A stretch of DNA of 64,000 nt from NCBI GenBank assembly GCA_036676985.1, contig JAKFBU010000077.1, positions 1-64,000 of the forward strand, written 5' to 3'. The stretch is from Candidatus Sericytochromatia bacterium. GTDB taxonomy: Bacteria; Cyanobacteriota; Sericytochromatia; S15B-MN24; UBA4093. Positions 1 through 64,000 of the stretch are shown piece after piece (within the stretch, counting starts at the first letter, position 1; each line of letters opens with the position of its first letter). The position numbers were made by a program, and so were the translations under genes. Under the pieces are notes generated by a model, which was not told the DNA's origin, searched no databases, and saw nothing but the letters and a program-made list of their open reading frames with translations.

Positions 1-773
1 GTCGGGCTGGGCGAGGTCTGGTTGAGGTTCTCGATCTTCTGCGTGATCTCCGTGAGCCCCGCGTCCTCGGCCGGCACGAAGGTGCCGAGCTGCTGGGCCT
101 TCTCGTCGATCTCGGCGGGCACCCACAGCTTGGGCACGGCGTCCTCGACCAGGTGCGCAGCAATGGCCTCGCTCAGCTTCTTGAGATCGTCGTTGCTGAA
201 GGAGTCGAGCTCCGCGGGGTCCGCGAGCTGCTGCAGCACGTGGGTGATGGCGAGCGTGCTCGGCACGTCGAGCGTGACGGTGCTCGTCGTCTCCGGGGCG
301 GGCTTCACGAAGGCCGACAGCGACACCTTGTCGGTATCACCGAACTCCAGTCGGACGACGTAGGCGCGATCGCCCGCCGGGACCTCGATCTTGAAGCGTC
401 CCAGGCTGTCGGTCAGGACCTCGCCGACCCCGGCCACGGGCGTCAGGTCGGGGTTCAGGAGCCGCACGCGGGCGTTGGGCACGTAGCCCTGGCCGCCCAG
501 CGCGGTCACGCTTGCCGTGCGATAGGGCGCCACCGTGGTGAGCGGAGCGACCGTGGTCAGGGGGGCCACCGTCGTGAGCTGGCTGATCGGAGCCACGGCC
601 ACACCCTCGATGACCGTGAGCTTGGCGGGAGCGGTCGTCGCGACCAACGCGACGCTCGCGCCGGCAGTCGGGACCTGCGCGGGAGGAGTGAGCGGGCACG
701 CAGCGAGGGCCAAGGGGGCGCACGTCAGCGTGGCCGCCAGGATGGTCCTGTGGATGCGTCGCTCGAAGGCCAT
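1..773 (-). CDS. Lipoprotein with a triple LTTVAP repeat (partial, runs off the window start)
   Basis: Translated by hand from ATG at 773 (AGGAG RBS upstream): MAFERRIHRTILAATLTCAPLALAAC (lipobox)...QLTTVAPLTTVAPLTTVAPY...NARVRLLNPD...TDSLGRFKIEV. Absent from the ORF track because it is truncated by the window edge. Confidence 0.8.
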   Translation of the reverse strand, partial: MAFERRIHRTILAATLTCAPLALAACPLTPPAQVPTAGASVALVATTAPAKLTVIEGVAVAPISQLTTVAPLTTVAPLTTVAPYRTASVTALGGQGYVPNARVRLLNPDLTPVAGVGEVLTDSLGRFKIEVPAGDRAYVVRLEFGDTDKVSLSAFVKPAPETTSTVTLDVPSTLAITHVLQQLADPAELDSFSNDDLKKLSEAIAAHLVEDAVPKLWVPAEIDEKAQQLGTFVPAEDAGLTEITQKIENLNQTSPSP

Positions 774-926
774 GAGGCAGGCTCCTACTCTAGGCCGGCG
801 TCCCGTGGAGCGGGGTCTCCCCATGGAGAAAGAAGGGTAGCCGTCCTTAAGTACCTTACCCAGCACCAAGCAGGCTTATGACCATAGACGGTCCAAACCT
901 GTGAGCATTCGGTGAATATCCGCCGG

Positions 927-1574
927 TCAGGGCGCGATGATCACCTGTCGGATGGCGATGAAGTGGCAGATGCTCGCCACGATGGTCAGGGCGTGGAAGA
1001 CCTCGTGGTAACCGAAGATGCGCGGTGCAGGGTCGGGGCGCCGGGTCGCGTAGACGACCGCGCCCACGATGTAGAGGACGCCGCCCGCGATGAGCAGCCC
1101 GTTCGCCAGGGGCGAGAGCGCGGCCGCCGTGCGTGGCAGGAAGGGAATGACCACGCATCCCAGGAGCACGTAGAAGAGAGCGGAAAGGGCCTTGGGCGCG
1201 CCGCTCCAGAAGACCGCCCGCGCTACGCCAAGCAACGCCCCGAGCCACACCCCGCCGAGCAGCATGGGGCCGACGCCGTCCCCCAGGGCCACCAGACAGA
1301 TCGGCGTGTAGGAGCCCGCAATCACCAGGAAGATGGCCGAATGATCCAGGCGCCGCATGAGCAGGCGCGCGCGTTCGCCCCACGAGGGCAGGTGGTACAG
1401 GGCGCTGATGCCGAACATGGCCGCGAGCGTCAGGGCGTAGACGGTGGCGGCGATCGCCGCCTGGTCGCTATGGGCGGCCGCCACGAGCATGGGCCCGGCC
1501 CCCAGGGAGGCGAAGAAGGCGGCGCGGTGCGAGACCCCGCGGAGCCGGGGCTTCGAAGGCGTGGTGTCCGACAT
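927..1574 (-). CDS. Hemolysin III / PAQR family membrane protein
   Basis: KPRLRGVSH, SALYH, RRLDHSAIFLVIAGSYTP and FGYHEVFH motifs; about 7 TM segments; GGAGG upstream of ATG 1574. Confidence 0.92.
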   Translation of the reverse strand: MSDTTPSKPRLRGVSHRAAFFASLGAGPMLVAAAHSDQAAIAATVYALTLAAMFGISALYHLPSWGERARLLMRRLDHSAIFLVIAGSYTPICLVALGDGVGPMLLGGVWLGALLGVARAVFWSGAPKALSALFYVLLGCVVIPFLPRTAAALSPLANGLLIAGGVLYIVGAVVYATRRPDPAPRIFGYHEVFHALTIVASICHFIAIRQVIIAP

Positions 1575-1672
1575 GCGCATGACCTCCGGTGACGCGGTTT
1601 GGGCTCCTGCCATTCTGGCAGGAAGGCGCCCGAAAGTCGGTCACCGAATGGTCATGGCGTGTCAGACTTCGG

Positions 1673-3598
1673 TCATACTCCCGAGGGGCGGGCGTCGGTC
1701 CCGGCGCTCGTTTTCATTCCGAGCTTGCGGGCGGCGCCGAGCATCTGCTTCTCGAAGGACGCGAGCAGCTGCTCGAAGAAGCCGTGCGACTCCATCATCT
1801 CGGGCACGAACGGGTTCATGATCGTGCTGCGCAGGACCGTGAGGCTCTTGCCGTCCTCGAAGAGGGGCAACAGGGACGGGTGAAGTCGCGCCCGCACGCC
1901 CCGACCGTACTTCTTGAGGTCGAACTCGGTCTTGGACAAGAGGAAGTCGTAGCTGAAGACCAGGCGGTCCAGGTTGATGGCGAAGCGCTGGTAAAGCTCC
2001 TCGTTGAACCGGTTGATCTCGGCGAGCGAGGTCGCGCCCGGCGGTATGGCGATGAAGACCACCAGGTTCAGGTCCGGATCGTTCAGGGGCACGAGCTTGA
2101 AGCCATGGGGCGAGGTGAAGCCCTTGATGGCGTCCTTCATCTGACGCGCGGAGTTCGTCGTCTGCTCGATGAGCGTGCCGAAGCCCGTGGTGTTCAGGGG
2201 CAGCACCCGGTGGTTGAGCCACACGGCGGCGGCCGCAGCGCCCGGCTTGGAGCCCTCGACGATGTACTTGCCGATGGTGGTGTGGGGGATGCCGCCTTCT
2301 TCGTGGAAGACGTAGGGCGCGGCCACCGTGAGGAACTCGCGGACCCGCACGTCCTGGAACATGATGGCCCCCGCGGGGTACGGCGCGTAGCCCAGCTTGT
2401 GCGGGTCGATGGTGATCGAGTCCGTCTCCTGCAGGGCCTGGAAGCTCCGGGCCAGCTCCATGTCGAAGGCCGACTCCATCCAGTTACCGGCCTCGTCCCG
2501 GAACATGGCGGCGGCGTAGCCGCCATAGGCCCCGTCCACGTGGCAGTAGAAGTCGAGCCCACGGGCCTTGGTCTCGCGCTTGGCCTCGAACAGGCGATGC
2601 AGGGCGTCGACCGTGCCCGTCTCGGTGGAGCCGAGCACGCTCACCATGGCGAGCACCGGCACCTTCTGGGCGACGAGCTCTTCCAGGACGGCCGCGAACT
2701 GCGCCGGGTCGATGCGGTAGTCGTCGTCGACGGCGAGCTCCAGGAGCTGGTGCTGGCCCATGCCCAGCAGGTCCGCGATCTTGACCCAGGAGTAGTGCTT
2801 GGTGCCGGGCACGAGCAAGAGCGGCTCCGGCAGGGCCTCGCCCACCATGCCCTCGAAGACCCGGTGGAAGCGCAGGTAGCCCAGGGTGCCGAGGGAGTGG
2901 GCGTTGAGCTGGTCGGTGATGCGCGGGTCCTGCTCGGCGCGGATCAAGAGCGCCTCGCGCAGCTCGCAGATGGCGTCCATGGGAACGTTCATGAGCTGCC
3001 AGGCGTCGAGGTCCTTCAGCTCGCCCACGCCGCCCTCTGCCAGGCGCACGGGCAGACCCGTGAGATCCAGGAACCTTGCGGCCATGGCCGCGTTGGGCGG
3101 GAAGTACTTGAGGGCGCGGGCCGCCCAGAGCGCCTCGAGGTTCGCAACCGAGCCGCCCGACGTGAGGTGCCCCCAGGCGTTGGGGCCGTAGCCCACCAGG
3201 TTGGCCAGCTGCCGACCCACCTCCAGCTCCAGCTCGGTGGTGACGGGCGAGGCCTCCTCCGAGATGTTGTTGGGGTTGTAGAGCATCGCCGCGAAGTAGC
3301 CCACCATGGACGCGATGGTCACGTCGGTGGTCATGTGCGCGATGTAGCGGGGGCTGAAGGACGGCGCGCCCTGCTTGAGACGCGAGAGCAGGTAGTAGAG
3401 CTCCTGGCGCAGGCGCGCCATGGAGTCGTCGTAGGTCTGGCTGCGCTTGTCGGCCTCGCGAATGAACGGGCCGTCCTGCGGGTGGAAGTTGCGGCGCCAG
3501 AAGACGTGGTCCCGGAAGGCCTCCAGGATGAACTTCTCGGCGATGTCCGCATTCTCACCGGCCGGGCCCAGGAAAGCAGAGCTGAAATTCAGAGACAT
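1673..3598 (-). CDS. Group II PLP-dependent amino-acid decarboxylase (tyrosine decarboxylase-like)
   Basis: HVDGAYGG, SITIDPHKLGYAPY (PLP lysine), GHLTSGGSVANLEALW and EGSKPGAAAAAVW motifs. Confidence 0.88.
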   Translation of the reverse strand: MSLNFSSAFLGPAGENADIAEKFILEAFRDHVFWRRNFHPQDGPFIREADKRSQTYDDSMARLRQELYYLLSRLKQGAPSFSPRYIAHMTTDVTIASMVGYFAAMLYNPNNISEEASPVTTELELEVGRQLANLVGYGPNAWGHLTSGGSVANLEALWAARALKYFPPNAAMAARFLDLTGLPVRLAEGGVGELKDLDAWQLMNVPMDAICELREALLIRAEQDPRITDQLNAHSLGTLGYLRFHRVFEGMVGEALPEPLLLVPGTKHYSWVKIADLLGMGQHQLLELAVDDDYRIDPAQFAAVLEELVAQKVPVLAMVSVLGSTETGTVDALHRLFEAKRETKARGLDFYCHVDGAYGGYAAAMFRDEAGNWMESAFDMELARSFQALQETDSITIDPHKLGYAPYPAGAIMFQDVRVREFLTVAAPYVFHEEGGIPHTTIGKYIVEGSKPGAAAAAVWLNHRVLPLNTTGFGTLIEQTTNSARQMKDAIKGFTSPHGFKLVPLNDPDLNLVVFIAIPPGATSLAEINRFNEELYQRFAINLDRLVFSYDFLLSKTEFDLKKYGRGVRARLHPSLLPLFEDGKSLTVLRSTIMNPFVPEMMESHGFFEQLLASFEKQMLGAARKLGMKTSAGTDARPSGV

Positions 3599-3664
3599 GG
3601 CGGCATTCCATTTGGATATAAGAGGGCGCCTCCTTTCTTTAGCTCATTTCCGTCCATCACGCGT

Positions 3665-3679
3665 CCGTAAGTATTACGC
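3665..3679 (-). promoter_or_regulatory. Putative activator site (CCGT-N7-ACG family) upstream of the decarboxylase
   Basis: CCGTAAGTATTACGC; on the minus strand it is followed after 23 nt by TAAAGA (3636-3641). Confidence 0.5.
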
Positions 3680-3809
3680 TTGTGCGCCCTTTGCGGGCCC
3701 AGCGAGCCGCTTTCGCCATTAGACTTCGCCAATCTTCACGCCGCAGGGTGGGTCGGTCGTGCAGACTCGGGTCCGCGCGATCCGCGAGGACCCGTGAAAG
3801 GAGGCCCCC

Positions 3810-4148
3810 ATGGCCCGTTCCTGTCGCTACCTGCGCGTCCGTCCCCGCATGCACCCGAAAGCTCGGATCCGAGCCGTCCCGGCGGCCGGGGCGGCGCCGC
3901 GGGTCCGCCTGGGATCGGGGCTGGCGATCGCCCTTTTCCTCTCCACGCTGTTCGCCGTCTCGACCATCCTCCTGCTGATCCGCTCGTGGCTGATCGACGC
4001 CCCGGCCTCCGAGGCGGACGCCATGCTCATCCTCGGAGTCGGGGGCATCACATGGTTGACGTCGCTCGGGTATTACGCGCTGTGGCAGCTAGATAAGCGA
4101 GACATACCGCCTGTTAAGCGAGAATCGCAACAAATGCGAAATGATTAG
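3810..4148 (+). CDS. Small two-TM hypothetical membrane protein
   Basis: AGGAGG RBS before the ATG; two hydrophobic segments. Confidence 0.6.
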   Translation: MARSCRYLRVRPRMHPKARIRAVPAAGAAPRVRLGSGLAIALFLSTLFAVSTILLLIRSWLIDAPASEADAMLILGVGGITWLTSLGYYALWQLDKRDIPPVKRESQQMRND

Positions 4149-4252
4149 GGGTTCCTAATCGATATGTCATTAGAAGTGACTAATTCTTTCAGAAATTGGG
4201 GGGCTGAGGGGTAAATCTCCGACAAGGGTGACATTCCCACATCGGAGGACCA

Positions 4253-5194
4253 ATGAAGAAGCTTCCTAGACAACTCCTCGGAGTGGCCGCGCTCGGCGTG
4301 GCGGCGTGCACCTCCTCGCCGTTCGGGCCGACCGCGGCCCCCAGCACGCAGTTCGGACTCGAGCTCCAGAACCTGATCAGCCTCGACAAGGCACGCGGTC
4401 ACTACGAACTCTGGGTGGTGGGCGGCGGCACCCCCAAGAGCGCTGGCAAATTCCTCATCGGCACGGACGGCAAGCCCACGGATCTCGACGGCGCGGCCAA
4501 GACCACCTGGATCGCCGAGGCCAACGCCTCCGAGATCACCGACGTCTACGTCACCCAGGAGCAGCCCGCCGACGCCGACGCCAAGCCGAGCCGGCAGCAG
4601 TTCCTCACGGGCGTCCTCAAGGCGGGCAAGGCCACGCTATCGGCTCCCGTCAACGCCGCGGACGTCCAGACCAAGACGGGCGCCTACATCCTGGACAACC
4701 CCGTCACCGAAAAGGTCGCCAACGACTACAACGGCATTTGGTACTCCACCTACAGCACCGGCAAGTACACCCCGGGGCTCACGCTTGACGAGTCCCCGGA
4801 CGGCTGGCGCTACGCGGGCTGGGTCATCCTCGGCGGCAAGGTGCTCCGCACGGGCAAGTTCACCCACCCCATGGAGATGGACGACTGGTACGGCTACTCG
4901 GGCTTCAACTCGGTGTCCTTGCCCGTCAACTTCCCCGGGCCCCCGATGCCCGGCGAGGACTTCAACGTCAATGCCCCCGAGGGCCTGACCTTCGGCAACG
5001 GCCAGCCGGACCTCGCGGGCGCGCAGGTCATCATCTCGGTCGAGAGCGCGACGCTCTCGGGCGAGGAGACCTATCCCGGCCCCGTCCGCCTCTTCGAGGG
5101 CACCGTGCCCACCCCCTCGGCCCAGCGGGTGACCTACGACCTGACCAACGTGGCGGCGACCAAGGTCCCATCCGCCACCCTCACCGTGAAGTAA
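4253..5194 (+). CDS. Hypothetical lipoprotein
   Basis: GGAGG RBS; lipobox LGVAAC; strong GC3 codon bias; 10 nt upstream of the DHOR gene. Confidence 0.85.
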   Translation: MKKLPRQLLGVAALGVAACTSSPFGPTAAPSTQFGLELQNLISLDKARGHYELWVVGGGTPKSAGKFLIGTDGKPTDLDGAAKTTWIAEANASEITDVYVTQEQPADADAKPSRQQFLTGVLKAGKATLSAPVNAADVQTKTGAYILDNPVTEKVANDYNGIWYSTYSTGKYTPGLTLDESPDGWRYAGWVILGGKVLRTGKFTHPMEMDDWYGYSGFNSVSLPVNFPGPPMPGEDFNVNAPEGLTFGNGQPDLAGAQVIISVESATLSGEETYPGPVRLFEGTVPTPSAQRVTYDLTNVAATKVPSATLTVK

Positions 5195-5204
5195 GGAGCG
5201 CCCC

Positions 5205-6458
5205 ATGCAGACCAAGCACTACCTTGCCGCCGCGGCGCTCGGCCTCTTCCTGGTGGGCTGCCAGGCCGTCACCCGGGACCTCACGGCAAGCACGCCCGGA
5301 CTTCCCGGCAACATCGGCGACGAGAGCTTCACCCGCCCGCTTTCGGGCCTGAGCGAGGCCAACCTCGCCGCGTACCACCGGGGCCGCGAGCTCTTCGACA
5401 AGAACTTCACGCCCTCGGAGGGCCTGGGCCCCCTCTACAACAACACGAGCTGCAAGGCCTGCCACGGCTTCCCCAACTCGGGCGGCAGCTCGCCGGAGCT
5501 CCTGACCCTCATCGGCGGAGAGTCGAACGGCGCGCCCCGGACCCTCAAGGAGAAGGGCGGTCCGGTCATCTCCGATAAGTCCGTGCTCAGCGTGCCCCTG
5601 GAATCCCTGCCCCTGGAGACCAAGTACATCTCCAAGCGCATCTCGCCGGTGACCTACGGAACGGGCCTCCTCGAGGCCATCCCGGCCGCCGACATCACAG
5701 CACAGCTGGCGCCCTCGGCCCGCAAGCAGGAGCTCGGCATCAGCGGGCGCACCAACCTGGACGGCGACAAGATCGGCCGCTTGGGCTGGAAGGCCCAGAC
5801 CTCCGACATGCGCTCGTTCACGATCACGGCCTCGAACTTCGAGATGGGCCTCTCGAGCCCGGATCGTCCGTACGAATTCTTCCCCAACATCGGGCCCCAG
5901 ATGCTGGCGGCTCCGGCCCTCTACGCCACCGACAGCGCCAAGCTGGCGTTCGTCAAGGAGTACTTCGACGCCCGCGGCGCGGCCTCGGCCTCGACCGATC
6001 TCACGGCCCAGAACGTCGACGACCTCACGGCCTTCCAGCGCTACCAGGCGCCGCCCGTCCCCCTGGCCCTCACCGAGCAGGCCAAGCAGGGCGAGGAGGT
6101 CTTCAAGAAGATCGGCTGCGCCGAGTGCCATGCGCCCGGCTTCAAGACGGGCCCCAACTCCATCGGCATCCCCGAGGGCCAGACGGTCGCGGCCTACACG
6201 GACCTCCTCCTGCACGACATGGGGGCTGCACTCTCGGACGGCATCGCCTGGCAGGGCACGGCCAAGGGCTCGGAGTGGCGCACGACCCCGCTCTGGGGCC
6301 TGCGCTACCGCCGCTGGCTGATGCATGACGGCCGCACGGACAACCTGGAAGAGGCCATCCAGCTGCATGCGGGCGAGGGCCAGAAGGTCACCGACGCCTA
6401 CAACGCCCTCGCGACGGTCTCCAAGGACGCCCTGAAGGCGTTCCTGCTGTCGATCTAG
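5205..6458 (+). CDS. Di-haem oxidoreductase (DHOR/DUF1111-type) lipoprotein
   Basis: Lipobox LVGC; GLGPLYN, CKACH and CAECH haem motifs, GRLGWKA, YTDLLLHDMG, WRTTPLWG and MHDGR. Confidence 0.9.
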   Translation: MQTKHYLAAAALGLFLVGCQAVTRDLTASTPGLPGNIGDESFTRPLSGLSEANLAAYHRGRELFDKNFTPSEGLGPLYNNTSCKACHGFPNSGGSSPELLTLIGGESNGAPRTLKEKGGPVISDKSVLSVPLESLPLETKYISKRISPVTYGTGLLEAIPAADITAQLAPSARKQELGISGRTNLDGDKIGRLGWKAQTSDMRSFTITASNFEMGLSSPDRPYEFFPNIGPQMLAAPALYATDSAKLAFVKEYFDARGAASASTDLTAQNVDDLTAFQRYQAPPVPLALTEQAKQGEEVFKKIGCAECHAPGFKTGPNSIGIPEGQTVAAYTDLLLHDMGAALSDGIAWQGTAKGSEWRTTPLWGLRYRRWLMHDGRTDNLEEAIQLHAGEGQKVTDAYNALATVSKDALKAFLLSI

Positions 6459-6477
6459 GCTGCGAAAGGAGCCCCTC

Positions 6478-6738
6478 ATGAATGCGCTGCTTCCGGTCCA
6501 ACCGCTGCAAGGTGCGATCGCCCGCCAGTTGCCCCTCGCCATGGGGCTGGCGATCGCCCTGAGCGTGTCCCTTGCGAGCACGCAGCTCTTGGGCGCCGTG
6601 CCGAGCCCCATGGAGGGCGCGGCCGAGGGTCCGAGCACGAGCTGCGTCGGCTGCCACACCACCGAGGTTCCCGAGGGCGCTCCGCCGGAAGCGCCCGGCG
6701 GGACCGCCATGCAGCGCCAGGCGGAGTGCCGGCGCTAA
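6478..6738 (+). CDS. 86-aa exported or membrane peptide with a single CxxCH
   Basis: AAAGGAG RBS; hydrophobic segment LAMGLAIALSVSLA followed by SCVGCHTT; fills the gap between the DHOR and radical SAM genes. Confidence 0.65.
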   Translation: MNALLPVQPLQGAIARQLPLAMGLAIALSVSLASTQLLGAVPSPMEGAAEGPSTSCVGCHTTEVPEGAPPEAPGGTAMQRQAECRR

Positions 6739-6749
6739 CAGGAGGCCCC

Positions 6750-8066
6750 ATGTCCCCTCTGCTCTCGGCGGCGGCCCTGGACGCCGCCCGGGACCGCTTC
6801 GCCCGCTCGCTGGCAGCCCCCCAGTCCCGTCACTCCTATCCCTTGCCGGCCAAGAGCCGGCTCGGCGCCCCGACGGACCTCCATGCGGCCGGCGGTCCGG
6901 CGAGCCTGTACGTGCACATCCCGTACTGCTCGGCCCGTTGCACCTACTGCTTCTTCGTGACGCAGATTGGCCACGGGGCCAAGGACATGGCCCAGTACGT
7001 GGACGAGATCGCAGCCGAGCTCGCGCTCACCGAGCCTCACCTCGGAGGCTACAGCTTCTCGTCCCTCTACTACGGCGGCGGAACCCCGGGCCTCCTGCCG
7101 CCCGACTCCTTCAAGCGCCTGCACGAGCTCTTCGCGCCTCTGCTGGCTCCCGGGGCCACCGTCACGGTCGAGACCCATCCCCACGCGGCGGACGCCCAGC
7201 GCGTCGCTGCCTGGAAGGAGTGCGGCATCGACCGGGTGAGCGTCGGGGTCCAGACCACCGATCCGCACCTGCTCGAGATCGTCAACCGGGGGTTGACCGG
7301 CCCCCACATCGTCCCGGGCATCCAGCGCCTGCTCGAGGCGGGCTTCCAGGACGTCAACGCGGACCTGCTCTTCGGGCTGCCCGACCAGACCATGGAGAGC
7401 TGGCAGGACACCCTGGAGACCCACATCGCCACGGGCATCCCCAGCCTCTCCATGTACCGCACGTCCTACATCCCGGCTACCATCGAGGCCTTCCGCAAGC
7501 TGGGCGCGACCTTCCCGGCCAAGCAGGACATTTACGCCATGTACGCCCATGGCTTCCAGCGCCTCAACGAGGCGGGCTTCCTGCAGCCCCGCTACGGCTG
7601 CTCGACCTTCAGCCGCCACGCCTACCCCTTCGGCCTCAACACCCACCGCTATCACATCCTCCAGAACCGACCGATGGTCTGCCTGGGCATGGGCGCCTAC
7701 GGCTCGGTGGGCGGCTACGTCTACCTCAACCACCGCACGCGCGAGGCCTACCAGAAGGCGCTCGCCGACAAGCAAATGCCCGTGCTCGCGGCCACGCCCG
7801 TGGACCCCGAAGAGGTGCCCCACAAGTACGCGGTCGAGACCTGGAAGCTCGGCTTCTTGAGCCAGGGGGCCTACCACGAGCGGTTCGGAGAGATGGTCGA
7901 GGACCGCTTCGGCGCGGAGCTCGCCGTGCTCTTGGAGCTCGGAGAGCTGGAGCTGGTGGACCGCGAGTACCGCATGACCCGCCGGGGCGCCGAGCACCCG
8001 GACGTGATCGCCGACATGTTCGTGAGCGCGGCGGCCCACGCCTACGCCCAAGGAGGACGCGCATGA
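6750..8066 (+). CDS. HemN-like (class C) radical SAM enzyme
   Basis: SLYVHIPYCSARCTYC (CxxxCxxC), SLYYGGGTP, RVSVGVQT and NADLLFGLPDQT; AGGAGG RBS before ATG 6750. Confidence 0.9.
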   Translation: MSPLLSAAALDAARDRFARSLAAPQSRHSYPLPAKSRLGAPTDLHAAGGPASLYVHIPYCSARCTYCFFVTQIGHGAKDMAQYVDEIAAELALTEPHLGGYSFSSLYYGGGTPGLLPPDSFKRLHELFAPLLAPGATVTVETHPHAADAQRVAAWKECGIDRVSVGVQTTDPHLLEIVNRGLTGPHIVPGIQRLLEAGFQDVNADLLFGLPDQTMESWQDTLETHIATGIPSLSMYRTSYIPATIEAFRKLGATFPAKQDIYAMYAHGFQRLNEAGFLQPRYGCSTFSRHAYPFGLNTHRYHILQNRPMVCLGMGAYGSVGGYVYLNHRTREAYQKALADKQMPVLAATPVDPEEVPHKYAVETWKLGFLSQGAYHERFGEMVEDRFGAELAVLLELGELELVDREYRMTRRGAEHPDVIADMFVSAAAHAYAQGGRA

Positions 8067-8899
8067 CCCCCCCTCTCACCTTTCCCGAGGCCTACCGCCG
8101 GTACATGGCGGCCTTCGGCACGCCCGACCTGGACGAGATCGCGGCCGTCGGCGTCAAGTTCGTCAAGCGCGGGGAGACGCCGCCGCCCCAGGCGGCCCCG
8201 CTCGACATGGCCTACACCTGGTGCTATGCCGTCAAGCAGGCCTCCAGGGGCGAGGTGCCCCTGCTCACGCGGGACAACATCGGCTGCGTGATGGCGGCCA
8301 TCGCGCTCGGCCTGGTGGACGAGGACGACCCCAACCCGCTGCCCGGCTGGCGGCAGTACAGCCAGAAGATGGAGACGCCACCCGCGCCGCGGGACTACAA
8401 GGAGGGGCTCGTCTTCGGCTGCGCGGCGGCCGGTCGCCAGGACCTCGCCCTCTACGGCCCCGACGACCCGGGACGCTACCGCACCGTCGAGGCCGCGAAG
8501 AAGGCCTATGCCGGCATGCCCAAGATCCAGCCCGCCTGCATGGACGCGGTGGTGGCCTTCCCGCCCGAAGAGGAGCTCGCCGACATCACGCCGGACGTCG
8601 TGATCCTGGCCCTGACGCCGCGCGAGACGCTGCGCACCATCCAGTCTTTGACCTTCATGAGCGGCGAGCGCTTCGAGATGACCACCCTCGGGGTGGCGGG
8701 CTTCTCGGTGGACCTCACAGCACTGCCCTACGTGACGGGCAAGGCCAACGCGAGCTTCATGTGCGTGGGCGCCCGGGTGGTGGCTCGCTGGGACGGCAAC
8801 CTCAACGCCATGGGCCTTCCCTACGAGACCTTCCTCCAGGTGGTCGAGGGGATGGAGCTCTCGGCCCCGGGGTATCCATTTGCGAGGTACCCCGCATGA
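8063..8899 (+). CDS. DUF169 (COG2043)-like protein
   Basis: True start at an ATGA overlap with the radical SAM stop; WCYAVKQA-RG, IGCVMAAIALG, PDVVI..TP and PY..G..NASFMCVGAR match the DUF169 pattern as I recall it. Confidence 0.75.
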   Translation: MTPPLTFPEAYRRYMAAFGTPDLDEIAAVGVKFVKRGETPPPQAAPLDMAYTWCYAVKQASRGEVPLLTRDNIGCVMAAIALGLVDEDDPNPLPGWRQYSQKMETPPAPRDYKEGLVFGCAAAGRQDLALYGPDDPGRYRTVEAAKKAYAGMPKIQPACMDAVVAFPPEEELADITPDVVILALTPRETLRTIQSLTFMSGERFEMTTLGVAGFSVDLTALPYVTGKANASFMCVGARVVARWDGNLNAMGLPYETFLQVVEGMELSAPGYPFARYPA

Positions 8900-10299
8900 G
8901 CCGCGCGCGCCTCTACCTCGACCACGCGGCGACCTCGCCCCTGCGTCCCCGGGCGCGCGAGGCCATGGAGAGCGCCTGGCGCTGGAGCTACGGCAACTCG
9001 GCCAGTCAGCACACCGAGGGCCGTGAGGCTCGCCTGACCCTCGCCCAGGCCCGAGCCCAGGTGGCGGCCTTGGTGGGCGTCGCACCGGAGGGCGTCGTCT
9101 TCACCTCGGGCGCCACCGAGGCCACCAACCTGGCGGTCAGGGGCGCGGCCTACGCGCGGCGCTCGGAGCACCGGAGCGTCGTGTCGACGCGCCTGGAGCA
9201 CTCGGCCACCCTCAAGGCCTGCGAGGCCCTCGCCAACGAGGGCTGGGGCGTGAGCCTCCTGCCCTCCGATCGGAACGGGCGGGTCTCGGCGAGCGACCTT
9301 GCGCGGGTGCTGGAGCCGGGCACCGCCGTGGTCTCGGTGATCGCGGGCCACAACGAGCTCGGCACCGTCCAGGATCTCGTGGCCCTCGCGGAAGCGGCGC
9401 ACGCCGGAGGAGCCCTGTTTCACCTGGATGCCGTGCAGGCGGTCGGACACCTGGACCTGTCCCAGGTGCCGTGGGACCTGCTCTCCCTGTCTGCCCACAA
9501 GCTCGGCGGACCTCAGGGGATCGGCGCACTGGTCATGCGCGGCTCGCCGGCCCTGCGGCCGGTGCTCGTCGGGGGCGCCCAGGAGGGCGGCCTGCGGCCC
9601 GGGACCGTGCCCGTGGCGCTCGCGGCGGGCTTCGGCGCAGCCGCCGAGGAGGTGCGCCACCATCGCGGAGCGGAGGGAGCACGGCTTGCGGCCCTGCGCG
9701 ATCGCCTCGGCGCCCTCTTGAGAGAGCGGCGGCCGGACCTCTTGCCCATGGGCATGTGGGCCCACGACGCGAGCCAGGCGCTGCCGCACATCCTCGCGCT
9801 CGGGATCCCGGGCGTGAAGGGCGACGAGCTGGTCCATGCCCTGGACGAGCTGGGCGTGGCGGGCGCGTCGTCCTCGGCATGCCTGTCGGGGACGCGATCG
9901 CACGTGCTGGAGGCCGTCGGGCTCCCCGAGCACATCGGCGTCATGCGCCTGTCCCTCGGCTGGGACACCACGGAGCGGGAAATCGACACGGCGGCCAAGC
10001 GGATCGGCAAGGCCCTGGAGCATCTCATGTCCCTGGCGCCCTTCGAGCGGCGCCGAGGGCTCATCGCGCAGCGCGCCAAGGAGGCGGGAATCGTGCTCAC
10101 GCAGGCTCACTGGGAGGCGACCGAGGCGGTCTTCTCCTACCATCACGACGAGGGAATCCTCCCCGGGCCGCGCCACCTGGCGCGCGCCTTGGGCGCGGGC
10201 GTCACCCTCGATCAGCTCTTCCCCCGGGGGATCGCGACCATCGCGAGCTGGCTCGGCATCCCCACTCCCCAGGGCGGTTGCCGCCCTTACGCAGGGTGA
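8896..10299 (+). CDS. IscS/NifS-type cysteine desulfurase fused to a C-terminal TusE/DsrC-like domain
   Basis: ATGA overlap start; YLDHAATSP, FTSGATEATN, HLDAVQ, SAHK, RPGT and SSSSAC329; C-terminal GIVLTQAHWE...LFPRG...LGIPTPQGGC. Confidence 0.88.
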   Translation: MSRARLYLDHAATSPLRPRAREAMESAWRWSYGNSASQHTEGREARLTLAQARAQVAALVGVAPEGVVFTSGATEATNLAVRGAAYARRSEHRSVVSTRLEHSATLKACEALANEGWGVSLLPSDRNGRVSASDLARVLEPGTAVVSVIAGHNELGTVQDLVALAEAAHAGGALFHLDAVQAVGHLDLSQVPWDLLSLSAHKLGGPQGIGALVMRGSPALRPVLVGGAQEGGLRPGTVPVALAAGFGAAAEEVRHHRGAEGARLAALRDRLGALLRERRPDLLPMGMWAHDASQALPHILALGIPGVKGDELVHALDELGVAGASSSACLSGTRSHVLEAVGLPEHIGVMRLSLGWDTTEREIDTAAKRIGKALEHLMSLAPFERRRGLIAQRAKEAGIVLTQAHWEATEAVFSYHHDEGILPGPRHLARALGAGVTLDQLFPRGIATIASWLGIPTPQGGCRPYAG

Positions 10300-10766
10300 G
10301 CCCCGTGTTGTCGCCCGGACATGGGGCGAGCCTCGCCACGACGGCGGGCATCACGTCGGTCATCACCATGGTCATGGCGGCCTCGGTCTTGGGGCAGTGC
10401 AACGGCCTCACGGGAGCGGCCCAGACGCTCGCGGCCGGGACCTTGCTCGCGCTGGTGCTCGGGGCGGGGTTGCTCTACTCGGCCCGCGAGGCCATCGGCA
10501 CGGCCATGGACGTGGGGCCCGGCGATCCGACGGCCTTCCGGGCGCTCGCCGGCAAGGGCCTCGCCTCCTACCACTTCGGCAAGGCGTGCCTCTTCCTGGG
10601 GCTGGCATGCGGGATCGCATGGCGCGTGGCCCTGCCGCACGGCGAGCTCGCGTGGCTCGGGGTGCTGGGGGCCGTCGGGTTCTCCTTGGGAGCGGCTGCG
10701 CGCGGTGCGCGCTACATGGGGCCGGCGGGGTCGGGGCTGGCTCAGTCCGCCGCGCCGAAGCAGTAG
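10296..10766 (+). CDS. Four-TM hypothetical membrane protein
   Basis: GTGA overlap with the desulfurase stop; corresponds to the C-terminal part of ORF 9471..10766 and has four hydrophobic segments. Confidence 0.7.
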   Translation: MSPVLSPGHGASLATTAGITSVITMVMAASVLGQCNGLTGAAQTLAAGTLLALVLGAGLLYSAREAIGTAMDVGPGDPTAFRALAGKGLASYHFGKACLFLGLACGIAWRVALPHGELAWLGVLGAVGFSLGAAARGARYMGPAGSGLAQSAAPKQ

Positions 10767-11401
10767 CCCTTGCCGCGGATGGTCTGGATCCACGGCGCGC
10801 CCACCCGGTTGAGCTTGCGCCGCAGGTAGGTCACGTACACGTCCACGATGTTGGTGCCCGTGTCGAACGGCATGCTCCAGACGTCGGCAGCGAGGGTCTC
10901 ACGGGGGAGGATGGCCTCGGGGTGATGCATGAAGTAGGAAAGCAGCTCGAACTCGCGGTTCGTCAGGGCGACGCTCCGGCCGGCGCGCTCCACGGTGCGC
11001 TTGAACATGTCCAGGCGCAGGTCCCCGTAGGTCATGGTGCGGCTGAGCCGGCGGATCACAGCGCGCATGCGCTCGATCAGCTCGTCGTAGGGGATGGGCT
11101 TCTGGATGTAGTCGTCCGCTCCGCAGCGCAGGCAGCGGATGCGCCCGGGCGAATCGGCCTCGCTCGAGATCATGATGACGTAGGGGCTCGCCCCCGAGTT
11201 GAGCATCGAGCGGCAGGCGCCGAGGCCTTGCAGGCAGGTGAGCTCATCGTTCATCAGGCCGACCTGGTAGGTGTTGAGCCGGGCGAGCTCGATGGCGCGA
11301 TCGCTCTCGATCACGGCATCCACCGAGTGTCCGTCCGTCTCCAGGTCCTGCTTCAAGCGCAGGACCAGCTCCCGGTCATCGTCTGCCAACAACACTCGCA
11401 T
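10742..11401 (-). CDS. OmpR/PhoB-family response regulator with an atypical receiver domain
   Basis: MRVLLADDD, GADDYIQKP, LTNREFELL, NIVDVYVTYLRRKL and IQTIRGKGY. Confidence 0.9.
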   Translation of the reverse strand: MRVLLADDDRELVLRLKQDLETDGHSVDAVIESDRAIELARLNTYQVGLMNDELTCLQGLGACRSMLNSGASPYVIMISSEADSPGRIRCLRCGADDYIQKPIPYDELIERMRAVIRRLSRTMTYGDLRLDMFKRTVERAGRSVALTNREFELLSYFMHHPEAILPRETLAADVWSMPFDTGTNIVDVYVTYLRRKLNRVGAPWIQTIRGKGYCFGAAD

Positions 11402-11515
11402 GAGCACCCTCCATTGGCTGCGGTCACGTCGCTTCATAACGCACCCTATCAAGCCTGCCGCCCCGAGTCTTTGAGCGTGCTCATATTAGATACCGCTAAT
11501 TCTGTGTCTTGTAAT

Positions 11516-11559
11516 GAGCAGAAATTACGGTAGGCCGTCGTTTCTTGCTTGATTAGCAT
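11516..11559 (+). promoter_or_regulatory. Putative activator site plus -10 box
   Basis: GAGCAGAAATTACGG-N23-TAGCAT upstream of the YD-repeat gene. Confidence 0.45.
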
Positions 11560-11584
11560 GTCCTAACATCAGGAGGTACGTCAG

Positions 11585-12397
11585 ATGTCCGACCCCGTCA
11601 CCATTGGCGTTATCCCGGCTCCCGACGAGCTGCTCTCCCAGATCAAGGCCTCTGTCCAGAGCGTCAAATCTTTCCAATCGGGCCGGGTGAACAAGTACGG
11701 CAAGGTGGAGGGCGTCCGGGAGTATCCGGCGGCTCAGGCGCCCTTCGAGCGCCAGGATCATCACATGGACGCCAAGGGGCGGGTCGTCTACCTCGAAAAG
11801 TTCACGCGCGACTTCTCCAAGCCCACCATGCGCTGTTACCGCTATGAGGACGCCACGAGCGCCCTGACCGAGGCCATCTGGCTCGATCGCTACGGCCGGA
11901 TCGAGAACTACCACCGGTATCGCTACGACGAGATGACGGGCCTCTTGGTCTGGCGCGCCGAGTACGACCACGAGGGCAACCTCTTCTACTCCATCCAGTC
12001 GCGCTACGACGCCAAGAACCAGCTCGTCGACGAGACCTGGTTCGACCCCAAGAACCGCTTCATGAAGCGCTATGCCTACTCCTACGATGCCAAGGGCGAG
12101 CTCATCGGCGAGCTGCACTACGACAGCCGCAACGTCCTGACGGGCATCAACCGCTTCAAGTACGACGCCAAGGGCAACCTGCTCGAGCGCAAGTGGTGCG
12201 ACCCCGCGGACAAGGTCATGAGCCGCTTCGAGTACAGCGTGGATCACGAAGGGCGCGTCCTCGCGATGAAGCTCTACGGACCGGGCGGAAAGGTCCAGAT
12301 ACGCCAGGAGTTCGCTTACGACGGCAAGAATAACGTGGTCCGAGAAAAGTGGTTCGATGACAAAGGAACGCTCGTCAAGGATCTCCGGTACTCGTGA
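11585..12397 (+). CDS. Short YD-repeat (RHS-repeat-like) protein
   Basis: Tandem ~23-aa units such as YRYDEMTG, YDHEGN, YDAKNQ, YSYDAKGE, FKYDAKGN and FAYDGKNN; AGGAGG RBS. Confidence 0.85.
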   Translation: MSDPVTIGVIPAPDELLSQIKASVQSVKSFQSGRVNKYGKVEGVREYPAAQAPFERQDHHMDAKGRVVYLEKFTRDFSKPTMRCYRYEDATSALTEAIWLDRYGRIENYHRYRYDEMTGLLVWRAEYDHEGNLFYSIQSRYDAKNQLVDETWFDPKNRFMKRYAYSYDAKGELIGELHYDSRNVLTGINRFKYDAKGNLLERKWCDPADKVMSRFEYSVDHEGRVLAMKLYGPGGKVQIRQEFAYDGKNNVVREKWFDDKGTLVKDLRYS

Positions 12398-12542
12398 GAG
12401 CTTTCTAACAAAAGTCCCTCCAAGTGAGTGGTTGTCTTATGACGGGCGTTTTCATCGGTTTCAAGGGCTGTTGGGAGTCCAAACGCCAGAGGTAAGAAGC
12501 CAGTAGCGATCGATCTCACTCGTTCAACAGGAGGATTTCGCG

Positions 12543-13760
12543 ATGGGCATGGGCGGAGTAGGCAACACCACTCAACCAATCATACCGAGACCGGGCACCT
12601 CGACGGGCGCCACGGGGGCCTCGGAGGGAACTGCTGGTACCACCACGGGCGCACCCGCGGGAGCCGCGGGCGATACGTCTCATGTCGGCGGGGCGGGCGA
12701 GTCGTCGGGCATGGAGCTGTTCCAGGCCCAGGACGTCACCAAGGACGTCGCGCCGCCCTTGCGTCCGCCCGAGCAGATCCGGGCGGACGACTCGCAGGAC
12801 GTGAAGCCGATGGATCCTCCCAAGGATCTCGAGCCCACGCCGCCTCGCACCGAGCCCTCGCAGGAGACGCGCCCGCCCGAAAAGGTCTCGTACTCCGAGC
12901 CGCCTGCGCCGCCCGAGCTGGAGAAGGTCATCGAGGTGGCCGGCAGCGGCATGGGCGCCGACAAGAAGTTCAAGATGTATCCCTCGGAGCTCGCGGCCAT
13001 CTACGCCATCCTCAAGGAGAATGGCGGCAACATGTCGCTCGAGGAGATGCAGAAGAAGCTCAAGACGTACTACGGCATCGACACCGAGATCAAGAACGGG
13101 ACGCTCGTCAACACGGCGAACGGCAACGCCATGATCTCGGACACCAACGGCAACGGCTCGCTCGACATGGGCGACTTGAACTTCGGCGAGGCGCTGAAGG
13201 CCGCGGGCATCGATCCGGCGAGCATCCCCAAGCCGGGCGACATGATGGCCATGATGAGCAACGTGGCCCACTGGGCGACCTACTGGGCCAACGAGCTCGA
13301 GAAGAATGTCAAGGAGATGAACCGTCCGGCGGACGCGGGCCCGGCCCCCTCGAGCCCCGCTCCGGCGGGTCCGTCCAACGCGACCAAGTCGGCCATGGTC
13401 GGCGGGACGCGCCTGGCGGACGACAAGCTCGTCACGGTCAAGGGCAACGATCGCCAGTTCACCATGCACCTGAGCGAGCTCGCGGCCATGTACGCGATCT
13501 TGAAGAAGCAGGACAAGCCCATCGCCGTCGAGGACCTGCAGAAGCAGCTCAAGCAGGGCTTCGGCATCGACTGCGACATCAAGAACATCGACGGGCAGCA
13601 GACGCTGGTCAACAAGGCCACGGGGCACGCGCTCATCTCCGACACCAACGGCTCGGGGATGATCGATCCCAAGGACCTGGAGTTCGAGAAGGCGCTGCGC
13701 GACAACGGAGTCGATCCCGAAAAGATCGTCCCCAAGCAGGCGGAAGCCACGATCGGATAG
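12543..13760 (+). CDS. Hypothetical protein with a low-complexity N-terminus and two homologous domains carrying EF-hand/dockerin-like loops
   Basis: Duplicated SELAA(I/M)YAILK...GID..IKN...TLVN...ISDTNG(N/S)G..D..DL.F..AL...G(I/V)DP; AGGAGG RBS. Confidence 0.85.
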   Translation: MGMGGVGNTTQPIIPRPGTSTGATGASEGTAGTTTGAPAGAAGDTSHVGGAGESSGMELFQAQDVTKDVAPPLRPPEQIRADDSQDVKPMDPPKDLEPTPPRTEPSQETRPPEKVSYSEPPAPPELEKVIEVAGSGMGADKKFKMYPSELAAIYAILKENGGNMSLEEMQKKLKTYYGIDTEIKNGTLVNTANGNAMISDTNGNGSLDMGDLNFGEALKAAGIDPASIPKPGDMMAMMSNVAHWATYWANELEKNVKEMNRPADAGPAPSSPAPAGPSNATKSAMVGGTRLADDKLVTVKGNDRQFTMHLSELAAMYAILKKQDKPIAVEDLQKQLKQGFGIDCDIKNIDGQQTLVNKATGHALISDTNGSGMIDPKDLEFEKALRDNGVDPEKIVPKQAEATIG

Positions 13761-13766
13761 GAGACC

Positions 13767-14030
13767 ATGGACCAGCTCTTGACCAAGCAGGAAGTCGCCG
13801 AGCGCGTCTCGCGCCTCAACCAGCTCGTGGCTCGCGAGTACGAGTTGCAGGAGCGATTGCTCGGCCTCAAGTTCCACGGCGCTCGCGACCACGTCGAGGA
13901 GGCCAAGAAGCAGCATGAGGAGACGATCCAGGAGATCGATCGCCTGCGTCACCAGGAGATGCTGCCGATCGTCAAGGAACTGAACGACTTCATCACCGCG
14001 GCCAAGGCCAAGCTGGGCAGGTCGTCATGA
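13767..14030 (+). CDS. Small coiled-coil hypothetical protein
   Basis: 87 aa, helical and charged; 6 nt after the upstream stop; ATGA overlap with the radical SAM gene. Confidence 0.8.
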   Translation: MDQLLTKQEVAERVSRLNQLVAREYELQERLLGLKFHGARDHVEEAKKQHEETIQEIDRLRHQEMLPIVKELNDFITAAKAKLGRSS

Positions 14031-15913
14031 CCGATCGGACGAGTCACGAGGAGGCCGGGACGTCCCGGCCTCCCAAGGTATTGCTGGTATTCGCCCCGCA
14101 GTGGTCCCCTCAGAACCCGCACTATTCCATGCGGGCCATCATGGGCCACCTGCGCCACCAGGGCATCCAGGTGGCGGTGCGGGATCTCAACGTCGAGTTC
14201 TACGACACGGTCCTGAGCCCCGAGTACCTGCGCCGGACCGCGGCCAAGGTGCGCCTCGCGCACAAGTACCTGGGTCATGTGAGCGCGCTCCGGATGCTGA
14301 GCGGCGACGATTCCATCGACGCGCGGATGGACGCCCTCCGCTTCGGGGCCATCAAGACCTACCTGGAGGAGAAGGAGCCCCTCCTCGACGAGCTGCCGCG
14401 GATCATCCTGGACGCCAAGGAGACGCTCAAGGACCCGCGCCGCTTCTACAACCCGGACCTCCTGATCGAGGCCTTCACCACCATCGACTGGGCCCTGGAG
14501 CTCGTCTCCCTGCCCTACACGCCCGCCTACCTCTCCTTCAACTACTTCGAGCAGCCGGACTGCCGCCTCAACGTCAAGAGCCTCATCGAGCACGCGACGA
14601 ACAAGAAGAACAACCTCTACTACGAGTTCTTCGAGGAGCAGATCGAGGGGCTGCTGGCCGAGGGCGCGGACTACATCGGCATCTCGATCAACGCCTTCTC
14701 GCAGGTGGTGCCGGGCCTGACGCTCGCCTACCTCTTGAAGCAGGCGGCCCCTCCGGGCATGCACGTGGGCATCGGCGGCAACTTCTTCGCGCGGGTCAAG
14801 AACGTGCTCGCCGAGCGCCCCGAGTTCTTCCGGACCTTCGCGCACAGCCTCGCCTGCGGGGAGGGCGAGCACCAGGTCACCTTGATGGCGCGCGCCCTGC
14901 ACGAGGGGCGATCGCTCGACGAGGTCCCCAACCTCCTCTATCTGTCGGAGGACGGCCAGACGGTGCACGTGACGCCGGAGGCCGAGGCGCCGCCGATGAA
15001 CGACATCGGCATCCAGGACCTGGAAGGCCTGCCGCTCGACAAGTACATGACCCCGGAGCTGGTCCTGACCATCCAGGCGAGCAAGGGCTGCTACTGGGGG
15101 GCCTGCACCTTCTGCGACACGGACTTCGGCATCCGCGTCGACCAGAAGTCCATCGACCGCCTGGTGGCCGAGATGAAGCACCTGCGCGATCGCTACGGGG
15201 TGAAGCACTTCCAGTTCGTGGACGAGGCCATCCGTCCGGTCTACATGCGGCGCATGGCCAAGACCTTCATCGAGGAAGAGCTGAACGTCCACTGGTTCTG
15301 CAACGGCCGGCTGGAGAAGGCGATCAACGCCGAACTCTTGCAGCTCTTGCACGACTCGGGCCTGCGCATGGTGCTCTGGGGCTTCGAGTCGGGCTCGGAG
15401 CGGATCCTCGAGCTCATCAAGAAGGGCATCGACGCCGAGCGCCGCTACGATATCCTGCAGGGTGCCAACGCCGCGGGCATCTGGAACTTCGCCTACATCT
15501 TCTTCGGCTTCCCCTCGGAGACGCTCGACGAGGCGCGCTCGACCATCGACGCCATCTGCCGGAACACGGACATCATCCATTCCTACGGGCGGTCGGTGTT
15601 CACGCTGGGTAAACAGAGCCCGTTGTTCCTGGAGGCGGCGGCGCACGGCATCGTAGACGTGATGGAGGATCTCGAGGAGCTGTCCACGAACCTGCATTAC
15701 CGGACGACGCTCGGGATGGACAACCGGGAGCTGACGCAGGTGCTCAAGGAGTGCACCCAGCGCTGCAGCGAGGCCTACGGCTACAACCTGTGGTTCTTCC
15801 TGCGCTACCGCGAGAACATCCACCTCTACGTGGCCAAGTACGGGCTGGAGTTCGTCAAGGACTACAAGATGTCCCGCTACGTCATTCCCAAGACGTGCGA
15901 AGAAGTCTTTTAG
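14027..15913 (+). CDS. B12-binding-domain radical SAM enzyme (class B-like)
   Basis: ASKGCYWGACTFC, YIGISIN, VGIGGN, GEGE, FQFVDEAI, WGFESGSERIL and FFGFPSET. Confidence 0.9.
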   Translation: MTDRTSHEEAGTSRPPKVLLVFAPQWSPQNPHYSMRAIMGHLRHQGIQVAVRDLNVEFYDTVLSPEYLRRTAAKVRLAHKYLGHVSALRMLSGDDSIDARMDALRFGAIKTYLEEKEPLLDELPRIILDAKETLKDPRRFYNPDLLIEAFTTIDWALELVSLPYTPAYLSFNYFEQPDCRLNVKSLIEHATNKKNNLYYEFFEEQIEGLLAEGADYIGISINAFSQVVPGLTLAYLLKQAAPPGMHVGIGGNFFARVKNVLAERPEFFRTFAHSLACGEGEHQVTLMARALHEGRSLDEVPNLLYLSEDGQTVHVTPEAEAPPMNDIGIQDLEGLPLDKYMTPELVLTIQASKGCYWGACTFCDTDFGIRVDQKSIDRLVAEMKHLRDRYGVKHFQFVDEAIRPVYMRRMAKTFIEEELNVHWFCNGRLEKAINAELLQLLHDSGLRMVLWGFESGSERILELIKKGIDAERRYDILQGANAAGIWNFAYIFFGFPSETLDEARSTIDAICRNTDIIHSYGRSVFTLGKQSPLFLEAAAHGIVDVMEDLEELSTNLHYRTTLGMDNRELTQVLKECTQRCSEAYGYNLWFFLRYRENIHLYVAKYGLEFVKDYKMSRYVIPKTCEEVF

Positions 15914-15928
15914 CGAAAGAAACGAGAA

Positions 15929-15955
15929 TCGGGGAGCCAAGCGCTGGCTCCCCGA
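15929..15955. terminator. Hairpin between convergent genes
   Basis: TCGGGGAGCCA-agcgc-TGGCTCCCCGA. Confidence 0.7.
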
Positions 15956-15970
15956 CAGCTTTCGTAGGCC

Positions 15971-17983
15971 TTATGGGGCTTTGGGCGCCTCGAGTGTCGC
16001 CAACGCCACCACGCGGTTGAGGGTCCGTTCCGATGCCGCCTGGGCGGTCTTGAAGAAGGCGATCGCCTCCAGCAAATCCTCCGCCTGGGTCTGCAGGCTC
16101 GCCGCCGACTGGGCGATGAGCGAGGTGCCCTGCACGGCCTCCTGGGCCGAGCGGTTGATATTCTCGATGGCCGAGACGACCTGCTGGCTGCCGAGCCGCT
16201 GATCCGCCGTCACCGCGTTGACCTCCACGGTCATCGCGCTCATCTGGTCCACCGCACGGACGATCTGCTCCGAGCCCTTGGCCTGCTCGCGGGCGGCGTT
16301 CGCCACCTCGAGGGTCATGGAGCTCATGCGCTCCACCGCGTTGATGATGAGGTCCGCCGTCCGAGCCTGCTCCTGGGTCGCCAGCGCGATGCGGGCCATC
16401 AGGCTGCTGGCGTCGCCCACCGAGCTCACGATGGCCTCCAGGGCCTGGCCCGCGCCCGCCGCCAGGTTGCTTCCCTGCTGGATGGCCTCGTTGCCTTGCT
16501 TGGTGAAGACGACGGCCTGGTTCGTCTCCTGCTGGATGCCCTTGATGAGCACCGCAATCTCCGCGGTCGCCTTGGACGAGCGCTCGGCGAGCTTGCGGAC
16601 CTCGTCGGCGACCACCGCGAAGCCGCGGCCCGCCTCACCGGCGCGCGCCGCCTCGATGGCCGCATTGAGCGCCAGCAGGTTGGTCTGGGCCGAGATGTCG
16701 TCGATGACCTCGATGATGGCCCCGATCTCACCCGAGCTCTTGCCCAGGTTCTGGATGACCTGCACCACCTCGCCCATGGTCTGGTTGATCCGCTGCATGC
16801 CGTCGATGGTCTGGCGCACGGCGTTCCGGCCGTCCTGGGCGGTGGCGGCTGCAAGCTCCGCCGCGCGGTTCGCCTCCTCGACGTTGTGGGCCACCTGCTT
16901 GATGGTGGCCGCCATCTCCTCGATGGAGGCCGAGGTCTCGCCCACGGCCGACGACAGCGTGTCCGAGTTGTTCGCCACCATCTGGATGCTCGCCGTCATC
17001 TCCTCGATGGAGCTCGAGCTGTCCTCGACGCTGCGGGCGAGCGCCTGTGTGCTGGACGACACCTGCTCGATGCCGGAGGCCATCCGATCCATGGAGGCGC
17101 TGGTGGTGCCGACGGCCTCGGCCTGCGTCTGGGACGAACGGGCCATCAGCTCGGCGTTGGCCCGGATCTCCTCCACGCCCGACTCGACCGTGTTCGCCGC
17201 GGTGCGGACCCGCGTCACGACGTTGCGGAGGCTGTCGATCATCCGGCGCAGGCTCGAGGCCATGCGCCCCATCTCGTCCTCGCCCTGGACATCCAGGCTT
17301 TGCTCGAGATTGCCAGCGGCAATCGCCTCGGCCACCTCCGCCACCTTGCGCAGCGGGTTGGTGATGGTCCGCATGAGGATGACGCGCATGACGAAGAGCA
17401 GGGCCGCCAGGAGGACCAGCGTGAAGAGCATGTTCCGCAGGCTCTGGCTGAAGACGATGGCGTCGTTCTGCTTCAGCGTGGTCTTCATCTCGACGAAGCC
17501 GCGGATGTCGCCTGACTGGACGCCCGGGTGGCACGTCACGCAGGTGTTGTCCGCCTTGATGGGGTAGTAGGAGGTGAAGAAGCGCTCGCCTTTCTCCTTG
17601 CTCATCACGGTCTGGGGCTCGGTCTGCTTGAGGACCTCGAGCACTTTGGGATCCGTCGCCATCACCCGCCGCTTGGCGGGGTCGGAGGTGAACGTGGCTT
17701 GACCGTCGGTACGGTAGACCGTCAGCTCCTTGACCGTGTCGTTGGTCATGCGCTCGAGGGTCGTCTGCACCAGTTGCGCGTTGCCCGTGGGCATGAGGTT
17801 CTGGATGAGCGTGGCCTGGCTCGGCCCCAGGATGTGCTTCGCGTTGTAGCTGGCCAGGTCGTCGAGGGAGCGGCCGAGGAGGATCCCGCTGAAGAGGTTG
17901 GAGACCAGCATGGTCGCCAAGAGGCTGATGCCCAGGAACCCCAGGGTCTTGGCCTGGATGGACGTACGGAACAACTTGAGCAC
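15971..17983 (-). CDS. Methyl-accepting chemotaxis protein with a periplasmic c-type haem sensor
   Basis: Two TM segments, a HAMP domain and [37 protein letters not shown]; periplasmic CVTCH; GTG start after GGGAGG. Confidence 0.93.
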
Positions 17984-18063
17984 CGCTGGAACCTCCCTAC
18001 CGAAAGCGTTGCATTTCCAAGGACATAGGCGCACGAGGTCCGCGCGGCGGGCGCCCCGCAGTC

Positions 18064-18108
18064 ACTTTAGCAATCAGGCGATAAGCGGACAAACCGTAGC
18101 TTCTACGG
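18064..18108 (-). promoter_or_regulatory. Palindromic activator site plus -10 box of the MCP gene
   Basis: CCGTAG-ctt-CTACGG (18094-18108); 24 nt downstream on the minus strand lies TAAAGT. Confidence 0.6.
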
Positions 18109-18169
18109 ATTAGTCTTTTCTCAGAGTGCCGCCAATGGCCCGTTTAAGACCCCCGAACGACGGGAAAAA

Positions 18170-18195
18170 GATAATTAGATAATTATCTAACTATC
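18170..18195. promoter_or_regulatory. ArsR/SdpR operator
   Basis: Near-perfect 26-bp palindrome GATAATTAGATAATTATCTAACTATC directly before the ArsR gene. Confidence 0.8.
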
Positions 18196-18212
18196 GAAGA
18201 GAGGGGGTACCC

Positions 18213-18524
18213 ATGTCGCTGTCGCTGGTCTTCAAGGCCTTGGCCGATCCGACTCGTCGCCAGATTCTCAGCCGCCTCAAGGCCGGCCCCCTGAGTGCGG
18301 GGGAGATTGCCGACGGATGCGACATGACCAAGCCCTCGGTCTCTCACCACCTCACGCTGCTCAAGTCGGCCGGACTGGTGGATTGCCTGAAGAATGGGCA
18401 GTTCGTGATCTACTCGCTCAACCTGTCGGTCTTCGAGGAAGTAGCGAGCGCCATGTTCGATCTGTTCACCATGCAGGAGGAGTCGTCCCCCGTGACGCGG
18501 AAAGGAGCCGTCCATGAAGCTTGA
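18213..18524 (+). CDS. ArsR family repressor (SdpR-like)
   Basis: VFKALADPTRRQIL, TKPSVSHHL and GQFVIYSLNLSVFEE. Confidence 0.9.
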   Translation: MSLSLVFKALADPTRRQILSRLKAGPLSAGEIADGCDMTKPSVSHHLTLLKSAGLVDCLKNGQFVIYSLNLSVFEEVASAMFDLFTMQEESSPVTRKGAVHEA

Positions 18525-19194
18525 GTTGTACCAGTTGAAGGGGCCGATCCTCATCGTCCTGCTCAACGTGGTGATCGGAGCGGGCTTCCTGGTCATCGGC
18601 AGCCTGCCGGAGGTCGTGCCCCTCTCGTGGTGGCAGGGTGAGCCTCTGGTCCTCGGCTCCCGGTGGGCCCTCGTAGGACGCGTGCCCGCCGTGATGCTCG
18701 CGCTGCTCGCGGCGATCGCCGTGGGACTCCGCTGGGACCGCACGCTGACCGGGCGCCGCCGCACCGGTGCGCTTGGGCCCATCCTGGTCCTCATGTTCTC
18801 GGTGATGACCTACGGTCACCTGCGCCTGCTCTTCCTGGCGGCCTCGGGGGCGACCCACGCGCTGCCCGCCCCCGCGGACGTGGCCGTGGTGGGCCTCGCC
18901 CTCGCGGGCCTCGGGAACCACCTCGCCAAGACCCAGTCGAATGGCTTCTACGCCTTCACCTTCCCGTGGCTCAGGGGGCACGAGGGCGCCTACCTCCGGA
19001 CCCAGCGGACGGCTGCATGGCTGTTCGTGGCCGTCGGCGCCGCCTTCATGCTCGGATCGCCCGTGCTCGTCACATTGCCCGCCGCCTACCTCATGGCCCT
19101 CGCGCCCGGGGCCGTCGTTCTCATTACCCTGTGCGTCACCGTCGCGTCCTGGGCCTTTTCCAGGGATGAGGCGGCGGCCGGGCGCTCCGTCTAG
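18514..19194 (+). CDS. SdpI/YhfL-like membrane immunity protein
   Basis: About 6 TM segments; LGNHLAKTQSNGFYAFTFPW resembles the SdpI signature; overlaps the ArsR gene. Confidence 0.65.
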   Translation: MKLELYQLKGPILIVLLNVVIGAGFLVIGSLPEVVPLSWWQGEPLVLGSRWALVGRVPAVMLALLAAIAVGLRWDRTLTGRRRTGALGPILVLMFSVMTYGHLRLLFLAASGATHALPAPADVAVVGLALAGLGNHLAKTQSNGFYAFTFPWLRGHEGAYLRTQRTAAWLFVAVGAAFMLGSPVLVTLPAAYLMALAPGAVVLITLCVTVASWAFSRDEAAAGRSV

Positions 19195-19203
19195 GAGGTT
19201 CCC

Positions 19204-19446
19204 GTGGAAGTCATCATCCTCGCGATCGCCATCCCGCTCGTGTTCCTCGGGCTCCTCGTCACGGACAGGCTCGGCTGGACCGCCGTGTACAAGAAGCGCG
19301 AGGCCGGCTCCTCCGCCCTCGGGATCGGCATGCTGAGCCTCGAGCACACCTTCGCCGAGGAAAAGCGGCGGGCCGCCATCGAGTATCGGCTGGACGAGAA
19401 GCGTTCGAACCACCAGCAGCAGGCCGGTGACGACAAGGCGGACTAG
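19204..19446 (+). CDS. Small membrane-anchored hypothetical protein
   Basis: AGGAGG plus GTG start; N-terminal TM segment. Confidence 0.7.
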   Translation: MEVIILAIAIPLVFLGLLVTDRLGWTAVYKKREAGSSALGIGMLSLEHTFAEEKRRAAIEYRLDEKRSNHQQQAGDDKAD

Positions 19447-19572
19447 CAGAACGTCGGACCAGTCGACGCGCGTGTCGTCTGATCCGGTGCCCGAGCGGCC
19501 TGAGACCCGGCTACGAGGAAGCGTCCGAATCTTGTATGATGGTCGCGGAGCCACTTTGGAGGCATCGCGCGC

Positions 19573-19989
19573 ATGACCCTCGAGTCCCTCGTCCTGAGGA
19601 GCGTCCTCGGGATCCTGGCCATCTACCACCTGGGGATCGGGATCGTCTCGGTCCTCTCGCCCGCGTGGACGGCCAAGGTCTCCAAGGGCCTGTACGCCAT
19701 CTCCCTCGAGGGGACGCCGCAGTTCGGCTATGCCCTCAAGATGCTGGGCCTCTACGCCCTGACCATCGGGTTCCTGCTCGTGCTCGCCACCTGGCGCCCC
19801 GAGGAGCACCGGGCCATCATCGTGGGCATCATCCTCTTGCAGAGCCTGCGCGCCATCTTCCGGCTGTTCTTCAACCCGGTGGTCACCGGCGCCTTCGCGG
19901 TGCGCACCTCGCGTAATGTCCTCAACGCCTCGCTCCTCATCGCCGAGGTCGTGGCGCTCGTTGTTTGCTTTCCGCGAGGCCCCCTCTAG
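19573..19989 (+). CDS. Four-TM hypothetical membrane protein
   Basis: GGAGG RBS; four hydrophobic helices; its stop abuts the MMPL start (TAGATG). Confidence 0.8.
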   Translation: MTLESLVLRSVLGILAIYHLGIGIVSVLSPAWTAKVSKGLYAISLEGTPQFGYALKMLGLYALTIGFLLVLATWRPEEHRAIIVGIILLQSLRAIFRLFFNPVVTGAFAVRTSRNVLNASLLIAEVVALVVCFPRGPL

Positions 19990-22227
19990 ATGGCCGATCC
20001 GCATTTCAGTGGCCTCGGCATCGGGGCGCTCGGGCGGTGGGCCGTGCGCTTCCGCTGGTGGGTGGTGGCCTTCTGGCTGGTACTTGCCGTTGCGGCGGCC
20101 GTGCTCTCCTCGAGCCTGCCCCGGCTGCTGCGGGGCGAGGTCGGTAGCGTCCCGGGCTCGGTCTCCGAGCAGGTCATGCGGTCCCTGTCCGAGGACTTCG
20201 CCTTTCCCTACGCGCACTTTCTGGTCGTCACGCTGGACGGGTCCAGGGCCCGCGTCGGCGAGCTGGAGAAGACGTCCGAGCGCCTCCAGGAAACGCTTCG
20301 CCATGCGCCCGACGTGCGGGACGTCATGCTCCTGCCCTCGCAGGACGATCGGAAGCAGGCCTTGGCCGTCGGCCTGACGGCCGCCAACCTCCAGCAAGAG
20401 GAGCGGGCGGTCCCGGTCATCCGGCGCCTGGTCGCGGAGACCGTGCCCGCTGAATCGGGCCTCGAGGCCCGGACGACGGGCCATGCGGCCCTCAACACGG
20501 ACATGGTCGAGCTCGGCTCGAAGCAGACGGCCACGAGCGAGCAACTGGTCATGCCCTTCGTGCTCCTGGCGCTCCTGCTCGCCTTCGGAGCCCTGGGAGC
20601 CGCCCTGTCGCCCCTGGTGACGGGGGCTGCGGCCGTGCTCCTCGCCATGGGCCTCTTGACCCTTATCGCCCGGTCCATGCACCTGTCGGTCTACGCCTCG
20701 AACGTCGCCACCATGCTGGGCCTGGGGCTCGGCATCGACTACTCGCTCTTCATGGTGGGACGCATCCGCGAGGAGGCCCGCCAGGGAGCCGAGCCCGTGG
20801 AGGCCGTGCGGCGGGCCATCACCCACGCCGCACCCGCCATCCTGGTCTCGGTGGGCACGGTGCTCATCGGGATGGCCGCCATGGCCACGGTCCAGGTCCC
20901 CGAGACGTTCGGCATGGGCGTGGGCGGCGCGGTGGTGGCTGTGGCGTCCATGCTCGCGAGCGTGACGCTCTTGCCCGCCCTGGCCGCCATCCTCGGGCCC
21001 TGGCTGGACGCGCCGCGCGCCATCTCGCGTCGACTGACGGGCGAGGGCCAGCGGCGCTGGTGGGAGGAGCGCGCCCGCTGGGTGGTCCGCCACCCTCGCG
21101 CGAGCCTCGTCGTCTCTGTCCTGTTCCTCGTCGCCCTCTCGGTGCCCCTCAGGGGCTTCCAGTTCGGGTTCCCGGACCCGTCCTTCGCGCCGCGCAGCCT
21201 GGAGTCGGTGCAGGGGCTGCGGCAGATCCAGCAGATGGGGATGGGCGGGGCGCTCGTGCCCGTGCAGATCCTGGTCTCGACCCCGCACGATGAGCCCGTG
21301 CTCGCGCCGAGCCGACTTGCGGCACTCTCGAAGATCGCCAAGGAGCTGGAGGCTCACCCGAACGTGGCCCAGGTCTTGTCCATCGCCAACACGGGCGACA
21401 AGCTGCTGCCGCTCATCACGGGGTTGGCCTTCTTCGGGTCGGAGGGTACGCTGGACCTCCTGCCCAAGGAGGCCCGTTGGTTCGTGAGCAAGGACGGGCG
21501 CTCGACCCTGATCCAGGTGGTGCCCAAGAGCGAGCTGCGCTATGGAGCGGTGCGCGAGCTGGCGCGCGAGCTGCGCGGCAAGACATGGACGGAGCTGCCC
21601 GGGCTCGAGGATGCGACCATCCGGATCGGCGGTCCTGCGGCCGTCGAGGTGGACTTCATCGACCTCTCGGCTGCTTCGTTGCCGCGCCTCGCGCTGTTCA
21701 TCGCGATCGCCACCCTCCTGATGCTGTTCTGGATGACGCGGTCCTACCTCATCCCGGTGAAGGCGGTGCTCACCAACGGCCTGACGGTTTGCGCGGCCAT
21801 GGGGGCGACGCTCTTCTTCGCCCAGTCCCCGGCCTTCGCGCCCTGGATCGGCCTCGCCGAGCCCGTGACGAGCGTGCCCGCCGTCTACCCCATCATGGTC
21901 TTCTGTCTGCTCTTCGGGCTGTCGATGGACTACGAGGTCATCCTCATGAGCCGCATCGCGGAGGCCCACCACGACGGCAAGAGCGACGCCGAGGCGGTGG
22001 TCGCGGGCCTCGGCACGAGTGGCGGAGTCATCACCAGCGCGGCCGTCATCATGGCCATCGTCTTCCTGGGCTTCGCGTTCACGGAGCTCATCCCGGTCAA
22101 GCTGCTCGGCATGGCGCTCGCCATCGGGGTGATCCTCGATGCGACGGTGACGCGCCTGTTCCTCATCCCGGCGGCCATGGTATTGCTGGGCAAGTGGAAC
22201 TGGGTGCCGGGTTCCAAGCGTTCCTAG
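19990..22227 (+). CDS. MMPL family RND transporter
   Basis: LGLGLGIDYSLF, LFGLSMDYEV and GVILDAT; duplicated architecture of about 12 TM segments. Confidence 0.93.
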   Translation: MADPHFSGLGIGALGRWAVRFRWWVVAFWLVLAVAAAVLSSSLPRLLRGEVGSVPGSVSEQVMRSLSEDFAFPYAHFLVVTLDGSRARVGELEKTSERLQETLRHAPDVRDVMLLPSQDDRKQALAVGLTAANLQQEERAVPVIRRLVAETVPAESGLEARTTGHAALNTDMVELGSKQTATSEQLVMPFVLLALLLAFGALGAALSPLVTGAAAVLLAMGLLTLIARSMHLSVYASNVATMLGLGLGIDYSLFMVGRIREEARQGAEPVEAVRRAITHAAPAILVSVGTVLIGMAAMATVQVPETFGMGVGGAVVAVASMLASVTLLPALAAILGPWLDAPRAISRRLTGEGQRRWWEERARWVVRHPRASLVVSVLFLVALSVPLRGFQFGFPDPSFAPRSLESVQGLRQIQQMGMGGALVPVQILVSTPHDEPVLAPSRLAALSKIAKELEAHPNVAQVLSIANTGDKLLPLITGLAFFGSEGTLDLLPKEARWFVSKDGRSTLIQVVPKSELRYGAVRELARELRGKTWTELPGLEDATIRIGGPAAVEVDFIDLSAASLPRLALFIAIATLLMLFWMTRSYLIPVKAVLTNGLTVCAAMGATLFFAQSPAFAPWIGLAEPVTSVPAVYPIMVFCLLFGLSMDYEVILMSRIAEAHHDGKSDAEAVVAGLGTSGGVITSAAVIMAIVFLGFAFTELIPVKLLGMALAIGVILDATVTRLFLIPAAMVLLGKWNWVPGSKRS

Positions 22228-22251
22228 CCTCTACGCGAAAGGAGATACGAC

Positions 22252-22632
22252 ATGCAAGCCACCACCACCATCACGGGTCTCGACTTCATCCTCCTGCCCA
22301 CGCAGGACGTGAAGCGGGCCGAGAAGTTCTACACCGAGGTCCTCGGCATGGAGGTCGAGGCCCACTGGCGCGACGTCGGCGTCGAGTTCAAGCTCGGTCA
22401 CGACCAGACGCTGGCGCTGGTCGACCCCGCCATCATGGGCGACGAGTTCTCGGCGGCGACGACCGGGATCGTCGCCCTGCGCGTCGCCGATGTCGACGCG
22501 GCGGTCGCGGCCCTGAAGGCCAAGGGCATCGAGTTCCAGGGTGAGCTCATCGACAGCGGCGTCTGCAAGATGATGAACTTCTGCGATCCCGACGGCAACC
22601 GCCTGATGCTCCACAACCGCTACGCGGAGTAA
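22252..22632 (+). CDS. VOC/glyoxalase family protein
   Basis: AEKFYTEVLG, VADVDAAVAALKAKG and FCDPDGNRL. Confidence 0.9.
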   Translation: MQATTTITGLDFILLPTQDVKRAEKFYTEVLGMEVEAHWRDVGVEFKLGHDQTLALVDPAIMGDEFSAATTGIVALRVADVDAAVAALKAKGIEFQGELIDSGVCKMMNFCDPDGNRLMLHNRYAE

Positions 22633-22645
22633 CGAGTACCCGGAT

Positions 22646-23977
22646 TTAAGGAACCTTGGTCCGTACGGGGGCGCGTCTTACCAGGCGCGCCCTCACGCTC
22701 TTCTTCGGCCGCATGGTGACCGCCGCGCTCAGCTCCAGCGGGGCGCCCGAGACCAGCTCCACCCGGAACCGCTGGATCATGGTGACCAAGGCCAGGACCG
22801 TCTCCACGAGGGCGAAGTGGTTGCCGATGCAGAGCCGCTGCCCGCCCCCGAAGGGGAAGTAGGCGAAGCGCGGCAGCGATCGCTCGAACTCCTCGGTCCA
22901 GCGCTCCGGCCGGAAGTCCTCCGGGGCCTCGAAGAAGCGGCGATCGCGATGGACCACCCACTGCGGCAGCACGACGAGCGATCCAGCGGGGATCCGGTAG
23001 CCCCGCAACTCGTCGTCCTCCAGGGGCTCGCGCACCATGGCATAGACCGGCGGATATAGCCGCAGGGACTCGGTGATGACCTTGCCCGCGTAGCTCAGGG
23101 CATGCAGGTCCTCGTAGGTGGCGGGACGATCGCCCAGCACCCGATCGACCTCCTCGATGAGCCGCGCCTCGACCTCCGGGTGCTTGGCCAGCAGGTACCA
23201 GGTGTAGGTGAGGTTGAGGGCCGTCGTCTCGTGACCCGCCAGGAAGAGTGACAGGACCTCGTCCTGCAGGAGCTGCTCGCTCATCCCGCCCTCCTCGTCC
23301 TTCGATGCCAGGAGCGTGGAGAGCAGGCCCTCGGGTGGCTTGCGGGTGAGCGAGGCGATGTGGCCCTTGAGGTAGCCGATGGCCTGCCGGAAGCGGACCA
23401 TGCTCGGCAAGGGCAGCCACTCGGGAAGGCGGACGGGCGATCGCAAGAGCCGCTCGTACTCGACGGACAGCACCGAGAACGTCTCCTCCAGGCGCTGCAT
23501 GTCGTGGCCCTCGGACCCGATGAGCGTCTCCAGGAAGATCCGCAAGGTAAGGCGCATCATCTCCCGGTCCAGGCACACGGTCGCGCCGTCCTGCCACGAG
23601 TCGACCATGCGGCGGGTGACGTCCACCATCGCCGGGGCGTGCTCGGCCATCTTCGCCCGGTGAAAGGCCGGCTGGACCAGGCGCCTTTGGCGCTGCCACA
23701 CGGCCCCCTCACTCAGGAGCAGGCCGTTACCGAACGGGCTGTCGGCCCGCTGCTTCCGGAAGCCCTTCACGTATTGCTTGCCGCGCGTGAGCAACACCTG
23801 CTCGATGTCGTCCGGGTGCCCGAGGAGGTAGGCGTCCAGGCCCAGCACCCGAGAGTGGACGATGTCGCCGTATTGCCGCAGGCTCTCGGACATGTAGCCG
23901 AGGGGATCGCGGGCGTACTGCAGCGTGTTGCCGAAGAGGGGCAGGCCCATGGGGCCGGGCGGTCGCTGGAAGGTCAT
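22646..23977 (-). CDS. Cytochrome P450
   Basis: PPGP, LFLAGHETT, ESLRLYPP, FRPERW and FPFGGGQRLCIG. Confidence 0.95.
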   Translation of the reverse strand: MTFQRPPGPMGLPLFGNTLQYARDPLGYMSESLRQYGDIVHSRVLGLDAYLLGHPDDIEQVLLTRGKQYVKGFRKQRADSPFGNGLLLSEGAVWQRQRRLVQPAFHRAKMAEHAPAMVDVTRRMVDSWQDGATVCLDREMMRLTLRIFLETLIGSEGHDMQRLEETFSVLSVEYERLLRSPVRLPEWLPLPSMVRFRQAIGYLKGHIASLTRKPPEGLLSTLLASKDEEGGMSEQLLQDEVLSLFLAGHETTALNLTYTWYLLAKHPEVEARLIEEVDRVLGDRPATYEDLHALSYAGKVITESLRLYPPVYAMVREPLEDDELRGYRIPAGSLVVLPQWVVHRDRRFFEAPEDFRPERWTEEFERSLPRFAYFPFGGGQRLCIGNHFALVETVLALVTMIQRFRVELVSGAPLELSAAVTMRPKKSVRARLVRRAPVRTKVP

Positions 23978-24065
23978 GATGGCAGTATAACACCGGTCCT
24001 GGCTTGTATTGGGCCCCGACGCGTGCCACAATGAGCGGACGGCGGAATGGTACAGGGACGAGGGC

Positions 24066-25031
24066 ATGGATCAGGCGGAATACCAGCGGATCGTCAAGGA
24101 CTTCCAGCATCTCAAGACGAGCAACTGGCGTGCTGCCGGGGTGGTGGCCTACGTCGGCGCCATCACGGCGACGGCCCTGGCGCTCTCCACGTCCGCCAAC
24201 GGCTGGGTGTGGCTCGGCGGTCAGGTGCTCCTGGGCTTCGCCATCATGCAGTGGTTCGTCCTGTTGCACGACTGCGGCCACCGGCACTTCTTCTCGGTCC
24301 CCTTCCTGAACAACCTCGTGGGGACCGTGGCCTCGTTCTTCGCGGTGCTGCCCTTCTTCCCCTGGCGCTCCATCCACTCCAAGCACCATGTCTGGACGGG
24401 CTGGCACGACATCGATCCGACCATCCTCGCCACCATCCCGCGCGAGTTGCCGATGGCGCAGCGCCTGGTGGTGGACTTCTGCTGGCGCTTCTGGGTGCCG
24501 CTCTTCACGCTGGCCTTCGGCCTGCAGAACTTCTGGAACCTGCCCCGTCTCAAGGGCTACTTTCCCAAGCGATCCGAGCGCCTGGAGCACGCCTTCAGCG
24601 TCTTCGTCCTGATCGGGGCCTACGCGTTCCTGGGCTACTGGATGGGCTGGGAGGCGCTGCGGCTCTTCGGGCTGGGCTACCTCGTCTTCCTGGTGCTCTC
24701 GGACCCGCTCCTCTTGAGCCAGCACTCGCACCTGCCGATGGAGCTCAGTCACGGCGAGAAGGTGACGCCGCACAAGCTCTGGGAGCAGGATGCCTACACG
24801 CGCAGCATCGTCTTCCCGCGGTGGATCTCCAAGTACGTGCTCCTGCACTTCGATGTGCACATCACGCACCACCTGCTGCCGACCACGCCCTGCTACCACC
24901 TGGGCGTGCTGCACGAGAACCTGCGCACGGTGAACCAGATGGATGCCTGGAAGTGGCTCAGGATCGCCAAGCGGACGCCCGGCCACCAGCTCCTGTTCCA
25001 GAATCGAGCGATGACCGGGATCGAGATGTAA
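24066..25031 (+). CDS. Membrane fatty-acid desaturase family protein
   Basis: His boxes HDCGH, HSKHH and HITHH; TM segments. Confidence 0.9.
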   Translation: MDQAEYQRIVKDFQHLKTSNWRAAGVVAYVGAITATALALSTSANGWVWLGGQVLLGFAIMQWFVLLHDCGHRHFFSVPFLNNLVGTVASFFAVLPFFPWRSIHSKHHVWTGWHDIDPTILATIPRELPMAQRLVVDFCWRFWVPLFTLAFGLQNFWNLPRLKGYFPKRSERLEHAFSVFVLIGAYAFLGYWMGWEALRLFGLGYLVFLVLSDPLLLSQHSHLPMELSHGEKVTPHKLWEQDAYTRSIVFPRWISKYVLLHFDVHITHHLLPTTPCYHLGVLHENLRTVNQMDAWKWLRIAKRTPGHQLLFQNRAMTGIEM

Positions 25032-25174
25032 GGCGGCATCCGTACGGCCCTGCTTTGGACCCCCGCTTTCGCGAGGGTGACGGGAGTGCCGACTAGCCGC
25101 ACAAGCCGGCTCTCTTCCAGGACTTGAATGACCGCTCCCGTCATTCCCGCAAAAGCGGGAATCCACCGTCGCCC
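25032..25174. repeat. REP-like palindromic element pair (GTCATTCCCGC...GCGGGAATCCA family)
   Basis: Units TGGACCCCCGCTTTCGCGAGGGTGAC (25056-25081) and GTCATTCCCGCAAAAGCGGGAATCCA (25140-25165); homologous to 31441-31538. Confidence 0.85.
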
Positions 25175-25234
25175 AGCACAGCGGCGTCCGAGGAGCGAGC
25201 CATGCTGCATATCCTCGCCCTCACAGAAGAATGA

Positions 25235-25268
25235 CGAGGCGCCGTCGCCCACCGGCGACGGCGCCTCG
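25235..25268. terminator. Hairpin downstream of ppa
   Basis: 15-bp perfect stem CGAGGCGCCGTCGCC / GGCGACGGCGCCTCG. Confidence 0.7.
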
Positions 25269-25290
25269 ATTGACGGTGTAATCGCTCCGA

Positions 25291-25818
25291 TTACTTCAGG
25301 GCGTTCGCCTTGTAGTTCTCGTGGCACTTGACCAGGTAGTTCTTGGCCTCGGTCTCGTCAGCCCAGCCCTTGATCGAGGGATACAGGCCGTCGAGCTCCT
25401 TGTACACCCCGAAGAAGTGCTCGATCTCGAGCAACAAGTGCTTGGTGATGTCCGAGAGCTTCGTCACGTCCGCATAGCGGCGATCGCCCGCAGGCACGGC
25501 CAGGATCTTGAAGTCCTCGCCCTTCTCGTCCTCCATCCGGAGCATGCCCACCGGGCGCACGTCGATGATGCAGCCGGGGAACGTGTGCTCCTCCATGGGC
25601 ACCAGGATGTCGGCCGGGTCGCCGTCGCCGGCGAGCGTCTGCGAGCAGAAGCCGTACTCCGCCACGTAGTGCAGCGGGCTCGAGAGCACGCGATCCAGCT
25701 TGAACGCGTGGTTCTCGGCGTCGTATTCGTACTTGTTGCGGCTGTCCTTGGGAATCTCGACGACCATGGGAAACGTTTCGGGGAAGCGATCGCCGAGCGG
25801 ATACTGGTAGAGGTTCAT
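25291..25818 (-). CDS. ppa: Family I inorganic pyrophosphatase
   Basis: VVEIPK.SRNKYEYD, LDRVL, YGF, DGDPAD and DEKGEDFKILAV. Confidence 0.95.
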   Translation of the reverse strand: MNLYQYPLGDRFPETFPMVVEIPKDSRNKYEYDAENHAFKLDRVLSSPLHYVAEYGFCSQTLAGDGDPADILVPMEEHTFPGCIIDVRPVGMLRMEDEKGEDFKILAVPAGDRRYADVTKLSDITKHLLLEIEHFFGVYKELDGLYPSIKGWADETEAKNYLVKCHENYKANALK

Positions 25819-25924
25819 GGGGTCTCCAGGTGAGCGGTAGGATGCTATGGGAATCCTACCGCTCAAGCCTGGAGTCTGCAATCCGACGAGAGGCTTGTCG
25901 CATCGTCGGCATGCCGCTTTGCGC

Positions 25925-28003
25925 CTAGCGTGCAGCCGGAAGGGCGGGCGCAGAGGCCGCAGGCAACCGCTTTTCAGTCGAGCCGATGGTGTCGGCCTTG
26001 AAGAACGAGACGGCTTCCGTCAGTTCCCTCGCCTGTCGCTCCAGATCGACCGCCGAGACGGCAATGAGCTGGGTGGCCGTCGCCGACTCCTGGGTCGTCT
26101 TCGTGATGTTCTGCACCACTCCCAGGACCGACTCTTCCTCGTGGATCTCCTGTTCGGTGGCGACCGAAACCTCGCGCGTCATGGCGTTCATGGAGACCAT
26201 GGCCTGCGAGATCTGCTGGCTGCCCTTGGCTTGCTCGCGCGTGGCCACCGACACCTCGCGGGTGAGAGCACTCATGCTTTCGACCGCCTTGGTGATCTGC
26301 TCGGCCCCCTGGTTCTGCTCCTGGGTGGCCTCCGAGATCTGGCCCATCAGGAGCGCGACCTGCTTGAAGGAGCCCACCGTCTCTTCGAGGGCCCTGCCGG
26401 CCGACTGCGCGAGCCCCGTGCCCTCCTTGATGGCCTCGCTGCTCTGGCGGGTGGAGGCGATCGCCTTGCCGGACTCCTGCTGGATGCCCTTGATGAGCTG
26501 GGTGATCTCGCCGGTGGCCTTGGCGGAACGCTCGGCGAGCTTGCGCACTTCGTCGGCGACCACCGCGAAGCCCCGGCCGTGCTCTCCGGCACGCGCCGCC
26601 TCGATGGCGGCGTTGAGGGCCAGGAGGTTGGTCTGCTCGGCGATGTCGTCGATGACCTCGACGATGGTGCCGATCTCGTCCGAGCGCTGCCCCAGCGACT
26701 GGATGACAGCGGCCACCTCGCCCATGGCGCCGTCGATCCGGCCCATGCTCGCGATCGTCTTGTCGACCGCCTCCTTGCCCTGGATGGCCACGAAGCTGGT
26801 GTTACCCGCCACCTCGGCGGCCTGCTCGAGGTTCTGCGACACGTGGCGGATGCTCGCCGCCATCTGCTCGATGGAGGCCGAGATCTCGTTGACCTCGCCC
26901 GCCAGGGTGTCGCAGGTGGACGCGACCTGCGTGACGCTCGCGATCATCTGCTCGACCGAGGCCGAGGTGACGTCCACGTTGCCCGCCAGCTCGCGGGCAT
27001 GGTTGGCCACCCGCTTGATGCTCATGGCCATGGTGCGCATGATGTCGGACGCGTGCTCGGCAGAGGCCGCCTGGGACCGGGCCGTGGCGGCCAGCTCCTC
27101 GGTGCCCGCGCTGATCTGCTCGGTGCTCGCGGACACGATACTCGAGCTGCCGAGGACCTGGTCGATGATCCGGCGCAAGGCGACGATCATCGTCTGGTAG
27201 CTGGCGCCCATGCGGCCGATCTCATCCTCGCCCGATACCTCGACGTTCTGGCTGAGGTCGCCCCGTGCCACGGCGCCGAGCGCCGCCTCGATCCGGTCGA
27301 GCGGCTTGAGGGCGCGCCGCAGGAGCATGAAAATCATGGCGCACAAGAGCCCGATCATGAGGAGCGAGACCGTGGTCATGGTCAGGACCCGCTCACGGAT
27401 CGCCGCGTCGAGCTTCGCCTTGGAAATGCCGATCCGGTAGGTGCCCCAGTGGCGACCGTCCACCAGGATGGGGGACGAGACGTCCCATGCCCATTCACCG
27501 GTGTCGCGGTGGTACAGCTGGACCAGCCCTTCGCTGCGCTCGTTGCGGGCGGCCGCGAGGCCCACCTTGTCGTCGAACTTGCGCTTGGAGCGCTGCGGGT
27601 TGGTGTGCGTGGCCACGTAGCCGTTGCGATCGAAGGCACCGGCGAAGAGGATGTCCGGTTCCCGGAGCATGGACTTGCCCACGAGCTCGAAGGACTCGTC
27701 GGCAAAGGCGTCGTATGGCGCCAGGAACTTCTTCACCTCGCCGTCCGCGAGAGGCGCGTACTGCTCGCCGAAGACCTGGTCCCGCGTGAGCGTCCCCGAG
27801 CGCAGGGCCTGCTCGAACAGCTCGGTCACGGCCGCAGCGCCGGTCTCGGCCTTGCTCTTGCCGCGCGCGAGGATACCCTGCTCCAGGGTCGAGGCCGCGT
27901 CGCGAATAAAGAACCCACACAGGGCCGCCATCATGAGGGTGAGTGCCAGCACCAGGATCGTGGAGACGCGGACCGAGACGCTGGTGCGCAGTTTATCGAG
28001 CAT
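25925..28003 (-). CDS. Methyl-accepting chemotaxis protein
   Basis: Two TM segments, a Cache-like periplasmic domain, HAMP and [37 protein letters not shown]. Confidence 0.93.
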
Positions 28004-28081
28004 GGTCGTCCTCTCTCGAGTGCAAGACGACTTGCGGGCGAAAGGTCGCTCTTCGTCTTGCTTAGAGCCTTCCAATGCCCA

Positions 28082-28125
28082 AGTCTAAACAGGCGAGCGC
28101 GCTAGTGATTCCGTGGAAACTACGT
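28082..28125 (-). promoter_or_regulatory. Putative activator site plus -10 box of the second MCP gene
   Basis: CCGTGGAAACTACGT (28111-28125); 23 nt downstream on the minus strand lies TAGACT. Confidence 0.55.
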
Positions 28126-28144
28126 AGTCGGGCAGAGCCTCCCT

Positions 28145-28717
28145 TTAAGACTTGTTGCCCTTTGTTTCGAGCGTGGTGCGCAGGGCCCAGGGGCTCGTGG
28201 GGTAGGTGCCGACGAGCTCACGCCAGATCTGCCACATGCGCTCCTTGTCGCCCCGGAAGAAGTGGGTCGTGCCCTGCCAGAACAGGGCCTCGGGGGCGGC
28301 GGCCGTGTCGGCGAGGCGATGGGCCGTCTCGGCGAAGAGGGCCTCGGCGTCCGCGTGGCGGGCGCTGCGCATGGCAAAGAGCCCCCGGGCCAGACCGAGC
28401 TCGCCCAGAAGCTCCCGTGGCGGGAGGAAACCCACGTTCTCCCGGAGCTTGGCGCCCCGGAAGTGCTGGAACACCAGGGTCGGCGTCCACAGGAGGCTGA
28501 AGCGGCGGGCGACCTCCCGCTCCTCTTTGGGGTTGAGGCGCACGAGGACGAAGTGCTCCGCGAGCTCCCGGCGAACCTCGGGGTCTTGGTAGGAAACGGC
28601 TTCCAGCCGTTCGCAGCCCGCTCAGCCGGGCAACGAGAAGTCGATGAGCAGCGGCTTGCGCCCTGCGGCGGCGGCCTCGGTCGCGGCCGCGAGGTCGGTG
28701 TACCAGTTCAGGGACAT
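28145..28717 (-). CDS. Thioredoxin-fold plus TPR protein, probable selenoprotein (UxxC)
   Basis: From ATG 28717: MSLNWYTDLAAATEAAAAGRKPLLIDFSLPG-[TGA 28622-28624]-AGCERLEAVSY..., continuing in frame into ORF 28145..28543 (WTPT cis-Pro motif, GFLPP, TPR-like tail). Confidence 0.85.
28595..28611 (-). promoter_or_regulatory. Candidate bacterial SECIS hairpin
   Basis: AACGGCU-GGA-AGCCGUU starting 11 nt after the in-frame UGA, with G in the apical loop. Confidence 0.65.
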
Positions 28718-28720
28718 GCC

Positions 28721-29866
28721 TCAGGCCTCCACGGGGCTCGCGGCCGATTGCGCCTCTAGCGGACGCCGGCCCACCACCGCGAGGGCAATGCCTCCGAAGC
28801 CCACGCAGACCGCCAGGAAGGCGATGAGCCAGCCGATGAAGGGGATGACCTGGAGGAGCAGCAGGAGGGGGATGCCCAGGGCCACGGCGGCCAGCAGGCG
28901 CGAGCGCAGACTCTTGAACGTGAACCGGCGGCTCAGGATGAAGTCCCCCAGGGCCAAGCCGGACGCCAGCCAGCCGACATGCCAGGTGAGCACGTAGAGG
29001 CCGAAGAGCGTCACGGCGAGGGGGATGCCCACGACGGTGATCGCGAGGAAAAGGAGCGCGATGGGCAGGCCCACGACGATGGCGAAGCCGATCAGGAGGG
29101 CCACGAGCGGCTGGCGCTCGATCTCCGAGGTCACCCGCTCGGCTGCCTTCGGCAAGAGAAGCGAGAGGACGGCGGCGCTCAGCAAGCTGGCGAGGATCAT
29201 GGCGGCCCACCACGCCCAGCGGGAGCCCGGAACGCCGGGCTTGCGCGCGGGCTTGGCGTGGTGCGTGACGCCGCCCGTGATGACGGCGCCGGTCGCGATG
29301 TCGGCCGTGGAGGTGGAGGTGTAGACGAGCGGACCGTTGAGGCGGGTGGCTTCTTCGACCGTCAGCTCCCCGGCTTGGATGTTGGTCGGGCCCATGGTGC
29401 CGCGCAGGGTGACGTCGCCGCCCGCGATCATGGCCTCGCCGACCCGGCCGGCGATGGTGACGTTGCCGCCCGCGTACGCGCCGTCTCCCGCGACCTTGGC
29501 GTCGCTTTCCTGGCTGATGTCGCCGCCCGCGAGGAGGACGTCTCGGCCGACGGTGCCCGAGAGCTTGAGGGTGCCGCCCGCAGCACGGATGCTCTGGCCG
29601 ACGCGGCCTCGCAGGGTAAGGTCGCCTCCGGCCGCGATGAGGTCCTGGCGGACGTCACCCGTGATCGTGACGTCGCCGCCAGCGACCACCAGGTCGCCCG
29701 TGACGGTGCCCTCGATGCGGACGTCACGGCCGGCGACGTAGAGGTCGTCGTCGATGACGGTGCCTGCCGGGATGACGACGTCGTCGCCGGAGCGGAACTC
29801 CATGGCGAGGGCCGCGGGCTGGACGAAGAGCCAGGTGGCGAGCAGCAAGAGAGTGAAACGGCGCAT
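28721..29866 (-). CDS. Membrane protein with bactofilin-like beta-helix (AGGDV) repeats
   Basis: Signal peptide, repeated AGG(D/N)V.I.G.V..D units, then 5-6 TM segments. Confidence 0.85.
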   Translation of the reverse strand: MRRFTLLLLATWLFVQPAALAMEFRSGDDVVIPAGTVIDDDLYVAGRDVRIEGTVTGDLVVAGGDVTITGDVRQDLIAAGGDLTLRGRVGQSIRAAGGTLKLSGTVGRDVLLAGGDISQESDAKVAGDGAYAGGNVTIAGRVGEAMIAGGDVTLRGTMGPTNIQAGELTVEEATRLNGPLVYTSTSTADIATGAVITGGVTHHAKPARKPGVPGSRWAWWAAMILASLLSAAVLSLLLPKAAERVTSEIERQPLVALLIGFAIVVGLPIALLFLAITVVGIPLAVTLFGLYVLTWHVGWLASGLALGDFILSRRFTFKSLRSRLLAAVALGIPLLLLLQVIPFIGWLIAFLAVCVGFGGIALAVVGRRPLEAQSAASPVEA

Positions 29867-29924
29867 GGCACCTCCGGCAGGTGGGGAAGGGGGCGGTGAT
29901 TCGTCAGTCTAGCATGAACGCGAA

Positions 29925-29951
29925 GAGGCCCCCCTCGACGAGGGGGGCCTC
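29925..29951 (-). terminator. Terminator of sucA-sucB-lpdA
   Basis: GAGGCCCCCCTCG-A-CGAGGGGGGCCTC just after the lpdA stop. Confidence 0.75.
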
Positions 29952-29962
29952 CTTGGAAACGC

Positions 29963-31357
29963 CTAACCGTGGAGAATCTTCCGCGCGGCTTCCTTGGTGA
30001 CCTCGGACAGCGTCGGGTGCGCGTGCATGGTGCGCGCGATGTCCTCCGACGAGCCGCCGAACTCCATCACCGTCACCGCCTCCGACAAGAGCTCGCTCAC
30101 GCTGGGGCCGATCATGTGGACGCCCAGCACCTTGTCCGTCTTGGCGTCGGCCAGGATCTTCACGAAGCCCACCGTGTCGTTGTGCGCCAGCGCCCGGCCG
30201 TTGACCGAGAAGGGATAGCTGCCCGACTTGTAGGCCACGCCGTCCTTCTTGAGCTGCTGCTCGGTCTTACCGACCCACGCGATCTCGGGCGAGGTGTAGA
30301 TGACCCAGGGGATGGTGTCGTAGTTCACGTGACCCGCCTGGCCCGCCAGGGTCTCGGCAACGGCGATTCCCTCCTCCTCGGCCTTGTGGGCCAGCATGGC
30401 CCCGCCGATGACGTCGCCGATCGCCCAGACGTTCGGGAGATTGGTGCGGAACTGATCCGTCTCCACGAACCCGCGATCCGAGAGCTTGAGCCCCACCGCC
30501 TCGGCGCCCAGGCCGTTGGTGTTGGGAGCCCGGCCCACCGCCACGATGAGCTTGTCCACCTCGAGCGTGTGCTCGGCGTCGCCCTCGCGGTACTTGAGCA
30601 CCACCACGCCGTCCGAGGTGTCCACCGACTCGATGCTGACACCCATGTGCAGCTCCAGGCCCTGCTTCTTGAACTGCTTGAGGGCCTCACGGCTGACGGC
30701 CGTGTCCGCCGCCGCCAGGAAGTCGGGCATGGCCTCGAGCACCGTGACCTTGGAGCCCAGGCGACGCCACACGCTGCCGAGCTCCAGGCCGATGACGCCC
30801 GCGCCGATGACGCCCAGGCGCTCGGGCACCGACGTGAAGTCCAGGGCCCCCGCGTTGTCCACGATCTTGTCGCCGTCGAAAGGCGCGATGGGCAGGGTGC
30901 GGGGCGACGAGCCCGTGGCGATGAGGACGTGCTTCGCGCCGACCTCCTGGTCGCCCACCGCGACCACCCAGGTCTCGCCGTCACGGCGGACCAAGCGGCC
31001 CCGGCCGTGCAGGGACGTGACCTTGGCCGACTTGAAGAGCATGGCGATGCCGCCCGTGAGCTTGGAGACGACCTGGTTCTTGCGGGCGATCATCTGGGCG
31101 ACGTCGAGCTTCACGCCCTCGACCACGATGCCGTGGTCGTCCAGGTGCTGCAGGTGCTCGAAGGTGTGCGAGGAGTCGAGCAGGGCCTTGGAGGGGATGC
31201 AGCCCACGTTGAGGCAGGTGCCGCCGAGGCTCGGCTTGCCGTCCTTGGTCGTCCAGTCGTCGATGCAGGCCGTCTTGAGCCCGAGCTGCGCCGCGCGGAT
31301 GGCCGCCACGTAGCCGCCTGGGCCCGCGCCGATCACGATGAGGTCGAAAATGTCCAC
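29963..31357 (-). CDS. lpdA: Dihydrolipoyl dehydrogenase (E3)
   Basis: [30 protein letters not shown] and HAHPTLSE. Confidence 0.97.
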
Positions 31358-31440
31358 GATGAAGCTCCTTATGTTGGTTGCCGCAAATCGCTGTTAGAGG
31401 CTGCCCTTGCGCATGTCTGGCTGGCCTATGCAGGCTTGAC

Positions 31441-31538
31441 GTCACCCTCGCGAAAGCGGGGGTCCACCGCAGCGCCGTACGGATGCTGCCGGGAGGGGCG
31501 ACACTGGACCCCCGCATTCGCGAGGGTGACGGGAGTGG
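31441..31538. repeat. REP-like inverted pair between sucB and lpdA
   Basis: GTCACCCTCGCGAAAGCGGGGGTCCA (31441-31466) ... TGGACCCCCGCATTCGCGAGGGTGAC (31505-31530). Confidence 0.85.
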
Positions 31539-31601
31539 CGATCCGCGCCCTGGTTTGCTCCCAAGATTCTACCCCCCCTTGCGGGGGGGCAGGAAGCGCT
31601 C

Positions 31602-32801
31602 CTAGATCTTGAGCAGGAGGCGGGCCGGATCCTCGAGGATGTTCTTGACCTTCACGAGGAAGAGGACCGCGTCCTTGCCGTCGATGATCCGGTGATCGTA
31701 CGACAGCGCAAGGTACATCATCGGGCGGATGACCACCTGGCCGTTCTCGGCCACCGGACGCTCGGTGATGTTGTGCATGCCGAGGATCGCGCTCTGCGGC
31801 GCGTTGAGGATCGGCGTCGAGAGCATCGAGCCGAAGGTGCCGCCGTTGGTGATGGTGAACGTGCCGCCCGACATGTCCTCGATGGAGAGCTTGTTGGCCT
31901 TGGCCTTCTCGGCGTAGGCCGCGATCGCCAGCTCGATGTCCGCCAGGGACATCTGGTCGGTGTTGCGCAGGACGGGCACCACCAGGCCGCGCTCGGCCGC
32001 CACCGCGATGCCGACGTCGAAGAAGCCGTTGTAGACGATGTCGTTGCCGTCCACCGTGGCGTTGATGATCGGGAACTCCTTGAGGGCCTCGGTCACCGCG
32101 GACACGAAGAAGCTCATGAAGCCCAGCTTGATGCCGTACTTCTTGACGAACTGGTCCTGGTACTTCTTGCGGAGGTCCATGACCGGCTTCATGTTCACTT
32201 CGTTGAAGGTGGTCAGGATGGCCGCCGTGTTCTGGACCTGCTTGAGGCGCTCGGCGATGCGCGCGCGGATGCGCGTCATGGGCACGCGGCGCGCGGGGCG
32301 CTCGCCGGTGGGCAGCTGCACGGGCGCGATCGCAGGAGCCGCGGCCTTGGGGGCGGCTCCGCCCTCGACGTGCGCGAGCACGTCACCCTTGGTCACCCGG
32401 CCGCCCTTGCCCGTGCCCGCGATGTCCTCGGGCTTGGCGCCCGTCTCGGCGACGAGCTTGCGCACGGCCGGCGAGAGCTCGGTCGAGACCGGGGCGGCGG
32501 GCACCGTGGCGACGGCGGGCGCGGCCTCGGCGGCTTGAGCCTGTGCCGGAGCGGCAGCGGCCGCCTCGGTGTCGATCACGGCCAACAGCTGGCCCGTCGT
32601 GACGGTGTCGCCTTCCTGCTTCTCGACGGACTTGAGGACGCCCGCCTGAGGGGCCGTCACCTCGAGCACGACCTTGTCGGTCTCGATGCCGATGAGCATG
32701 TCGCCGCGATCGACGGCCTCACCCACCTGCTTGTTCCAGTTGAGCAGGAGGCCTTCGCTGACGGACTCCGAGAAAACGGGGACTTTGACTTCTACGAGCA
32801 T
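31602..32801 (-). CDS. sucB: 2-oxoglutarate dehydrogenase E2
   Basis: Lipoyl motif [15 protein letters not shown] and YDHRIIDG. Confidence 0.97.
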
Positions 32802-32813
32802 GACTACTCCTAC

Positions 32814-35642
32814 TTAGACCGAGGCGCCTTGGCGGTCGCGCTCGGCAACCGCCGTCAGGCCGAACGCCCGGTCGATGATGGCTTGCTGTTGTTCGTTGTG
32901 CTTGGAGGCATAGCCGACCGCGGGCGAGGCGGAAGCCGGGCGGCAAGCCCGGTCGAGCGACTGGCCGGTGGCGAGGCTCGCCGCCAGGTTGTCGCGCAGG
33001 AAGAACCAGGCGCCCTGGTTTTCCGGCTCCTCTTGGGCCCAGGTGACCTGGGCGCCCGGGTACTTGGCGAGCTCCTGGCGCAGCTCGGTCTCCGGGAAGG
33101 GATAGAGCTGCTCCAGGCGCACGATGGCGACGTTCGAGAGGCCCTTGGCCTCGCGCGCCTCGACGAAATCGTAGTAGAGCTTGCCGCTGCAGACGACCAC
33201 GCGGTCGATGCCGGTCGCGGGGCGGTTGTCGCCGATGACCGTCTGGAACGCGCCGTTGGCGAGCTCCTCGAGGGTCGAGACCGACAGCTTGTGCCGCAGC
33301 ATGCTCTTGGGGCTCATGATGATGAGCGGCTTGCGGAAGGGCCGCACCATCTGGCGGCGCAGCATGTGGAACATCTGCGCCGGCGTGCTGGGCACGACGA
33401 CCTGCATGTTGTCCTCGGCGCAGAGCTGCATGTAGCGCTCCAGGCGCGCCGACGAGTGCTCGGGGCCCTGACCCTCGTAGCCGTGCGGCAGCATCATGAC
33501 CAGGCCGCTCAGGCGCTGCCACTTGGCTTCGCCCGCGCTGATGAACTGGTCGATGACCGACTGCGCGACGTTCGCGAAGTCGCCGTACTGCGCCTCCCAG
33601 ATGTCGAGGACGTTGGGCTCGGTGCTCGAGTAGCCGTACTCGAAGCCGAGCACGCCCTCCTCGGACAGCGTCGAGTCGATGACGTTGAACCAGGCCTGGT
33701 CGTCAGCGAGGTGCTGCAGGGGGACGTAGACCTCGCCCTCGGGCTTGCCCGTCGAGCGCTGGTCGTGCAGGGCCGCATGCCGGTGGAAGAAGGTGCCGCG
33801 GCCGGCGTCCTGGCCCGTGAAGCGGACCGGGAACTTCTCCAGGGTGACCAACGAGGCATAGGCCAGGTTCTCGGCGAAGCCCCAGTCCACCGGGGTCTTG
33901 CCCTCGGTCATCTCCACGCGGCTCTTGAGGACGCGGTCCACGCGGGGGTGGAGCTTGAAGCCTTCGGGCAGCTCGGTCAGCTTGGCGCCGAGCCGCTTGA
34001 GGACGTCCATGGGGACCCGGGTCTCGCCCGCGGCCCGCCAGGACTGGTTGAGGTAGGGCGCCCAGGTGTTGCCCTTGATCGAGATGTAGTCCGACTCGAC
34101 GGCGTCGGCCACGCTCTTGCCCTGATCCAGGGCGTCGCGGTAGCTCGCGACGAGCTGCTTGATCTCTCCGGGCTGGAGCACGCCTTCCTTCTCCAGCTGC
34201 TGGGCGTAGAGGGCGAGCACGCCGGGGTGCTTGTCGATCTGCACGTACATGTCCGGCTGCGTGGCGCGGGGCTCGTCGGACTCGTTGTGCCCGTGCCGGC
34301 GCCAGCAGACGAGATCGATGAAGACGTCCTTGCGGAAGGTCATCCGGTAGTCGAGCGCCAGAAGGGCCGCGTAGGCGACCGCCTCGGGGTCGTCGCCGTT
34401 GACGTGGAAGACCGGCGCGTCGATGAACTTGGCGATGTCGGTCGCATAGCGGGTGGAGCGGACGTCCAGGGGGTCGCTGATGCTGAAGCCCACCTGGTTG
34501 TTGACCACCACGTGCAGGGTGCCGCCGGTGGTGAAGCCGCGCAGCTGCGAGAGGTTGAGCGTCTCGGTGACCACGCCCTGGCCGGAGACGGCGGCGTCAC
34601 CGTGGATGAGCACGGGCAGCACCTGGCTGCGCTCCAGGTCGCTGCGCCGATCCTGGCGCGCGCGGACCGAGCCCTCGACCACCGGGTTGATGATCTCGAG
34701 GTGCGACGGGTTGAAGCCGAGCGCCAGGTGGACCGGACCGCCCTCGGTCTCGAGGTCCGCCGAGAAGCCCAGGTGGTACTTCACGTCGCCCGAGATGTTG
34801 GGCGCGAGCTCCTTTTTGCCCTCGAACTCGGCGAAGAGCTGGCTGGTCTTCTTGCCGAAGATGTTGACCAGCACGTTGAGGCGGCCGCGGTGGGCCATGC
34901 CGACCACGACCTCCTTGACGCCCTGCTTGCCGGCGCCGAGGATCGCCTGATCGAGCAGCGGGATGAGCGAGTCTCCGCCTTCGAGGCTGAAGCGCTTCTG
35001 GCCGACGTACTTCTGGTGCAGGTACTTCTCGAGGCCCTCGGCGGCGTTGACCTTGGCGAGGAGGCGCAGCTTGGTCGCCTTGTCGAACTGGCCGCGGCCG
35101 CGGGCGGACTCGATGCGCTGCTGGAGCCACTCGCGCTCGACGCGGGGCAGGTAGGCGAACTCGAAGCCGATGGGGCCGCAGTAGGTGGTGCGCAGATCCT
35201 CGAAGACCTGGCGCAGCGGGCCATGGAAGCCCTCGTACGAGACGGGGTAGTCCAGATCGGCGGCGTTGACGCCGTGGTAGCCGAGCTCGAGCTCGGGGAC
35301 GTCTTCCTGCGGGCGGAGCTTCAGCGGGTTGAACTTGGCGCGCAGGTGGCCATAGGCGCGGTAGGCGCTGATGAGCGCCCCCACGCCTTGCTGGACCGGA
35401 GCGCACTCCGTGGCAACGGGGGCGACGGCCAGGTGCCGGCCGCTCTGCACGAGCTCGGCAAAGGCGCGCTGCACCGGGGAGTGGGCGACCTCCGGGGCCT
35501 GGCCGGCAACCTTGAGGGCCTCGAAGTAGGTGCGCCACTCGGGGGCGACGGACTGGGGATCGGCTAGGAAATCCTCGTACAGGGCTTCCAGGAAAGCGGC
35601 ATTGCTTCCTGCCATCAGCGTCGTGTCAACGTTCACGTTCAA
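32814..35642 (-). CDS. sucA: 2-oxoglutarate dehydrogenase E1
   Basis: KRFSLEG, GMAHRGRLN, HGDAA, WEAQYGDF and PHGYEGQGPEHSSAR. Confidence 0.97.
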   Translation of the reverse strand: MNVNVDTTLMAGSNAAFLEALYEDFLADPQSVAPEWRTYFEALKVAGQAPEVAHSPVQRAFAELVQSGRHLAVAPVATECAPVQQGVGALISAYRAYGHLRAKFNPLKLRPQEDVPELELGYHGVNAADLDYPVSYEGFHGPLRQVFEDLRTTYCGPIGFEFAYLPRVEREWLQQRIESARGRGQFDKATKLRLLAKVNAAEGLEKYLHQKYVGQKRFSLEGGDSLIPLLDQAILGAGKQGVKEVVVGMAHRGRLNVLVNIFGKKTSQLFAEFEGKKELAPNISGDVKYHLGFSADLETEGGPVHLALGFNPSHLEIINPVVEGSVRARQDRRSDLERSQVLPVLIHGDAAVSGQGVVTETLNLSQLRGFTTGGTLHVVVNNQVGFSISDPLDVRSTRYATDIAKFIDAPVFHVNGDDPEAVAYAALLALDYRMTFRKDVFIDLVCWRRHGHNESDEPRATQPDMYVQIDKHPGVLALYAQQLEKEGVLQPGEIKQLVASYRDALDQGKSVADAVESDYISIKGNTWAPYLNQSWRAAGETRVPMDVLKRLGAKLTELPEGFKLHPRVDRVLKSRVEMTEGKTPVDWGFAENLAYASLVTLEKFPVRFTGQDAGRGTFFHRHAALHDQRSTGKPEGEVYVPLQHLADDQAWFNVIDSTLSEEGVLGFEYGYSSTEPNVLDIWEAQYGDFANVAQSVIDQFISAGEAKWQRLSGLVMMLPHGYEGQGPEHSSARLERYMQLCAEDNMQVVVPSTPAQMFHMLRRQMVRPFRKPLIIMSPKSMLRHKLSVSTLEELANGAFQTVIGDNRPATGIDRVVVCSGKLYYDFVEAREAKGLSNVAIVRLEQLYPFPETELRQELAKYPGAQVTWAQEEPENQGAWFFLRDNLAASLATGQSLDRACRPASASPAVGYASKHNEQQQAIIDRAFGLTAVAERDRQGASV

Positions 35643-36055
35643 TCCTACTCAAACGACATATCGGCGAAAAGGCGGAACTGGTCAGGCGCAGAAGGGCTCT
35701 GGGCCCGGCCTAACCAGCCCCATTGTACCTCGTTATCGGCGGCATGGGGTATCCCCTTCCGTCAATCGGTAGAAAGCCAGGATTTCGGCACCTCTATCGG
35801 CGGTGGTGGGGTCCAATGGGTTGTTGCAGGTGGTTTTGAGTGGGGTTGTGATGGGTGAAAGCTAATTAGGGCGCCATTTTTGCTGCATGATCGGGGGAGA
35901 TGGCGACACGGAAATGACTTGCTGCAAATCGTATCGTTTAATATAGTTTACGAAGCTGCTTTTCGCGCGACCCGCAATAGAAAAGCGTCTCAACTTCCGG
36001 ATTCGCGCCCATTTCAGGGCCATGTTGCCCGCGTCAGGCACAAAGGAGTACGCCA

Positions 36056-37252
36056 GTGGAAGTAAGCCTCAGGGAACTGCTCGATCTGCTCGTCCGGTGG
36101 GTGCACGTCATCGCGGGCATCATGTGGATCGGCAACTCCATGCTCTTCAACTGGCTCGATCGCAACCTCGAGAAGCGGACGGACGCCCAGCCCGGCCATG
36201 AGGGCGAGATCTGGCTCTTGCACAGCGGCGGGTTCTACCAGGTCGAGAAGAAGCAGCTCGCCCCGAACGAGATGCCCGAGATCCTCCACTGGTTCAAGTG
36301 GCAGGCCGGTATCACGTGGCTGAGCGGCGCGTTCCTGCTGGCCATCGTCTACTACATGGGCGGCGGCGTCTTCCTGGTGGATCCGGCGGTCTCGAGCCTC
36401 ACGCCCGCCGCGGCCACGGCCGTTGGGATCGGCGCCCTGGTCGTCTCGTGGGTCGTCTACGACCTGATCTGGAAGTCGCCCCTCTCCAAGCAGCCCCGTG
36501 TCGCCCTGGGCCTGACCTTCATGTACGTCCTCGGCGTGGCCTACGTCTTGACGCACCTCTTGAGCGCGCGGGCGGCCTACCTGCACGTGGGGGCGGTGCT
36601 CGGCACCATGATGGCGGGCAACGTGTGGATGGTGATCCTGCCCTCGCAGCGGCAGCTGGTCGGCGCCACCGAGCGCGGGGAGAGGCCGGATCCGACGCTC
36701 GCCGCCAAGGCCAAGCAGCGCTCGATCCACAACAACTACATCACCTTTCCGCTGCTCTTCATCATGGTGAGCAACCACTTTCCGGGCCTCTACGGTCACC
36801 ACCTGAACTGGGTGCTCTTGGGCGTGGTGATGCTCGCGGGCGCGACGGTGCGTCACTTCATGAACATCCGCTTCACCTACAAGGGGTGGATCCCGGCGAT
36901 CTCGGCCACGGTGACGGTCGCGATCGCGGCCCTGGTGATGATCATGGCCTACCGTCCGGCGGCCCCCAAGCAGGCGTCGGCGGAGCCTGCGACCTTCGCG
37001 GCGGCGCATGCCATTGTCAATCAGCGCTGCGCAACCTGCCACTCGCAGTCGCCGACCGATCCCGCCTTTCCCTCGGCGCCTGCTGGCGTGACCTTCGACT
37101 CGCCCGAGAGCATCAAGGCCTTTGCGCCGCGGATCAAGGCCCGGGCGGTCTTGTCGGCGAGCATGCCGCTCGGCAACAAGACTGGCATGACGCCCGAGGA
37201 GCGGGCCCTGTTGGGGAGCTGGATCGACGGCGGGGCCGAGATCACGCAATAG
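36056..37252 (+). CDS. puuD: Urate hydroxylase PuuD (membrane domain plus C-terminal cytochrome c)
   Basis: RWVHVIAGIMWIG, HSGGFY, WFKWQAG.TWLSG, RSIHNNY and SNHF; C-terminal CATCH...MPLGNKTGMT. Confidence 0.88.
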   Translation: MEVSLRELLDLLVRWVHVIAGIMWIGNSMLFNWLDRNLEKRTDAQPGHEGEIWLLHSGGFYQVEKKQLAPNEMPEILHWFKWQAGITWLSGAFLLAIVYYMGGGVFLVDPAVSSLTPAAATAVGIGALVVSWVVYDLIWKSPLSKQPRVALGLTFMYVLGVAYVLTHLLSARAAYLHVGAVLGTMMAGNVWMVILPSQRQLVGATERGERPDPTLAAKAKQRSIHNNYITFPLLFIMVSNHFPGLYGHHLNWVLLGVVMLAGATVRHFMNIRFTYKGWIPAISATVTVAIAALVMIMAYRPAAPKQASAEPATFAAAHAIVNQRCATCHSQSPTDPAFPSAPAGVTFDSPESIKAFAPRIKARAVLSASMPLGNKTGMTPEERALLGSWIDGGAEITQ

Positions 37253-37255
37253 GCG

Positions 37256-37432
37256 CTAGTTGCCGGAGGCCCCGACCTTGATCTGGGCCTCGACGAGGCT
37301 GAGGGCGTTGCGCGCGGCCATGAGCTCCAGGAGCATGTCCTCGGCGGGGCAATTGGCCATCACCATTGCCTGGAGAACTTGTAGCTTCTCCTCGATGTGT
37401 TGCAGCGTGTTTAGGCAGAGAACTTGCTCCAC
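37256..37432 (-). CDS. 58-aa protein resembling the first two helices of CsoR/RcnR repressors
   Basis: Translated by hand (below the ORF-track cut-off): MEQVLCLNTLQHIEEKLQVLQAMVMANCPAEDMLLELMAARNALSLVEAQIKVGASGN; AAGGAAGG precedes the GTG. Confidence 0.6.
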   Translation of the reverse strand: MEQVLCLNTLQHIEEKLQVLQAMVMANCPAEDMLLELMAARNALSLVEAQIKVGASGN

Positions 37433-37544
37433 GGGGCCTTCCTTCTTGCGGGCATTTCGTCGCCACTATATACCGGCTACCGGTATACCGCCAGTGCCGG
37501 CAGACGGTCCGCCGCCCGAGAGGCCCGTGGAATGGGCGAATCCG

Positions 37545-38039
37545 CTAACGCAAGAGGCCGCCCTGCTTGAGCTGCCAGACCGTGGCCCTGACCTCCTGCT
37601 GGTAGGTCAGCTCGTCTGAAAGCTCCGTGAGCGGCTCGCTGGACAGCGCGGCCAGATCCCCGAGGATGTGCTGGAGACGCCCCCGCACCGCCTTGAGGTC
37701 GGCGTGCAGCCGCAGGTCGGCCAACAGGGACTTGAGCTGCAAGACCTTGGCGTCCAGGTCCGCGAGCTGTAGGCGAAGGTGCCCCAGGCGCTGGATCATG
37801 TCGCTTGCCTGGGCGTTGAGCTGGGCATGCAGGGGATCCGTTGGGCCGAGCTCGGCGAGCTGCCGATGCGTCCGCCCGAGGGCCATGGCCAGCTCCGCCA
37901 GGTGCAGGCGGAGCTGGCGCCCGGCGTCCTCGAGCCGTGACGTGGCAGTAATGAGCATGGCCTCGGGGCCGCTCGCACGACCCAAGAGCCGATTCCAGAA
38001 GGCTTGCAGACCGGCGGCCAGGATCTCGAATCCGGGCAT
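37545..38039 (-). CDS. Coiled-coil protein, distantly PspA/IM30-like
   Basis: Leu-rich heptads and a GPEAML motif; divergent from the NfeD-SPFH pair. Confidence 0.6.
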   Translation of the reverse strand: MPGFEILAAGLQAFWNRLLGRASGPEAMLITATSRLEDAGRQLRLHLAELAMALGRTHRQLAELGPTDPLHAQLNAQASDMIQRLGHLRLQLADLDAKVLQLKSLLADLRLHADLKAVRGRLQHILGDLAALSSEPLTELSDELTYQQEVRATVWQLKQGGLLR

Positions 38040-38183
38040 GGCTCCCCCTCCTAATCATCAGTTTGAACTTTTGTGAAGCATAGCATGCGACCGCCTTACG
38101 CTAAAGCGATCGCTGTTGCTGGAACAGGCGAACGGGGTATAGCTTTCCTGGTCGACGGGACGTCGCTCAGGAGGCTAACAGGG

Positions 38184-38615
38184 ATGACACCTTGGCAATA
38201 CTGGCTCATCGCAGGGTTCGTCTGCCTGGCCGTGGAGGTCTTCACGCCGGGCTTCTTCATGGCCTGCCTCGGCATCGGCTGCTTTGTCGGGGCGATCGTC
38301 GCCGTGGCGCATGGCGGGCTCACGCTCCAGGTGGTGGCGATGGTGGCGGGCTCCGCGCTCGCCGTGGCGCTCGTCAGGCCCCTCCTGTCGCGGGCCCTTG
38401 CCCCGCGGGAGGCGCTCGTGACCAACACCGACGCCCTCATCGGCAAGAGCGGTCGCGTGATCGAGAACATCGATCCGCATCAGGCCAAGGGCCGGGTGGT
38501 CGTGGAGGGCGAGGACTGGTGGGCCACCTCCCTCGACCAGTCGGGGATCGCCGTCGATGAGCGGGTGCGCGTGATCCAGGTGGACGGCTCTCGCCTGGTC
38601 GTCGAAAAGGACTAG
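38184..38615 (+). CDS. NfeD family (C-terminal type) protein
   Basis: WLIAG...EVFTPGFF, LIGKSGRV, GRVVVEGEDWWA and VDGSRLVV; AGGAGG RBS. Confidence 0.92.
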   Translation: MTPWQYWLIAGFVCLAVEVFTPGFFMACLGIGCFVGAIVAVAHGGLTLQVVAMVAGSALAVALVRPLLSRALAPREALVTNTDALIGKSGRVIENIDPHQAKGRVVVEGEDWWATSLDQSGIAVDERVRVIQVDGSRLVVEKD

Positions 38616-38682
38616 CCCCCACCGGACGATTCGCTACCGTTCCGTCCCCTCAGCGCACCGCGCGGTTTACGAAAGGACTGCC

Positions 38683-39732
38683 ATGGGCTTCTTCATCGTC
38701 TTGCTTTGCTTTCTCGTCTTCGCCATCGTCCTGATCGGCAAATCGGTCAAGATCGTCCAGCAGTCGGAGACCATGGTCATCGAGCGCCTGGGCGCCTATC
38801 ATCGGACGCTGACGGGCGGAATCAACGTCATCTGGCCCATCATCGACCGTCCCCGCGAGGTGGACTGGCGCTACGAGGTCGAGGAGAAGGGCCGTCCGCT
38901 CTACCTGACCCGTCGGGTGTCGCGCATCGACCTGCGCGAGACGGTCTACGACTTTCCGCGCCAGAACGTCATCACCAAGGACAACGTCAGCACGCAGATC
39001 AGCGCCCTCTTGTACTTCCAGATCACCGATCCCAAGAAGTCCGTTTACGAGATCGCGAACCTGCCGGACGCCATCGAGAAGCTGACACAGACGTCCCTGC
39101 GCAACGTCATCGGTGAGATGGACCTGGACGAGACCCTCACCTCGCGCGACACCATCAACAACAAGCTGCGCGCCATCCTGGATCAGGCGACCCACAAGTG
39201 GGGCGTGAAGGTCAACCGCGTGGAGTTGCAGGACATCACGCCGCCCCCCGAAATCAAGGGGGCGATGGAGAAGCAGATGCGCGCCGAGCGCGATCGCCGC
39301 GCGGCCATCCTCGAGGCCGAGGGCTCGAAGGCCTCGAAGATCCTGGAGTCCGAGGGTATCCGGGCAGCGGACGTCAATCGGGCTGAGGGTGAGAAGCAGG
39401 CGCGCGTGCTTGCGGCCGAGGCCGAGGCGGAGGCCCGGATCAAGGTGGCGCAGGCGGAGGCGCATGCGATCGCCTTGATCACGCAGGCGGTGGCGCAGAG
39501 CGGCGGGGATCCGTCGAACTACCTGATCGCCGTGCGCTACCTGGAGACGCTGAAGGAGATGGTCTCGGGCAAGGACAACAAGGTCGTGTACGTGCCGTTC
39601 GAGGCGTCGGGCGTGCTCGGGGCCCTGGGCGGGCTGCGCGAGATGCTGGATCCCAGGAAGGCCGAGGGCCTGGTGTCGTCGGTGCCGCCGGCGCAGCGGC
39701 CGGTACGGCCGTCGGAAGGGCCTACGGTTTAA
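38683..39732 (+). CDS. SPFH/band-7 protein (QmcA-like)
   Basis: VIERLG, QNVITKDNV, LRNVIG and AMEKQMRAER. Confidence 0.95.
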   Translation: MGFFIVLLCFLVFAIVLIGKSVKIVQQSETMVIERLGAYHRTLTGGINVIWPIIDRPREVDWRYEVEEKGRPLYLTRRVSRIDLRETVYDFPRQNVITKDNVSTQISALLYFQITDPKKSVYEIANLPDAIEKLTQTSLRNVIGEMDLDETLTSRDTINNKLRAILDQATHKWGVKVNRVELQDITPPPEIKGAMEKQMRAERDRRAAILEAEGSKASKILESEGIRAADVNRAEGEKQARVLAAEAEAEARIKVAQAEAHAIALITQAVAQSGGDPSNYLIAVRYLETLKEMVSGKDNKVVYVPFEASGVLGALGGLREMLDPRKAEGLVSSVPPAQRPVRPSEGPTV

Positions 39733-39995
39733 AGGAACCGTTCGACTTTCGACCTAGCTCAAGTCGAACGGGGTTTGTTGTGGGGGCGCGCTTAATGGCG
39801 TGCCCTCTTTGTCCTTAAGCACTTGAGGAGCTGTGCGTTCCTTCGACGGGCACAGGACGAACGGTTGGACGTGGGTGGATCGAGTAGCCTTCCCTTGGCT
39901 TGAGCAGTGACCCCTTGAGACCCTCAACAATCCCCGTTCGTCTTGAGCCTGGTCGAAAGCCTGTCCTGAGCCTGTCGAAGGGGCGAACGGTTCCT
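39733..39995. repeat. Approx. 260-bp imperfect palindromic REP cluster (CTTCGACAGGCTCAGG family)
   Basis: Terminal inverted repeat AGGAACCGTTCG / CGAACGGTTCCT; internal units TTCGACCTAGCTCAAG, CTTCGACGGGCACAGG, CTTGAGCCTGGTCGAA and CCTGAGCCTGTCGAAG. Confidence 0.75.
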
Positions 39996-40034
39996 CAAGT
40001 GCATGTTGGGCACGGGGGCAGGCAGGGCTGGCGC

Positions 40035-40901
40035 TTATTGAGGCAGGGGCGTGGTGGTCGGGGACCAGCAGTCCCGGTAATCCGCGATGAACTGCCGCAT
40101 CGTCAGGGGCGGACGGCTCAGGAGGCGCTCGGTGTCAGGCGTCAGGCCCCCCGCGAGCCCGAGCTTGCACGTGGCGTAGATGCCTGCCATCACGAGCACG
40201 AAGGGCATGGGCACGCCTTCGCGGCGCTTGGTGAGGACAAAGCGCAGGAGCGATGGGTTGGCGTAGGCGATGCGCCGGCCGAGACTCGCCGAGAAGAGCT
40301 CCGCGACCTCCTGGTAGGTCAAGGCCTCCGAGCCCGTCAGGGGATAGGCCTTGCCCTCATGGCCCGGCTCCGTGAGGGTCTTTGCGGCCACCGCCGCGAT
40401 GTCCCGGACGTCGATGAAGCTCGTGCGGCCCCGGCCCGCGGGCACGAAGATCTCGTCCCGGTCGCGGATCTCCGCGAGGTGGGTCGTGCTCAGGTTCTGC
40501 ATGAAGAAGCTGGGCCGCAGGAAGGTGTAGGGGATCCCCGAGGCCAGGATCAGGTCCTCGATCTTCCGGTGCGGCACCACCCGGTTCTTCTCGGCGCCGA
40601 GCAGCGAGTGGAAGACGATGTGCCTCACGCCGGCTTCCTTGGCCGCCCGGATGAACGGCCCGAAGATGCGCTCGGCGTCAGAGAGCTCGGGCGGTCGAAC
40701 GAGGAATACCTTGTCCACGCCTTCGAGTGCCAGCTCGAACGTCTCGGGACGCTCGAAGTCGAACTCCACCTCCGGATACGCCCGGCGGGCCACCGAGGGG
40801 CGCCTCACGCCGGCAAAGACGGGCTCGCCCTGCTCGACCAGGAGCCGGAGGATCTCTGCTCCCACGTTGCCCGTGGCGCCGGTGACAAGAATGGCTCCCA
40901 T
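40035..40901 (-). CDS. NmrA-like SDR oxidoreductase
   Basis: ILVTGATGNVG, LRPSFFMQN and FIDVRDIA. Confidence 0.92.
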   Translation of the reverse strand: MGAILVTGATGNVGAEILRLLVEQGEPVFAGVRRPSVARRAYPEVEFDFERPETFELALEGVDKVFLVRPPELSDAERIFGPFIRAAKEAGVRHIVFHSLLGAEKNRVVPHRKIEDLILASGIPYTFLRPSFFMQNLSTTHLAEIRDRDEIFVPAGRGRTSFIDVRDIAAVAAKTLTEPGHEGKAYPLTGSEALTYQEVAELFSASLGRRIAYANPSLLRFVLTKRREGVPMPFVLVMAGIYATCKLGLAGGLTPDTERLLSRPPLTMRQFIADYRDCWSPTTTPLPQ

Positions 40902-40905
40902 GGCG

Positions 40906-41367
40906 CTATCGGACCGAGCCGACGAACGTCGGATTCTCCGCCGCGGCCCGGGCGCTGCTGTCCTGCTTGGCCAGGACGGCGAGCACGCCCATCACCCCGA
41001 GGCCCGCGAGGCTCAGGGGAGCGAGCGGCGGTGGACCGTGCTCGCCCTCCTTCTCCTCGTGTGACCCGCCCGCATGTGCGGCTGCCTTTTCCTGGTGCTC
41101 CAGGGCCTCCTCCCGGTGCTCGACGGTGCCCATGACCCCGCCGAATGCCACGAAGAGCAGGCCTGCGATCGCAAGTCCCTTCCACTTGCCCCGGAGCACC
41201 ACGCCCAGGAGCGAGAACAGGATGCCGAGCGAGCTCGCGCTGATGCCGACGATCTGCTTCTCTTCGGTGTGTCCGGTCAAGACCAGCTCGCCGAGCGTCA
41301 TGGCGAACGCGCCGGCGAGCAGCAAGAGGACGAGTTGCGGGAACTGGGTTTGCAGGCGAGTGCGCAT
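40906..41367 (-). CDS. Four-TM hypothetical membrane protein
   Basis: Hydrophobic helices, a His/Glu-rich loop and PPPLAPLSLAGLG; GAGGAGG RBS. Confidence 0.75.
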   Translation of the reverse strand: MRTRLQTQFPQLVLLLLAGAFAMTLGELVLTGHTEEKQIVGISASSLGILFSLLGVVLRGKWKGLAIAGLLFVAFGGVMGTVEHREEALEHQEKAAAHAGGSHEEKEGEHGPPPLAPLSLAGLGVMGVLAVLAKQDSSARAAAENPTFVGSVR

Positions 41368-41460
41368 GGGGCCTCCTCGAGGGTCAAGGGTGGGATGGGC
41401 GATCCGGTCGGAGCCGATGGACAAGCGCGGCCTCGACGGATCGGCGGTGCGGTGGAACGA

Positions 41461-41910
41461 CTAGACGCTCGTCGGGATCGGGTGCTTCTCCTCGAAGCAG
41501 ATCACCTTGGCGAAGGTGTCGAGCTCCGTCCGCCCCGGGGCCACCCCTTCGCGCAGTTGGGTCAGGAAGGCGAGCAGCTCGGGCTCCTCAGGCGGCGTGA
41601 GCAGGAATCGGCGCTTGAAGGCCGCGACCTCTTCGGGCGAACGCGGGGCCTGGTGCTGGCGGACCCAGGAGGCGATCTCGTGCTCGTCCTTGCCGGCCTT
41701 GATCTCGGCGGCGAGGGCGTCGGTGTCGAGCTGGTAGAAGCCGATGAACGCGCGGTCCATGCCGCAGGGGTAGGCGGCGTACTCCCCGTTGGTGCCGGCG
41801 AAGTAGGCGCGGGCCTTGTCGATGAGACGCGGGAGCCAGACGTAGCCGGCCACTTCCACGAACGGGCTGCGGGGGACGTCCTTGGTCAGGTCCAGTGCAG
41901 TTTGAGGCAT
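41461..41910 (-). CDS. DUF5069-like protein
   Basis: DLTKDVPRSP, WLPRLIDKARA and GEY..YPCGMD. Confidence 0.8.
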   Translation of the reverse strand: MPQTALDLTKDVPRSPFVEVAGYVWLPRLIDKARAYFAGTNGEYAAYPCGMDRAFIGFYQLDTDALAAEIKAGKDEHEIASWVRQHQAPRSPEEVAAFKRRFLLTPPEEPELLAFLTQLREGVAPGRTELDTFAKVICFEEKHPIPTSV

Positions 41911-41992
41911 GGAGGTTCCTTTCGACGTTGCATGAGGCGCTTGCCCCGAGAGGGCTCGGTCGTTACTATAAGGTTCTGGTGAGAAAAGTAAA

Positions 41993-42014
41993 GTAGGTAC
42001 CCAAAAGTAACTAC
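41993..42014. promoter_or_regulatory. Putative HxlR-family operator
   Basis: GTAGGTAC-N6-GTAACTAC inverted repeat in the divergent intergenic region. Confidence 0.65.
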
Positions 42015-42035
42015 GAGACCGAGAGGAGCGACCGC

Positions 42036-42419
42036 ATGGGACAGCCGACAGAACCCGCCGCCGCGTGCCCGATGGGTGAGCTGATGCGCCTCTTGACGGG
42101 CCCCTGGACCATGTACATCCTCTGGATCCTGCGTCAGAACGGGCCGACCCGCTTCGGGGAGCTCAAGCGCCAGATCGCGGGCATCTCGAGCAAGGTCCTG
42201 ACCGAGCGCCTGCGAATGCTCGAGGCGGCGCGCCTCATCTACCGAGCCTACGAGCCCTCCGTGCCGCCCCAGGTCACCTATGGCCACACCGAGCGCATGG
42301 ATGATCTCGCGCCCGTCCTGGACCAATTCTTCGCGGTCGCCCTGCGCTGGTACGCCGAGGATCATGATGGCGCGCTGCCGGCGCCCCCGCCCCTCCTCGC
42401 GTCGGAACGGGCCGGCTAG
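42036..42419 (+). CDS. HxlR (MarR/DUF24) family regulator
   Basis: ACPM, GPWTMYIL, RFGELKR.I.GIS.KVLTERLRMLE and VPPQVTY. Confidence 0.92.
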   Translation: MGQPTEPAAACPMGELMRLLTGPWTMYILWILRQNGPTRFGELKRQIAGISSKVLTERLRMLEAARLIYRAYEPSVPPQVTYGHTERMDDLAPVLDQFFAVALRWYAEDHDGALPAPPPLLASERAG

Positions 42420-42421
42420 CC

Positions 42422-42694
42422 ATGGCCGAAGGTCCCGCCAAGCAGTCAAGACACCAGGCCGAGTACCTGGTCCGCGAGCTCTATCGGGCGCGCCATGGCG
42501 ACGTGCCCTACGAGCCCCACCGCGAGATGAAGGGCCACCGCCTGCACACGGCCATGAAGGCCTTCGCCGAGCTGCCCTTCAAGGACGCGGAGCGCGATCG
42601 CCACCTCAAGCTGTACATGAACGACTGGGACGACCCGACCTACGGCGGGCTGGTCCGGTACCTCGCCGTCCTCCTGGCGCGCCGCGGCACCTAG
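42422..42694 (+). CDS. Hypothetical protein
   Basis: 90-aa ORF 2 nt after the HxlR stop; typical codon usage. Confidence 0.65.
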   Translation: MAEGPAKQSRHQAEYLVRELYRARHGDVPYEPHREMKGHRLHTAMKAFAELPFKDAERDRHLKLYMNDWDDPTYGGLVRYLAVLLARRGT

Positions 42695-42736
42695 CGAGCC
42701 CGCGCCCATGCGCGCCTGTGGTACCATGACGTCCCG

Positions 42737-45163
42737 ATGACCAGCTCACTTCCCGTTCTCGCGCATGCCGACGCCATCCGCGCGGCCGTCCGCGACCATC
42801 GCCGCCTCATCCTCTCGGCCCCGCCCGGCACCGGCAAATCGACCCAGGTGCCGCAGATCCTCATGCCGGCGGACGGTACGGCCGTCGTCCTGCAGCCCCG
42901 CCGCATCGCGGCGCGCAGCCTCGCGACCCGGGTCGCCGCCGAGTGCGGCGAGCCCGTCGGTCAGACCGTCGGCTTCCAGGTTCGCTTCGAGCGGGCGAGA
43001 CAGGACAGCACGAAGCTGCTCTTCGCTACCTACGGCGTCTTCTGGCAGCAACTCTTGCAAGACCCGACCCTGCCCGGCGTCTCGCTCGTCATCCTCGACG
43101 AGTTCCACGAGCGTACCCTGGAGGCGGACGCGTGTCTCGCATGGCTGCGGCGCCTGCAGCTCGGAGCGCGTCCGGATCTGGCGCTGGTGGTCATGTCGGC
43201 GACCCTGGAGGGCGAAGCGCTGTCCGGCCTGCTCGAAGCGCCGCCCTTCCTCGAGATCGACGCCCGGCCCCATCCGGTGGGCATCGACTACCAGGCCCCG
43301 CAGCCGCAGGAGCCCGTGTGGCAGCAGGCGGCGCGGGCCTTCCGGCACCTGACGGCGACGGGCGACGAGGGCTCGGTCCTCGTGTTCATGCCGGGGGTGG
43401 GCGAGATCCGCCGGACGGCGGACGCCCTGGAGCCCGCCTGCCGTCAGCGCGGCTACACGATCCTCGAGCTGAGCGGAGCACAGAGCCCGGAGGCGCAGCA
43501 GCGGGCCCTCAGCCTGCCGTCCGAGGCGCCGTGCGTCATCGTCTCGACCAACGTAGCGGAGACCTCGCTCACCATCCCGGGCGTCACGGCCGTCATCGAC
43601 TCGGGGCTGTTGCGCCAGGCGGCCTACGACTCCGAGCGGGACCTCGACACCCTGCACCTGGGCCTCATCAGCCGACAGAGCGCCACCCAGCGCGCCGGCC
43701 GCGCGGGACGCCTGGGACCGGGGCGCTGCGTGCGACTCTGGGCCCGGAGCCTGGAGTCGAGCATGCCCGAGGCCTTCGCACCCGAGATCGAGCGGCTGGA
43801 CCTCGGTCGCCTGGCCCTGGCCTGCGCTGCCCTGCCCGAGCCGCCCGTGTGGCTCACGCCGCCGCCGGGCGATCGCTGGCAGCGGGCCCAGGATCGCTTG
43901 CTCGGCCTGGGGGCCGTGACCCCGGAGCAGCGCCTCACGCCGCTCGGCCGGAAGATCTTGCGCCTTCCGTTGCCGCCCGCGCTCGCACGGGTGCTCCTGG
44001 CCGCCCAGGAGGCGGGGCATGCCACTCTGTGCGCGGCCATGATCGCCCTCATGGAGGCCGCCGATCGCCGGAGTCTCGCGGACGACGGTGACCTGTACCG
44101 CCTGGGCCTGGACCTCGTGCGCCAGGGCCGGCGCTTCGACCGGGAGGTGGTCGAGACCTATCGCCAGCTGCTGCGCCTGGCGAAGCCCGATGCGGCGGAT
44201 GAAGCGCGGGCCGAGGCCGTGCATCCCCTCGACTCCCCGGACGAGCTCGCGCGCCGCCGGGCGGTGACGAGCTGCTGGCTCCAGGCCTTCGCGCATCGGC
44301 TCGCGTTCCGGCAGGACAAGGCCTACCAGCTCTCGGACGGGCGCAAGGGGCTGGTCTCTGCCGGGCAGCCCGGGGGATCCTTGCTTCTCGCCCTCGAACT
44401 CCACGAAGTGGGCGGGGCCAATCAGAACCGTCAGGTCAGCATTCCGATCTACTTGCCGTGCGAGCCCGACTGGGTGCCCGGCGAGGGGGAGCCCGTGACG
44501 GTGTGCACCTGGGAGGCGGCGAAGGGCCGCGTGGTCCAGGAGCGGCACTGGCGGCTCGGGGGATTGACCCTGCGGCGCGAGGTCCTGCCGCCCGCCGAGT
44601 GGGAATGGGATCAGGCCGAGGCCCTGATGGTCGAGAAGCTGCTCTCCGGGGAGGCCCGGCTCGACGCCTTCGATGAGAGCGTCGAGCAGCTGGTGCGCCG
44701 GATCGAGCTCGCCGCCAAGGCCTGGCCCGAGGCGGGCCTGCCGCGCCTGGACGACGAGGACTGGCGGCTCTTGTACCACGAGCTGTGTCGCGGCCGGACG
44801 GGGCTCGGGGACATCGCCCCGACGGATCTCGTGAACTTGTTGCACGAGTACGTGGGCTGGGAGGCCATGGGACGGCTCGATCGCGAGGCGCCGCGGACCT
44901 TCAAGCTGCCCTCGGGGCGCAATGCGCGGATCACCTACCTCGAGGGGGCGCCGCCCGAGCTCTCGGCCCGGCTCGGCGACATGATCGGCCTGACCGGCAC
45001 CATGCACCTCTACGAGGGGCGGGTCCAGGTGCTGTTCGACATCCTCGCGCCCAACTTCCGGACGGTGCAGAAGACCTTCGACATGACGAGCTTCTGGCAG
45101 AACACCTACCCCGAGGTGAAGAAGGAGCTCAAGCGGCGGTATCCCAAGCATCCTTGGCCCTAG
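42737..45163 (+). CDS. hrpB: ATP-dependent helicase HrpB
   Basis: APPGTGKST, QPRRIAAR, DEFHER, MSAT, TNVAETSLTI and QRAGRAGR; C-terminal SFW..TY.EV.KELK.RYPKHPWP. Confidence 0.95.
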   Translation: MTSSLPVLAHADAIRAAVRDHRRLILSAPPGTGKSTQVPQILMPADGTAVVLQPRRIAARSLATRVAAECGEPVGQTVGFQVRFERARQDSTKLLFATYGVFWQQLLQDPTLPGVSLVILDEFHERTLEADACLAWLRRLQLGARPDLALVVMSATLEGEALSGLLEAPPFLEIDARPHPVGIDYQAPQPQEPVWQQAARAFRHLTATGDEGSVLVFMPGVGEIRRTADALEPACRQRGYTILELSGAQSPEAQQRALSLPSEAPCVIVSTNVAETSLTIPGVTAVIDSGLLRQAAYDSERDLDTLHLGLISRQSATQRAGRAGRLGPGRCVRLWARSLESSMPEAFAPEIERLDLGRLALACAALPEPPVWLTPPPGDRWQRAQDRLLGLGAVTPEQRLTPLGRKILRLPLPPALARVLLAAQEAGHATLCAAMIALMEAADRRSLADDGDLYRLGLDLVRQGRRFDREVVETYRQLLRLAKPDAADEARAEAVHPLDSPDELARRRAVTSCWLQAFAHRLAFRQDKAYQLSDGRKGLVSAGQPGGSLLLALELHEVGGANQNRQVSIPIYLPCEPDWVPGEGEPVTVCTWEAAKGRVVQERHWRLGGLTLRREVLPPAEWEWDQAEALMVEKLLSGEARLDAFDESVEQLVRRIELAAKAWPEAGLPRLDDEDWRLLYHELCRGRTGLGDIAPTDLVNLLHEYVGWEAMGRLDREAPRTFKLPSGRNARITYLEGAPPELSARLGDMIGLTGTMHLYEGRVQVLFDILAPNFRTVQKTFDMTSFWQNTYPEVKKELKRRYPKHPWP

Positions 45164-45260
45164 GCCGAGGTCATCATGCCCCAAGTTGGCGCTCCCGGGA
45201 AGTTGTTGCGCTACACTGGAGGCCGTGCCGGACTCCCGAGACTAGAAGGTAGGCCTTTCG

Positions 45261-45809
45261 ATGGAATCAGCGCGTCAACTGGACCATGCGACCCTGGGCG
45301 GCGGGTGCTTCTGGTGCCTGGAGGCCGTCTTTCAGCACCTCCGCGGCGTCGAAAGCGTCGTCTCGGGCTACGCCGGCGGTCACGTGGCCGACCCGACCTA
45401 CGAAGAGGTCTGCCGCGGCACCACCGGCCACGCCGAGGTCGTCGACGTGACCTTCGATCCGTGCGTCCTCGACTACCGGGACCTGCTGCGGGTCTTTTTC
45501 ACCATTCACGATCCGACCACCCTTAACCGCCAGGGCGCGGACGTCGGCACCCAGTACCGCTCGGTCGTCTTCACGCGATCGCGCGAACAGGACATGGTCG
45601 CCCGCGAGGTCATCCAGGAGCTCGCCGACGCCAAGACCTTCGACCAGCCGATCGTGACCGAGGTGGCGGCCCTCAACACCTTCTATCCGGCCGAGGCCTA
45701 CCACCAGCACTACTTCGAGCGCAACCCCAGCCAGCCCTACTGCCAGGTCGTGGTCGCCCCCAAGGTCGCCAAGTTCCGCAAGGAGCACCTCGAGCGGCTC
45801 AAGCGCTAG
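45261..45809 (+). CDS. msrA: Peptide-methionine (S)-S-oxide reductase
   Basis: GGGCFWCLE, HDPT.LNRQGADVGTQYRS and AEAYHQHY. Confidence 0.97.
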   Translation: MESARQLDHATLGGGCFWCLEAVFQHLRGVESVVSGYAGGHVADPTYEEVCRGTTGHAEVVDVTFDPCVLDYRDLLRVFFTIHDPTTLNRQGADVGTQYRSVVFTRSREQDMVAREVIQELADAKTFDQPIVTEVAALNTFYPAEAYHQHYFERNPSQPYCQVVVAPKVAKFRKEHLERLKR

Positions 45810-46093
45810 TCCGGCAAGAGGTCGAAGATCTCCAGGTAGCGCCGGATGCGGGCTTCCAGGGTCGGGAGCGGGGCCACCTCGGCGCAGATCCAGTCGGGCT
45901 GGTAGTTGCGACAGACGGCCGGCCGCGTCTCGTAGATGCCGCAGAGCTGATCGGGCCCCAGGTGCGCGCACGGCACGCCCAGGGGCTTTTTGAGCGTGCT
46001 GATGTCCGGCGCCGCGCAGCAAGCGCCGCATGCCACGCACTGGTAGACGCCGGGGGCGGGGGAGACGTTCAGGGGGATGAGCGAATCGGCCAT
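45806..46093 (-). CDS. YkgJ family cysteine-cluster protein
   Basis: CVACGACC...C.HL....CGIYETRPAVC. Confidence 0.88.
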   Translation of the reverse strand: MADSLIPLNVSPAPGVYQCVACGACCAAPDISTLKKPLGVPCAHLGPDQLCGIYETRPAVCRNYQPDWICAEVAPLPTLEARIRRYLEIFDLLPD

Positions 46094-46195
46094 GCCCCCA
46101 TTATCCCGGATTTTCGGCCCGGCGCCACCGATCTAGGAGGACAAGCGACCCTTCTTGCGGTTACATGGCCAGGTGACCCATCCCCGGGAGGTGCC

Positions 46196-47596
46196 ATGTC
46201 CTTTCGAACCCTCGACCCCAGCAGCGGTGAGCTCGTCGCCGAGTTCCCCGCCATGAGCCCGACTGAGCTCGCAGCCGCCCTCGATCGAGCGGCTGCGGCG
46301 GCCCCGCGCTGGGCCGCCATGCCCGTCGCCGAGCGAGCGTCTCACGTGCGCGCCCTGGGCCGCGTGCTGCGCGATCGCCAGGCCGAGCTCGCCGGGCTCG
46401 CCACCCTCGAGATGGGCAAGCTCCTCAAGGAGGCCGCGGCCGAGGTCGAGAAGTGCGCCTGGGTCTGCGACTACTACGCCGAGCAGGGGCCGGAGTTCCT
46501 GAAGGATGAGGCGATCGCCTCCGATGCGCGCCGGAGCCTCGTGGCCTACGAGCCCCTGGGCACCCTCCTCGCCATCATGCCCTGGAACTTCCCGTACTGG
46601 CAGGTGCTGCGCTTCGCGGCCCCGGCCCTGGTCGCGGGCAACACCGTCCTGCTCAAGCACGCGCCCAACGTCCCCCGGTGCGCCCAGGCCATCGAGGCCG
46701 CGGCCCGCGAGGCCGGGCTGCCCGAGGGTGTGTTTCAGAACCTCATGATCGAAGTCGCAGACGTCGAGCGCGTGATCGCGGACCCGCGGGTGCATGCCGT
46801 CTCCCTGACGGGCAGCGTGGCCGCCGGTCGCAAGGTGGCCGCCATGGCGGGCGCGCACCTTAAGAAGACGGTGCTCGAGCTCGGAGGCTCGGATCCCTTC
46901 CTCGTGCTCGACGACGCGGACCTCGCGGGGGCCGTGCGCAACGCCGTGACGTCGCGCTTCCTCAATGCCGGGCAGAGCTGCATCGCGGCCAAGCGCTTCA
47001 TCCTGACGCCGGGCATCGCAGAGGAGTTCCTCGCCCGATTCCGGACGGAGGTCGAGGCCCTGCGACCGGGCGATCCCCGGGAAGCCGGCACCACGCTCGC
47101 ACCCATGGCGCGCGCCGACCTGCGCGACACCCTCCATGCCCAGGTCCGGGCGAGCCTCGAGCAGGGGGCCGTGGCCCTCACGGGCTGCGAGCCCCTGCCG
47201 GGACCCGGCTTCTACTACCGCCCGTCGATCCTGGACGGGGTCCGCCCGGGGATGCCCGCCTACGAGGAGGAGCTCTTCGGCCCCGTGGCCATCGTCCTGC
47301 GCGCCCGGGACGAGGAGGATGCGCTGCGGATCGCCAACGACACCTGCTTCGGCCTGGGCAGCAGCGTCTGGACCCGGGATCTGGAAAAGGGTGAGCGCCT
47401 GGCGCGCCGGATCCAGGCGGGCAGTGCCTTCGTCAACGGTATGGTGAAGAGCGATCCGCGCCTCCCCTTCGGCGGGATCCAGTGCTCGGGCTACGGACGC
47501 GAACTCTCGCGCCTCGGGATCCACGAGTTCGTCAACGCCAAGACCCTGTGGCTCGCGGCCGCTCCTGTATCAGGGGCCGTGGCGCCTGTCGAGTGA
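46196..47596 (+). CDS. NAD-dependent succinate-semialdehyde dehydrogenase-like aldehyde dehydrogenase
   Basis: IMPWNFP, LTGS, LELGGSDP, NAGQSCIAAKRF and EELFGPVA. Confidence 0.92.
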   Translation: MSFRTLDPSSGELVAEFPAMSPTELAAALDRAAAAAPRWAAMPVAERASHVRALGRVLRDRQAELAGLATLEMGKLLKEAAAEVEKCAWVCDYYAEQGPEFLKDEAIASDARRSLVAYEPLGTLLAIMPWNFPYWQVLRFAAPALVAGNTVLLKHAPNVPRCAQAIEAAAREAGLPEGVFQNLMIEVADVERVIADPRVHAVSLTGSVAAGRKVAAMAGAHLKKTVLELGGSDPFLVLDDADLAGAVRNAVTSRFLNAGQSCIAAKRFILTPGIAEEFLARFRTEVEALRPGDPREAGTTLAPMARADLRDTLHAQVRASLEQGAVALTGCEPLPGPGFYYRPSILDGVRPGMPAYEEELFGPVAIVLRARDEEDALRIANDTCFGLGSSVWTRDLEKGERLARRIQAGSAFVNGMVKSDPRLPFGGIQCSGYGRELSRLGIHEFVNAKTLWLAAAPVSGAVAPVE

Positions 47597-48606
47597 GGCG
47601 GAGCCGGCGGTGGGTGGTGGCGGCTGCGGGAGTCGTCGCCCTCGCGATGGGAGGTGTCCTGATGCAACGGTCCTTTCGGCATGATCCCGGGGCCGCGCCG
47701 CCCCCCAGCGAACGGGAGCGCCACTGGCAGCAGGAGCTGAGGCAAGACGTCGAGACGCTCGCTACCAGCATCGGCGAGCGGAACGTCCGCCATCCCGAGC
47801 GCCTGGAGGCCACGGCGCGGTGGCTGGAGCAGCGGTTCGCCGCGGTGGGTCTCGAGCCCGTTCGTCAGGCCGTTCCGTGGGACGATCGGACCTACTACAA
47901 CGTCTTGGCCGAGCGGAAGGGGTACGGGCGCCCGGAGGCCGTCGTCGTGGTGGGGGCGCATTACGACTCCGTGGAGGGGACGCCGGGCGCGGACGACAAC
48001 GCGTCGGGCGTGGCGGCGCTCCTCGCCCTGGCCGGGGCGCTCGCTACCGAGCGCCCTGTGGCGACCGTGCGCTTTATCGCGTTCGTGAACGAGGAGTCGC
48101 CTGCCTTCCAGTCGGAGGCGATGGGTAGCTGGATCGCCGCCAAGGCGAGTCGCCGAGCGGGTGAGCAGGTCCTCGGCATGTTGAGCCTGGAGACCCTCGG
48201 CTACTACTCGGACGATCCGGACAGTCAGCGATTTCCCGACCCAGAGCTGGCGCGTCGCTATCCGACGACCGGCAACTTCCTCGCCTGCGTGGCGAACGAC
48301 GCCTCGCGCGACCTGCTCACCCGGACGCTCGCGGCCTTTCGCGCCGCATCCGCGCTACCGGTCGAAGGGGCCGTGCTCCCGGCCGAGTTGCCTGGCGTGA
48401 GCTGGTCGGATCACTGGTCTTTCTGGGCGGAGGGCTATCCGGCCCTCATGGTGACGGACACGGCGCCCTTCCGGAACCCTCACTACCACTTGGCCTCGGA
48501 CAGGCCCGAGACCCTGGATTACGTTCGAATGGCACGGGCGGTGACGGGGCTCGAGGCCGTTATCAGGGCGCTATCGGGCGTGTCCGAGGGGGAATCCGGG
48601 CGTTGA
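47593..48606 (+). CDS. M28 family metallopeptidase
   Basis: VGAHYDS, GADDNASG, NEE, SDH and YH...D; GTGA overlap start. Confidence 0.9.
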   Translation: MRRSRRWVVAAAGVVALAMGGVLMQRSFRHDPGAAPPPSERERHWQQELRQDVETLATSIGERNVRHPERLEATARWLEQRFAAVGLEPVRQAVPWDDRTYYNVLAERKGYGRPEAVVVVGAHYDSVEGTPGADDNASGVAALLALAGALATERPVATVRFIAFVNEESPAFQSEAMGSWIAAKASRRAGEQVLGMLSLETLGYYSDDPDSQRFPDPELARRYPTTGNFLACVANDASRDLLTRTLAAFRAASALPVEGAVLPAELPGVSWSDHWSFWAEGYPALMVTDTAPFRNPHYHLASDRPETLDYVRMARAVTGLEAVIRALSGVSEGESGR

Positions 48607-48630
48607 CGCCGAACTCGATGGGAGTAGGCT
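48603..48630 (+). promoter_or_regulatory. Sigma70-like promoter
   Basis: TTGACG-N16-TAGGCT upstream of the 53-aa ORF. Confidence 0.5.
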
Positions 48631-48663
48631 GAGGTCGGCGCTTTAGAAACCAGGAGGCTCCCC

Positions 48664-48825
48664 ATGAGCGATACCCATCCGAAACCCGAGCCCGGGCGAA
48701 ACGTCCCATACGAACCCTCGCGCGAGGAGCTGGGCCCCCAGTTCTTTGCGACCCTCACGGTGGGCCAGGGCGTCGACGACCGGACCGCCAAGGACGCGGG
48801 AGAGAACCCCGAGGCGCGGATCTAG
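48664..48825 (+). CDS. 53-aa small protein
   Basis: AGGAGG RBS; MSDTHPKPEPGRNVPYEPSREELGPQFFATLTVGQGVDDRTAKDAGENPEARI; below the ORF-track cut-off. Confidence 0.65.
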   Translation: MSDTHPKPEPGRNVPYEPSREELGPQFFATLTVGQGVDDRTAKDAGENPEARI

Positions 48826-48909
48826 ACCTCAGGCCCTTGGCTCAAGCAACCAATGTCTCGAATTGAAAGGCGCCCCCGGATTCCCGGTGGCGCCTTCGAC
48901 TTGGTCCGA

Positions 48910-49425
48910 CTAGCGGCTCAGGATGCCCGTGGCGGTGGCCACCCACGCGGGATGTCGGGTTTCGAGCTGCTGCCACAAGGCGAGCACGTCCTCGGAAACG
49001 GCGCGCCGATCGGCGGCGGGCAGGTTCAGGACCCCTTCCGCCTTCTCTTGCTGGCTTCCCTGCTTGTGCAGGGCCTGGCGCAGGGTGGGGTGCTCGGTGA
49101 GCAGCTCGCGGTACCAGCCGTTGACGTCCTCGGCGATCGCCCGCCGCTCCTTGGCCGGCAGCGCCTGATACGCCTTGCCCAAGGAGTTGAGCTTGGTGGC
49201 CGTGACGGGGACCCAGGCCTCGGTCTTGGCCGCGACCTCGGGATACCGCTCGTGAAGCTTGGCCGCGAGCGCCGTCTGGTCCTCGGGGGCGAGCTGGTGG
49301 TGCCGCATGGCCGCCGTGACGGCTTGATCCTTGGCGAAGGCCAGCGTGGCCGGCCCATAGGTGGCAAGGCCCCAGGCGCCGCCGGCGGCAAGCGCGATCG
49401 CCAGGATCGCGGTACGTAAACGCAT
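48910..49425 (-). CDS. Exported helical hypothetical protein
   Basis: Signal peptide; internal repeat of LPAKERRAIAEDV / LPAADRRAVSEDV. Confidence 0.75.
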   Translation of the reverse strand: MRLRTAILAIALAAGGAWGLATYGPATLAFAKDQAVTAAMRHHQLAPEDQTALAAKLHERYPEVAAKTEAWVPVTATKLNSLGKAYQALPAKERRAIAEDVNGWYRELLTEHPTLRQALHKQGSQQEKAEGVLNLPAADRRAVSEDVLALWQQLETRHPAWVATATGILSR

Positions 49426-49458
49426 GATTGCGCTCCTCTCTAGGCGAAAGGGCAGAGT

Positions 49459-50361
49459 CTACCGTGGTTCCGGGCTGGTCACAACAAGGGAGTGACCGTC
49501 CGCCACGGCGGCTGCGGCCGGCTGCACCTGCGTGCGCCACACGAGGTAGAACGCGCACAGGATGATGAGCCCCGCACCCGCCGCCCCCATCCAGGTGAGG
49601 CCTTCGCCGAGCATGAGCCACGCGGCCACTGCCGCCACCGGCGACTCGAGCAGGAAGACGACGCCCGCCACGTGCGGCGGATAGGAGCGCTGCACCCAGG
49701 GCTGGAGCACGAAGGCCAACAGCGTGCTGATGAGCGTCAGGTAGAGGAGACCGGCAATCGGCAGGAAGCCGAGGCTGCTGATGCTCGGCGGGCCCTCCAT
49801 GAGCCAGGCGAACGGCAGGCCGATCACCCCGACGGCCATCACCTGGGCCAGGCCGAAGGAGAGCAGGTCGGGCACGGTGCGGGTGCAGCGGTCGAGCCAG
49901 AGGATGTGGAGGGCGCTTGCGATCGCGCAGCCGAGCGTGAGCAGGTCGCCCACGTTGAGACCTGCCAGGTCGAGGTTGCACATGAGCCCCACGCCGACCA
50001 GGGCCAGCGTGAGGACGAGCCACTCGGCGGCCCGCACCCGGTGCCGCAGGAACAGGGCGCCGATGGTCGGGATGAACATGGCGTAGGTCGCCGTGATGAA
50101 GGCGCTCTTGGCCACGGTCGTATACCCGAGACCCATGGTCTGCAGCGCGAGACACGTGAAGAGCAGCGCCCCCCCGATGAAGGCTTCCTTCCACGCGCCA
50201 AAGCGGCGCCACGGGAAGAACGGAGCCGCCAGGAGGCCCGCGAGCAGGAAGCGCAGCTCGGTGAGCCAGACGGGTTCCAGCCCCAAGAGCGCCCAACGCA
50301 TGGCGATGAAGGCAATGCCCCATACGGTGGGGATCATGAACAGGGTCAATAACCGGAGCAC
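49459..50361 (-). CDS. DMT/EamA family transporter
   Basis: 10 TM segments; VWG, LRFLLA, QTMGLGYTTVAKSAFIT and LESPVA. Confidence 0.92.
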   Translation of the reverse strand: MLRLLTLFMIPTVWGIAFIAMRWALLGLEPVWLTELRFLLAGLLAAPFFPWRRFGAWKEAFIGGALLFTCLALQTMGLGYTTVAKSAFITATYAMFIPTIGALFLRHRVRAAEWLVLTLALVGVGLMCNLDLAGLNVGDLLTLGCAIASALHILWLDRCTRTVPDLLSFGLAQVMAVGVIGLPFAWLMEGPPSISSLGFLPIAGLLYLTLISTLLAFVLQPWVQRSYPPHVAGVVFLLESPVAAVAAWLMLGEGLTWMGAAGAGLIILCAFYLVWRTQVQPAAAAVADGHSLVVTSPEPR

Positions 50362-50516
50362 GGGTGCCTCCTAGCCATGGGCCTGTGCGCCAGCTTGCAA
50401 CGGCCTTGTTTACTAGCTTAGCAGCTGCTCGAGAGGATTGCATCCCCGGCGGCAACCGGAAAGGTTCGACCCTCGGCGAGCGATAAGAAGACTACCCCCG
50501 GTACCTCGGAGCCACC

Positions 50517-51353
50517 ATGCCCAGAACGCTCGTCGCCGCCCTCCTGCTCGTCCTGCTCGCCGGCTGCAGCCATCCGCTGCCGAACGGCCTGGCGGGCGAT
50601 CGCGCCACGGGGGCCACCGCGCACGATCGGGCCCTCGCTCCGAGCTACCGGTTCATCCTCGGCAAGCGTCGCCCCGAGCTCGCCCAGACCGCCTTTCTGG
50701 CGGCCATGGCGGCGCGCTGGCTGCCGGCCGTTACCGCCATGCAGGCCCCCGATGGCCTCACCGGCTACGTGTCGGCCGTGCCGCCCGCCGCCGAGACCGG
50801 CCTGCCGGACGAGGTGGCGCTTGCGGTCTACGCGTCCGAGGCCGCTTATCTGCGCACCTGGGACACGGCAGCCGGACGGGACGCCACCACGCTCGCAGCG
50901 ACCCTCTTCGACCCCACGAATACCCGTACGACGCGGGTCGTGCCGCTTCCGGGAGGCTTGGTCGCGGGGGACGCCTGCGATGCCCTCGGGGCCCCGGTCG
51001 ACTGGCAGCAGGGCTTCACGACCTTCTTCATCGGCCGGCGGCACGACGACCTCTCCTCGGCCGACTTCCTGCGGAGCCTGCATGCCCAGGTGGACCGCGA
51101 GCGCGCCGCCTTCGGCCCCCATGGCCTGCGCGGCTACGTCTTCATGGCGACCCGGGATCACAAGCTCTCGTTCATGAACTGGCCCGACATGGCCACCTTC
51201 GGCCGGGCCATGGCCTCACCCGAGGGACAGGAGGTGGCCGCCGACTCCAGGCGCCTCATGCGCACGGTGCAGTTCGCGGGTGCCACGGGCTTCCGCGGGA
51301 CGGTCGAGGCCGGCAAGGCGGTCCGGCTGGAAGGAGCGGGGCTGGACCCGTAG
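50517..51353 (+). CDS. Hypothetical lipoprotein (EthD-like dimeric barrel possible)
   Basis: Lipobox LLAGC; two GxRR..L....F repeats; AMASPEG tail. Confidence 0.7.
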   Translation: MPRTLVAALLLVLLAGCSHPLPNGLAGDRATGATAHDRALAPSYRFILGKRRPELAQTAFLAAMAARWLPAVTAMQAPDGLTGYVSAVPPAAETGLPDEVALAVYASEAAYLRTWDTAAGRDATTLAATLFDPTNTRTTRVVPLPGGLVAGDACDALGAPVDWQQGFTTFFIGRRHDDLSSADFLRSLHAQVDRERAAFGPHGLRGYVFMATRDHKLSFMNWPDMATFGRAMASPEGQEVAADSRRLMRTVQFAGATGFRGTVEAGKAVRLEGAGLDP

Positions 51354-51357
51354 CCCC

Positions 51358-51999
51358 CTACGCCTCGCCGTGGGTGAGCATGTAGGTCAGCTGCTGGAGC
51401 TCGCTCGTGATGTCGACGCTGCGGACGATGACGCCCTCCGGGGCCGTGAGGGCCACCGGCGAGAAGTTGAGCACCGCCTTGACCCCGGCCGCCACGACCC
51501 GGTCGAGGGCCGACTGGGCCTGATCGGCCGGCACCGTGAGGATGGCGATGTCGAGGGGCGTTTCGGCGGCGACGGCTTCGAGCTCGTCCAGGGACCGGAC
51601 CTTGAGCCCGCCGATGGGCTTGCCGACGACGTCGGGTGAGACGTCGAAGACTCCGCGCAGCACCATGGAACTGCCCGGAAAGCCCGGATAGCGGGCGAGC
51701 GCCGTGCCGAGCGAGCCCGCGCCCATCACCGCGAGCGACCACTCTCGATCGAGCCCCAGGACCTCGGAGGTGACCCTCAGGAGGGTATCCACCTCGTACC
51801 CGAGTCCCGGACGGCCCAGGAGGGCCAGGTAGGAGAAGTCGCGCCGGAGCTGGGCGTCGCTCACGCTGAGCCGTGAGGCCAGCTCTCTGGAGGAGACGAC
51901 CCGCTCACCGGCGTCGTGCATGGCTTGCAGCTCATGCCGGTAGCCGGGCAGCCTGGCCAGCGTCTCCTGCGGTAACCGGCGGCGGATATTTCCCCACAT
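51358..51999 (-). CDS. rex: Redox-sensing transcriptional repressor Rex
   Basis: RLP.Y, VSSRELA, QLRRDFSY...GRPGLGY, GAGSLGTAL, AILTVP and LNFSP. Confidence 0.92.
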   Translation of the reverse strand: MWGNIRRRLPQETLARLPGYRHELQAMHDAGERVVSSRELASRLSVSDAQLRRDFSYLALLGRPGLGYEVDTLLRVTSEVLGLDREWSLAVMGAGSLGTALARYPGFPGSSMVLRGVFDVSPDVVGKPIGGLKVRSLDELEAVAAETPLDIAILTVPADQAQSALDRVVAAGVKAVLNFSPVALTAPEGVIVRSVDITSELQQLTYMLTHGEA

Positions 52000-52165
52000 G
52001 CGCCCTCACATCGTCGTGCGTGCGTCTACAAACTGGAAAGTGTAGCAGACTTGCGGCCCAGTTCAAAGGGAGGGCTGCGGGGAACCCCTGAAGTCCACCT
52101 GACTCCGGACATTTCGGCTATATCGGGGCGATCTTTTGGCGGTCTGCGGCAAACTACCTAAGTAT

Positions 52166-52269
52166 CCGTGCTCAATACGTAAACTTGAATAATATTGGCT
52201 AATAATCGCTGTTTTAATTCATTCGTACGGAGAAATACGGAATACGTCCCCTGTAATGCCAATTATTCT
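52166..52269 (+). promoter_or_regulatory. Clustered CGT/TACG sites plus -10 box
   Basis: CCGTGCTCAATACGT (52166-52180) and TACGGAGAAATACGG (52226-52240)-N23-TATTCT in an AT-rich intergenic region. Confidence 0.5.
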
Positions 52270-52412
52270 CTTTTTCGTCGGGTGTCAGGTCTCCAGCCAG
52301 GTTGTTGGCTGGATGCTTAGCGGGCAAGTGCCTGCATTCACCCATCCGCTGCGTCACCAGCGGGAAGGACCTCGAACCTCTTGAGAACCCCCATTGCGGT
52401 AGGAGAACGTCC

Positions 52413-53357
52413 ATGAAGAAACTCTTAACGGTGGCTGCTGGTCTCGCCGTGGCCACGGCCGTCGGCTGCACCGCGCAGCAAGTCGCCACGACCCCCGATA
52501 GCACTTCCAGCATCCTGTCCTGGTCCCTGACCAACCCTCCGACGGGTGCTGCGGTCCAGGGTGCCACGCTTTACGTCATGCTGGCGCCGGAGCTCGATCG
52601 CGAGGGCGCCGACATCATCTCGAAGAAGAACGGTTTCACCAAGGTCGAACTGCTCAAGCCAGACGGCACCGTCTTCAAGACGGCGACCCTCAAGAGCACC
52701 CAGTCCGCCGAGGTCAGCCTCACAGGCCTGACGACCATGGCCGACTACTTCCTGCGCTTCAACGGCAAGAACGAGGCCCTGGTGCCGACCCGCATCATGG
52801 ACCCGGCTCAGCCGATCTTCCAGTACGTGGGCGCTCGGCTGCAGCGCTCGGTCATCGGTGACCTCAGCGATCCGACCTTCGTCATCAAGGTCTACAGCCA
52901 GGCGACCATGGGGGCACACTACGGCAAGGATGCCAAGGGCGTCGTCAAGTTCACGGACGGCAAGCCCACGAGTCAGTACTCCTACTTCGTCTCGTGGCCC
53001 AAGAGCATGCCCCGCGGCAGCGACTGGGCGGAGCTCGGCACGGGCAAGCGCCTCGGTTTCAAGACCGCCAGCACCAAGCACGAGCATGACTACCATGGCT
53101 GGATCCTGGGTGACAACAACCACGGCAAGATCCAGCAGGGCCAGAAGGAGTACTGCAACACCTGCCACGGCCCCAACCTGACCAATGCGGTCTCGACCGA
53201 ATACAACGCCACGCCGAGCTTCGATACGGACGGCAGCGTCAAGTGGGACAAGGGCGTCACCTCGTGGTGGGGCACCAGCACGTCCAAGGGCTTCTGCTTC
53301 AAGTGCCACTACGGTCCGGAAGGCGATCGTACCGGCCTGGTCGACCCCACCAAGTAA
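52413..53357 (+). CDS. Lipoprotein with a C-terminal di-haem cytochrome c domain
   Basis: AGGAG RBS; lipobox AVGC; CNTCH and CFKCH, preceded by a His-rich HEHDYHGW...NHG segment. Confidence 0.85.
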   Translation: MKKLLTVAAGLAVATAVGCTAQQVATTPDSTSSILSWSLTNPPTGAAVQGATLYVMLAPELDREGADIISKKNGFTKVELLKPDGTVFKTATLKSTQSAEVSLTGLTTMADYFLRFNGKNEALVPTRIMDPAQPIFQYVGARLQRSVIGDLSDPTFVIKVYSQATMGAHYGKDAKGVVKFTDGKPTSQYSYFVSWPKSMPRGSDWAELGTGKRLGFKTASTKHEHDYHGWILGDNNHGKIQQGQKEYCNTCHGPNLTNAVSTEYNATPSFDTDGSVKWDKGVTSWWGTSTSKGFCFKCHYGPEGDRTGLVDPTK

Positions 53358-53391
53358 GCGCGCCTGGCTTGAGATTAGAGGATAGAGACAC

Positions 53392-54279
53392 ATGAAAATG
53401 CGCATGTACGCCATGGCCGCCACGCTGACGGGGCTGACCATGATCATCGGTTGCACCGGCAACCCCTCGGGGACGAACAATGCCACCCCGACGCCCGGCC
53501 CGACGGCGTCGCCGACCGCGGCCCCCCAGAACGTCGTGACGAGCTGGGATCCCCTGCCCTTCACCGGCTTCCCCGCCGATGCGACCCTGACCGGCCGGCT
53601 GGTCGAGCACGGCAAGGCCCCCCGCGATACCTGGACCGTCCAGTATCGCGTCTCGCGCACTTCCAGCGGCACCAACGTCAACGAGGTCGCCCAGTCGGGC
53701 GGCAACGGCTACTTCTGGTTCAAGACGAGCCAGACAGGCAAGTCCAACTATGTCTACGTCTTCAAGGGCTATCCCTATGCCGAACACGAGGTCCACAACC
53801 TTTTGGCCTCGATGAATAGCAAGGAGGTCACGCTACCCGCGACCCTTGATGCCAACAACCCGCTGGCGACCATCGACATGACCTGGGATGGCGCACTCTT
53901 GAAGCCCAAGATCGGCACGGCTATCAACTACGAGGGTGTCAAGTTCGAGTGGCCGGTGCCGGCTGCCTGCCCGAACGCCACCTACAGCATCGATATCGCC
54001 CTGCAACACGATACGCGGAGCTATCTGTATCGCTCCATTTGGGACCCCGCGAACAAGGGCGGCCTGTCGACCAACAGCTTCACGTGGGACGGCAAGATCA
54101 ATGCGCCCAATCCCTTCAAGGACCGCGAGACCGGGGCCATCCTCGGCGACTGGAATGGCAAGGTGGCCAGTCAGGATATCGCGGTGATCATCAACTTCGG
54201 GACCGACAAGCACCTGGCCAGCAACGTGGCGACCGAATCGTGGGGCACTTCGCGTGCGTTGTACTTCAACAAACTGTAG
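53392..54279 (+). CDS. Hypothetical lipoprotein (beta-rich)
   Basis: Lipobox IIGC; Pro/Thr linker; same strand and 34 nt after the di-haem gene. Confidence 0.8.
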   Translation: MKMRMYAMAATLTGLTMIIGCTGNPSGTNNATPTPGPTASPTAAPQNVVTSWDPLPFTGFPADATLTGRLVEHGKAPRDTWTVQYRVSRTSSGTNVNEVAQSGGNGYFWFKTSQTGKSNYVYVFKGYPYAEHEVHNLLASMNSKEVTLPATLDANNPLATIDMTWDGALLKPKIGTAINYEGVKFEWPVPAACPNATYSIDIALQHDTRSYLYRSIWDPANKGGLSTNSFTWDGKINAPNPFKDRETGAILGDWNGKVASQDIAVIINFGTDKHLASNVATESWGTSRALYFNKL

Positions 54280-54323
54280 GCGATAAAACCTAGCGCCTCA
54301 CTGCCGGCAGGAGCAGGCATCAT

Positions 54324-54360
54324 AGCGAGCGGTGGACGGTTGACGTCCACCGCTCGCTTT
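54324..54360 (+). terminator. Rho-independent terminator
   Basis: 15-bp stem AGCGAGCGGTGGACG / CGTCCACCGCTCGCT followed by a T tract. Confidence 0.8.
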
Positions 54361-54510
54361 CTCGGTCACAAACGCAGCCGGCACGCGAGCCCGCAGGGGG
54401 AGCCATGATCGCCACTTCCGGACCAGGGGAATCCCGATGTCTAGGAGCAAAATCAGGGCCTTCCTTACCGACGATCTGCAACGTTCTATCGCATGAGTCC
54501 GCTGGCCCCC

Positions 54511-54636
54511 AGAGGGTGTTTGGAAAGGGCTGTGAAGCAGTGGGACGGGCCTCCGTGCCTGTCTCTGGACGGCCCACGGGGGAAGTCAGGCAGGGACGCC
54601 TGACCTACACGCCAAAGAGCTTTCCTAACGCCCTCT
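54511..54636. mobile_element. MITE/REP hybrid element, copy 1
   Basis: TIRs AGAGGGTGTTTGGAAAG / CTTTCCTAACGCCCTCT enclosing a REP-like pair; homologous to 57305-57437. Confidence 0.75.
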
Positions 54637-54660
54637 CAGGACCCGGAGGCTCACGTCAAA

Positions 54661-54687
54661 AGAGGCCGTGGCATTGCCACGGCCTCT
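54661..54687 (-). terminator. Terminator of the pentahaem cytochrome gene
   Basis: AGAGGCCGTGGC-att-GCCACGGCCTCT preceded by an A run (T tract on the minus strand). Confidence 0.7.
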
Positions 54688-54721
54688 GGTCCATTGCCGG
54701 CTATTTCATCCGGCGTTCGTT

Positions 54722-55507
54722 TTAGAAGGTCGTCTCGTCGTCCGGCGTGCCGGCGTTGTACCAGTCCTTGACGTTCTGGATCTGCTGCGGGGTGAGGAAC
54801 GAGGTGGACTTGTTCAACATGCCGAGCATCACCGTCTTCTTGCCTTTGACCGAGTAGTAGTTCGTGGAGTCGATGGTGCCGATCCCTTCGGCCACATGGC
54901 AGGTGTTGCACGAAGCATGACCGAGCACGGGCTGGACGTCGGTCGACCAGGTTCGCGTCTTGGGCGCGTTGGGGTCCGTGGAGGCGACCGGCTGCGGAGC
55001 GTTGGGATCGGGCCCCTCGTGGCACTTGAAGCACGTCGTCGAGCCCACCGGGCTCGGCGGGATGCTGCCGTCGGCGGCCTTCTCGGTCGTGTGGCAGATG
55101 TTGCACGACTTGCCGTTGACCAGCGCCACCTTGTAGCCGCCCGCCTTGGTCGTGAAGGCTCCGTGCTCGGCCTTCCAGCCGGTCAGGTGCGGATTGCCGC
55201 TGGGGCCGCCGGCATGACAGGTGTAGCAGGTGTTGGTCGCGCCCTTGCTGGCCGCGATCGTCTTGTCCGCGCCCTGGGTCGAGGTGTGGCAGACGTTGCA
55301 GGACATGCCATTGTCGACCGTGGCCTTCTCGGGGCCGCCCATGGCCTGGACCTTCTTGCCGTGATCGTCTACCCAGTTGGCCGGGTGCTGGTTGGCCACC
55401 GGGAAGAGCGCGGGGAAGACCGAGCAGCCCGCCGCGATCGCGAGCGGCAGCCCCAACAAGGCGGCCTGGGAAATCTTCCGGATAATGCTGGTGTTGCGCG
55501 TTTTCAT
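54722..55507 (-). CDS. Pentahaem c-type cytochrome lipoprotein
   Basis: Lipobox IAAGC; CNVCH, CYTCH, CNICH, CFKCH and CNTCH. Confidence 0.9.
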   Translation of the reverse strand: MKTRNTSIIRKISQAALLGLPLAIAAGCSVFPALFPVANQHPANWVDDHGKKVQAMGGPEKATVDNGMSCNVCHTSTQGADKTIAASKGATNTCYTCHAGGPSGNPHLTGWKAEHGAFTTKAGGYKVALVNGKSCNICHTTEKAADGSIPPSPVGSTTCFKCHEGPDPNAPQPVASTDPNAPKTRTWSTDVQPVLGHASCNTCHVAEGIGTIDSTNYYSVKGKKTVMLGMLNKSTSFLTPQQIQNVKDWYNAGTPDDETTF

Positions 55508-55587
55508 CGCCTTGCCACCTCATGTGCGGGCGGCCGTCCCCACCAAGGGCGGGCCGCCGTCTCGGGAGCGTACTGAGAAGTGTCTCC

Positions 55588-55631
55588 AGTATTCACGGAT
55601 CGCCGGAACCACGTATCCGTAATCTCTACGC
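55588..55631 (-). promoter_or_regulatory. Putative activator site plus -10 box
   Basis: CCGTAATCTCTACGC (55617-55631); 23 nt downstream on the minus strand lies AATACT. Confidence 0.5.
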
Positions 55632-55888
55632 TCTCAACGGCGTTTCAATGCAGATTAGAGGAGACTAATCGGGTAGTCGGGGTGAAATACGTAGGTATGA
55701 ACTCGGTATAGGGGTTTTTCGTTCCAATTTACATGAGATAGGCGTTACTTTCGGAAAAATACCGAACTTTCGCCAATCTATTGCGACTAGGCGATTACAG
55801 TGCTTAGTATTGAGGCATCACGTCGCGGGTCACCGGTACAACGGCGAGTTGCCTCGGGGAATCGGCCTAATTCAGAGAGGGTTCCACA

Positions 55889-56593
55889 GTGAGAAAGCAG
55901 ACCAGATTCATAGCGGGCCTGGTGGGGGCGGCCTTGCTCGCCCAGGCGGTGGGCGCCCTTCCGGCGCAGGCCGAGGAGTTCGCCCTGACGTCCACGGAGC
56001 GCGAGCAGGTCGTGCTCGTCGCCGGCGGCACGTCTCTGATGAGCGAGCCCATCCTCCTGGGGGCGACCCCCCTGTCGGTGGCAGCCGCTGCTGCCGCGAG
56101 CGATCCCGAGTGGGCCGACCTGGCCATCCCGCCCGATCCCGAGGCCGAGGCAAAGCTGGCGCAGGGCCACCTGCGAGAGAACATGTCGCTCGCGCACCTC
56201 CTGCTCGGCAGCGCGACCCTCGGGTTGCTGACCGGCGCCGGCATCACGGGCGTCATGCTCGTGAAGCAGAATGACCCCAACATCCGCCTCCTGCACCAGG
56301 CCACGGTGGGCGTGGGCACGCTCACCTACCTCGCGGACGGCGCCCTGATGCTCTTCGCCCCGAAGCCCTACAAGACCAAGGGTGAGGCCAACCTGAGCAA
56401 CATCGACTACCACCGGTACCTCTTCTACCTGCATCTGGCGGGCATGACCTCGGCCGTCGTCACCGGGCTCATCGCGACCCGGCTCTGGAACCTCGACCCG
56501 TCGCTCGACATCCGTCGGACCCACCCGGCGATCGGCGGGGCCGCCATTGGCCTCATCGGCGTCTCGGCCGTCGTGATGGCCCTCAACTTCTAG
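55889..56593 (+). CDS. Four-TM membrane protein with His at each helix (possible b-haem binding)
   Basis: Signal-like N-terminus; AHLLLG, LHQATVG, YHRYLFYLHLAGM and THPAIG. Confidence 0.75.
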   Translation: MRKQTRFIAGLVGAALLAQAVGALPAQAEEFALTSTEREQVVLVAGGTSLMSEPILLGATPLSVAAAAAASDPEWADLAIPPDPEAEAKLAQGHLRENMSLAHLLLGSATLGLLTGAGITGVMLVKQNDPNIRLLHQATVGVGTLTYLADGALMLFAPKPYKTKGEANLSNIDYHRYLFYLHLAGMTSAVVTGLIATRLWNLDPSLDIRRTHPAIGGAAIGLIGVSAVVMALNF

Positions 56594-56603
56594 GAGGCTC
56601 CTG

Positions 56604-57182
56604 ATGAAAGCGCTAATCGCCGGTCTCGGTCTGGGGCTCCTCCTGGCAGCCCCCGCCTTTGCCGAGACCTACACGTTCACGGACAAGAGCAAGGTGACGT
56701 TCGTCGCCACCGCCCCCATGCGCTGGAACGGCGTTCACGGCACGTCCCACGACGTTCGGGGCAAGATCGAGGTCCCTGCCGGCAAGTTCGAGCAGGCCCT
56801 GGTGGGCATCGCCATTCCCATCGTCTCGTTCGAGGCCAAGAGCGGCATGGATCAGCACGCCTTCACGGCGCTCGAGGCGGCCAAGCACCCGGCGGTCATG
56901 TTCCGCGGCAAGAGCATCGTCATCGACACGAAGACCGAGACTCCCGAAGGCGTCCGGTTGGCAGGCAAGATCAACGGCCTGTTGAACTTCCATGGGGTGG
57001 TGCAGCCGATCACGGCCCCGTTCACGGTCGTCCAGGGGGCCACGGAGAGCACCATCGAGTCGGAGTTCAAGGTGTCGCTCTCGGCGCACAAGGTCCCGCC
57101 CATCCGGGTCACGATCATCGAGGTCGACGATCCGGTCACCATCCACCTGAAGCTGGTGGCCGTCAAGCAGTCGGTCCAGTAG
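56604..57182 (+). CDS. YceI family exported protein
   Basis: Signal peptide; SKVTF, HP...F and G.LNFHGV.QPI motifs. Confidence 0.82.
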   Translation: MKALIAGLGLGLLLAAPAFAETYTFTDKSKVTFVATAPMRWNGVHGTSHDVRGKIEVPAGKFEQALVGIAIPIVSFEAKSGMDQHAFTALEAAKHPAVMFRGKSIVIDTKTETPEGVRLAGKINGLLNFHGVVQPITAPFTVVQGATESTIESEFKVSLSAHKVPPIRVTIIEVDDPVTIHLKLVAVKQSVQ

Positions 57183-57193
57183 TTCCAGCTAAC

Positions 57194-57223
57194 AGCGGCC
57201 CCCCTGCACGCAGGGGGGCCGCT
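57194..57223 (+). terminator. Terminator hairpin
   Basis: AGCGGCCCCCCTGC / GCAGGGGGGCCGCT. Confidence 0.75.
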
Positions 57224-57304
57224 TCATTGTTGACGGGGGCTTGAGGCCAGTTGAGGCGTTGTGCAGGCAATCACTCGAGACCCAGGATCATCCCGTTCAC
57301 CCCG

Positions 57305-57437
57305 AGAGGGTGTATGGAAAGTACTTGGAGCCAGTGGGACAGGCCTCCGCGCCTGTCTCAGGGTGGCCCTACAAGGGCGTCAGGCAGGGACGCCTGGCCC
57401 ACTGAGCCAAATCTTCCGGCCTTTTCAGACACCCTCT
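57305..57437. mobile_element. MITE/REP hybrid element, copy 2
   Basis: TIRs AGAGGGTGTATGGAAAG / CTTTTCAGACACCCTCT; internal GTGGGACAGGCCTCCGCGCCTGTC...GTCAGGCAGGGACGCCTGGCCCAC. Confidence 0.75.
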
Positions 57438-57458
57438 TGGGGAGAGCGGTTCCTTTTC

Positions 57459-57644
57459 CTAAGGGTGCAGGTAGCGCAGCACCTGCTTGACCGCCGAGCG
57501 CTCCCGGAGGCGCTTCAGGGGGGCGGCAATCATGGCCTCGAAGGTCGAGACGTCGTCCAGTTCGCGCTGCCAGGTATGAGGAGCGCATGCGGTCACGCTG
57601 GACGGAGTTGCGGACATGAGCAGAGAAAGCATATGGGCATGCAT
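57459..57644 (-). CDS. 61-aa hypothetical protein
   Basis: AAAGGAGG RBS before the ATG; occupies otherwise empty space. Confidence 0.5.
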   Translation of the reverse strand: MHAHMLSLLMSATPSSVTACAPHTWQRELDDVSTFEAMIAAPLKRLRERSAVKQVLRYLHP

Positions 57645-57868
57645 GGAAAGCCCTCCTTTACGACATCTAGGCGTTAGAGGATGGGTTTCGCGTGGCTGCT
57701 ACCGGGTACCGGCGGTATCCCGTTCGGTTATCCCACCCGAACGTCATGGACGCTCTATAGCTTCCACGGTACCAAGGGCCAAGGTGTATAGTCCTAATAC
57801 CAAGTAATCAGGAGTTTAAGGATAGGTTAAATCGGCAGAGTGTCTGGCATAGCGGACCTCGCATCGCC

Positions 57869-59158
57869 CTAGAACCAGCTCTTGATGGCCTCGAGCGGTC
57901 CCACTAGCCAGGCCTTGTTCGCCGGCGGCTCGAACTCCGTGGGACCCTCGACCTTGCGCGCGGCTTCCCAGAGCGGTTGGAAGACCTGAGCTTCGATGGT
58001 CCGGATGGTCTTGGCGTTGAAGAAGAAGACGTTCAACTCGTGGTTCTCGAGGAGCGATCGCGTGTCCCCGTTGGTCGAGCCGATGCTCGTCCAGACGTCG
58101 TCCGCCGAGAGGTACTTGATGTGCATGAACTTCGGCCGGTAGAGGCCGACGCGGATGCCGGCCCGGGCCATGCGCTTGGCGCTCGACTGGTTCAGCAGGT
58201 GGAACGGGTCGAATGTGCTCCAGTCGGGCAGGAGCAGGCGCACGCGAACACCGCGCCGGGAGGCGGCGATGAAGGCCTGGACCAGCTCCTCGTCCCACAT
58301 GTAGGGGAAGGCCACGTCCAGGCTGTGGCGGGAGTTGTGGGCCGCGAGCAGGTAGGCGGCCCGCACCTCATGGGCCTGCTCCGAGCCGGGCTCCATGAGG
58401 GCGATCTGCAGGGGCTCGTCCCCGATGGACGAGCCCGTCTGGCTCGAAGCATAGCGGTTCTGGCCCGAGGGGGGCACGGCCTCCGCGAGATCGCCGCCCC
58501 ACGCGCGCTTGAAGATCCAGGTGATGTGCCGGGCGGCTTCGCCGCGCATGTCGAGCATGAGGTCGTAGTAGTTGTAGCGGAAGGCGTCGCCGATGTTGAC
58601 GCCGCCCGTGAGGGCGTGGCCCTCGTCGGACACGAGGATCTTGCGGTGGGTGATGTTGAAGCCCGTCGGGCTCCAGTAGTAGGGGTTGTGGATCTGGACG
58701 TTCACCCCGCCGCGCCGCAGGTAGTCGATGAGCTTGTAGTCCTCGCGGCCGTACTCGATCCCCAGGGAGTCGAGCCGGACGCGGACGTCCAGGCCGTCCT
58801 TGGCCCGCCGGATGAGGGCATCGGCGACCTCGCGCCCGGTCGCGTCGAAGTGGAAGATGAACATCTCCACGTACACGCTGCGCCGGGCCTCGCGGATGAG
58901 GGCGAGCATGGCCCGGTGCGTGGCCTCGCCCCCCAGGTGGACGTCCACGTCGTTCTCCCGGGTGACGGGCAGACGGCAGCGCTCGGCGATCAGCTGGCGC
59001 AGGTCGCCCGCGGCTTGCGGGAGGTCGAGGGGCACGCGGTGGACCGGCAGACAGCCGCTCAGCATGGAGGCGAGCGCCGTGGCGATCGCCACGCCACGAG
59101 CCGCACGGCGCCACGTAGCGAGCAGTGGCAGACCAGGAGCAAGCGTCAGTTTCGGCAT
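57869..59158 (-). CDS. Phospholipase D superfamily, cardiolipin synthase-like
   Basis: Two HxKxxxxD motifs (HRKILVSD with GGVNIG; HIKYLSAD with GSTN). Confidence 0.92.
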   Translation of the reverse strand: MPKLTLAPGLPLLATWRRAARGVAIATALASMLSGCLPVHRVPLDLPQAAGDLRQLIAERCRLPVTRENDVDVHLGGEATHRAMLALIREARRSVYVEMFIFHFDATGREVADALIRRAKDGLDVRVRLDSLGIEYGREDYKLIDYLRRGGVNVQIHNPYYWSPTGFNITHRKILVSDEGHALTGGVNIGDAFRYNYYDLMLDMRGEAARHITWIFKRAWGGDLAEAVPPSGQNRYASSQTGSSIGDEPLQIALMEPGSEQAHEVRAAYLLAAHNSRHSLDVAFPYMWDEELVQAFIAASRRGVRVRLLLPDWSTFDPFHLLNQSSAKRMARAGIRVGLYRPKFMHIKYLSADDVWTSIGSTNGDTRSLLENHELNVFFFNAKTIRTIEAQVFQPLWEAARKVEGPTEFEPPANKAWLVGPLEAIKSWF

Positions 59159-59508
59159 CCTACTCCTACCGGCTGTCGAACCAAAGGACGACGGCAGCGG
59201 TGCACTCCTGCTCGGGAACCCAATGGTGGAGCCCGACTCAGCGTTATGATGTTTCGCTGATTAAGCGTTGATAGCGCGCCGCTGCTTATTGCCACCATAA
59301 CAGCTAGCGATGACGCGGGCTTTAGGTCGAAATGAACAGAGCTTCTCGTGCGCTTGATCCTTGGCGAACGAGTACCTTGCAAGGCCTTTCAAACTCCCCT
59401 TCTTTCAAGGCGAAAACCTCACCTCGCGAGCCGCTGGGCCTTGTGAGATCGCCGGAAGGTCGGCATCATGGAGGTCTGAGCTCTCGGCTGCTTCTTGGGA
59501 GCATCCCC

Positions 59509-60771
59509 ATGTCCAAATCCCTTTCCACCCTCGCGGTGCCCACGATCGACGCGGAGCGTCTCGTCGAGCGCTTCTTGCGCTACGTGGCCATCGACACCCG
59601 GGCCCTTCCCGATGCCGACACCTACCCCAGCAACCCCAACGAGCGGGTGCTCGGGCAACTGCTGGTCGAGGAGCTGCGGGCGCTCGGGCTCGCCGACGCC
59701 ACGCTCGACGAGCACGGCTACGTGATGGCCACCCTGAAGGGCAATCGGCCGGCGCCGGCCATCGGCTTCATCGCCCACCTCGACACGGCGGCCGAGACGC
59801 CCGGCGCGAACGTCATGCCCATCATCCGGCGCAACTACCAGGGCGAGACCCTGACCTTCCCCGGCAACCCGGACCTCGTGCTGTCGGTCGAGACGTGCCC
59901 GAGCCTGGCCACGGCCATCGGCGAGGACCTCATCACCACCGACGGCACGACGCTTCTGGGCGGCGACGACAAGGCGGGGATCGCGATCATCATGGCGGCC
60001 ATCGAGGCCATGGTGCAGCACCCGGAGTGGCCGCACGGCGACCTGCGCATCGCCTTCACGCCGGACGAGGAGATCGGCGCGGGGACGCAGTACTTCGACA
60101 TCCCGCGGTTCGGCGCCCGCTACGCCTACACCGTCGACGGCGAGGCCGCACCAGAGCTCAACGACGAGACGTTCAACGCGGCGAGCGCCTCGCTCGCCAT
60201 CACGGGCCTCAACGTCCATCCGGGCAAGGCCAAGGGGCTGATGGTCAACGCCATCCAGGTCATGGGCGACTTCCTCGCCCTGTTGCCGAGCGACCTGACG
60301 CCTCAGGCGACCGAGGGCCGGGTGGGCTTCATTCACCCGCACAACGTCCAGGGCACGGTCGATTCGGCCACCGTTGACCTGATCCTCCGGGACTTCGACC
60401 TGGAGGGGCTGCGCGCCAAGGAGCGGCTCCTCGAAGACGTCGTCGCCACCCTGCGGTACCGGTACCCCGAGGCCCAGATCGAGCTGGACATCCGCCAGTC
60501 CTACCGCAATATGCGTAGCTTCCTGGATGCGGTGCCCCAGGTGACGGAGCTGGCCCTCGAGGCGCTCGTGGAGGCGGGACTTACCCCCAAGCGGGTGCCA
60601 CTGCGGGGAGGCACGGACGGATCGGCCCTGTCGTGCCAGGGAGTGCTCACGCCCAACCTCTTCACGGGCAGCGGCAACCACCATGGGCTCAGCGAGTGGG
60701 CCTCGATCCAGCAGATGACGAAGGCCGCCGAGGTCGTGGTGCGCCTGGCCAGGCTGTGGACGGAGCTCTAA
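59509..60771 (+). CDS. pepT: Peptidase T (tripeptide aminopeptidase)
   Basis: ERFLRYV, IGFIAHLDT, TDGTTLLG.DDKAG, FTPDEEIG and RGGTDG. Confidence 0.95.
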   Translation: MSKSLSTLAVPTIDAERLVERFLRYVAIDTRALPDADTYPSNPNERVLGQLLVEELRALGLADATLDEHGYVMATLKGNRPAPAIGFIAHLDTAAETPGANVMPIIRRNYQGETLTFPGNPDLVLSVETCPSLATAIGEDLITTDGTTLLGGDDKAGIAIIMAAIEAMVQHPEWPHGDLRIAFTPDEEIGAGTQYFDIPRFGARYAYTVDGEAAPELNDETFNAASASLAITGLNVHPGKAKGLMVNAIQVMGDFLALLPSDLTPQATEGRVGFIHPHNVQGTVDSATVDLILRDFDLEGLRAKERLLEDVVATLRYRYPEAQIELDIRQSYRNMRSFLDAVPQVTELALEALVEAGLTPKRVPLRGGTDGSALSCQGVLTPNLFTGSGNHHGLSEWASIQQMTKAAEVVVRLARLWTEL

Positions 60772-60845
60772 ACGTCAACTCGGGCCGTAGCCGTCAGGTC
60801 TTCGGTGCATCCTGGCCTTCGCCGGGATGAAAGGGTGATACGTAG

Positions 60846-60885
60846 ACAAAGGCCATTCCGTGATGTATCTCGGAATGGCCTTTGT
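60846..60885. terminator. Bidirectional terminator
   Basis: ACAAAGGCCATTCCG / CGGAATGGCCTTTGT between convergent pepT and OPT genes. Confidence 0.8.
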
Positions 60886-60901
60886 TGTTTTGTTGACCTT
60901 G

Positions 60902-62842
60902 CTACTCGAGGCCGCCGGTCACGGCCAGGATGGCGGTGATGATGCCCATGAGGCTCTCGCCCGCGATGACGCCGGAGGCCACCGGGACGATGTAGCGCTC
61001 GGCCTTGCTCGCATTGGCCTTGACGAACCACCAGGCGGCGAGCGCGCCGAGGAACATCATCAGCGAGTTGGAGAAGGGCACGACGAGCGCGATGCCCAGG
61101 CCCACGGGCGACGGCATCCAGCGGGCGACACGCGGCGCATAGAACTCGATGAGGCCCAGGAGGATGCCCACCACGCCCATGACGCCCATGGCGATCAGCG
61201 CGCTCGGCGGCAAGGCCGAGAAGCCCTGGCTCAGGAGCTTGGCCACCCCGGCGTAGACCTGTGCCGAAGGGGCGGGGAACTGCTGGGTGCCGATGGCGTC
61301 GACGTTGGGAACCAGCAGGTTGAAGACGGGCACGCAGAAGATCGCGCCCGCCATGATGCCGAGGAACTGGGCGAAGAACTGCTGGCGGGGCTTGGCGCCT
61401 AGCAAGTAGCCGCTCTTGAGGTCCGTGAGCAAGTCCGCCGAGTGCGAGGAGATTCCGGCGGTGGCACCTGCTGTCATGAGGTTTACGGACAAGTTGCCGG
61501 GCGAGATGGCGCCGAAGATGAGCTGGGTGAGCTGGCCCATGGCCGAGATGGGCGTGATGTCGGTCTCGCCGGTCGCCCGTGCGGCGACAATGGCGAGCAG
61601 GAACGAGAGCAGGACCGAGGTGACGCCCATCCAGACCGGGATGTGGAAGTAGGCGTGCTGCAGGAAGACGCAGATGGCGCCGAGCACGACGAAGGCGCCC
61701 AGGAACCAGGAGCCCGGGATCTCGAGCTTGGCGAGCGGATCGTCGGCCTTCTGGGCGGCCTGGGGCTTGAAGACGTCGGCCAGGCCCGAGAAGGCACGCA
61801 CCAGGGTCTTCCACTGGAGGAAGAAGATCAAGAGGCCGCTCGTGAGCATGATCGACGCGCCGGGCCACATGGACCACTTGACCAGGTTGCGGTACCCGCC
61901 CTCGGCAGGGACGATGCCCTGGGAGATGAGCCAGGGCGCGAGGAAGCAGAAGTAGGCGATCGCCCCCACCATCATGGAGAGCGCGATCCGGATGCCCATG
62001 ATGGCGCCGGCACCGAGCATCAGGAGGCTGGACTCCCCCTGGATGGTCAATGAGCTGAGCGGCGTACCCATGATCTTGCCCGGCAGATCGAGGGTCGGCG
62101 GGATGTTGAAGCCCTTCATCCAGCCCACGGTGCCGTCCCGCAGCCATGCGACCATGGCACCCAGGAGGCCCGTGATGCCCAGTGCCTTGGCCTGGGCGAT
62201 GGACTCCGCACCCGAGGCATGCATGCTCTTGAGGGTCGTGGCGGTGGCAACACCCGTCGGGAAGCGGAGCTGCTCGATGTTGATCATGTTCCGCTTCATG
62301 GGGATGGCGACGATGACGCCCAGCATGCTGAGGGAGGCCATCCAGGTCCCGAGCTGCACGGGGGAGAGCTTCTGGCCGGTGGTCATCATGAGGGCCGGGA
62401 TCGAGGAGATGAGCCCGGCGGTCGCGATGTAGCCCGCGGCCGACGCCGCCGAGCCCATGGCGTTGTTCTCCAGGACGCTGAACTCCTCGCGCATGCCTCT
62501 CAGGAAGCGCTTGGGCAGGAAGAGGTCGAAGACCTTGGCCTGCGAGACGTACTGCAGGACCTTGAAGAGCGAGAAGGCGAGGATGGTCGCCGTGATCGTG
62601 ACGCCCATGCCCCAGCCGGTCTTGAGGCCGACATAGAGGTTCGAGAGCGACATGATGCCCCCGATGACCATCCCGATGATCGCCGAGCGGACGGTGAGCT
62701 GGCGGGCGTGGTCCCCCTGGTAGACGTGGTCGTACCAGAAGCGCTCGACGGCGTCGGGGTCCTTGCTGTCCACGGGCAGCTTCTGGTTGAAGTTGAACTC
62801 GAAGTCGGTCTTCGACGTACTGGGCTCCTCGCTGATGGCCAT
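60902..62842 (-). CDS. OPT family oligopeptide transporter
   Basis: NLYVGLKTG, LENN, LRFPTG.ATA, GETDITP, DLKSGYLLGA and ASGVIAGE. Confidence 0.93.
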   Translation of the reverse strand: MAISEEPSTSKTDFEFNFNQKLPVDSKDPDAVERFWYDHVYQGDHARQLTVRSAIIGMVIGGIMSLSNLYVGLKTGWGMGVTITATILAFSLFKVLQYVSQAKVFDLFLPKRFLRGMREEFSVLENNAMGSAASAAGYIATAGLISSIPALMMTTGQKLSPVQLGTWMASLSMLGVIVAIPMKRNMINIEQLRFPTGVATATTLKSMHASGAESIAQAKALGITGLLGAMVAWLRDGTVGWMKGFNIPPTLDLPGKIMGTPLSSLTIQGESSLLMLGAGAIMGIRIALSMMVGAIAYFCFLAPWLISQGIVPAEGGYRNLVKWSMWPGASIMLTSGLLIFFLQWKTLVRAFSGLADVFKPQAAQKADDPLAKLEIPGSWFLGAFVVLGAICVFLQHAYFHIPVWMGVTSVLLSFLLAIVAARATGETDITPISAMGQLTQLIFGAISPGNLSVNLMTAGATAGISSHSADLLTDLKSGYLLGAKPRQQFFAQFLGIMAGAIFCVPVFNLLVPNVDAIGTQQFPAPSAQVYAGVAKLLSQGFSALPPSALIAMGVMGVVGILLGLIEFYAPRVARWMPSPVGLGIALVVPFSNSLMMFLGALAAWWFVKANASKAERYIVPVASGVIAGESLMGIITAILAVTGGLE

Positions 62843-62959
62843 GGTCTACTCCTTGCTGACGGGATGCTTGGCCCATGGTAGCAGCCTTTCGGGCGATAAG
62901 ACAGCTAGTGGCGCGCCTTTGGGCCGATGGCTCGGCTAAAAAGTTCCAACCAATACGAA

Positions 62960-62990
62960 GAGGCCGGGGAACGTCTCGTTCCCCGGCCTC
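62960..62990 (-). terminator. Terminator hairpin
   Basis: GAGGCCGGGGAACG / CGTTCCCCGGCCTC after the transketolase stop. Confidence 0.75.
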
Positions 62991-63002
62991 CCGAACTGCA
63001 GC

Positions 63003-64000
63003 CTAGTGCGCGGCGAGCTGGCGCTCCGCCTGCTTCTTTGCCATCAGGCGCCGGGCCTTCTCGACGACGTGCTCGGCCGTGAGGTGCAGCTGGATCATCA
63101 GCTCCCACGGGCCGCCGGACTCGCCGAAGCGATCGTCCACGCCCACCATGTCGAAGACCAGCGGCATCTGGTAATCCCGCTCCTCGTTGACGACCGTGGC
63201 GACGAGGCCGCCGAAGCCGCCGCGCTGGTGCTCCTCGCAGGTGAGCAGCACGCCGGTCTCCTTGGCCGCGGCCAAGATCGCCCGGCGGTCGATGGGCTTG
63301 AGCGTGTGGAAGCTCACGACGCGCGTCTCGAGGCCGAACTCCTCCTTGAGGATGTAGGCGGCGCGCATGGCCTCGGGCACCATGGGGCCGCAGGCCAAGA
63401 TCGAGAGGTCCTCGTTCTCCGAGCGGTAGCTCTCGGCGAGCACCGTCTCGAAGGCGTCCACGAACTTGGCCGCCCGGCCGCGGTAGCGGATGACGTTGGC
63501 CTTGCCGAGCACCATCGGGGACTCGGCGCTGGTGACGACGGGCGTGGCCTCGCGGGCAAAGCGGATGTAGGCCGGGCCGTGCAGCCGCATGATGGCCTCG
63601 TCGCAGAGCCGCTCGGTCTCCGGGCCGTCGCAGGGCACGAAGAGGTTCATGTTGGGCAGGATGGCCATCAGGCTGATCTCTTCGAGGGCCTGGTGCGTGG
63701 CGCCGTCGGCGCCCACCGAGATGCCGCCGTGCGCGCCCGCGATCTTCACGTTCAGGTTGTCGTAGCAGATGGTGGTGCGCAGCTGATCCCAGGGCCGACC
63801 CGAGGCGAACACGCCGTAGGTGCCGGTGACGGGGATCTTGCCCTCGAGGGCAAGGCCCGCGGCCATCTGCATCATGTTCTGCTCGGCGATGCCCGCGTTG
63901 AACACGCGCGGCAGGCGCTCGGGATGCCCGTCCTCGAAGTCCGAGATCTTGATGGAGCCCGAGATGTCGGCATGGATGGTGACGAGGCGCGGGTCATCGC
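63003..64000 (-). CDS. Transketolase C-terminal (pyrimidine-binding) part; partial, starts beyond the window
   Basis: FNAGIAEQNM, GADGATHQALEEI, KPID and EEH...GG.G; the frame is open to the window edge (DDPRLVTIHADISGS). Confidence 0.92.
   Translation of the reverse strand, partial: DDPRLVTIHADISGSIKISDFEDGHPERLPRVFNAGIAEQNMMQMAAGLALEGKIPVTGTYGVFASGRPWDQLRTTICYDNLNVKIAGAHGGISVGADGATHQALEEISLMAILPNMNLFVPCDGPETERLCDEAIMRLHGPAYIRFAREATPVVTSAESPMVLGKANVIRYRGRAAKFVDAFETVLAESYRSENEDLSILACGPMVPEAMRAAYILKEEFGLETRVVSFHTLKPIDRRAILAAAKETGVLLTCEEHQRGGFGGLVATVVNEERDYQMPLVFDMVGVDDRFGESGGPWELMIQLHLTAEHVVEKARRLMAKKQAERQLAAH

Follow-up and report, generated by a model that had tools for sequence, protein, structure and literature searches.

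The seven co-oriented + strand genes at positions 4253-10766 of the window (the whole stretch of DNA analysed, 64,000 nucleotides) are a real conserved operon in an uncultured relative of cyanobacteria, and the region is modular and not one indivisible pathway. The best explanation overall, to which we give about an even chance, is a modular operon with a dedicated persulfide relay at its heart, in which a cysteine desulfurase fused to a TusE/DsrC-like domain would supply sulfur to a DUF169 protein. Within the original prediction, the strongest support is for a sulfur relay that ends at DUF169; its expected co-occurrence of genes and separate radical SAM clade were also upheld, whereas its joining of all seven genes into a single pathway was not. 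All seven open reading frames were found to be open at the positions given below.

4253..5194, + strand: lipoprotein, 313 aa, 10-nt gap to the DHOR gene
5205..6458, + strand: DHOR (formerly DUF1111) di-haem enzyme, 417 aa, 19-nt gap to the 86-aa ORF
6478..6738, + strand: 86-aa CxxCH ORF, 11-nt gap to the radical SAM gene
6750..8066, + strand: HemN-superfamily radical SAM enzyme (type A), 438 aa, 4-nt ATGA overlap with the DUF169 gene
8063..8899, + strand: DUF169 protein, 278 aa, 4-nt ATGA overlap with the desulfurase fusion
8896..10299, + strand: desulfurase-TusE/DsrC-like fusion, 467 aa, 4-nt GTGA overlap with the membrane-protein gene
8896..10032, + strand: cysteine desulfurase domain, NifS/IscS-type (class I), N-terminal part of the fusion
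10033..10299, + strand: TusE/DsrC-like domain (borderline assignment from the single sequence), C-terminal part of the fusion
10296..10766, + strand: small membrane protein (TM4), 156 aa
10742..11452, - strand: OmpR-type response regulator (Response_reg and Trans_reg_C), convergent, overlapping the operon end by 25 nt
4143..4160, no strand: perfect 7+4+7 palindrome GATTAGG-N4-CCTAATC in the AT-rich gap 5' of the operon, candidate operator

The three gaps followed by three overlaps agree with the gene arrangement originally described, and the family calls made at that time proved correct in the Pfam and NCBIfam profile searches. A purine-rich GGAG-type stretch is present within 20 nt 5' of the start for the five genes from the lipoprotein through DUF169, and none was found in the 20 nt upstream of the starts of the desulfurase fusion and the membrane-protein gene, both of which overlap the preceding stop. 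The start of the radical SAM gene was placed at ATG 6750 (438 aa), as supported by a database protein that has this length and is 100% identical. The palindrome had 2 matches in the window at up to 2 mismatches (0.09 expected), and GATTAG/CTAAT half-sites are present in the equivalent upstream gap of the related locus L071. Among the 10 loci compared, an OmpR-type response regulator was found at the equivalent position in L071 only, and it is a neighbour and not a conserved part of the operon.

The desulfurase fusion contains Aminotran_5 at residues 7-364 (201 bits) and the DsrC-like PF04358 at residues 391-460. The desulfurase domain scored 307 bits against the NifS model, below the cut-off of 531, and its best match to a cysteine desulfurase in the PDB was 2.2e-74; the PLP-lysine and loop-cysteine motifs are retained, with SAHK at 199-202 and SSSAC at 325-329 aligned with their equivalents in solved enzymes. 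The assignment of the C-terminal domain to TusE/DsrC from this single sequence is borderline, with 25.0 bits against a PF04358 cut-off of 24.9, 18.2 against a TIGR03342 cut-off of 53.5, and coverage of profile positions 27-105 of 107, so that approximately the first quarter of the DsrC model is missing. A profile built from the alignment of the DsrC-like domains matched solved DsrC/TusE at 3e-8. One cysteine is invariant among 16 such domains from both fusion orders, being Cys462 in the motif GIP-x(4)-GGCRP in the window. Homologues of this domain are rare (only 24 cluster representatives at E<=1e-10), and the fusion is the fifth desulfurase of the genome, which encodes four further paralogues.

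The DUF169 gene is single-copy in the genome and its product matched PF02596 at 113.5 bits. Cys54, Cys75 and Cys234 are invariant in the DUF169 alignment and Cys120 is kept in at least 90% of the sequences. The predicted DUF169 model (pLDDT 92.8) matched no solved fold, the best values being E 0.27 by Foldseek and Z 4.7 by VIA. Modelling of DUF169 together with the DsrC-like domain, as had been suggested with the original prediction, gave an ipSAE of 0.74 (0.74, 0.72 and 0.77 in the respective runs) with at least 51% of the contacts common to the runs and a partner pLDDT of at least 91; the best of 3 controls scored 0.00. Among solved complexes 58 of 80 came up to this ipSAE mark, as did 2 of 110 mismatched pairs, but because our own alignments were used for the modelling, these calibration counts apply only approximately. 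The TusE/DsrC-like domain is thus predicted by the model to dock on the conserved cysteine face of DUF169, through residues 45-65, 96-101 and 241-242, adjoining the invariant Cys54, Tyr99/Met103 and the C234-x-G-A-R238 motif. The arm cysteine (domain residue 83) lies outside the confident interface residues, among which 77-79 are included, and this counts against the relay.

In the proposed mechanism, the class I desulfurase domain would move sulfur from L-cysteine to its own loop cysteine, from which the persulfide sulfur would pass to the single invariant arm cysteine of the fused domain; after docking of this domain on DUF169, the proposed acceptor, it would reach the invariant Cys54, Cys75 and Cys234. 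The IscS-TusA-TusBCD-TusE-MnmA system, the persulfide relay for tRNA 2-thiouridine, likewise consists of a class I desulfurase, a TusE/DsrC-fold carrier with a single arm cysteine and a final acceptor. Here, in contrast, desulfurase and carrier are in one polypeptide, the operon has no TusA, TusBCD or MnmA by Pfam and NCBIfam, and the putative acceptor is a protein matching no solved fold. Solved DsrC chains are homologues of the fusion domain (2xsj_C being the best match, 3e-8), but this domain has one invariant cysteine, whereas authentic DsrC has two, and no dsrAB or dsrMK was found among the Pfam and NCBIfam matches of the operon. Moco sulfurase, in which a NifS-like domain carries an acceptor domain that binds the cofactor, and the IscS-FdhD route offer an analogy only, in that a desulfurase is joined to its sulfur-receiving partner; neither a MOSC nor an FdhD domain occurs in the operon.

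Among 64 genome loci, the DUF169/fusion pair was also found in 10 that belong to other phyla, labelled as SAR324, Thermodesulfobacteriota, Deltaproteobacteria, Syntrophus and Chloroflexi/Anaerolineae. In these distant loci DUF169 is followed, at -4 to +18 nt, by one ORF, which is 472-498 aa long in nine of them and about 516 aa in L044; nine of the fusions have the DsrC-like domain N-terminal and the desulfurase C-terminal, which is the reverse of the order in the window. A molybdopterin oxidoreductase adjoins DUF169 in one of the 10 (L039). The radical SAM enzyme is absent from all 10, and five of these genomes were found to have HemN-family proteins only at 25-33% identity. DUF169 and the fusion therefore work as a pair where this enzyme is lacking, and we only infer that radical SAM chemistry is connected with the sulfur. 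It is only in the Sericytochromatia-type lineage that the pair is accompanied by the radical SAM enzyme and the small membrane protein. The module occurs in just 3 of 201 genomes of the phylum, and its rarity counts against the relay. The gene order radical SAM - DUF169 - fusion is kept in all seven related loci with room upstream, and a membrane-protein gene stands 3' of the fusion in five of five loci extending past it and also in L077, the contig continuing L001. Genes of the operon thus co-occur in other genomes, as had been expected, although not as the single dedicated pathway of seven genes that was first proposed, since the distant loci have no radical SAM gene and the lipoprotein-DHOR pair also occurs apart from the cassette.

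The radical SAM enzyme matched PF04055 (77.9 bits); its CxxxCxxC motif is at residue 60 when the 438-aa form is numbered, and HemN_C was not detected by Pfam. It reached no NCBIfam cut-off, with scores of 178, 161, 144 and 132 bits against cut-offs of 380, 400, 205 and 325 for STM4012, ChuW/HutW, HemW and HemN, respectively, and its best PDB matches were HemN 1olt (4.6e-25) and NocN 9p2u (8.6e-19). In a tree built without ChuW, STM4012 or class C methyltransferase references, the type A cassette enzymes and their sister type B formed one clade (SH-aLRT 99) apart from the HemN-named sequences and two of three HemW-named ones, the third (P0100) lying on a long branch beside the cassette clade with no settled placement. 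As foreseen, it does not group with the authentic members of either HemN or HemW. Its database matches fall into 19 proteins at 54% identity or more, including its own copy, and 32 at 34% or less, and the two other HemN-family genes of the genome are 28% identical to it. It shares the radical SAM core and CxxxCxxC with HemN, HemW, ChuW/HutW and class C methyltransferases such as NocN, but unlike them it always adjoins DUF169 in the loci seen. Having been gained by the DUF169/fusion pair together with the small membrane protein, this translationally coupled, cassette-only enzyme would use DUF169-bound sulfur, or act on a DUF169-bound substrate, giving a sulfur-containing product. A tetrapyrrole-type substrate may be offered as a first guess, because the best-scoring characterised radical SAM relatives all act on or bind tetrapyrroles. 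The membrane protein matched no Pfam or NCBIfam family; among its homologues, located 3' of the fusion in L002, L071, L072, L073, L076 and L077, an N-terminal motif is conserved and no cysteine is. Of the four transmembrane segments originally assigned to it, three were clear as hydrophobic stretches in a crude hydropathy scan and the fourth is only possible.

The lipoprotein matched no Pfam or NCBIfam family, its homologues have lipobox-like signals, and its model (pLDDT 79) is all-beta with two beta-sandwich domains and generic sandwich matches only; RskA_C clusters at 0.96 in the Atlas feature search may serve as a lead. The DHOR gene is directly 3' of the lipoprotein gene in L071, L073, L077, L090, L092 and L093. 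DHOR, single-copy in the genome, matched PF06537 (149.8 bits) and has CxxCH, the haem-c attachment motif, twice (residues 83 and 305). Together with the lipoprotein gene it makes up an autonomous pair: this pair adjoins all four type A cassettes, on the upstream side of two and on the downstream side of the other two, and in three loci it was found without an adjacent cassette in the roughly 1.5 kb seen on each side. The 86-aa ORF matched no Pfam or NCBIfam family; with a hydrophobic N-terminal stretch (residues 14-42), one CVGCH and a Pro-rich tail, it is probably a small exported haem-c protein. The pair and the CxxCH protein would be regarded as a separate exported module and not as enzymes of the relay pathway, possibly tied to the type A cassette through co-regulation or common physiology. 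Imelysin/EfeO-like plus DUF1111 operons for iron uptake and MbnP-MbnH also have a periplasmic partner gene directly 5' of a di-haem DHOR or MauG-type enzyme, as described in PMC3143127, but the partner here is an RskA_C-like two-sandwich lipoprotein and not an imelysin. The identification of DHOR as MbnH (17.9 bits, cut-off 363) or MauG (16 bits, cut-off 444) was rejected.

Four other readings were weighed against the persulfide relay. That unrelated neighbours were packed by chance, to which the variation of the flanking genes outside the cassette might point, has a negligible probability, being contradicted by the three 4-nt overlaps, by the order kept in all related loci with room for it and by the conservation of the DUF169/fusion pair across phyla in two fusion orders. 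The CxxCH ORF was originally put forward as a possible modification target, and a ribosomal peptide precursor modified by the radical SAM enzyme and the sulfur relay would be consistent with its position directly 5' of the radical SAM gene in three of the four type A cassettes (the window, L071 and L001, the last keeping it upstream although the DHOR pair is downstream). This is nevertheless very improbable: the export-type hydrophobic N-terminus speaks against its being the substrate of a radical SAM enzyme located in the cytoplasm, a plain small cytochrome accounts for the CxxCH, the ORF was found neither in L073 (type A) nor in the three type B loci searched (L002, L074 and L076; a fourth, L075, has almost no sequence 5' of its radical SAM enzyme), and no RiPP recognition element, protease or exporter was among the Pfam and NCBIfam matches of the operon. 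A role in haem or iron handling is somewhat less remote, though still improbable; the radical SAM enzyme would be a HemW-like haem chaperone or a ChuW-like anaerobic haem degrader, serving DHOR and the CxxCH protein or salvaging iron, and the desulfurase would feed Fe-S assembly with the released iron. The tetrapyrrole-acting families giving its best characterised scores, HemN as its closest solved relative, the lipoprotein-DHOR pair beside every type A cassette and an authentic HemN (546 bits, cut-off 325) about 1.3 kb 3' of the L071 cassette, past the response regulator, are in its favour, as are the DUF1111/DHOR proteins described in iron-uptake operons (PMC3143127; bioRxiv 10.1101/072470). 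It is weakened by family scores far under all cut-offs and the undetected HemN_C, by type B cassettes lacking haem proteins (none within about 8 kb on either side in L076), by the absence of a lipoprotein homologue from the L002 genome (completeness not given) and by the lipoprotein-DHOR pairs lacking an adjacent cassette, and it leaves DUF169 and the DsrC-like carrier unexplained.

A role of DUF169 in signal transduction, as a redox, Fe-S or persulfide-sensing protein whose cysteine site is built, repaired or charged by the fusion, is unlikely but deserves more weight than the preceding readings; the operon would then report or control sulfur or redox state and make no product. Fe-S scaffolds are not, to our knowledge, usually supplied through a TusE/DsrC-type carrier, and this was counted against the signalling role. 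In 36 of 64 scored loci a same-strand signalling gene lies within 250 bp of a DUF169 subfamily member and the desulfurase neighbour is absent there, so sulfur supply is not the universal context of the subfamily; in 4 Chloroflexi loci a signalling gene and the desulfurase fusion occur together. The families include PocR-sensor histidine kinases, PAS/GAF, FIST, STAS and response-regulator-NMT1_2-CheW proteins. The count rests on a BLAST single-linkage group of which 9 members, with one FIST protein, were checked by Pfam, the 10 being PocR-sensor kinases (4), PAS/HAMP, FIST, a response-regulator-NMT1_2-CheW fusion, NMT1_2 alone and two kinases. The three invariant cysteines and one near-invariant cysteine of DUF169 and the response regulator converging on the operon in the window and L071 fit this role as well, but no kinase is in the operon of the window, the regulator is kept only in L071, and it is left unexplained why a dedicated radical SAM gene should be coupled through an overlap of 4 nt. 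The persulfide relay remains the preferred reading and provides a first testable job for the DUF169 family.

As a separate observation, the signalling-gene neighbours of most DUF169 relatives were not anticipated by the original prediction. According to PMC4001038, a DUF169 gene of D. alaskensis G20, which speaks in favour of the signalling role, is clustered with genes for a TauE-like protein, a PtxB-like protein and a histidine kinase, and mutants of this histidine kinase gain fitness with nitrate.

Seven ORFs on the + strand lie within 4253-10766 of the window and encode, in order, a lipoprotein, a DHOR, an 86-aa CxxCH ORF, a radical SAM enzyme, a DUF169 protein, a cysteine desulfurase-TusE/DsrC-like fusion (8896-10299, 467 aa) and a membrane protein (TM4). 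The first four genes are separated by gaps of 10, 19 and 11 nt, and each later gene overlaps the one before it by 4 nt (ATGA, ATGA and GTGA); the original prediction had described the ORFs, gaps and overlaps correctly. The radical SAM gene was started at ATG 6750 (438-aa product), because a 438-aa database protein is 100% identical. A purine-rich GGAG-type stretch lies at most 20 nt 5' of each of the first five starts; the starts of the fusion and TM4, which overlap the preceding stops, have none in the 20 nt upstream. GC content was 0.61-0.74 across the first 16 kb of the window. The flanking genes are as follows.

927-1613, minus strand, upstream of the operon: haemolysin-III-family membrane protein (family match)
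1673-3598, minus strand, divergent, upstream of the operon: PLP-dependent decarboxylase, 641 aa (family match)
10742-11452, convergent, downstream of the operon: OmpR-type response regulator, overlapping the operon end by 25 nt

The divergent decarboxylase gene is separated from the operon by an AT-rich gap, and a perfect palindrome, GATTAGG-N4-CCTAATC, at 4143-4160 upstream of the operon is a candidate operator. Related GATTAG/CTAAT half-sites were located at about 6130-6155 in the equivalent gap of L071, the closest syntenic one of the comparison loci from other genomes and metagenomes (L001, L002 and so on). The decarboxylase gene is itself syntenic with L071:4033-6015, and the long + strand ORFs opposite 927-3598 gave no family matches and are probably shadows. 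No riboswitch or other known RNA was matched in Rfam at E≤1 in 3400-11700. Promoter and terminator counts in 3500-11700 were not above those of shuffles, and no convincing terminator was located inside the operon. A search for RNA data sets covering 4100-10900 gave none. Just past the convergent response regulator of L071 stands an authentic HemN gene (13482-14876, minus strand; 546.5 bits against a cut-off of 324.95), which is absent at the corresponding place in the window.

The radical SAM enzyme is a HemN-superfamily member that falls under the cut-offs of every defined family. It was matched by PF04055 at 77.9 bits (cut-off 29.5), and the cluster motif CxxxCxxC is present as CSARCTYC at residue 60 of the 438-aa form. 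Scores against HemN (TIGR00538), HemW (TIGR00539), ChuW/HutW (TIGR04107) and STM4012 (NF006067, the best of all models) were 132.4, 143.9, 160.6 and 178 bits, against cut-offs of 324.95, 205.4, 400 and 380, respectively. Two kinds of enzyme were distinguished in cassettes with the gene order radical SAM-DUF169-fusion-membrane protein: type A, 54-67% identical to the window enzyme (L001, L071, L073), and type B, 32-35% identical (L002, L074, L075, L076), the latter scoring 199-200 bits with ChuW/HutW and 197-201 bits with STM4012. The HemN C-terminal domain PF06969 gave no match at E≤0.01 in the window enzyme; type A relatives carry only PF04055 in precomputed Pfam, and most distant HemN/HemW matches carry PF06969. 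The best solved relatives were HemN 1olt (4.6e-25) and NocN 9p2u (8.6e-19). Database matches fall into two sets, 19 proteins of at least 54% identity (the query's own copy and a fragment among them) and 32 of 34% or less. A tree of 29 rows, built without references for ChuW, STM4012 or class C methyltransferases, joined the eight type A and four type B rows in a single clade (SH-aLRT 99). Nine HemN rows formed a separate clade, two of the three HemW-named rows also lay apart, and the remaining one, P0100, lay on a long branch beside the A+B clade, with an uncertain placement. At the level of sequence, the cassette enzymes make up a new HemN-like clade of radical SAM proteins. This tree and the DUF169 tree below were both quick searches. 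The window's own genome holds two other HemN-family genes (28% identity) and four other desulfurase paralogues, and the operon copies are therefore extra and dedicated.

The desulfurase domain of the fusion is of class I (NifS/IscS-type), with PF00266 (Aminotran_5) matched at 201 bits and a best PDB desulfurase match of 2.2e-74. The motifs SAHK (199-202) and SSSAC (325-329) line up with their counterparts in a solved desulfurase; they correspond to the PLP-binding lysine motif and the mobile-loop catalytic cysteine motif, respectively. The domain scored under the equivalog cut-offs of both NifS (TIGR03402; 307.3 bits against 530.75) and IscS (TIGR02006; 250.2 bits against 643.2), and no Isc/Suf partner (IscU, SufE/SufU, SufBCD) was detected among the seven operon proteins by Pfam or NCBIfam. 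The C-terminal domain (the carrier) gave 25.0 bits with PF04358 (cut-off 24.9) and 18.2 bits with TIGR03342 (cut-off 53.5), and a profile of 16 DsrC-like domains matched solved DsrC/TusE at 3e-8 at best. These 16 domains, drawn from both fusion orders described below, share seven invariant residues, and the single invariant cysteine (16/16) is domain Cys83, corresponding to fusion Cys462, in the motif GIP...C(R/K)P. True DsrC is marked by a second cysteine about 10 residues upstream of the arm cysteine; no second invariant cysteine is present here, and the domain is therefore TusE-like, not DsrC proper. It is rare, with 24 matches at E≤1e-10 among 1.84 billion cluster representatives, the best of which include full-length proteins of both fusion orders.

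The DUF169 protein was matched by PF02596 at 113.5 bits (cut-off 27; residues 28-263) and is encoded by a single-copy gene in its own genome. Its cysteines 54, 75 and 234 are invariant in the alignment, and Cys120 is nearly invariant. The structural model (pLDDT 92.8) was compared with the PDB by Foldseek (best E 0.27) and with 48,161 chains by VIA-align (best Z 4.7, with weak, thiolase/ketosynthase-like rows), and a profile search of PDB sequences gave nothing under E 0.6; none of these searches assigned it a fold. No fused DUF169 forms were recovered in a search for longer proteins (weak evidence). The family (COG2043) is widespread in archaea and anaerobic bacteria and carries no assigned function. 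A literature search on DUF169, COG2043, cysteine desulfurase-DsrC fusion and Sericytochromatia radical SAM returned nothing on the combination, supplements aside. The locus gives DUF169 a concrete, testable partner, namely a cysteine desulfurase fused to a TusE/DsrC-like carrier.

Close relatives of the cassette were collected from a genome collection (L001, L002), metagenomes (L071-L076) and two genomes of the same order (L069, L070). L069 and L070 have hit statistics identical to those of L001 and L073, respectively, and were treated as repeats, leaving nine distinct cassettes with that of the window. The order radical SAM-DUF169-fusion was observed in all seven loci with upstream room (L072 starts at DUF169), and the membrane protein follows the fusion in all five loci extending past it, as well as in L077, which continues L001: it is a contig of that genome and starts within the fusion gene. 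The DUF169 search returned 56 proteins, mostly 65-91% identical, one of them labelled Candidatus Sericytochromatia. Of 201 genomes sampled from the phylum, three, all of one order, carry DUF169 of the window's kind, and it was found in none of nine other genomes of the window's own family. The distribution of the cassette is patchy; as the module is rare, its ecological weight is probably small. Most loci are from metagenome bins, and several counts rest on short contigs.

The DHOR was matched by PF06537 (formerly DUF1111) at 149.8 bits (cut-off 22), has CxxCH motifs at residues 83 and 305 and is encoded by a single-copy gene in its own genome; MbnH (TIGR04039) and MauG (TIGR03791) were rejected as identities, at 17.9 and 16 bits against cut-offs of 362.85 and 443.85, respectively. 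Neither the lipoprotein (313 aa) nor the membrane protein (156 aa) matched any Pfam or NCBIfam family. The lipoprotein is RskA_C-like by Atlas features (0.96; a lead only), and its model (pLDDT 79) consists of two beta-sandwich domains that match generic beta-sandwiches only. The 86-aa ORF is hydrophobic at its N-terminus, contains a single CVGCH motif and ends in a Pro-rich tail.

A genome scan gave 64 DUF169 loci, all but two Sericytochromatia-type ones being 35-48% identical; hosts of the distant loci are ANME-1 and ANME-2 archaea, seep sulfate reducers, Electrothrix, SAR324, Anaerolineae and Desulfarculia. At ten of the 64 (L022, L034, L039, L043, L044, L046, L047, L050, L054, L060), a single ORF of 472-516 aa comes next after DUF169, at a spacing of -4 to +18 nt. 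The nine of these ORFs that were inspected have the reverse domain order, DsrC-like at the N-terminus and desulfurase at the C-terminus; the same two domains are therefore fused in both orders across phyla, always beside DUF169. In the quick tree of DUF169, each fusion order has its own long branch. The ten distant fusion loci gave no radical SAM match, their other neighbours vary, and a search of five of the genomes for radical SAM orthologues returned only HemN-family proteins (best identity 25-33%). In L039 (SAR324), a molybdopterin oxidoreductase gene (386-2404) ends 25 nt before DUF169, the one such neighbour among the ten loci, and may hint at cofactor sulfuration. A methylthio-F430 product, prompted by the ANME matches, was dropped, the same DUF169 subfamily being present in bacteria of several phyla.

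Complex modelling of the DsrC-like domain with DUF169 gave an ipSAE of 0.74 (runs 0.74, 0.72 and 0.77), and the best of three controls gave 0.00. In calibration, 58 of 80 solved complexes scored that high, as did 2 of 110 mismatched pairs; these counts apply only roughly here, because our own alignments were used. The runs share at least 51% of contacts, and the pLDDT of the partner is 91 or more. The predicted interface comprises residues 45-65, 96-101 and 241-242 of DUF169, next to Cys54 and C234-x-G-A-R238, and residues 40-48, 66-68, 71 and 77-79 of the carrier; the arm cysteine (carrier residue 83) is not among the confident contacts. The carrier is predicted by these models to dock on the conserved cysteine face of DUF169.

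We infer a relay in which sulfur from cysteine would be held as a persulfide on the desulfurase loop cysteine, passed to carrier Cys462 and then delivered to the DUF169 cysteines. In this lineage the coupled radical SAM enzyme would use the sulfur of DUF169 or act on a substrate held by it. The membrane protein, like the exported set of lipoprotein, DHOR and CxxCH protein, may be a recipient of the product or may respond to it. Such a relay would work like IscS-TusE-type trafficking but would not be a member of it: TusA, TusBCD and MnmA are lacking in the operon, the carrier is truncated and fused, and the acceptor is new. If DUF169 accepts persulfide sulfur, it would be a new end-point in bacterial sulfur trafficking. 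A broader proposal, which we advance as speculation and judge unlikely, is that DUF169 is a new sulfur-donating scaffold, charged by a private relay and serving a HemN-type radical SAM enzyme in trans to form a C-S bond on a tetrapyrrole or other cofactor, and that, as a general platform, it hands sulfur over to SepCysS, radical SAM enzymes and others. If true, it would provide a route to a sulfur-modified cofactor made by no known pathway.

The strongest rival to the relay is that DUF169 is a sensor or redox protein, because of the signalling context of its subfamily. A same-strand gene of the signalling cluster (one BLAST-linked group) lies at most 250 bp from DUF169 in 36 of the 64 scored loci, the window included. 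The desulfurase fusion is present in 13 of the 64, four of which also have a signalling gene; 19 have neither, many of them short contigs. Ten neighbours checked with Pfam comprise four PocR-sensor proteins (three with histidine-kinase domains), a PAS/HAMP protein, a FIST protein, a response-regulator-NMT1_2-CheW fusion, an NMT1_2 protein and two further kinases. The association with signalling genes is strong in ANME and seep loci, where PocR-sensor histidine kinases and PAS/GAF/FIST/STAS proteins are encoded directly before or after DUF169 (among L003-L064, for example L005:10872-12428, L018:7322-9172, L019:1199-5203 and L037:10832-12841). At four Chloroflexi loci (L046:8024-9988, L054:8014-9978, L050:6977-8887 and L060:8068-9978), a signalling-cluster gene lies directly 5' of DUF169 and the reversed fusion; that of L046, the only one of the four checked with Pfam, is the response-regulator-NMT1_2-CheW fusion. 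In D. alaskensis G20, a DUF169 gene shares a 'nitrate' fitness cluster with genes for a kinase and a TauE-like protein (PMC4001038).

Two further, less likely rivals are haem or iron handling and a peptide-modification system. Iron-uptake operons in which a DUF1111/DHOR protein accompanies an imelysin/EfeO-like protein have been described (PMC3143127; bioRxiv 10.1101/072470). The lipoprotein and DHOR genes adjoin all four type A cassettes; they are absent from type B, with none within about 8 kb either side in L076, and no lipoprotein homologue was found in the L002 genome (3.1 Mb, completeness unstated). The haem proteins form a module of their own, which accompanies type A cassettes. As for peptide modification, the CxxCH peptide had been offered as a possible substrate by the original prediction, and in three loci (the window, L071 and L001) a small CVGCH ORF does lie immediately 5' of the radical SAM gene. 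Such an ORF was not found in L073 or in type B L002, L074 and L076 (L075 has nearly no upstream sequence), so that the ORF, present in three of four type A and none of three type B cassettes searched, lacks the conservation with a maturase expected of a RiPP precursor. Chance adjacency of the genes is a further, very unlikely rival. The lipoprotein-DHOR pair is upstream of the cassette in the window and L071 and downstream of the membrane protein in L073 and L001+L077, and a neighbourhood kept through rearrangement argues for a real link with the cassette, although the four loci are kin. The pair is also autonomous: it occurs at L090, L092 and L093 without a cassette gene in the approximately 1.5 kb seen either side; DUF169 was not matched in two of the three genomes (G103, G100), and the lipoprotein was present in 5 of 27 genomes of the order. 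Finally, selenium may take the place of sulfur in the relay: outside the window, the same genome has a SelD match over the cut-off (387 bits) on contig C26 (280471-281394), but nothing selenium-specific was found within the operon. This SelD match contains one in-frame TGA and may represent a selenocysteine-containing SelD.

Several minor features were recorded. A second lipoprotein paralogue (38% identical) is encoded outside the window on contig C77 of the same genome (104223-105110), with no DHOR gene in the approximately 1.5 kb seen either side. Upstream of the type B cassette of L076, two 491-aa ORFs (1588-3063 and 5686-7161, minus strand) with the same nested-ORF pattern look like two copies of a mobile element, and the ORF adjoining that cassette looks like a membrane-protein remnant. 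The region 12543-15913 of the window includes a second, unrelated radical SAM gene (14027-15913, 628 aa, B12-binding type), for which the best model, 'RiPP maturation radical SAM C-methyltransferase', gave 121 bits (cut-off 282). Before this gene come an ORF of 87 aa (13767-14030), charged and helical-looking, and one of 405 aa with a weak match to a winged helix.

Follow-up and report, generated by a model that had tools for sequence, protein, structure and literature searches.

According to the current view, carriers of the DsrC/TusE type receive their sulfur by way of TusA and DsrEFH or TusBCD. TusE (YccK of E. coli, family PF04358) is a free protein of about 110 aa whose flexible C-terminal arm has one conserved cysteine close to its tip, and the swinging C-terminal arm of DsrC has a second redox cysteine, CysB, about 10 residues upstream. 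The ABA3/MOCOS proteins join a NifS-like domain to a MOSC domain. In CD-Rhd of Pseudorhodoferax, a natural desulfurase-rhodanese fusion, the C-terminal domain is reported to enhance both the desulfurase activity and trans-persulfidation, and the variants assayed included C466S (10.1101/2020.03.25.008375). In the E. coli IscS-TusA-TusBCD-TusE-MnmA relay, a class I desulfurase stands at the start and a carrier of the TusE type takes part (PMC5372745, PMC5372717).

We analysed a window of 64,000 nucleotides (the whole stretch of DNA presented above), in which an ORF of 467 aa plus stop (open translation, positions 8896 to 10299 of the + strand, on which all the features given below also lie) encodes a class I cysteine desulfurase that carries a DsrC/TusE-like domain at its C-terminus. 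Its layout, an N-terminal desulfurase followed by a presumed C-terminal persulfide-acceptor domain with one conserved cysteine, is that of CD-Rhd and ABA3/MOCOS, but the acceptor has the DsrC/TusE fold instead of being a rhodanese or a MOSC domain. Compared with the E. coli relay, a single chain unites the two ends, and the genome lacks the components between them. As desulfurase-carrier fusions with rhodanese and MOSC domains are already known, the novelty would appear to lie in the acceptor fold; no description of a desulfurase-DsrC/TusE fusion was found in the portions of the literature searched, and the first-pass annotation likewise knew of no characterised example.

The Aminotran_5/cysteine desulfurase core covers residues 7-364 (positions 8914 to 9987; Pfam PF00266, 201 bits). 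Comparison with the NCBIfam models showed a best score of 307 bits for NifS (residues 7-383) against an equivalog cut-off of about 530-531, followed by DndA (285 bits, cut-off 480) and IscS (262 bits, cut-off 548), so that this class I (IscS/NifS/NFS1-type) desulfurase lies outside every named equivalog group (NifS, IscS and DndA). The Foldseek matches of the core included NFS1, IscS and NifS, with E-values down to 3e-38 and a target TM of about 0.9. Lys202, in the motif SAHKLGGP (positions 9499 to 9501), is presumed, as in other members of the family, to bind PLP, and it is unchanged, together with H201, in 32/32 sequences of the fusion-family alignment. The predicted catalytic, persulfide-forming Cys329 (TGC, positions 9880 to 9882) lies on a mobile loop in the sequence GASSSAC329LSG, where ASSSAC329 is unchanged in 32/32 sequences; an SSGSAC-like motif around the catalytic cysteine is the mark of class I desulfurases. 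The complete IscS-type domain with Cys329 proposed in the first-pass annotation was thus recovered, but its motif SSSSAC was misread and should be ASSSAC.

The tail, about 85 aa and all helical, lies C-terminal to this core, and the interval first assigned to it, 10042-10299, corresponds to residues 383-467 of the ORF. It begins with a linker helix (positions 10042 to 10065; helix 382-396 in the model) in which F383, R385 and R386 of the motif F383-x-R385-R386 are invariant in the fusion-family alignment, followed by the DsrC/TusE-fold domain proper (residues 391-460, positions 10066 to 10275). The Pfam DsrC model PF04358 matched residues 391-460, scoring 25.0 bits when the whole protein was searched and 29.5 bits with the tail alone, a marginal pass of 0.1 to 4.6 bits over the cut-off of 24.9, so that the sequence signal should be considered borderline. 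In a search of the PDB sequences with a profile of 13 tails, the top 8 matches were all DsrC/TusE chains (E 3e-7 to 0.024), and hhalign of the tail against four DsrC-like proteins gave 98.4% (E 9e-15). The best sequence and fold matches were the DsrC chains 1yx3, 2xsj_C and 2v4j_C, and the tail has in common with the PF04358 family the helical fold and the LFP-x-G and P-x-P-x-G-C arm motifs. Its scores remained well under the cut-offs of the NCBIfam TusE/DsrC model TIGR03342 (23.1 bits, cut-off 53.5) and of the TusE equivalog model NF008562 (12.2 bits, cut-off 191). At E<=0.01, the Pfam DsrC model matched 18/32 members of the family and left 14/32 unmatched, while among the proteins listed 1/32 bears DsrC in its precomputed Pfam annotation; the tail has mostly been overlooked by routine annotation.

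The AF2 model of the whole protein had a pLDDT of 90.4 and a pTM of 0.89, and the tail modelled alone (pLDDT 87) contained helices only. When this tail model was searched with Foldseek, ranks 1 to 7 were all DsrC/TusE (probability 0.96-1.00, TM 0.53-0.66), with E-values from 0.01 to 0.16, none of which reached 0.001. VIA-align of the tail against 48,161 entries gave Z scores of 8.0 for DsrC and 7.6 for a DsrC-family sulfurtransferase, while the next match was at 5.5. Pfam, the PDB profile search, hhalign and both fold searches therefore agreed with the TusE/DsrC-like tail of the first-pass annotation, and the ORF was confirmed as a genuine fusion, in which a complete IscS/NifS-type desulfurase is joined to a DsrC/TusE-fold domain. 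The N-terminal hairpin, also described earlier as absent, is indeed missing, the Pfam match spanning model positions 26-105 of 107 with positions 1-25 unmatched and the tail model having no strands. It is thus a truncated domain in a larger chain where TusE is a free protein.

Helices 382-453 were confidently modelled and pLDDT fell below 50 in the Cys329 loop (328-331) and in residues 460-467, a pattern that would fit docking of the domain with its arm left free, predicted to swing as in DsrC. The Foldseek alignments to IscS and NFS1 ran over 408-413 columns, compared with about 388 for the core alone, and extended beyond residue 383, which suggests that the linker may match the C-terminal segment of these enzymes. 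In the IscS-IscU and NFS1-ISCU complexes, this segment lies beside the acceptor site to which the Cys loop extends.

The ORF has three cysteines in all, at positions 109, 329 and 462, of which only Cys329 (32/32) and Cys462 (31/32) are conserved, the latter being missing from one homologue, P0006. Cys462 (TGC, positions 10279 to 10281), in P-x-P-x-G-G-C-R-P, is presumed from its conservation and low pLDDT to be the CysA-like carrier cysteine on a disordered arm, with a persulfide-carrier role like that of TusE. Within the tail, conservation is highest in the arm motif W-L-G-[IL]-P-x-P-x-G-G-C-R-P, which surrounds this residue. The arm has GGC in place of GC, so that Cys462 aligns one position beyond the G in the DsrC motif PKPTGC, and it is followed by the five residues RPYAG, compared with one in the DsrC family, which places the cysteine six residues from the C-terminus rather than at the penultimate position of DsrC and TusE. 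The CysB position of DsrC is A/S-W in the fusion family, and this, with the single conserved terminal-arm cysteine, supports assignment of the domain to the TusE type on sequence grounds. The single terminal cysteine and the RPYAG extension had both been noted earlier and were borne out. DiSCo recognises DsrC by the motif AGLPKPTG-x-CA (PMC8477390); the fusion arm, IPTPQGGCRP, differs from it by more than one residue. The tail, lacking both this motif and CysB, would not be classed as DsrC sensu stricto.

We found 31 full-length homologues of the same length and architecture, and contigs from other runs, one of them from another study, crossed the fusion junction without gaps or indels; together these exclude an assembly artefact. 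The fusion is present in 3/41 related genomes and in 3/401 genomes of the phylum sample. Between the window and genome G018, identity was 56% in the tail and 57% in the core, and conservation of the tail to the same extent as the core suggests purifying selection. A scan of the genome contigs with the full-length alignment returned only generic IscS/NifS loci and did not separate the fusion family, because the scan patterns came from the desulfurase core.

The fusion is the third of four genes that form a cluster in the 7/7 loci examined, and gene order was identical in all loci with enough flank. The first encodes a HemN-like radical SAM protein (positions 6726 to 8066; Pfam Radical_SAM, 77.9 bits), syntenic in the 6/6 loci having upstream sequence, whose best NCBIfam scores were all below cut-off (STM4012, 178 bits against 380; ChuW/HutW, 161 against 400). 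The second encodes a DUF169 protein of 278 aa (positions 8063 to 8899; PF02596, 113.5 bits), and ATGA stop/start overlaps link the radical SAM gene to the DUF169 gene and the DUF169 gene to the fusion. Directly downstream of the fusion in 7/7 loci, a conserved position, is a small hydrophobic, presumably membrane, protein of about 153 aa (positions 10305 to 10766, from GTG 10305, a start that is uncertain), which belongs to no family of Pfam or NCBIfam and for which the Atlas gave no useful neighbour. The radical SAM gene is preceded by a small ORF of 86 aa (positions 6478 to 6738), whose N-terminus is hydrophobic and which contains a single CVGCH (CXXCH) motif; this motif also occurs at the same place in L108 and L096, with weak tblastn scores. 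A lipoprotein-like ORF of 313 aa (positions 4253 to 5194) and a di-haem DHOR protein (positions 5205 to 6458; PF06537, 149.8 bits) form a pair that adjoins the cluster upstream in the window and in L108 and downstream in G018 and G017, and that is not beside it in L110. No Rfam match at E<=1 was obtained over positions 3400-11700, so that no known riboswitch was detected upstream, and a promoter and terminator scan of the locus gave nothing above the shuffled background. There were no dsr genes near the fusion, and the TusBCD/DsrEFH or DsrAB partners of TusE and DsrC were not found for it.

The DUF169 gene is the best conserved of the cluster, with 70-82% identity between loci, and is co-distributed with the fusion. 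Its cysteines Cys54, Cys75 and Cys234 are invariant and a further one is near-invariant. It is the single DUF169 gene of the genome and belongs to a close subfamily of about 47 members at 65-91% identity, beyond which there is a gap to 45%; the contigs of several members match fusion-bearing contigs in length. When its context was sought elsewhere, DUF169 was present in 1/5 genomes, on short contigs that were uninformative. A comparison with the PDB sequences gave no match and an Atlas search no new lead. The DUF169 family (COG2043) occurs widely among bacteria and archaea and has no known function, and none was described in those parts of the literature that were searched.

We consider it probable (roughly 0.6) that in this natural fusion an accessory class I desulfurase is combined with a truncated DsrC/TusE-fold domain with a single cysteine, which acts as a built-in persulfide carrier serving the cluster, probably via DUF169. 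The PLP site, with Lys202, would move sulfur from L-cysteine onto Cys329 of the mobile loop, and the sulfane sulfur would then pass to Cys462 on the disordered arm, from the same chain or from the dimer partner. This Cys329 to Cys462 hand-off, whether intramolecular or intradimer, is the most economical reading of the two conserved cysteines; we infer the transfer, its direction and its recipient. The Cys462 arm would swing out like that of DsrC and hand the sulfur to the product of another gene of the operon. The most likely first recipient is the DUF169 protein, which would act together with the HemN-like radical SAM enzyme, because its gene is translationally coupled to the fusion, co-distributed with it and the best conserved of the cluster, and because the protein has three invariant cysteines. 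An accessory role for the fusion is suggested by other desulfurase paralogues in the genome, at C38, C23, C53 and C46. The match at C46, putatively of the SufS type, covers the first half of the query only.

The existence of a natural desulfurase fusion speaks for direct loading of a DsrC-fold arm, and the protein offers a one-chain model for the hand-off from a desulfurase to a DsrC fold. The cluster points to an undescribed sulfur-delivery route, and strict linkage of the fusion to a conserved DUF169 subfamily and to a HemN-like radical SAM gene gives a testable hypothesis, that DUF169 takes part in sulfur trafficking. It is conceivable, if doubtful, that the cluster as a whole (CXXCH protein, radical SAM enzyme, DUF169, fusion and membrane protein) is an undescribed sulfur-insertion pathway, in which the arm would be loaded without TusA or DsrEFH and the persulfide passed to DUF169 as sulfur acceptor or scaffold, which with the radical SAM enzyme would supply the neighbouring haem proteins of the envelope with a cofactor or modification that contains sulfur and may be related to haem. 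This would be the first function for the orphan DUF169.

Among the other explanations, a dedicated supply of Fe-S clusters survives best, although we regard it as unlikely. A tail working like SufE, SufU or CsdE would here feed a scaffold, possibly DUF169, for the [4Fe-4S] cluster or clusters of the radical SAM enzyme, and no sulfur would enter the product. The NifS model as best desulfurase match, the cluster required by the neighbouring radical SAM enzyme, the three invariant and one near-invariant cysteines of DUF169, and the modelled position of the appended domain, where IscU presumably binds IscS and NFS1, are all consistent with this. However, Pfam detected no IscU-, NifU- or SufB-like gene within the cluster, the other desulfurases presumably mature the many other radical SAM enzymes of the genome, and we know of no DsrC/TusE protein acting as an Fe-S assembly factor.

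There is rather little to commend a tail that is no carrier at all, and that would instead be a structural, docking or regulatory module, with an HTH-like surface or with a Cys462-Cys329 disulfide gating the activity. An HTH-like motif is part of the DsrC fold, the lower-ranking matches in the fold search with the tail are TetR and Fur DNA-binding domains, stand-alone DsrC-like relatives gave weak LexA_DNA_bind matches, and the domain looks rigidly docked in the model. Conservation nevertheless peaks at the arm motif, which is the functional element of DsrC/TusE carriers, and a gating disulfide would use the same two cysteines anyway.

The first-pass annotation saw in the fusion a shortened relay bypassing TusA and TusBCD; for tRNA 2-thiouridine, the TusE domain would give sulfur straight to MnmA in their place. 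We consider this very unlikely, even though the tail is of the TusE type with one cysteine, is the only DsrC-family match of the genome above the Pfam cut-off and is accompanied by an encoded MnmA. No member of the DsrE/TusBCD family (PF02635) was found at E<=0.01 in this genome, rated 100% complete; this would fit such a relay, but it also leaves no longer relay in the genome that could be bypassed. MnmA is unlinked, on another contig (C28), and was found in 39/41 related genomes compared with 3/41 for the fusion, so that relatives own MnmA without the fusion; the two genomes without a match are 64% and 75% complete. The low score with the TusE equivalog model and the constant position of the fusion within the radical SAM-DUF169 cluster also count against it, as does the direct loading of MnmA by the desulfurase in many bacteria outside the Gammaproteobacteria.

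That the fusion is a selenocysteine lyase whose arm cysteine bears a selenopersulfide to the cluster partners is highly improbable. A SelD gene with an in-frame TGA is present in the genome, the structural matches of the core include human selenocysteine lyase, and a comparative-genomics table names a DUF169 gene as one of the YedE-linked candidates in a selenium-using organism (PMC5322559). However, SelD lies on another contig, the selenocysteine lyase model scored 84 bits on the ORF compared with 307 for NifS, far below the cysteine desulfurase models, and the DUF169-YedE link is one table entry.

An unfused (Rosetta-stone) version of the cluster was sought and not found in the genomes searched. 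The stand-alone proteins most closely related to the tail have 79-81 aa, end in PEGC and are labelled TusE/DsrC in Anaerolineae MAGs; they were not found in the 5 Chloroflexota genomes searched. A sample of 401 genomes of the Chloroflexota gave 3 weaker stand-alone matches (36-43% identity), with a desulfurase, DUF169 or radical SAM gene beside 0/3. These proteins were rejected as a Rosetta stone since their neighbours mark a different system, two of the three lying beside DsrE-like genes and flavin oxidoreductases and the third, L120, standing without such neighbours.

The fusion is encoded by one open frame of 467 codons (8896-10299, forward strand), whose start codon shares bases with the preceding gene's stop (ATGA, 8896-8899) and in which the interval 10042-10299 corresponds to residues 383-467. 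Its IscS-type core is complete, as the first-pass annotation had proposed. Pfam Aminotran_5 covered residues 7-364 with 201 bits, and H201-K202 and Cys329 (ASSSAC) were invariant across the 32 aligned fusion sequences. The top NCBIfam models for the core were NifS, DndA and IscS, each matched over its full length and each below its equivalog cut-off, while the whole-protein AlphaFold model (pLDDT 90.4) superposed on NFS1, IscS and NifS with a target TM of about 0.9. By sequence and model, the core is a predicted class I cysteine desulfurase.

The results of our tail searches showed that Pfam, profile, hhalign and Foldseek agree on the DsrC/TusE-like domain claimed in the same annotation. Pfam DsrC (PF04358) matched residues 391-460 above its cut-off of 24.9 bits, at 25.0 bits when the full-length protein was scanned and 29.5 bits when only the tail was. 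The tail scored below the cut-offs of NCBIfam TIGR03342 (23.1 vs 53.5 bits) and of the TusE equivalog (12.2 vs 191 bits), only 18 of the 32 family members matched Pfam DsrC at E<=0.01, and phmmer with a single query sequence found only 10 proteins at E<=0.001 among 1.84 billion representatives. When a profile of 13 tail sequences was compared with all PDB sequences, the top 8 were DsrC/TusE chains (1yx3, E 3e-7), and hhalign gave a probability of 98.4% against four DsrC-like proteins, namely P0128 and three that were scanned with Pfam DsrC and score 90-129 bits. Foldseek with the stand-alone tail model (pLDDT 87) placed DsrC/TusE structures at ranks 1-7 (probability 0.96-1.00, TM 0.53-0.66), with E-values of only 0.01-0.16. 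In an exhaustive alignment against 48,161 representative chains, the first two matches were DsrC of D. vulgaris (Z 8.0) and a DsrC-family sulfurtransferase of A. baumannii (Z 7.6), and the third was at 5.5. The sequence signal for a DsrC domain is real but thin, and the profile and fold methods agree. The departures from canonical DsrC noted in the first-pass annotation were also recovered: PF04358 positions 1-25, the N-terminal hairpin, are unmatched and the tail model contains helices only; the position of the second DsrC cysteine (CysB) is A/S-W; and the arm reads P-x-P-x-G-G-C462-R-P-Y-A-G, with RPYAG after the terminal cysteine.

Thirty-one further proteins share the architecture (444-486 aa, 53-84% identity), and beneath them the homologue list contained ordinary desulfurases of about 385 aa, with the alignment confined to the core. 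Cys462 is present in 31 of the 32 sequences (all except protein P0006) and lies in the tail's most strongly conserved stretch, W-L-G-[IL]-P-x-P-x-G-G-C-R-P. Contigs from other sequencing runs span the domain junction without gaps, one of them, from a different study, over 723 bases with zero differences, and no insertions or deletions were found anywhere in the fusion ORF among these contigs.

The fusion lies third in a compact run of four forward-strand genes, preceded by a HemN-like radical SAM gene (6726-8066) and a DUF169 gene (8063-8899), which overlap each other and the fusion by ATGA, and followed by a gene for a small hydrophobic membrane protein (from 10305). This order was the same in every locus examined, namely the related genomes G018 and G017 and the metagenomic loci L107, L108, L110 and L111 (L109 matches G018 in size and identities, and the two were counted once). 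DUF169 and the radical SAM gene precede the fusion in 6/6 loci having upstream sequence, the latter being cut by the contig end in L111, and the membrane protein lies downstream in 7/7. DUF169 is the best conserved across loci (70-82% identity), against 57-64% for the fusion and 32-67% for the radical SAM gene. Its subfamily is small (about 47 sequences at 65-91% identity, then a gap to 45%), has invariant Cys54, Cys75 and Cys234, and includes several sequences on contigs equal in size to fusion-carrying ones. A 4-base deletion at 10306-10311, just past the fusion's stop, is present in contigs from one other study (two runs) and falls on the GTG taken as the start of the membrane-protein gene, so that the gene's true start may be further downstream.

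Cys329 and Cys462 are the only conserved cysteines of the fusion, and each is in a stretch of low confidence within a model that is confident elsewhere. The simplest mechanism suggested by sequence and model would be a built-in persulfide shuttle, in which Cys329, on the desulfurase mobile loop, would be the donor end and Cys462, on the disordered arm of the docked DsrC-fold domain, the carrier end. The longer Foldseek alignments, taken together with the IscS/NFS1 complexes, suggest that the appended domain comes after the segment that in those complexes borders the IscU/ISCU acceptor site.

The first-pass annotation had read the tail as a carrier short-cutting the IscS-TusA-TusBCD-TusE relay; the carrier fusion stands and the tRNA-relay framing is unsupported. 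On present evidence the recipient is not MnmA, since its gene is unlinked (contig C28) and nearly universal among relatives without the fusion. The same genome has a TusA-domain gene on contig C53 and other desulfurase paralogues, our genome search found no DsrE/TusBCD-family gene in it, and the fusion tail is its only DsrC-family match above cut-off. The operon partners are the obvious candidate recipients, and we favour DUF169 because of its coupling to the fusion, its co-distribution and its invariant cysteines. Selenium may be involved: a selD match (G000:C26:280471-281394, reverse strand), which scores 387 bits, contains a single in-frame TGA, pointing to a selenophosphate synthetase with selenocysteine in this organism. 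The sulfur may end in a product, or it may go no further than the Fe-S clusters of the radical SAM enzyme. The main import of the fusion is the link that it makes between sulfur trafficking and two partners, the orphan DUF169 family and a HemN-like radical SAM enzyme.

The fusion is another variety of the known desulfurase-carrier fusions. The logic, with a different appended fold, has a characterised precedent in a natural fusion of a desulfurase to rhodanese, whose C-terminal domain promotes both activity and trans-persulfidation (10.1101/2020.03.25.008375). Our literature search found no paper on a desulfurase-DsrC/TusE fusion or on DUF169 function. The distribution is rare and patchy (3/41 related genomes, including the window's own, and 3/401 genomes sampled from the phylum). 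Named homologues belong to Candidatus Sericytochromatia and Planctomycetota MAGs, and G+C is 55% at one fusion locus and 67-73% at the others. A search for an unfused counterpart of the cluster, which took in Chloroflexota genomes with DsrC-like genes, found none. In two of three such genomes (L121, 6606-8691; L122, 7501-9622), the DsrC-like gene (79 aa and hairpin-less in L121, 104 aa and full length in L122) has a flavin disulfide oxidoreductase on one side and a DsrE2-like gene on the other. The three genes form a compact sulfur-relay triplet that has no relation to the cluster in the window.

A lipoprotein-like ORF of no known family (4253-5194, forward) and a di-haem PF06537 (DHOR) protein (5205-6458, forward) adjoin the cluster as a pair in 4/5 loci with sufficient flanking sequence: the pair is upstream of it in the window and L108, downstream in G018 and G017, and absent beside the L110 cluster. 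Three loci have a small ORF with a CVGCH motif just ahead of the radical SAM gene. The one in the window (86 aa; 6478-6738, forward) has a hydrophobic N-terminus and a single CVGCH haem-c-type motif, then a Pro/Glu-rich stretch, and shows weak similarity to its counterparts (L108, about 4480-4690; L096, another compared locus, about 7390-7540). It could be either a monohaem protein anchored in the membrane or a substrate peptide. The cluster is flanked by a tyrosine-decarboxylase-like PLP enzyme and an OmpR-type response regulator in the window (1676-3598 and 10742-11452, both reverse), and by the same two gene types in L108 (72-2051 and 8695-9351), which may simply reflect genome relatedness. 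Further downstream, an 87-aa ORF stands immediately before the gene for a B12-binding radical SAM protein of 628 aa (13767-15910 together, forward), whose best model is a RiPP maturation C-methyltransferase, below cut-off; the two may form a peptide-modification pair.
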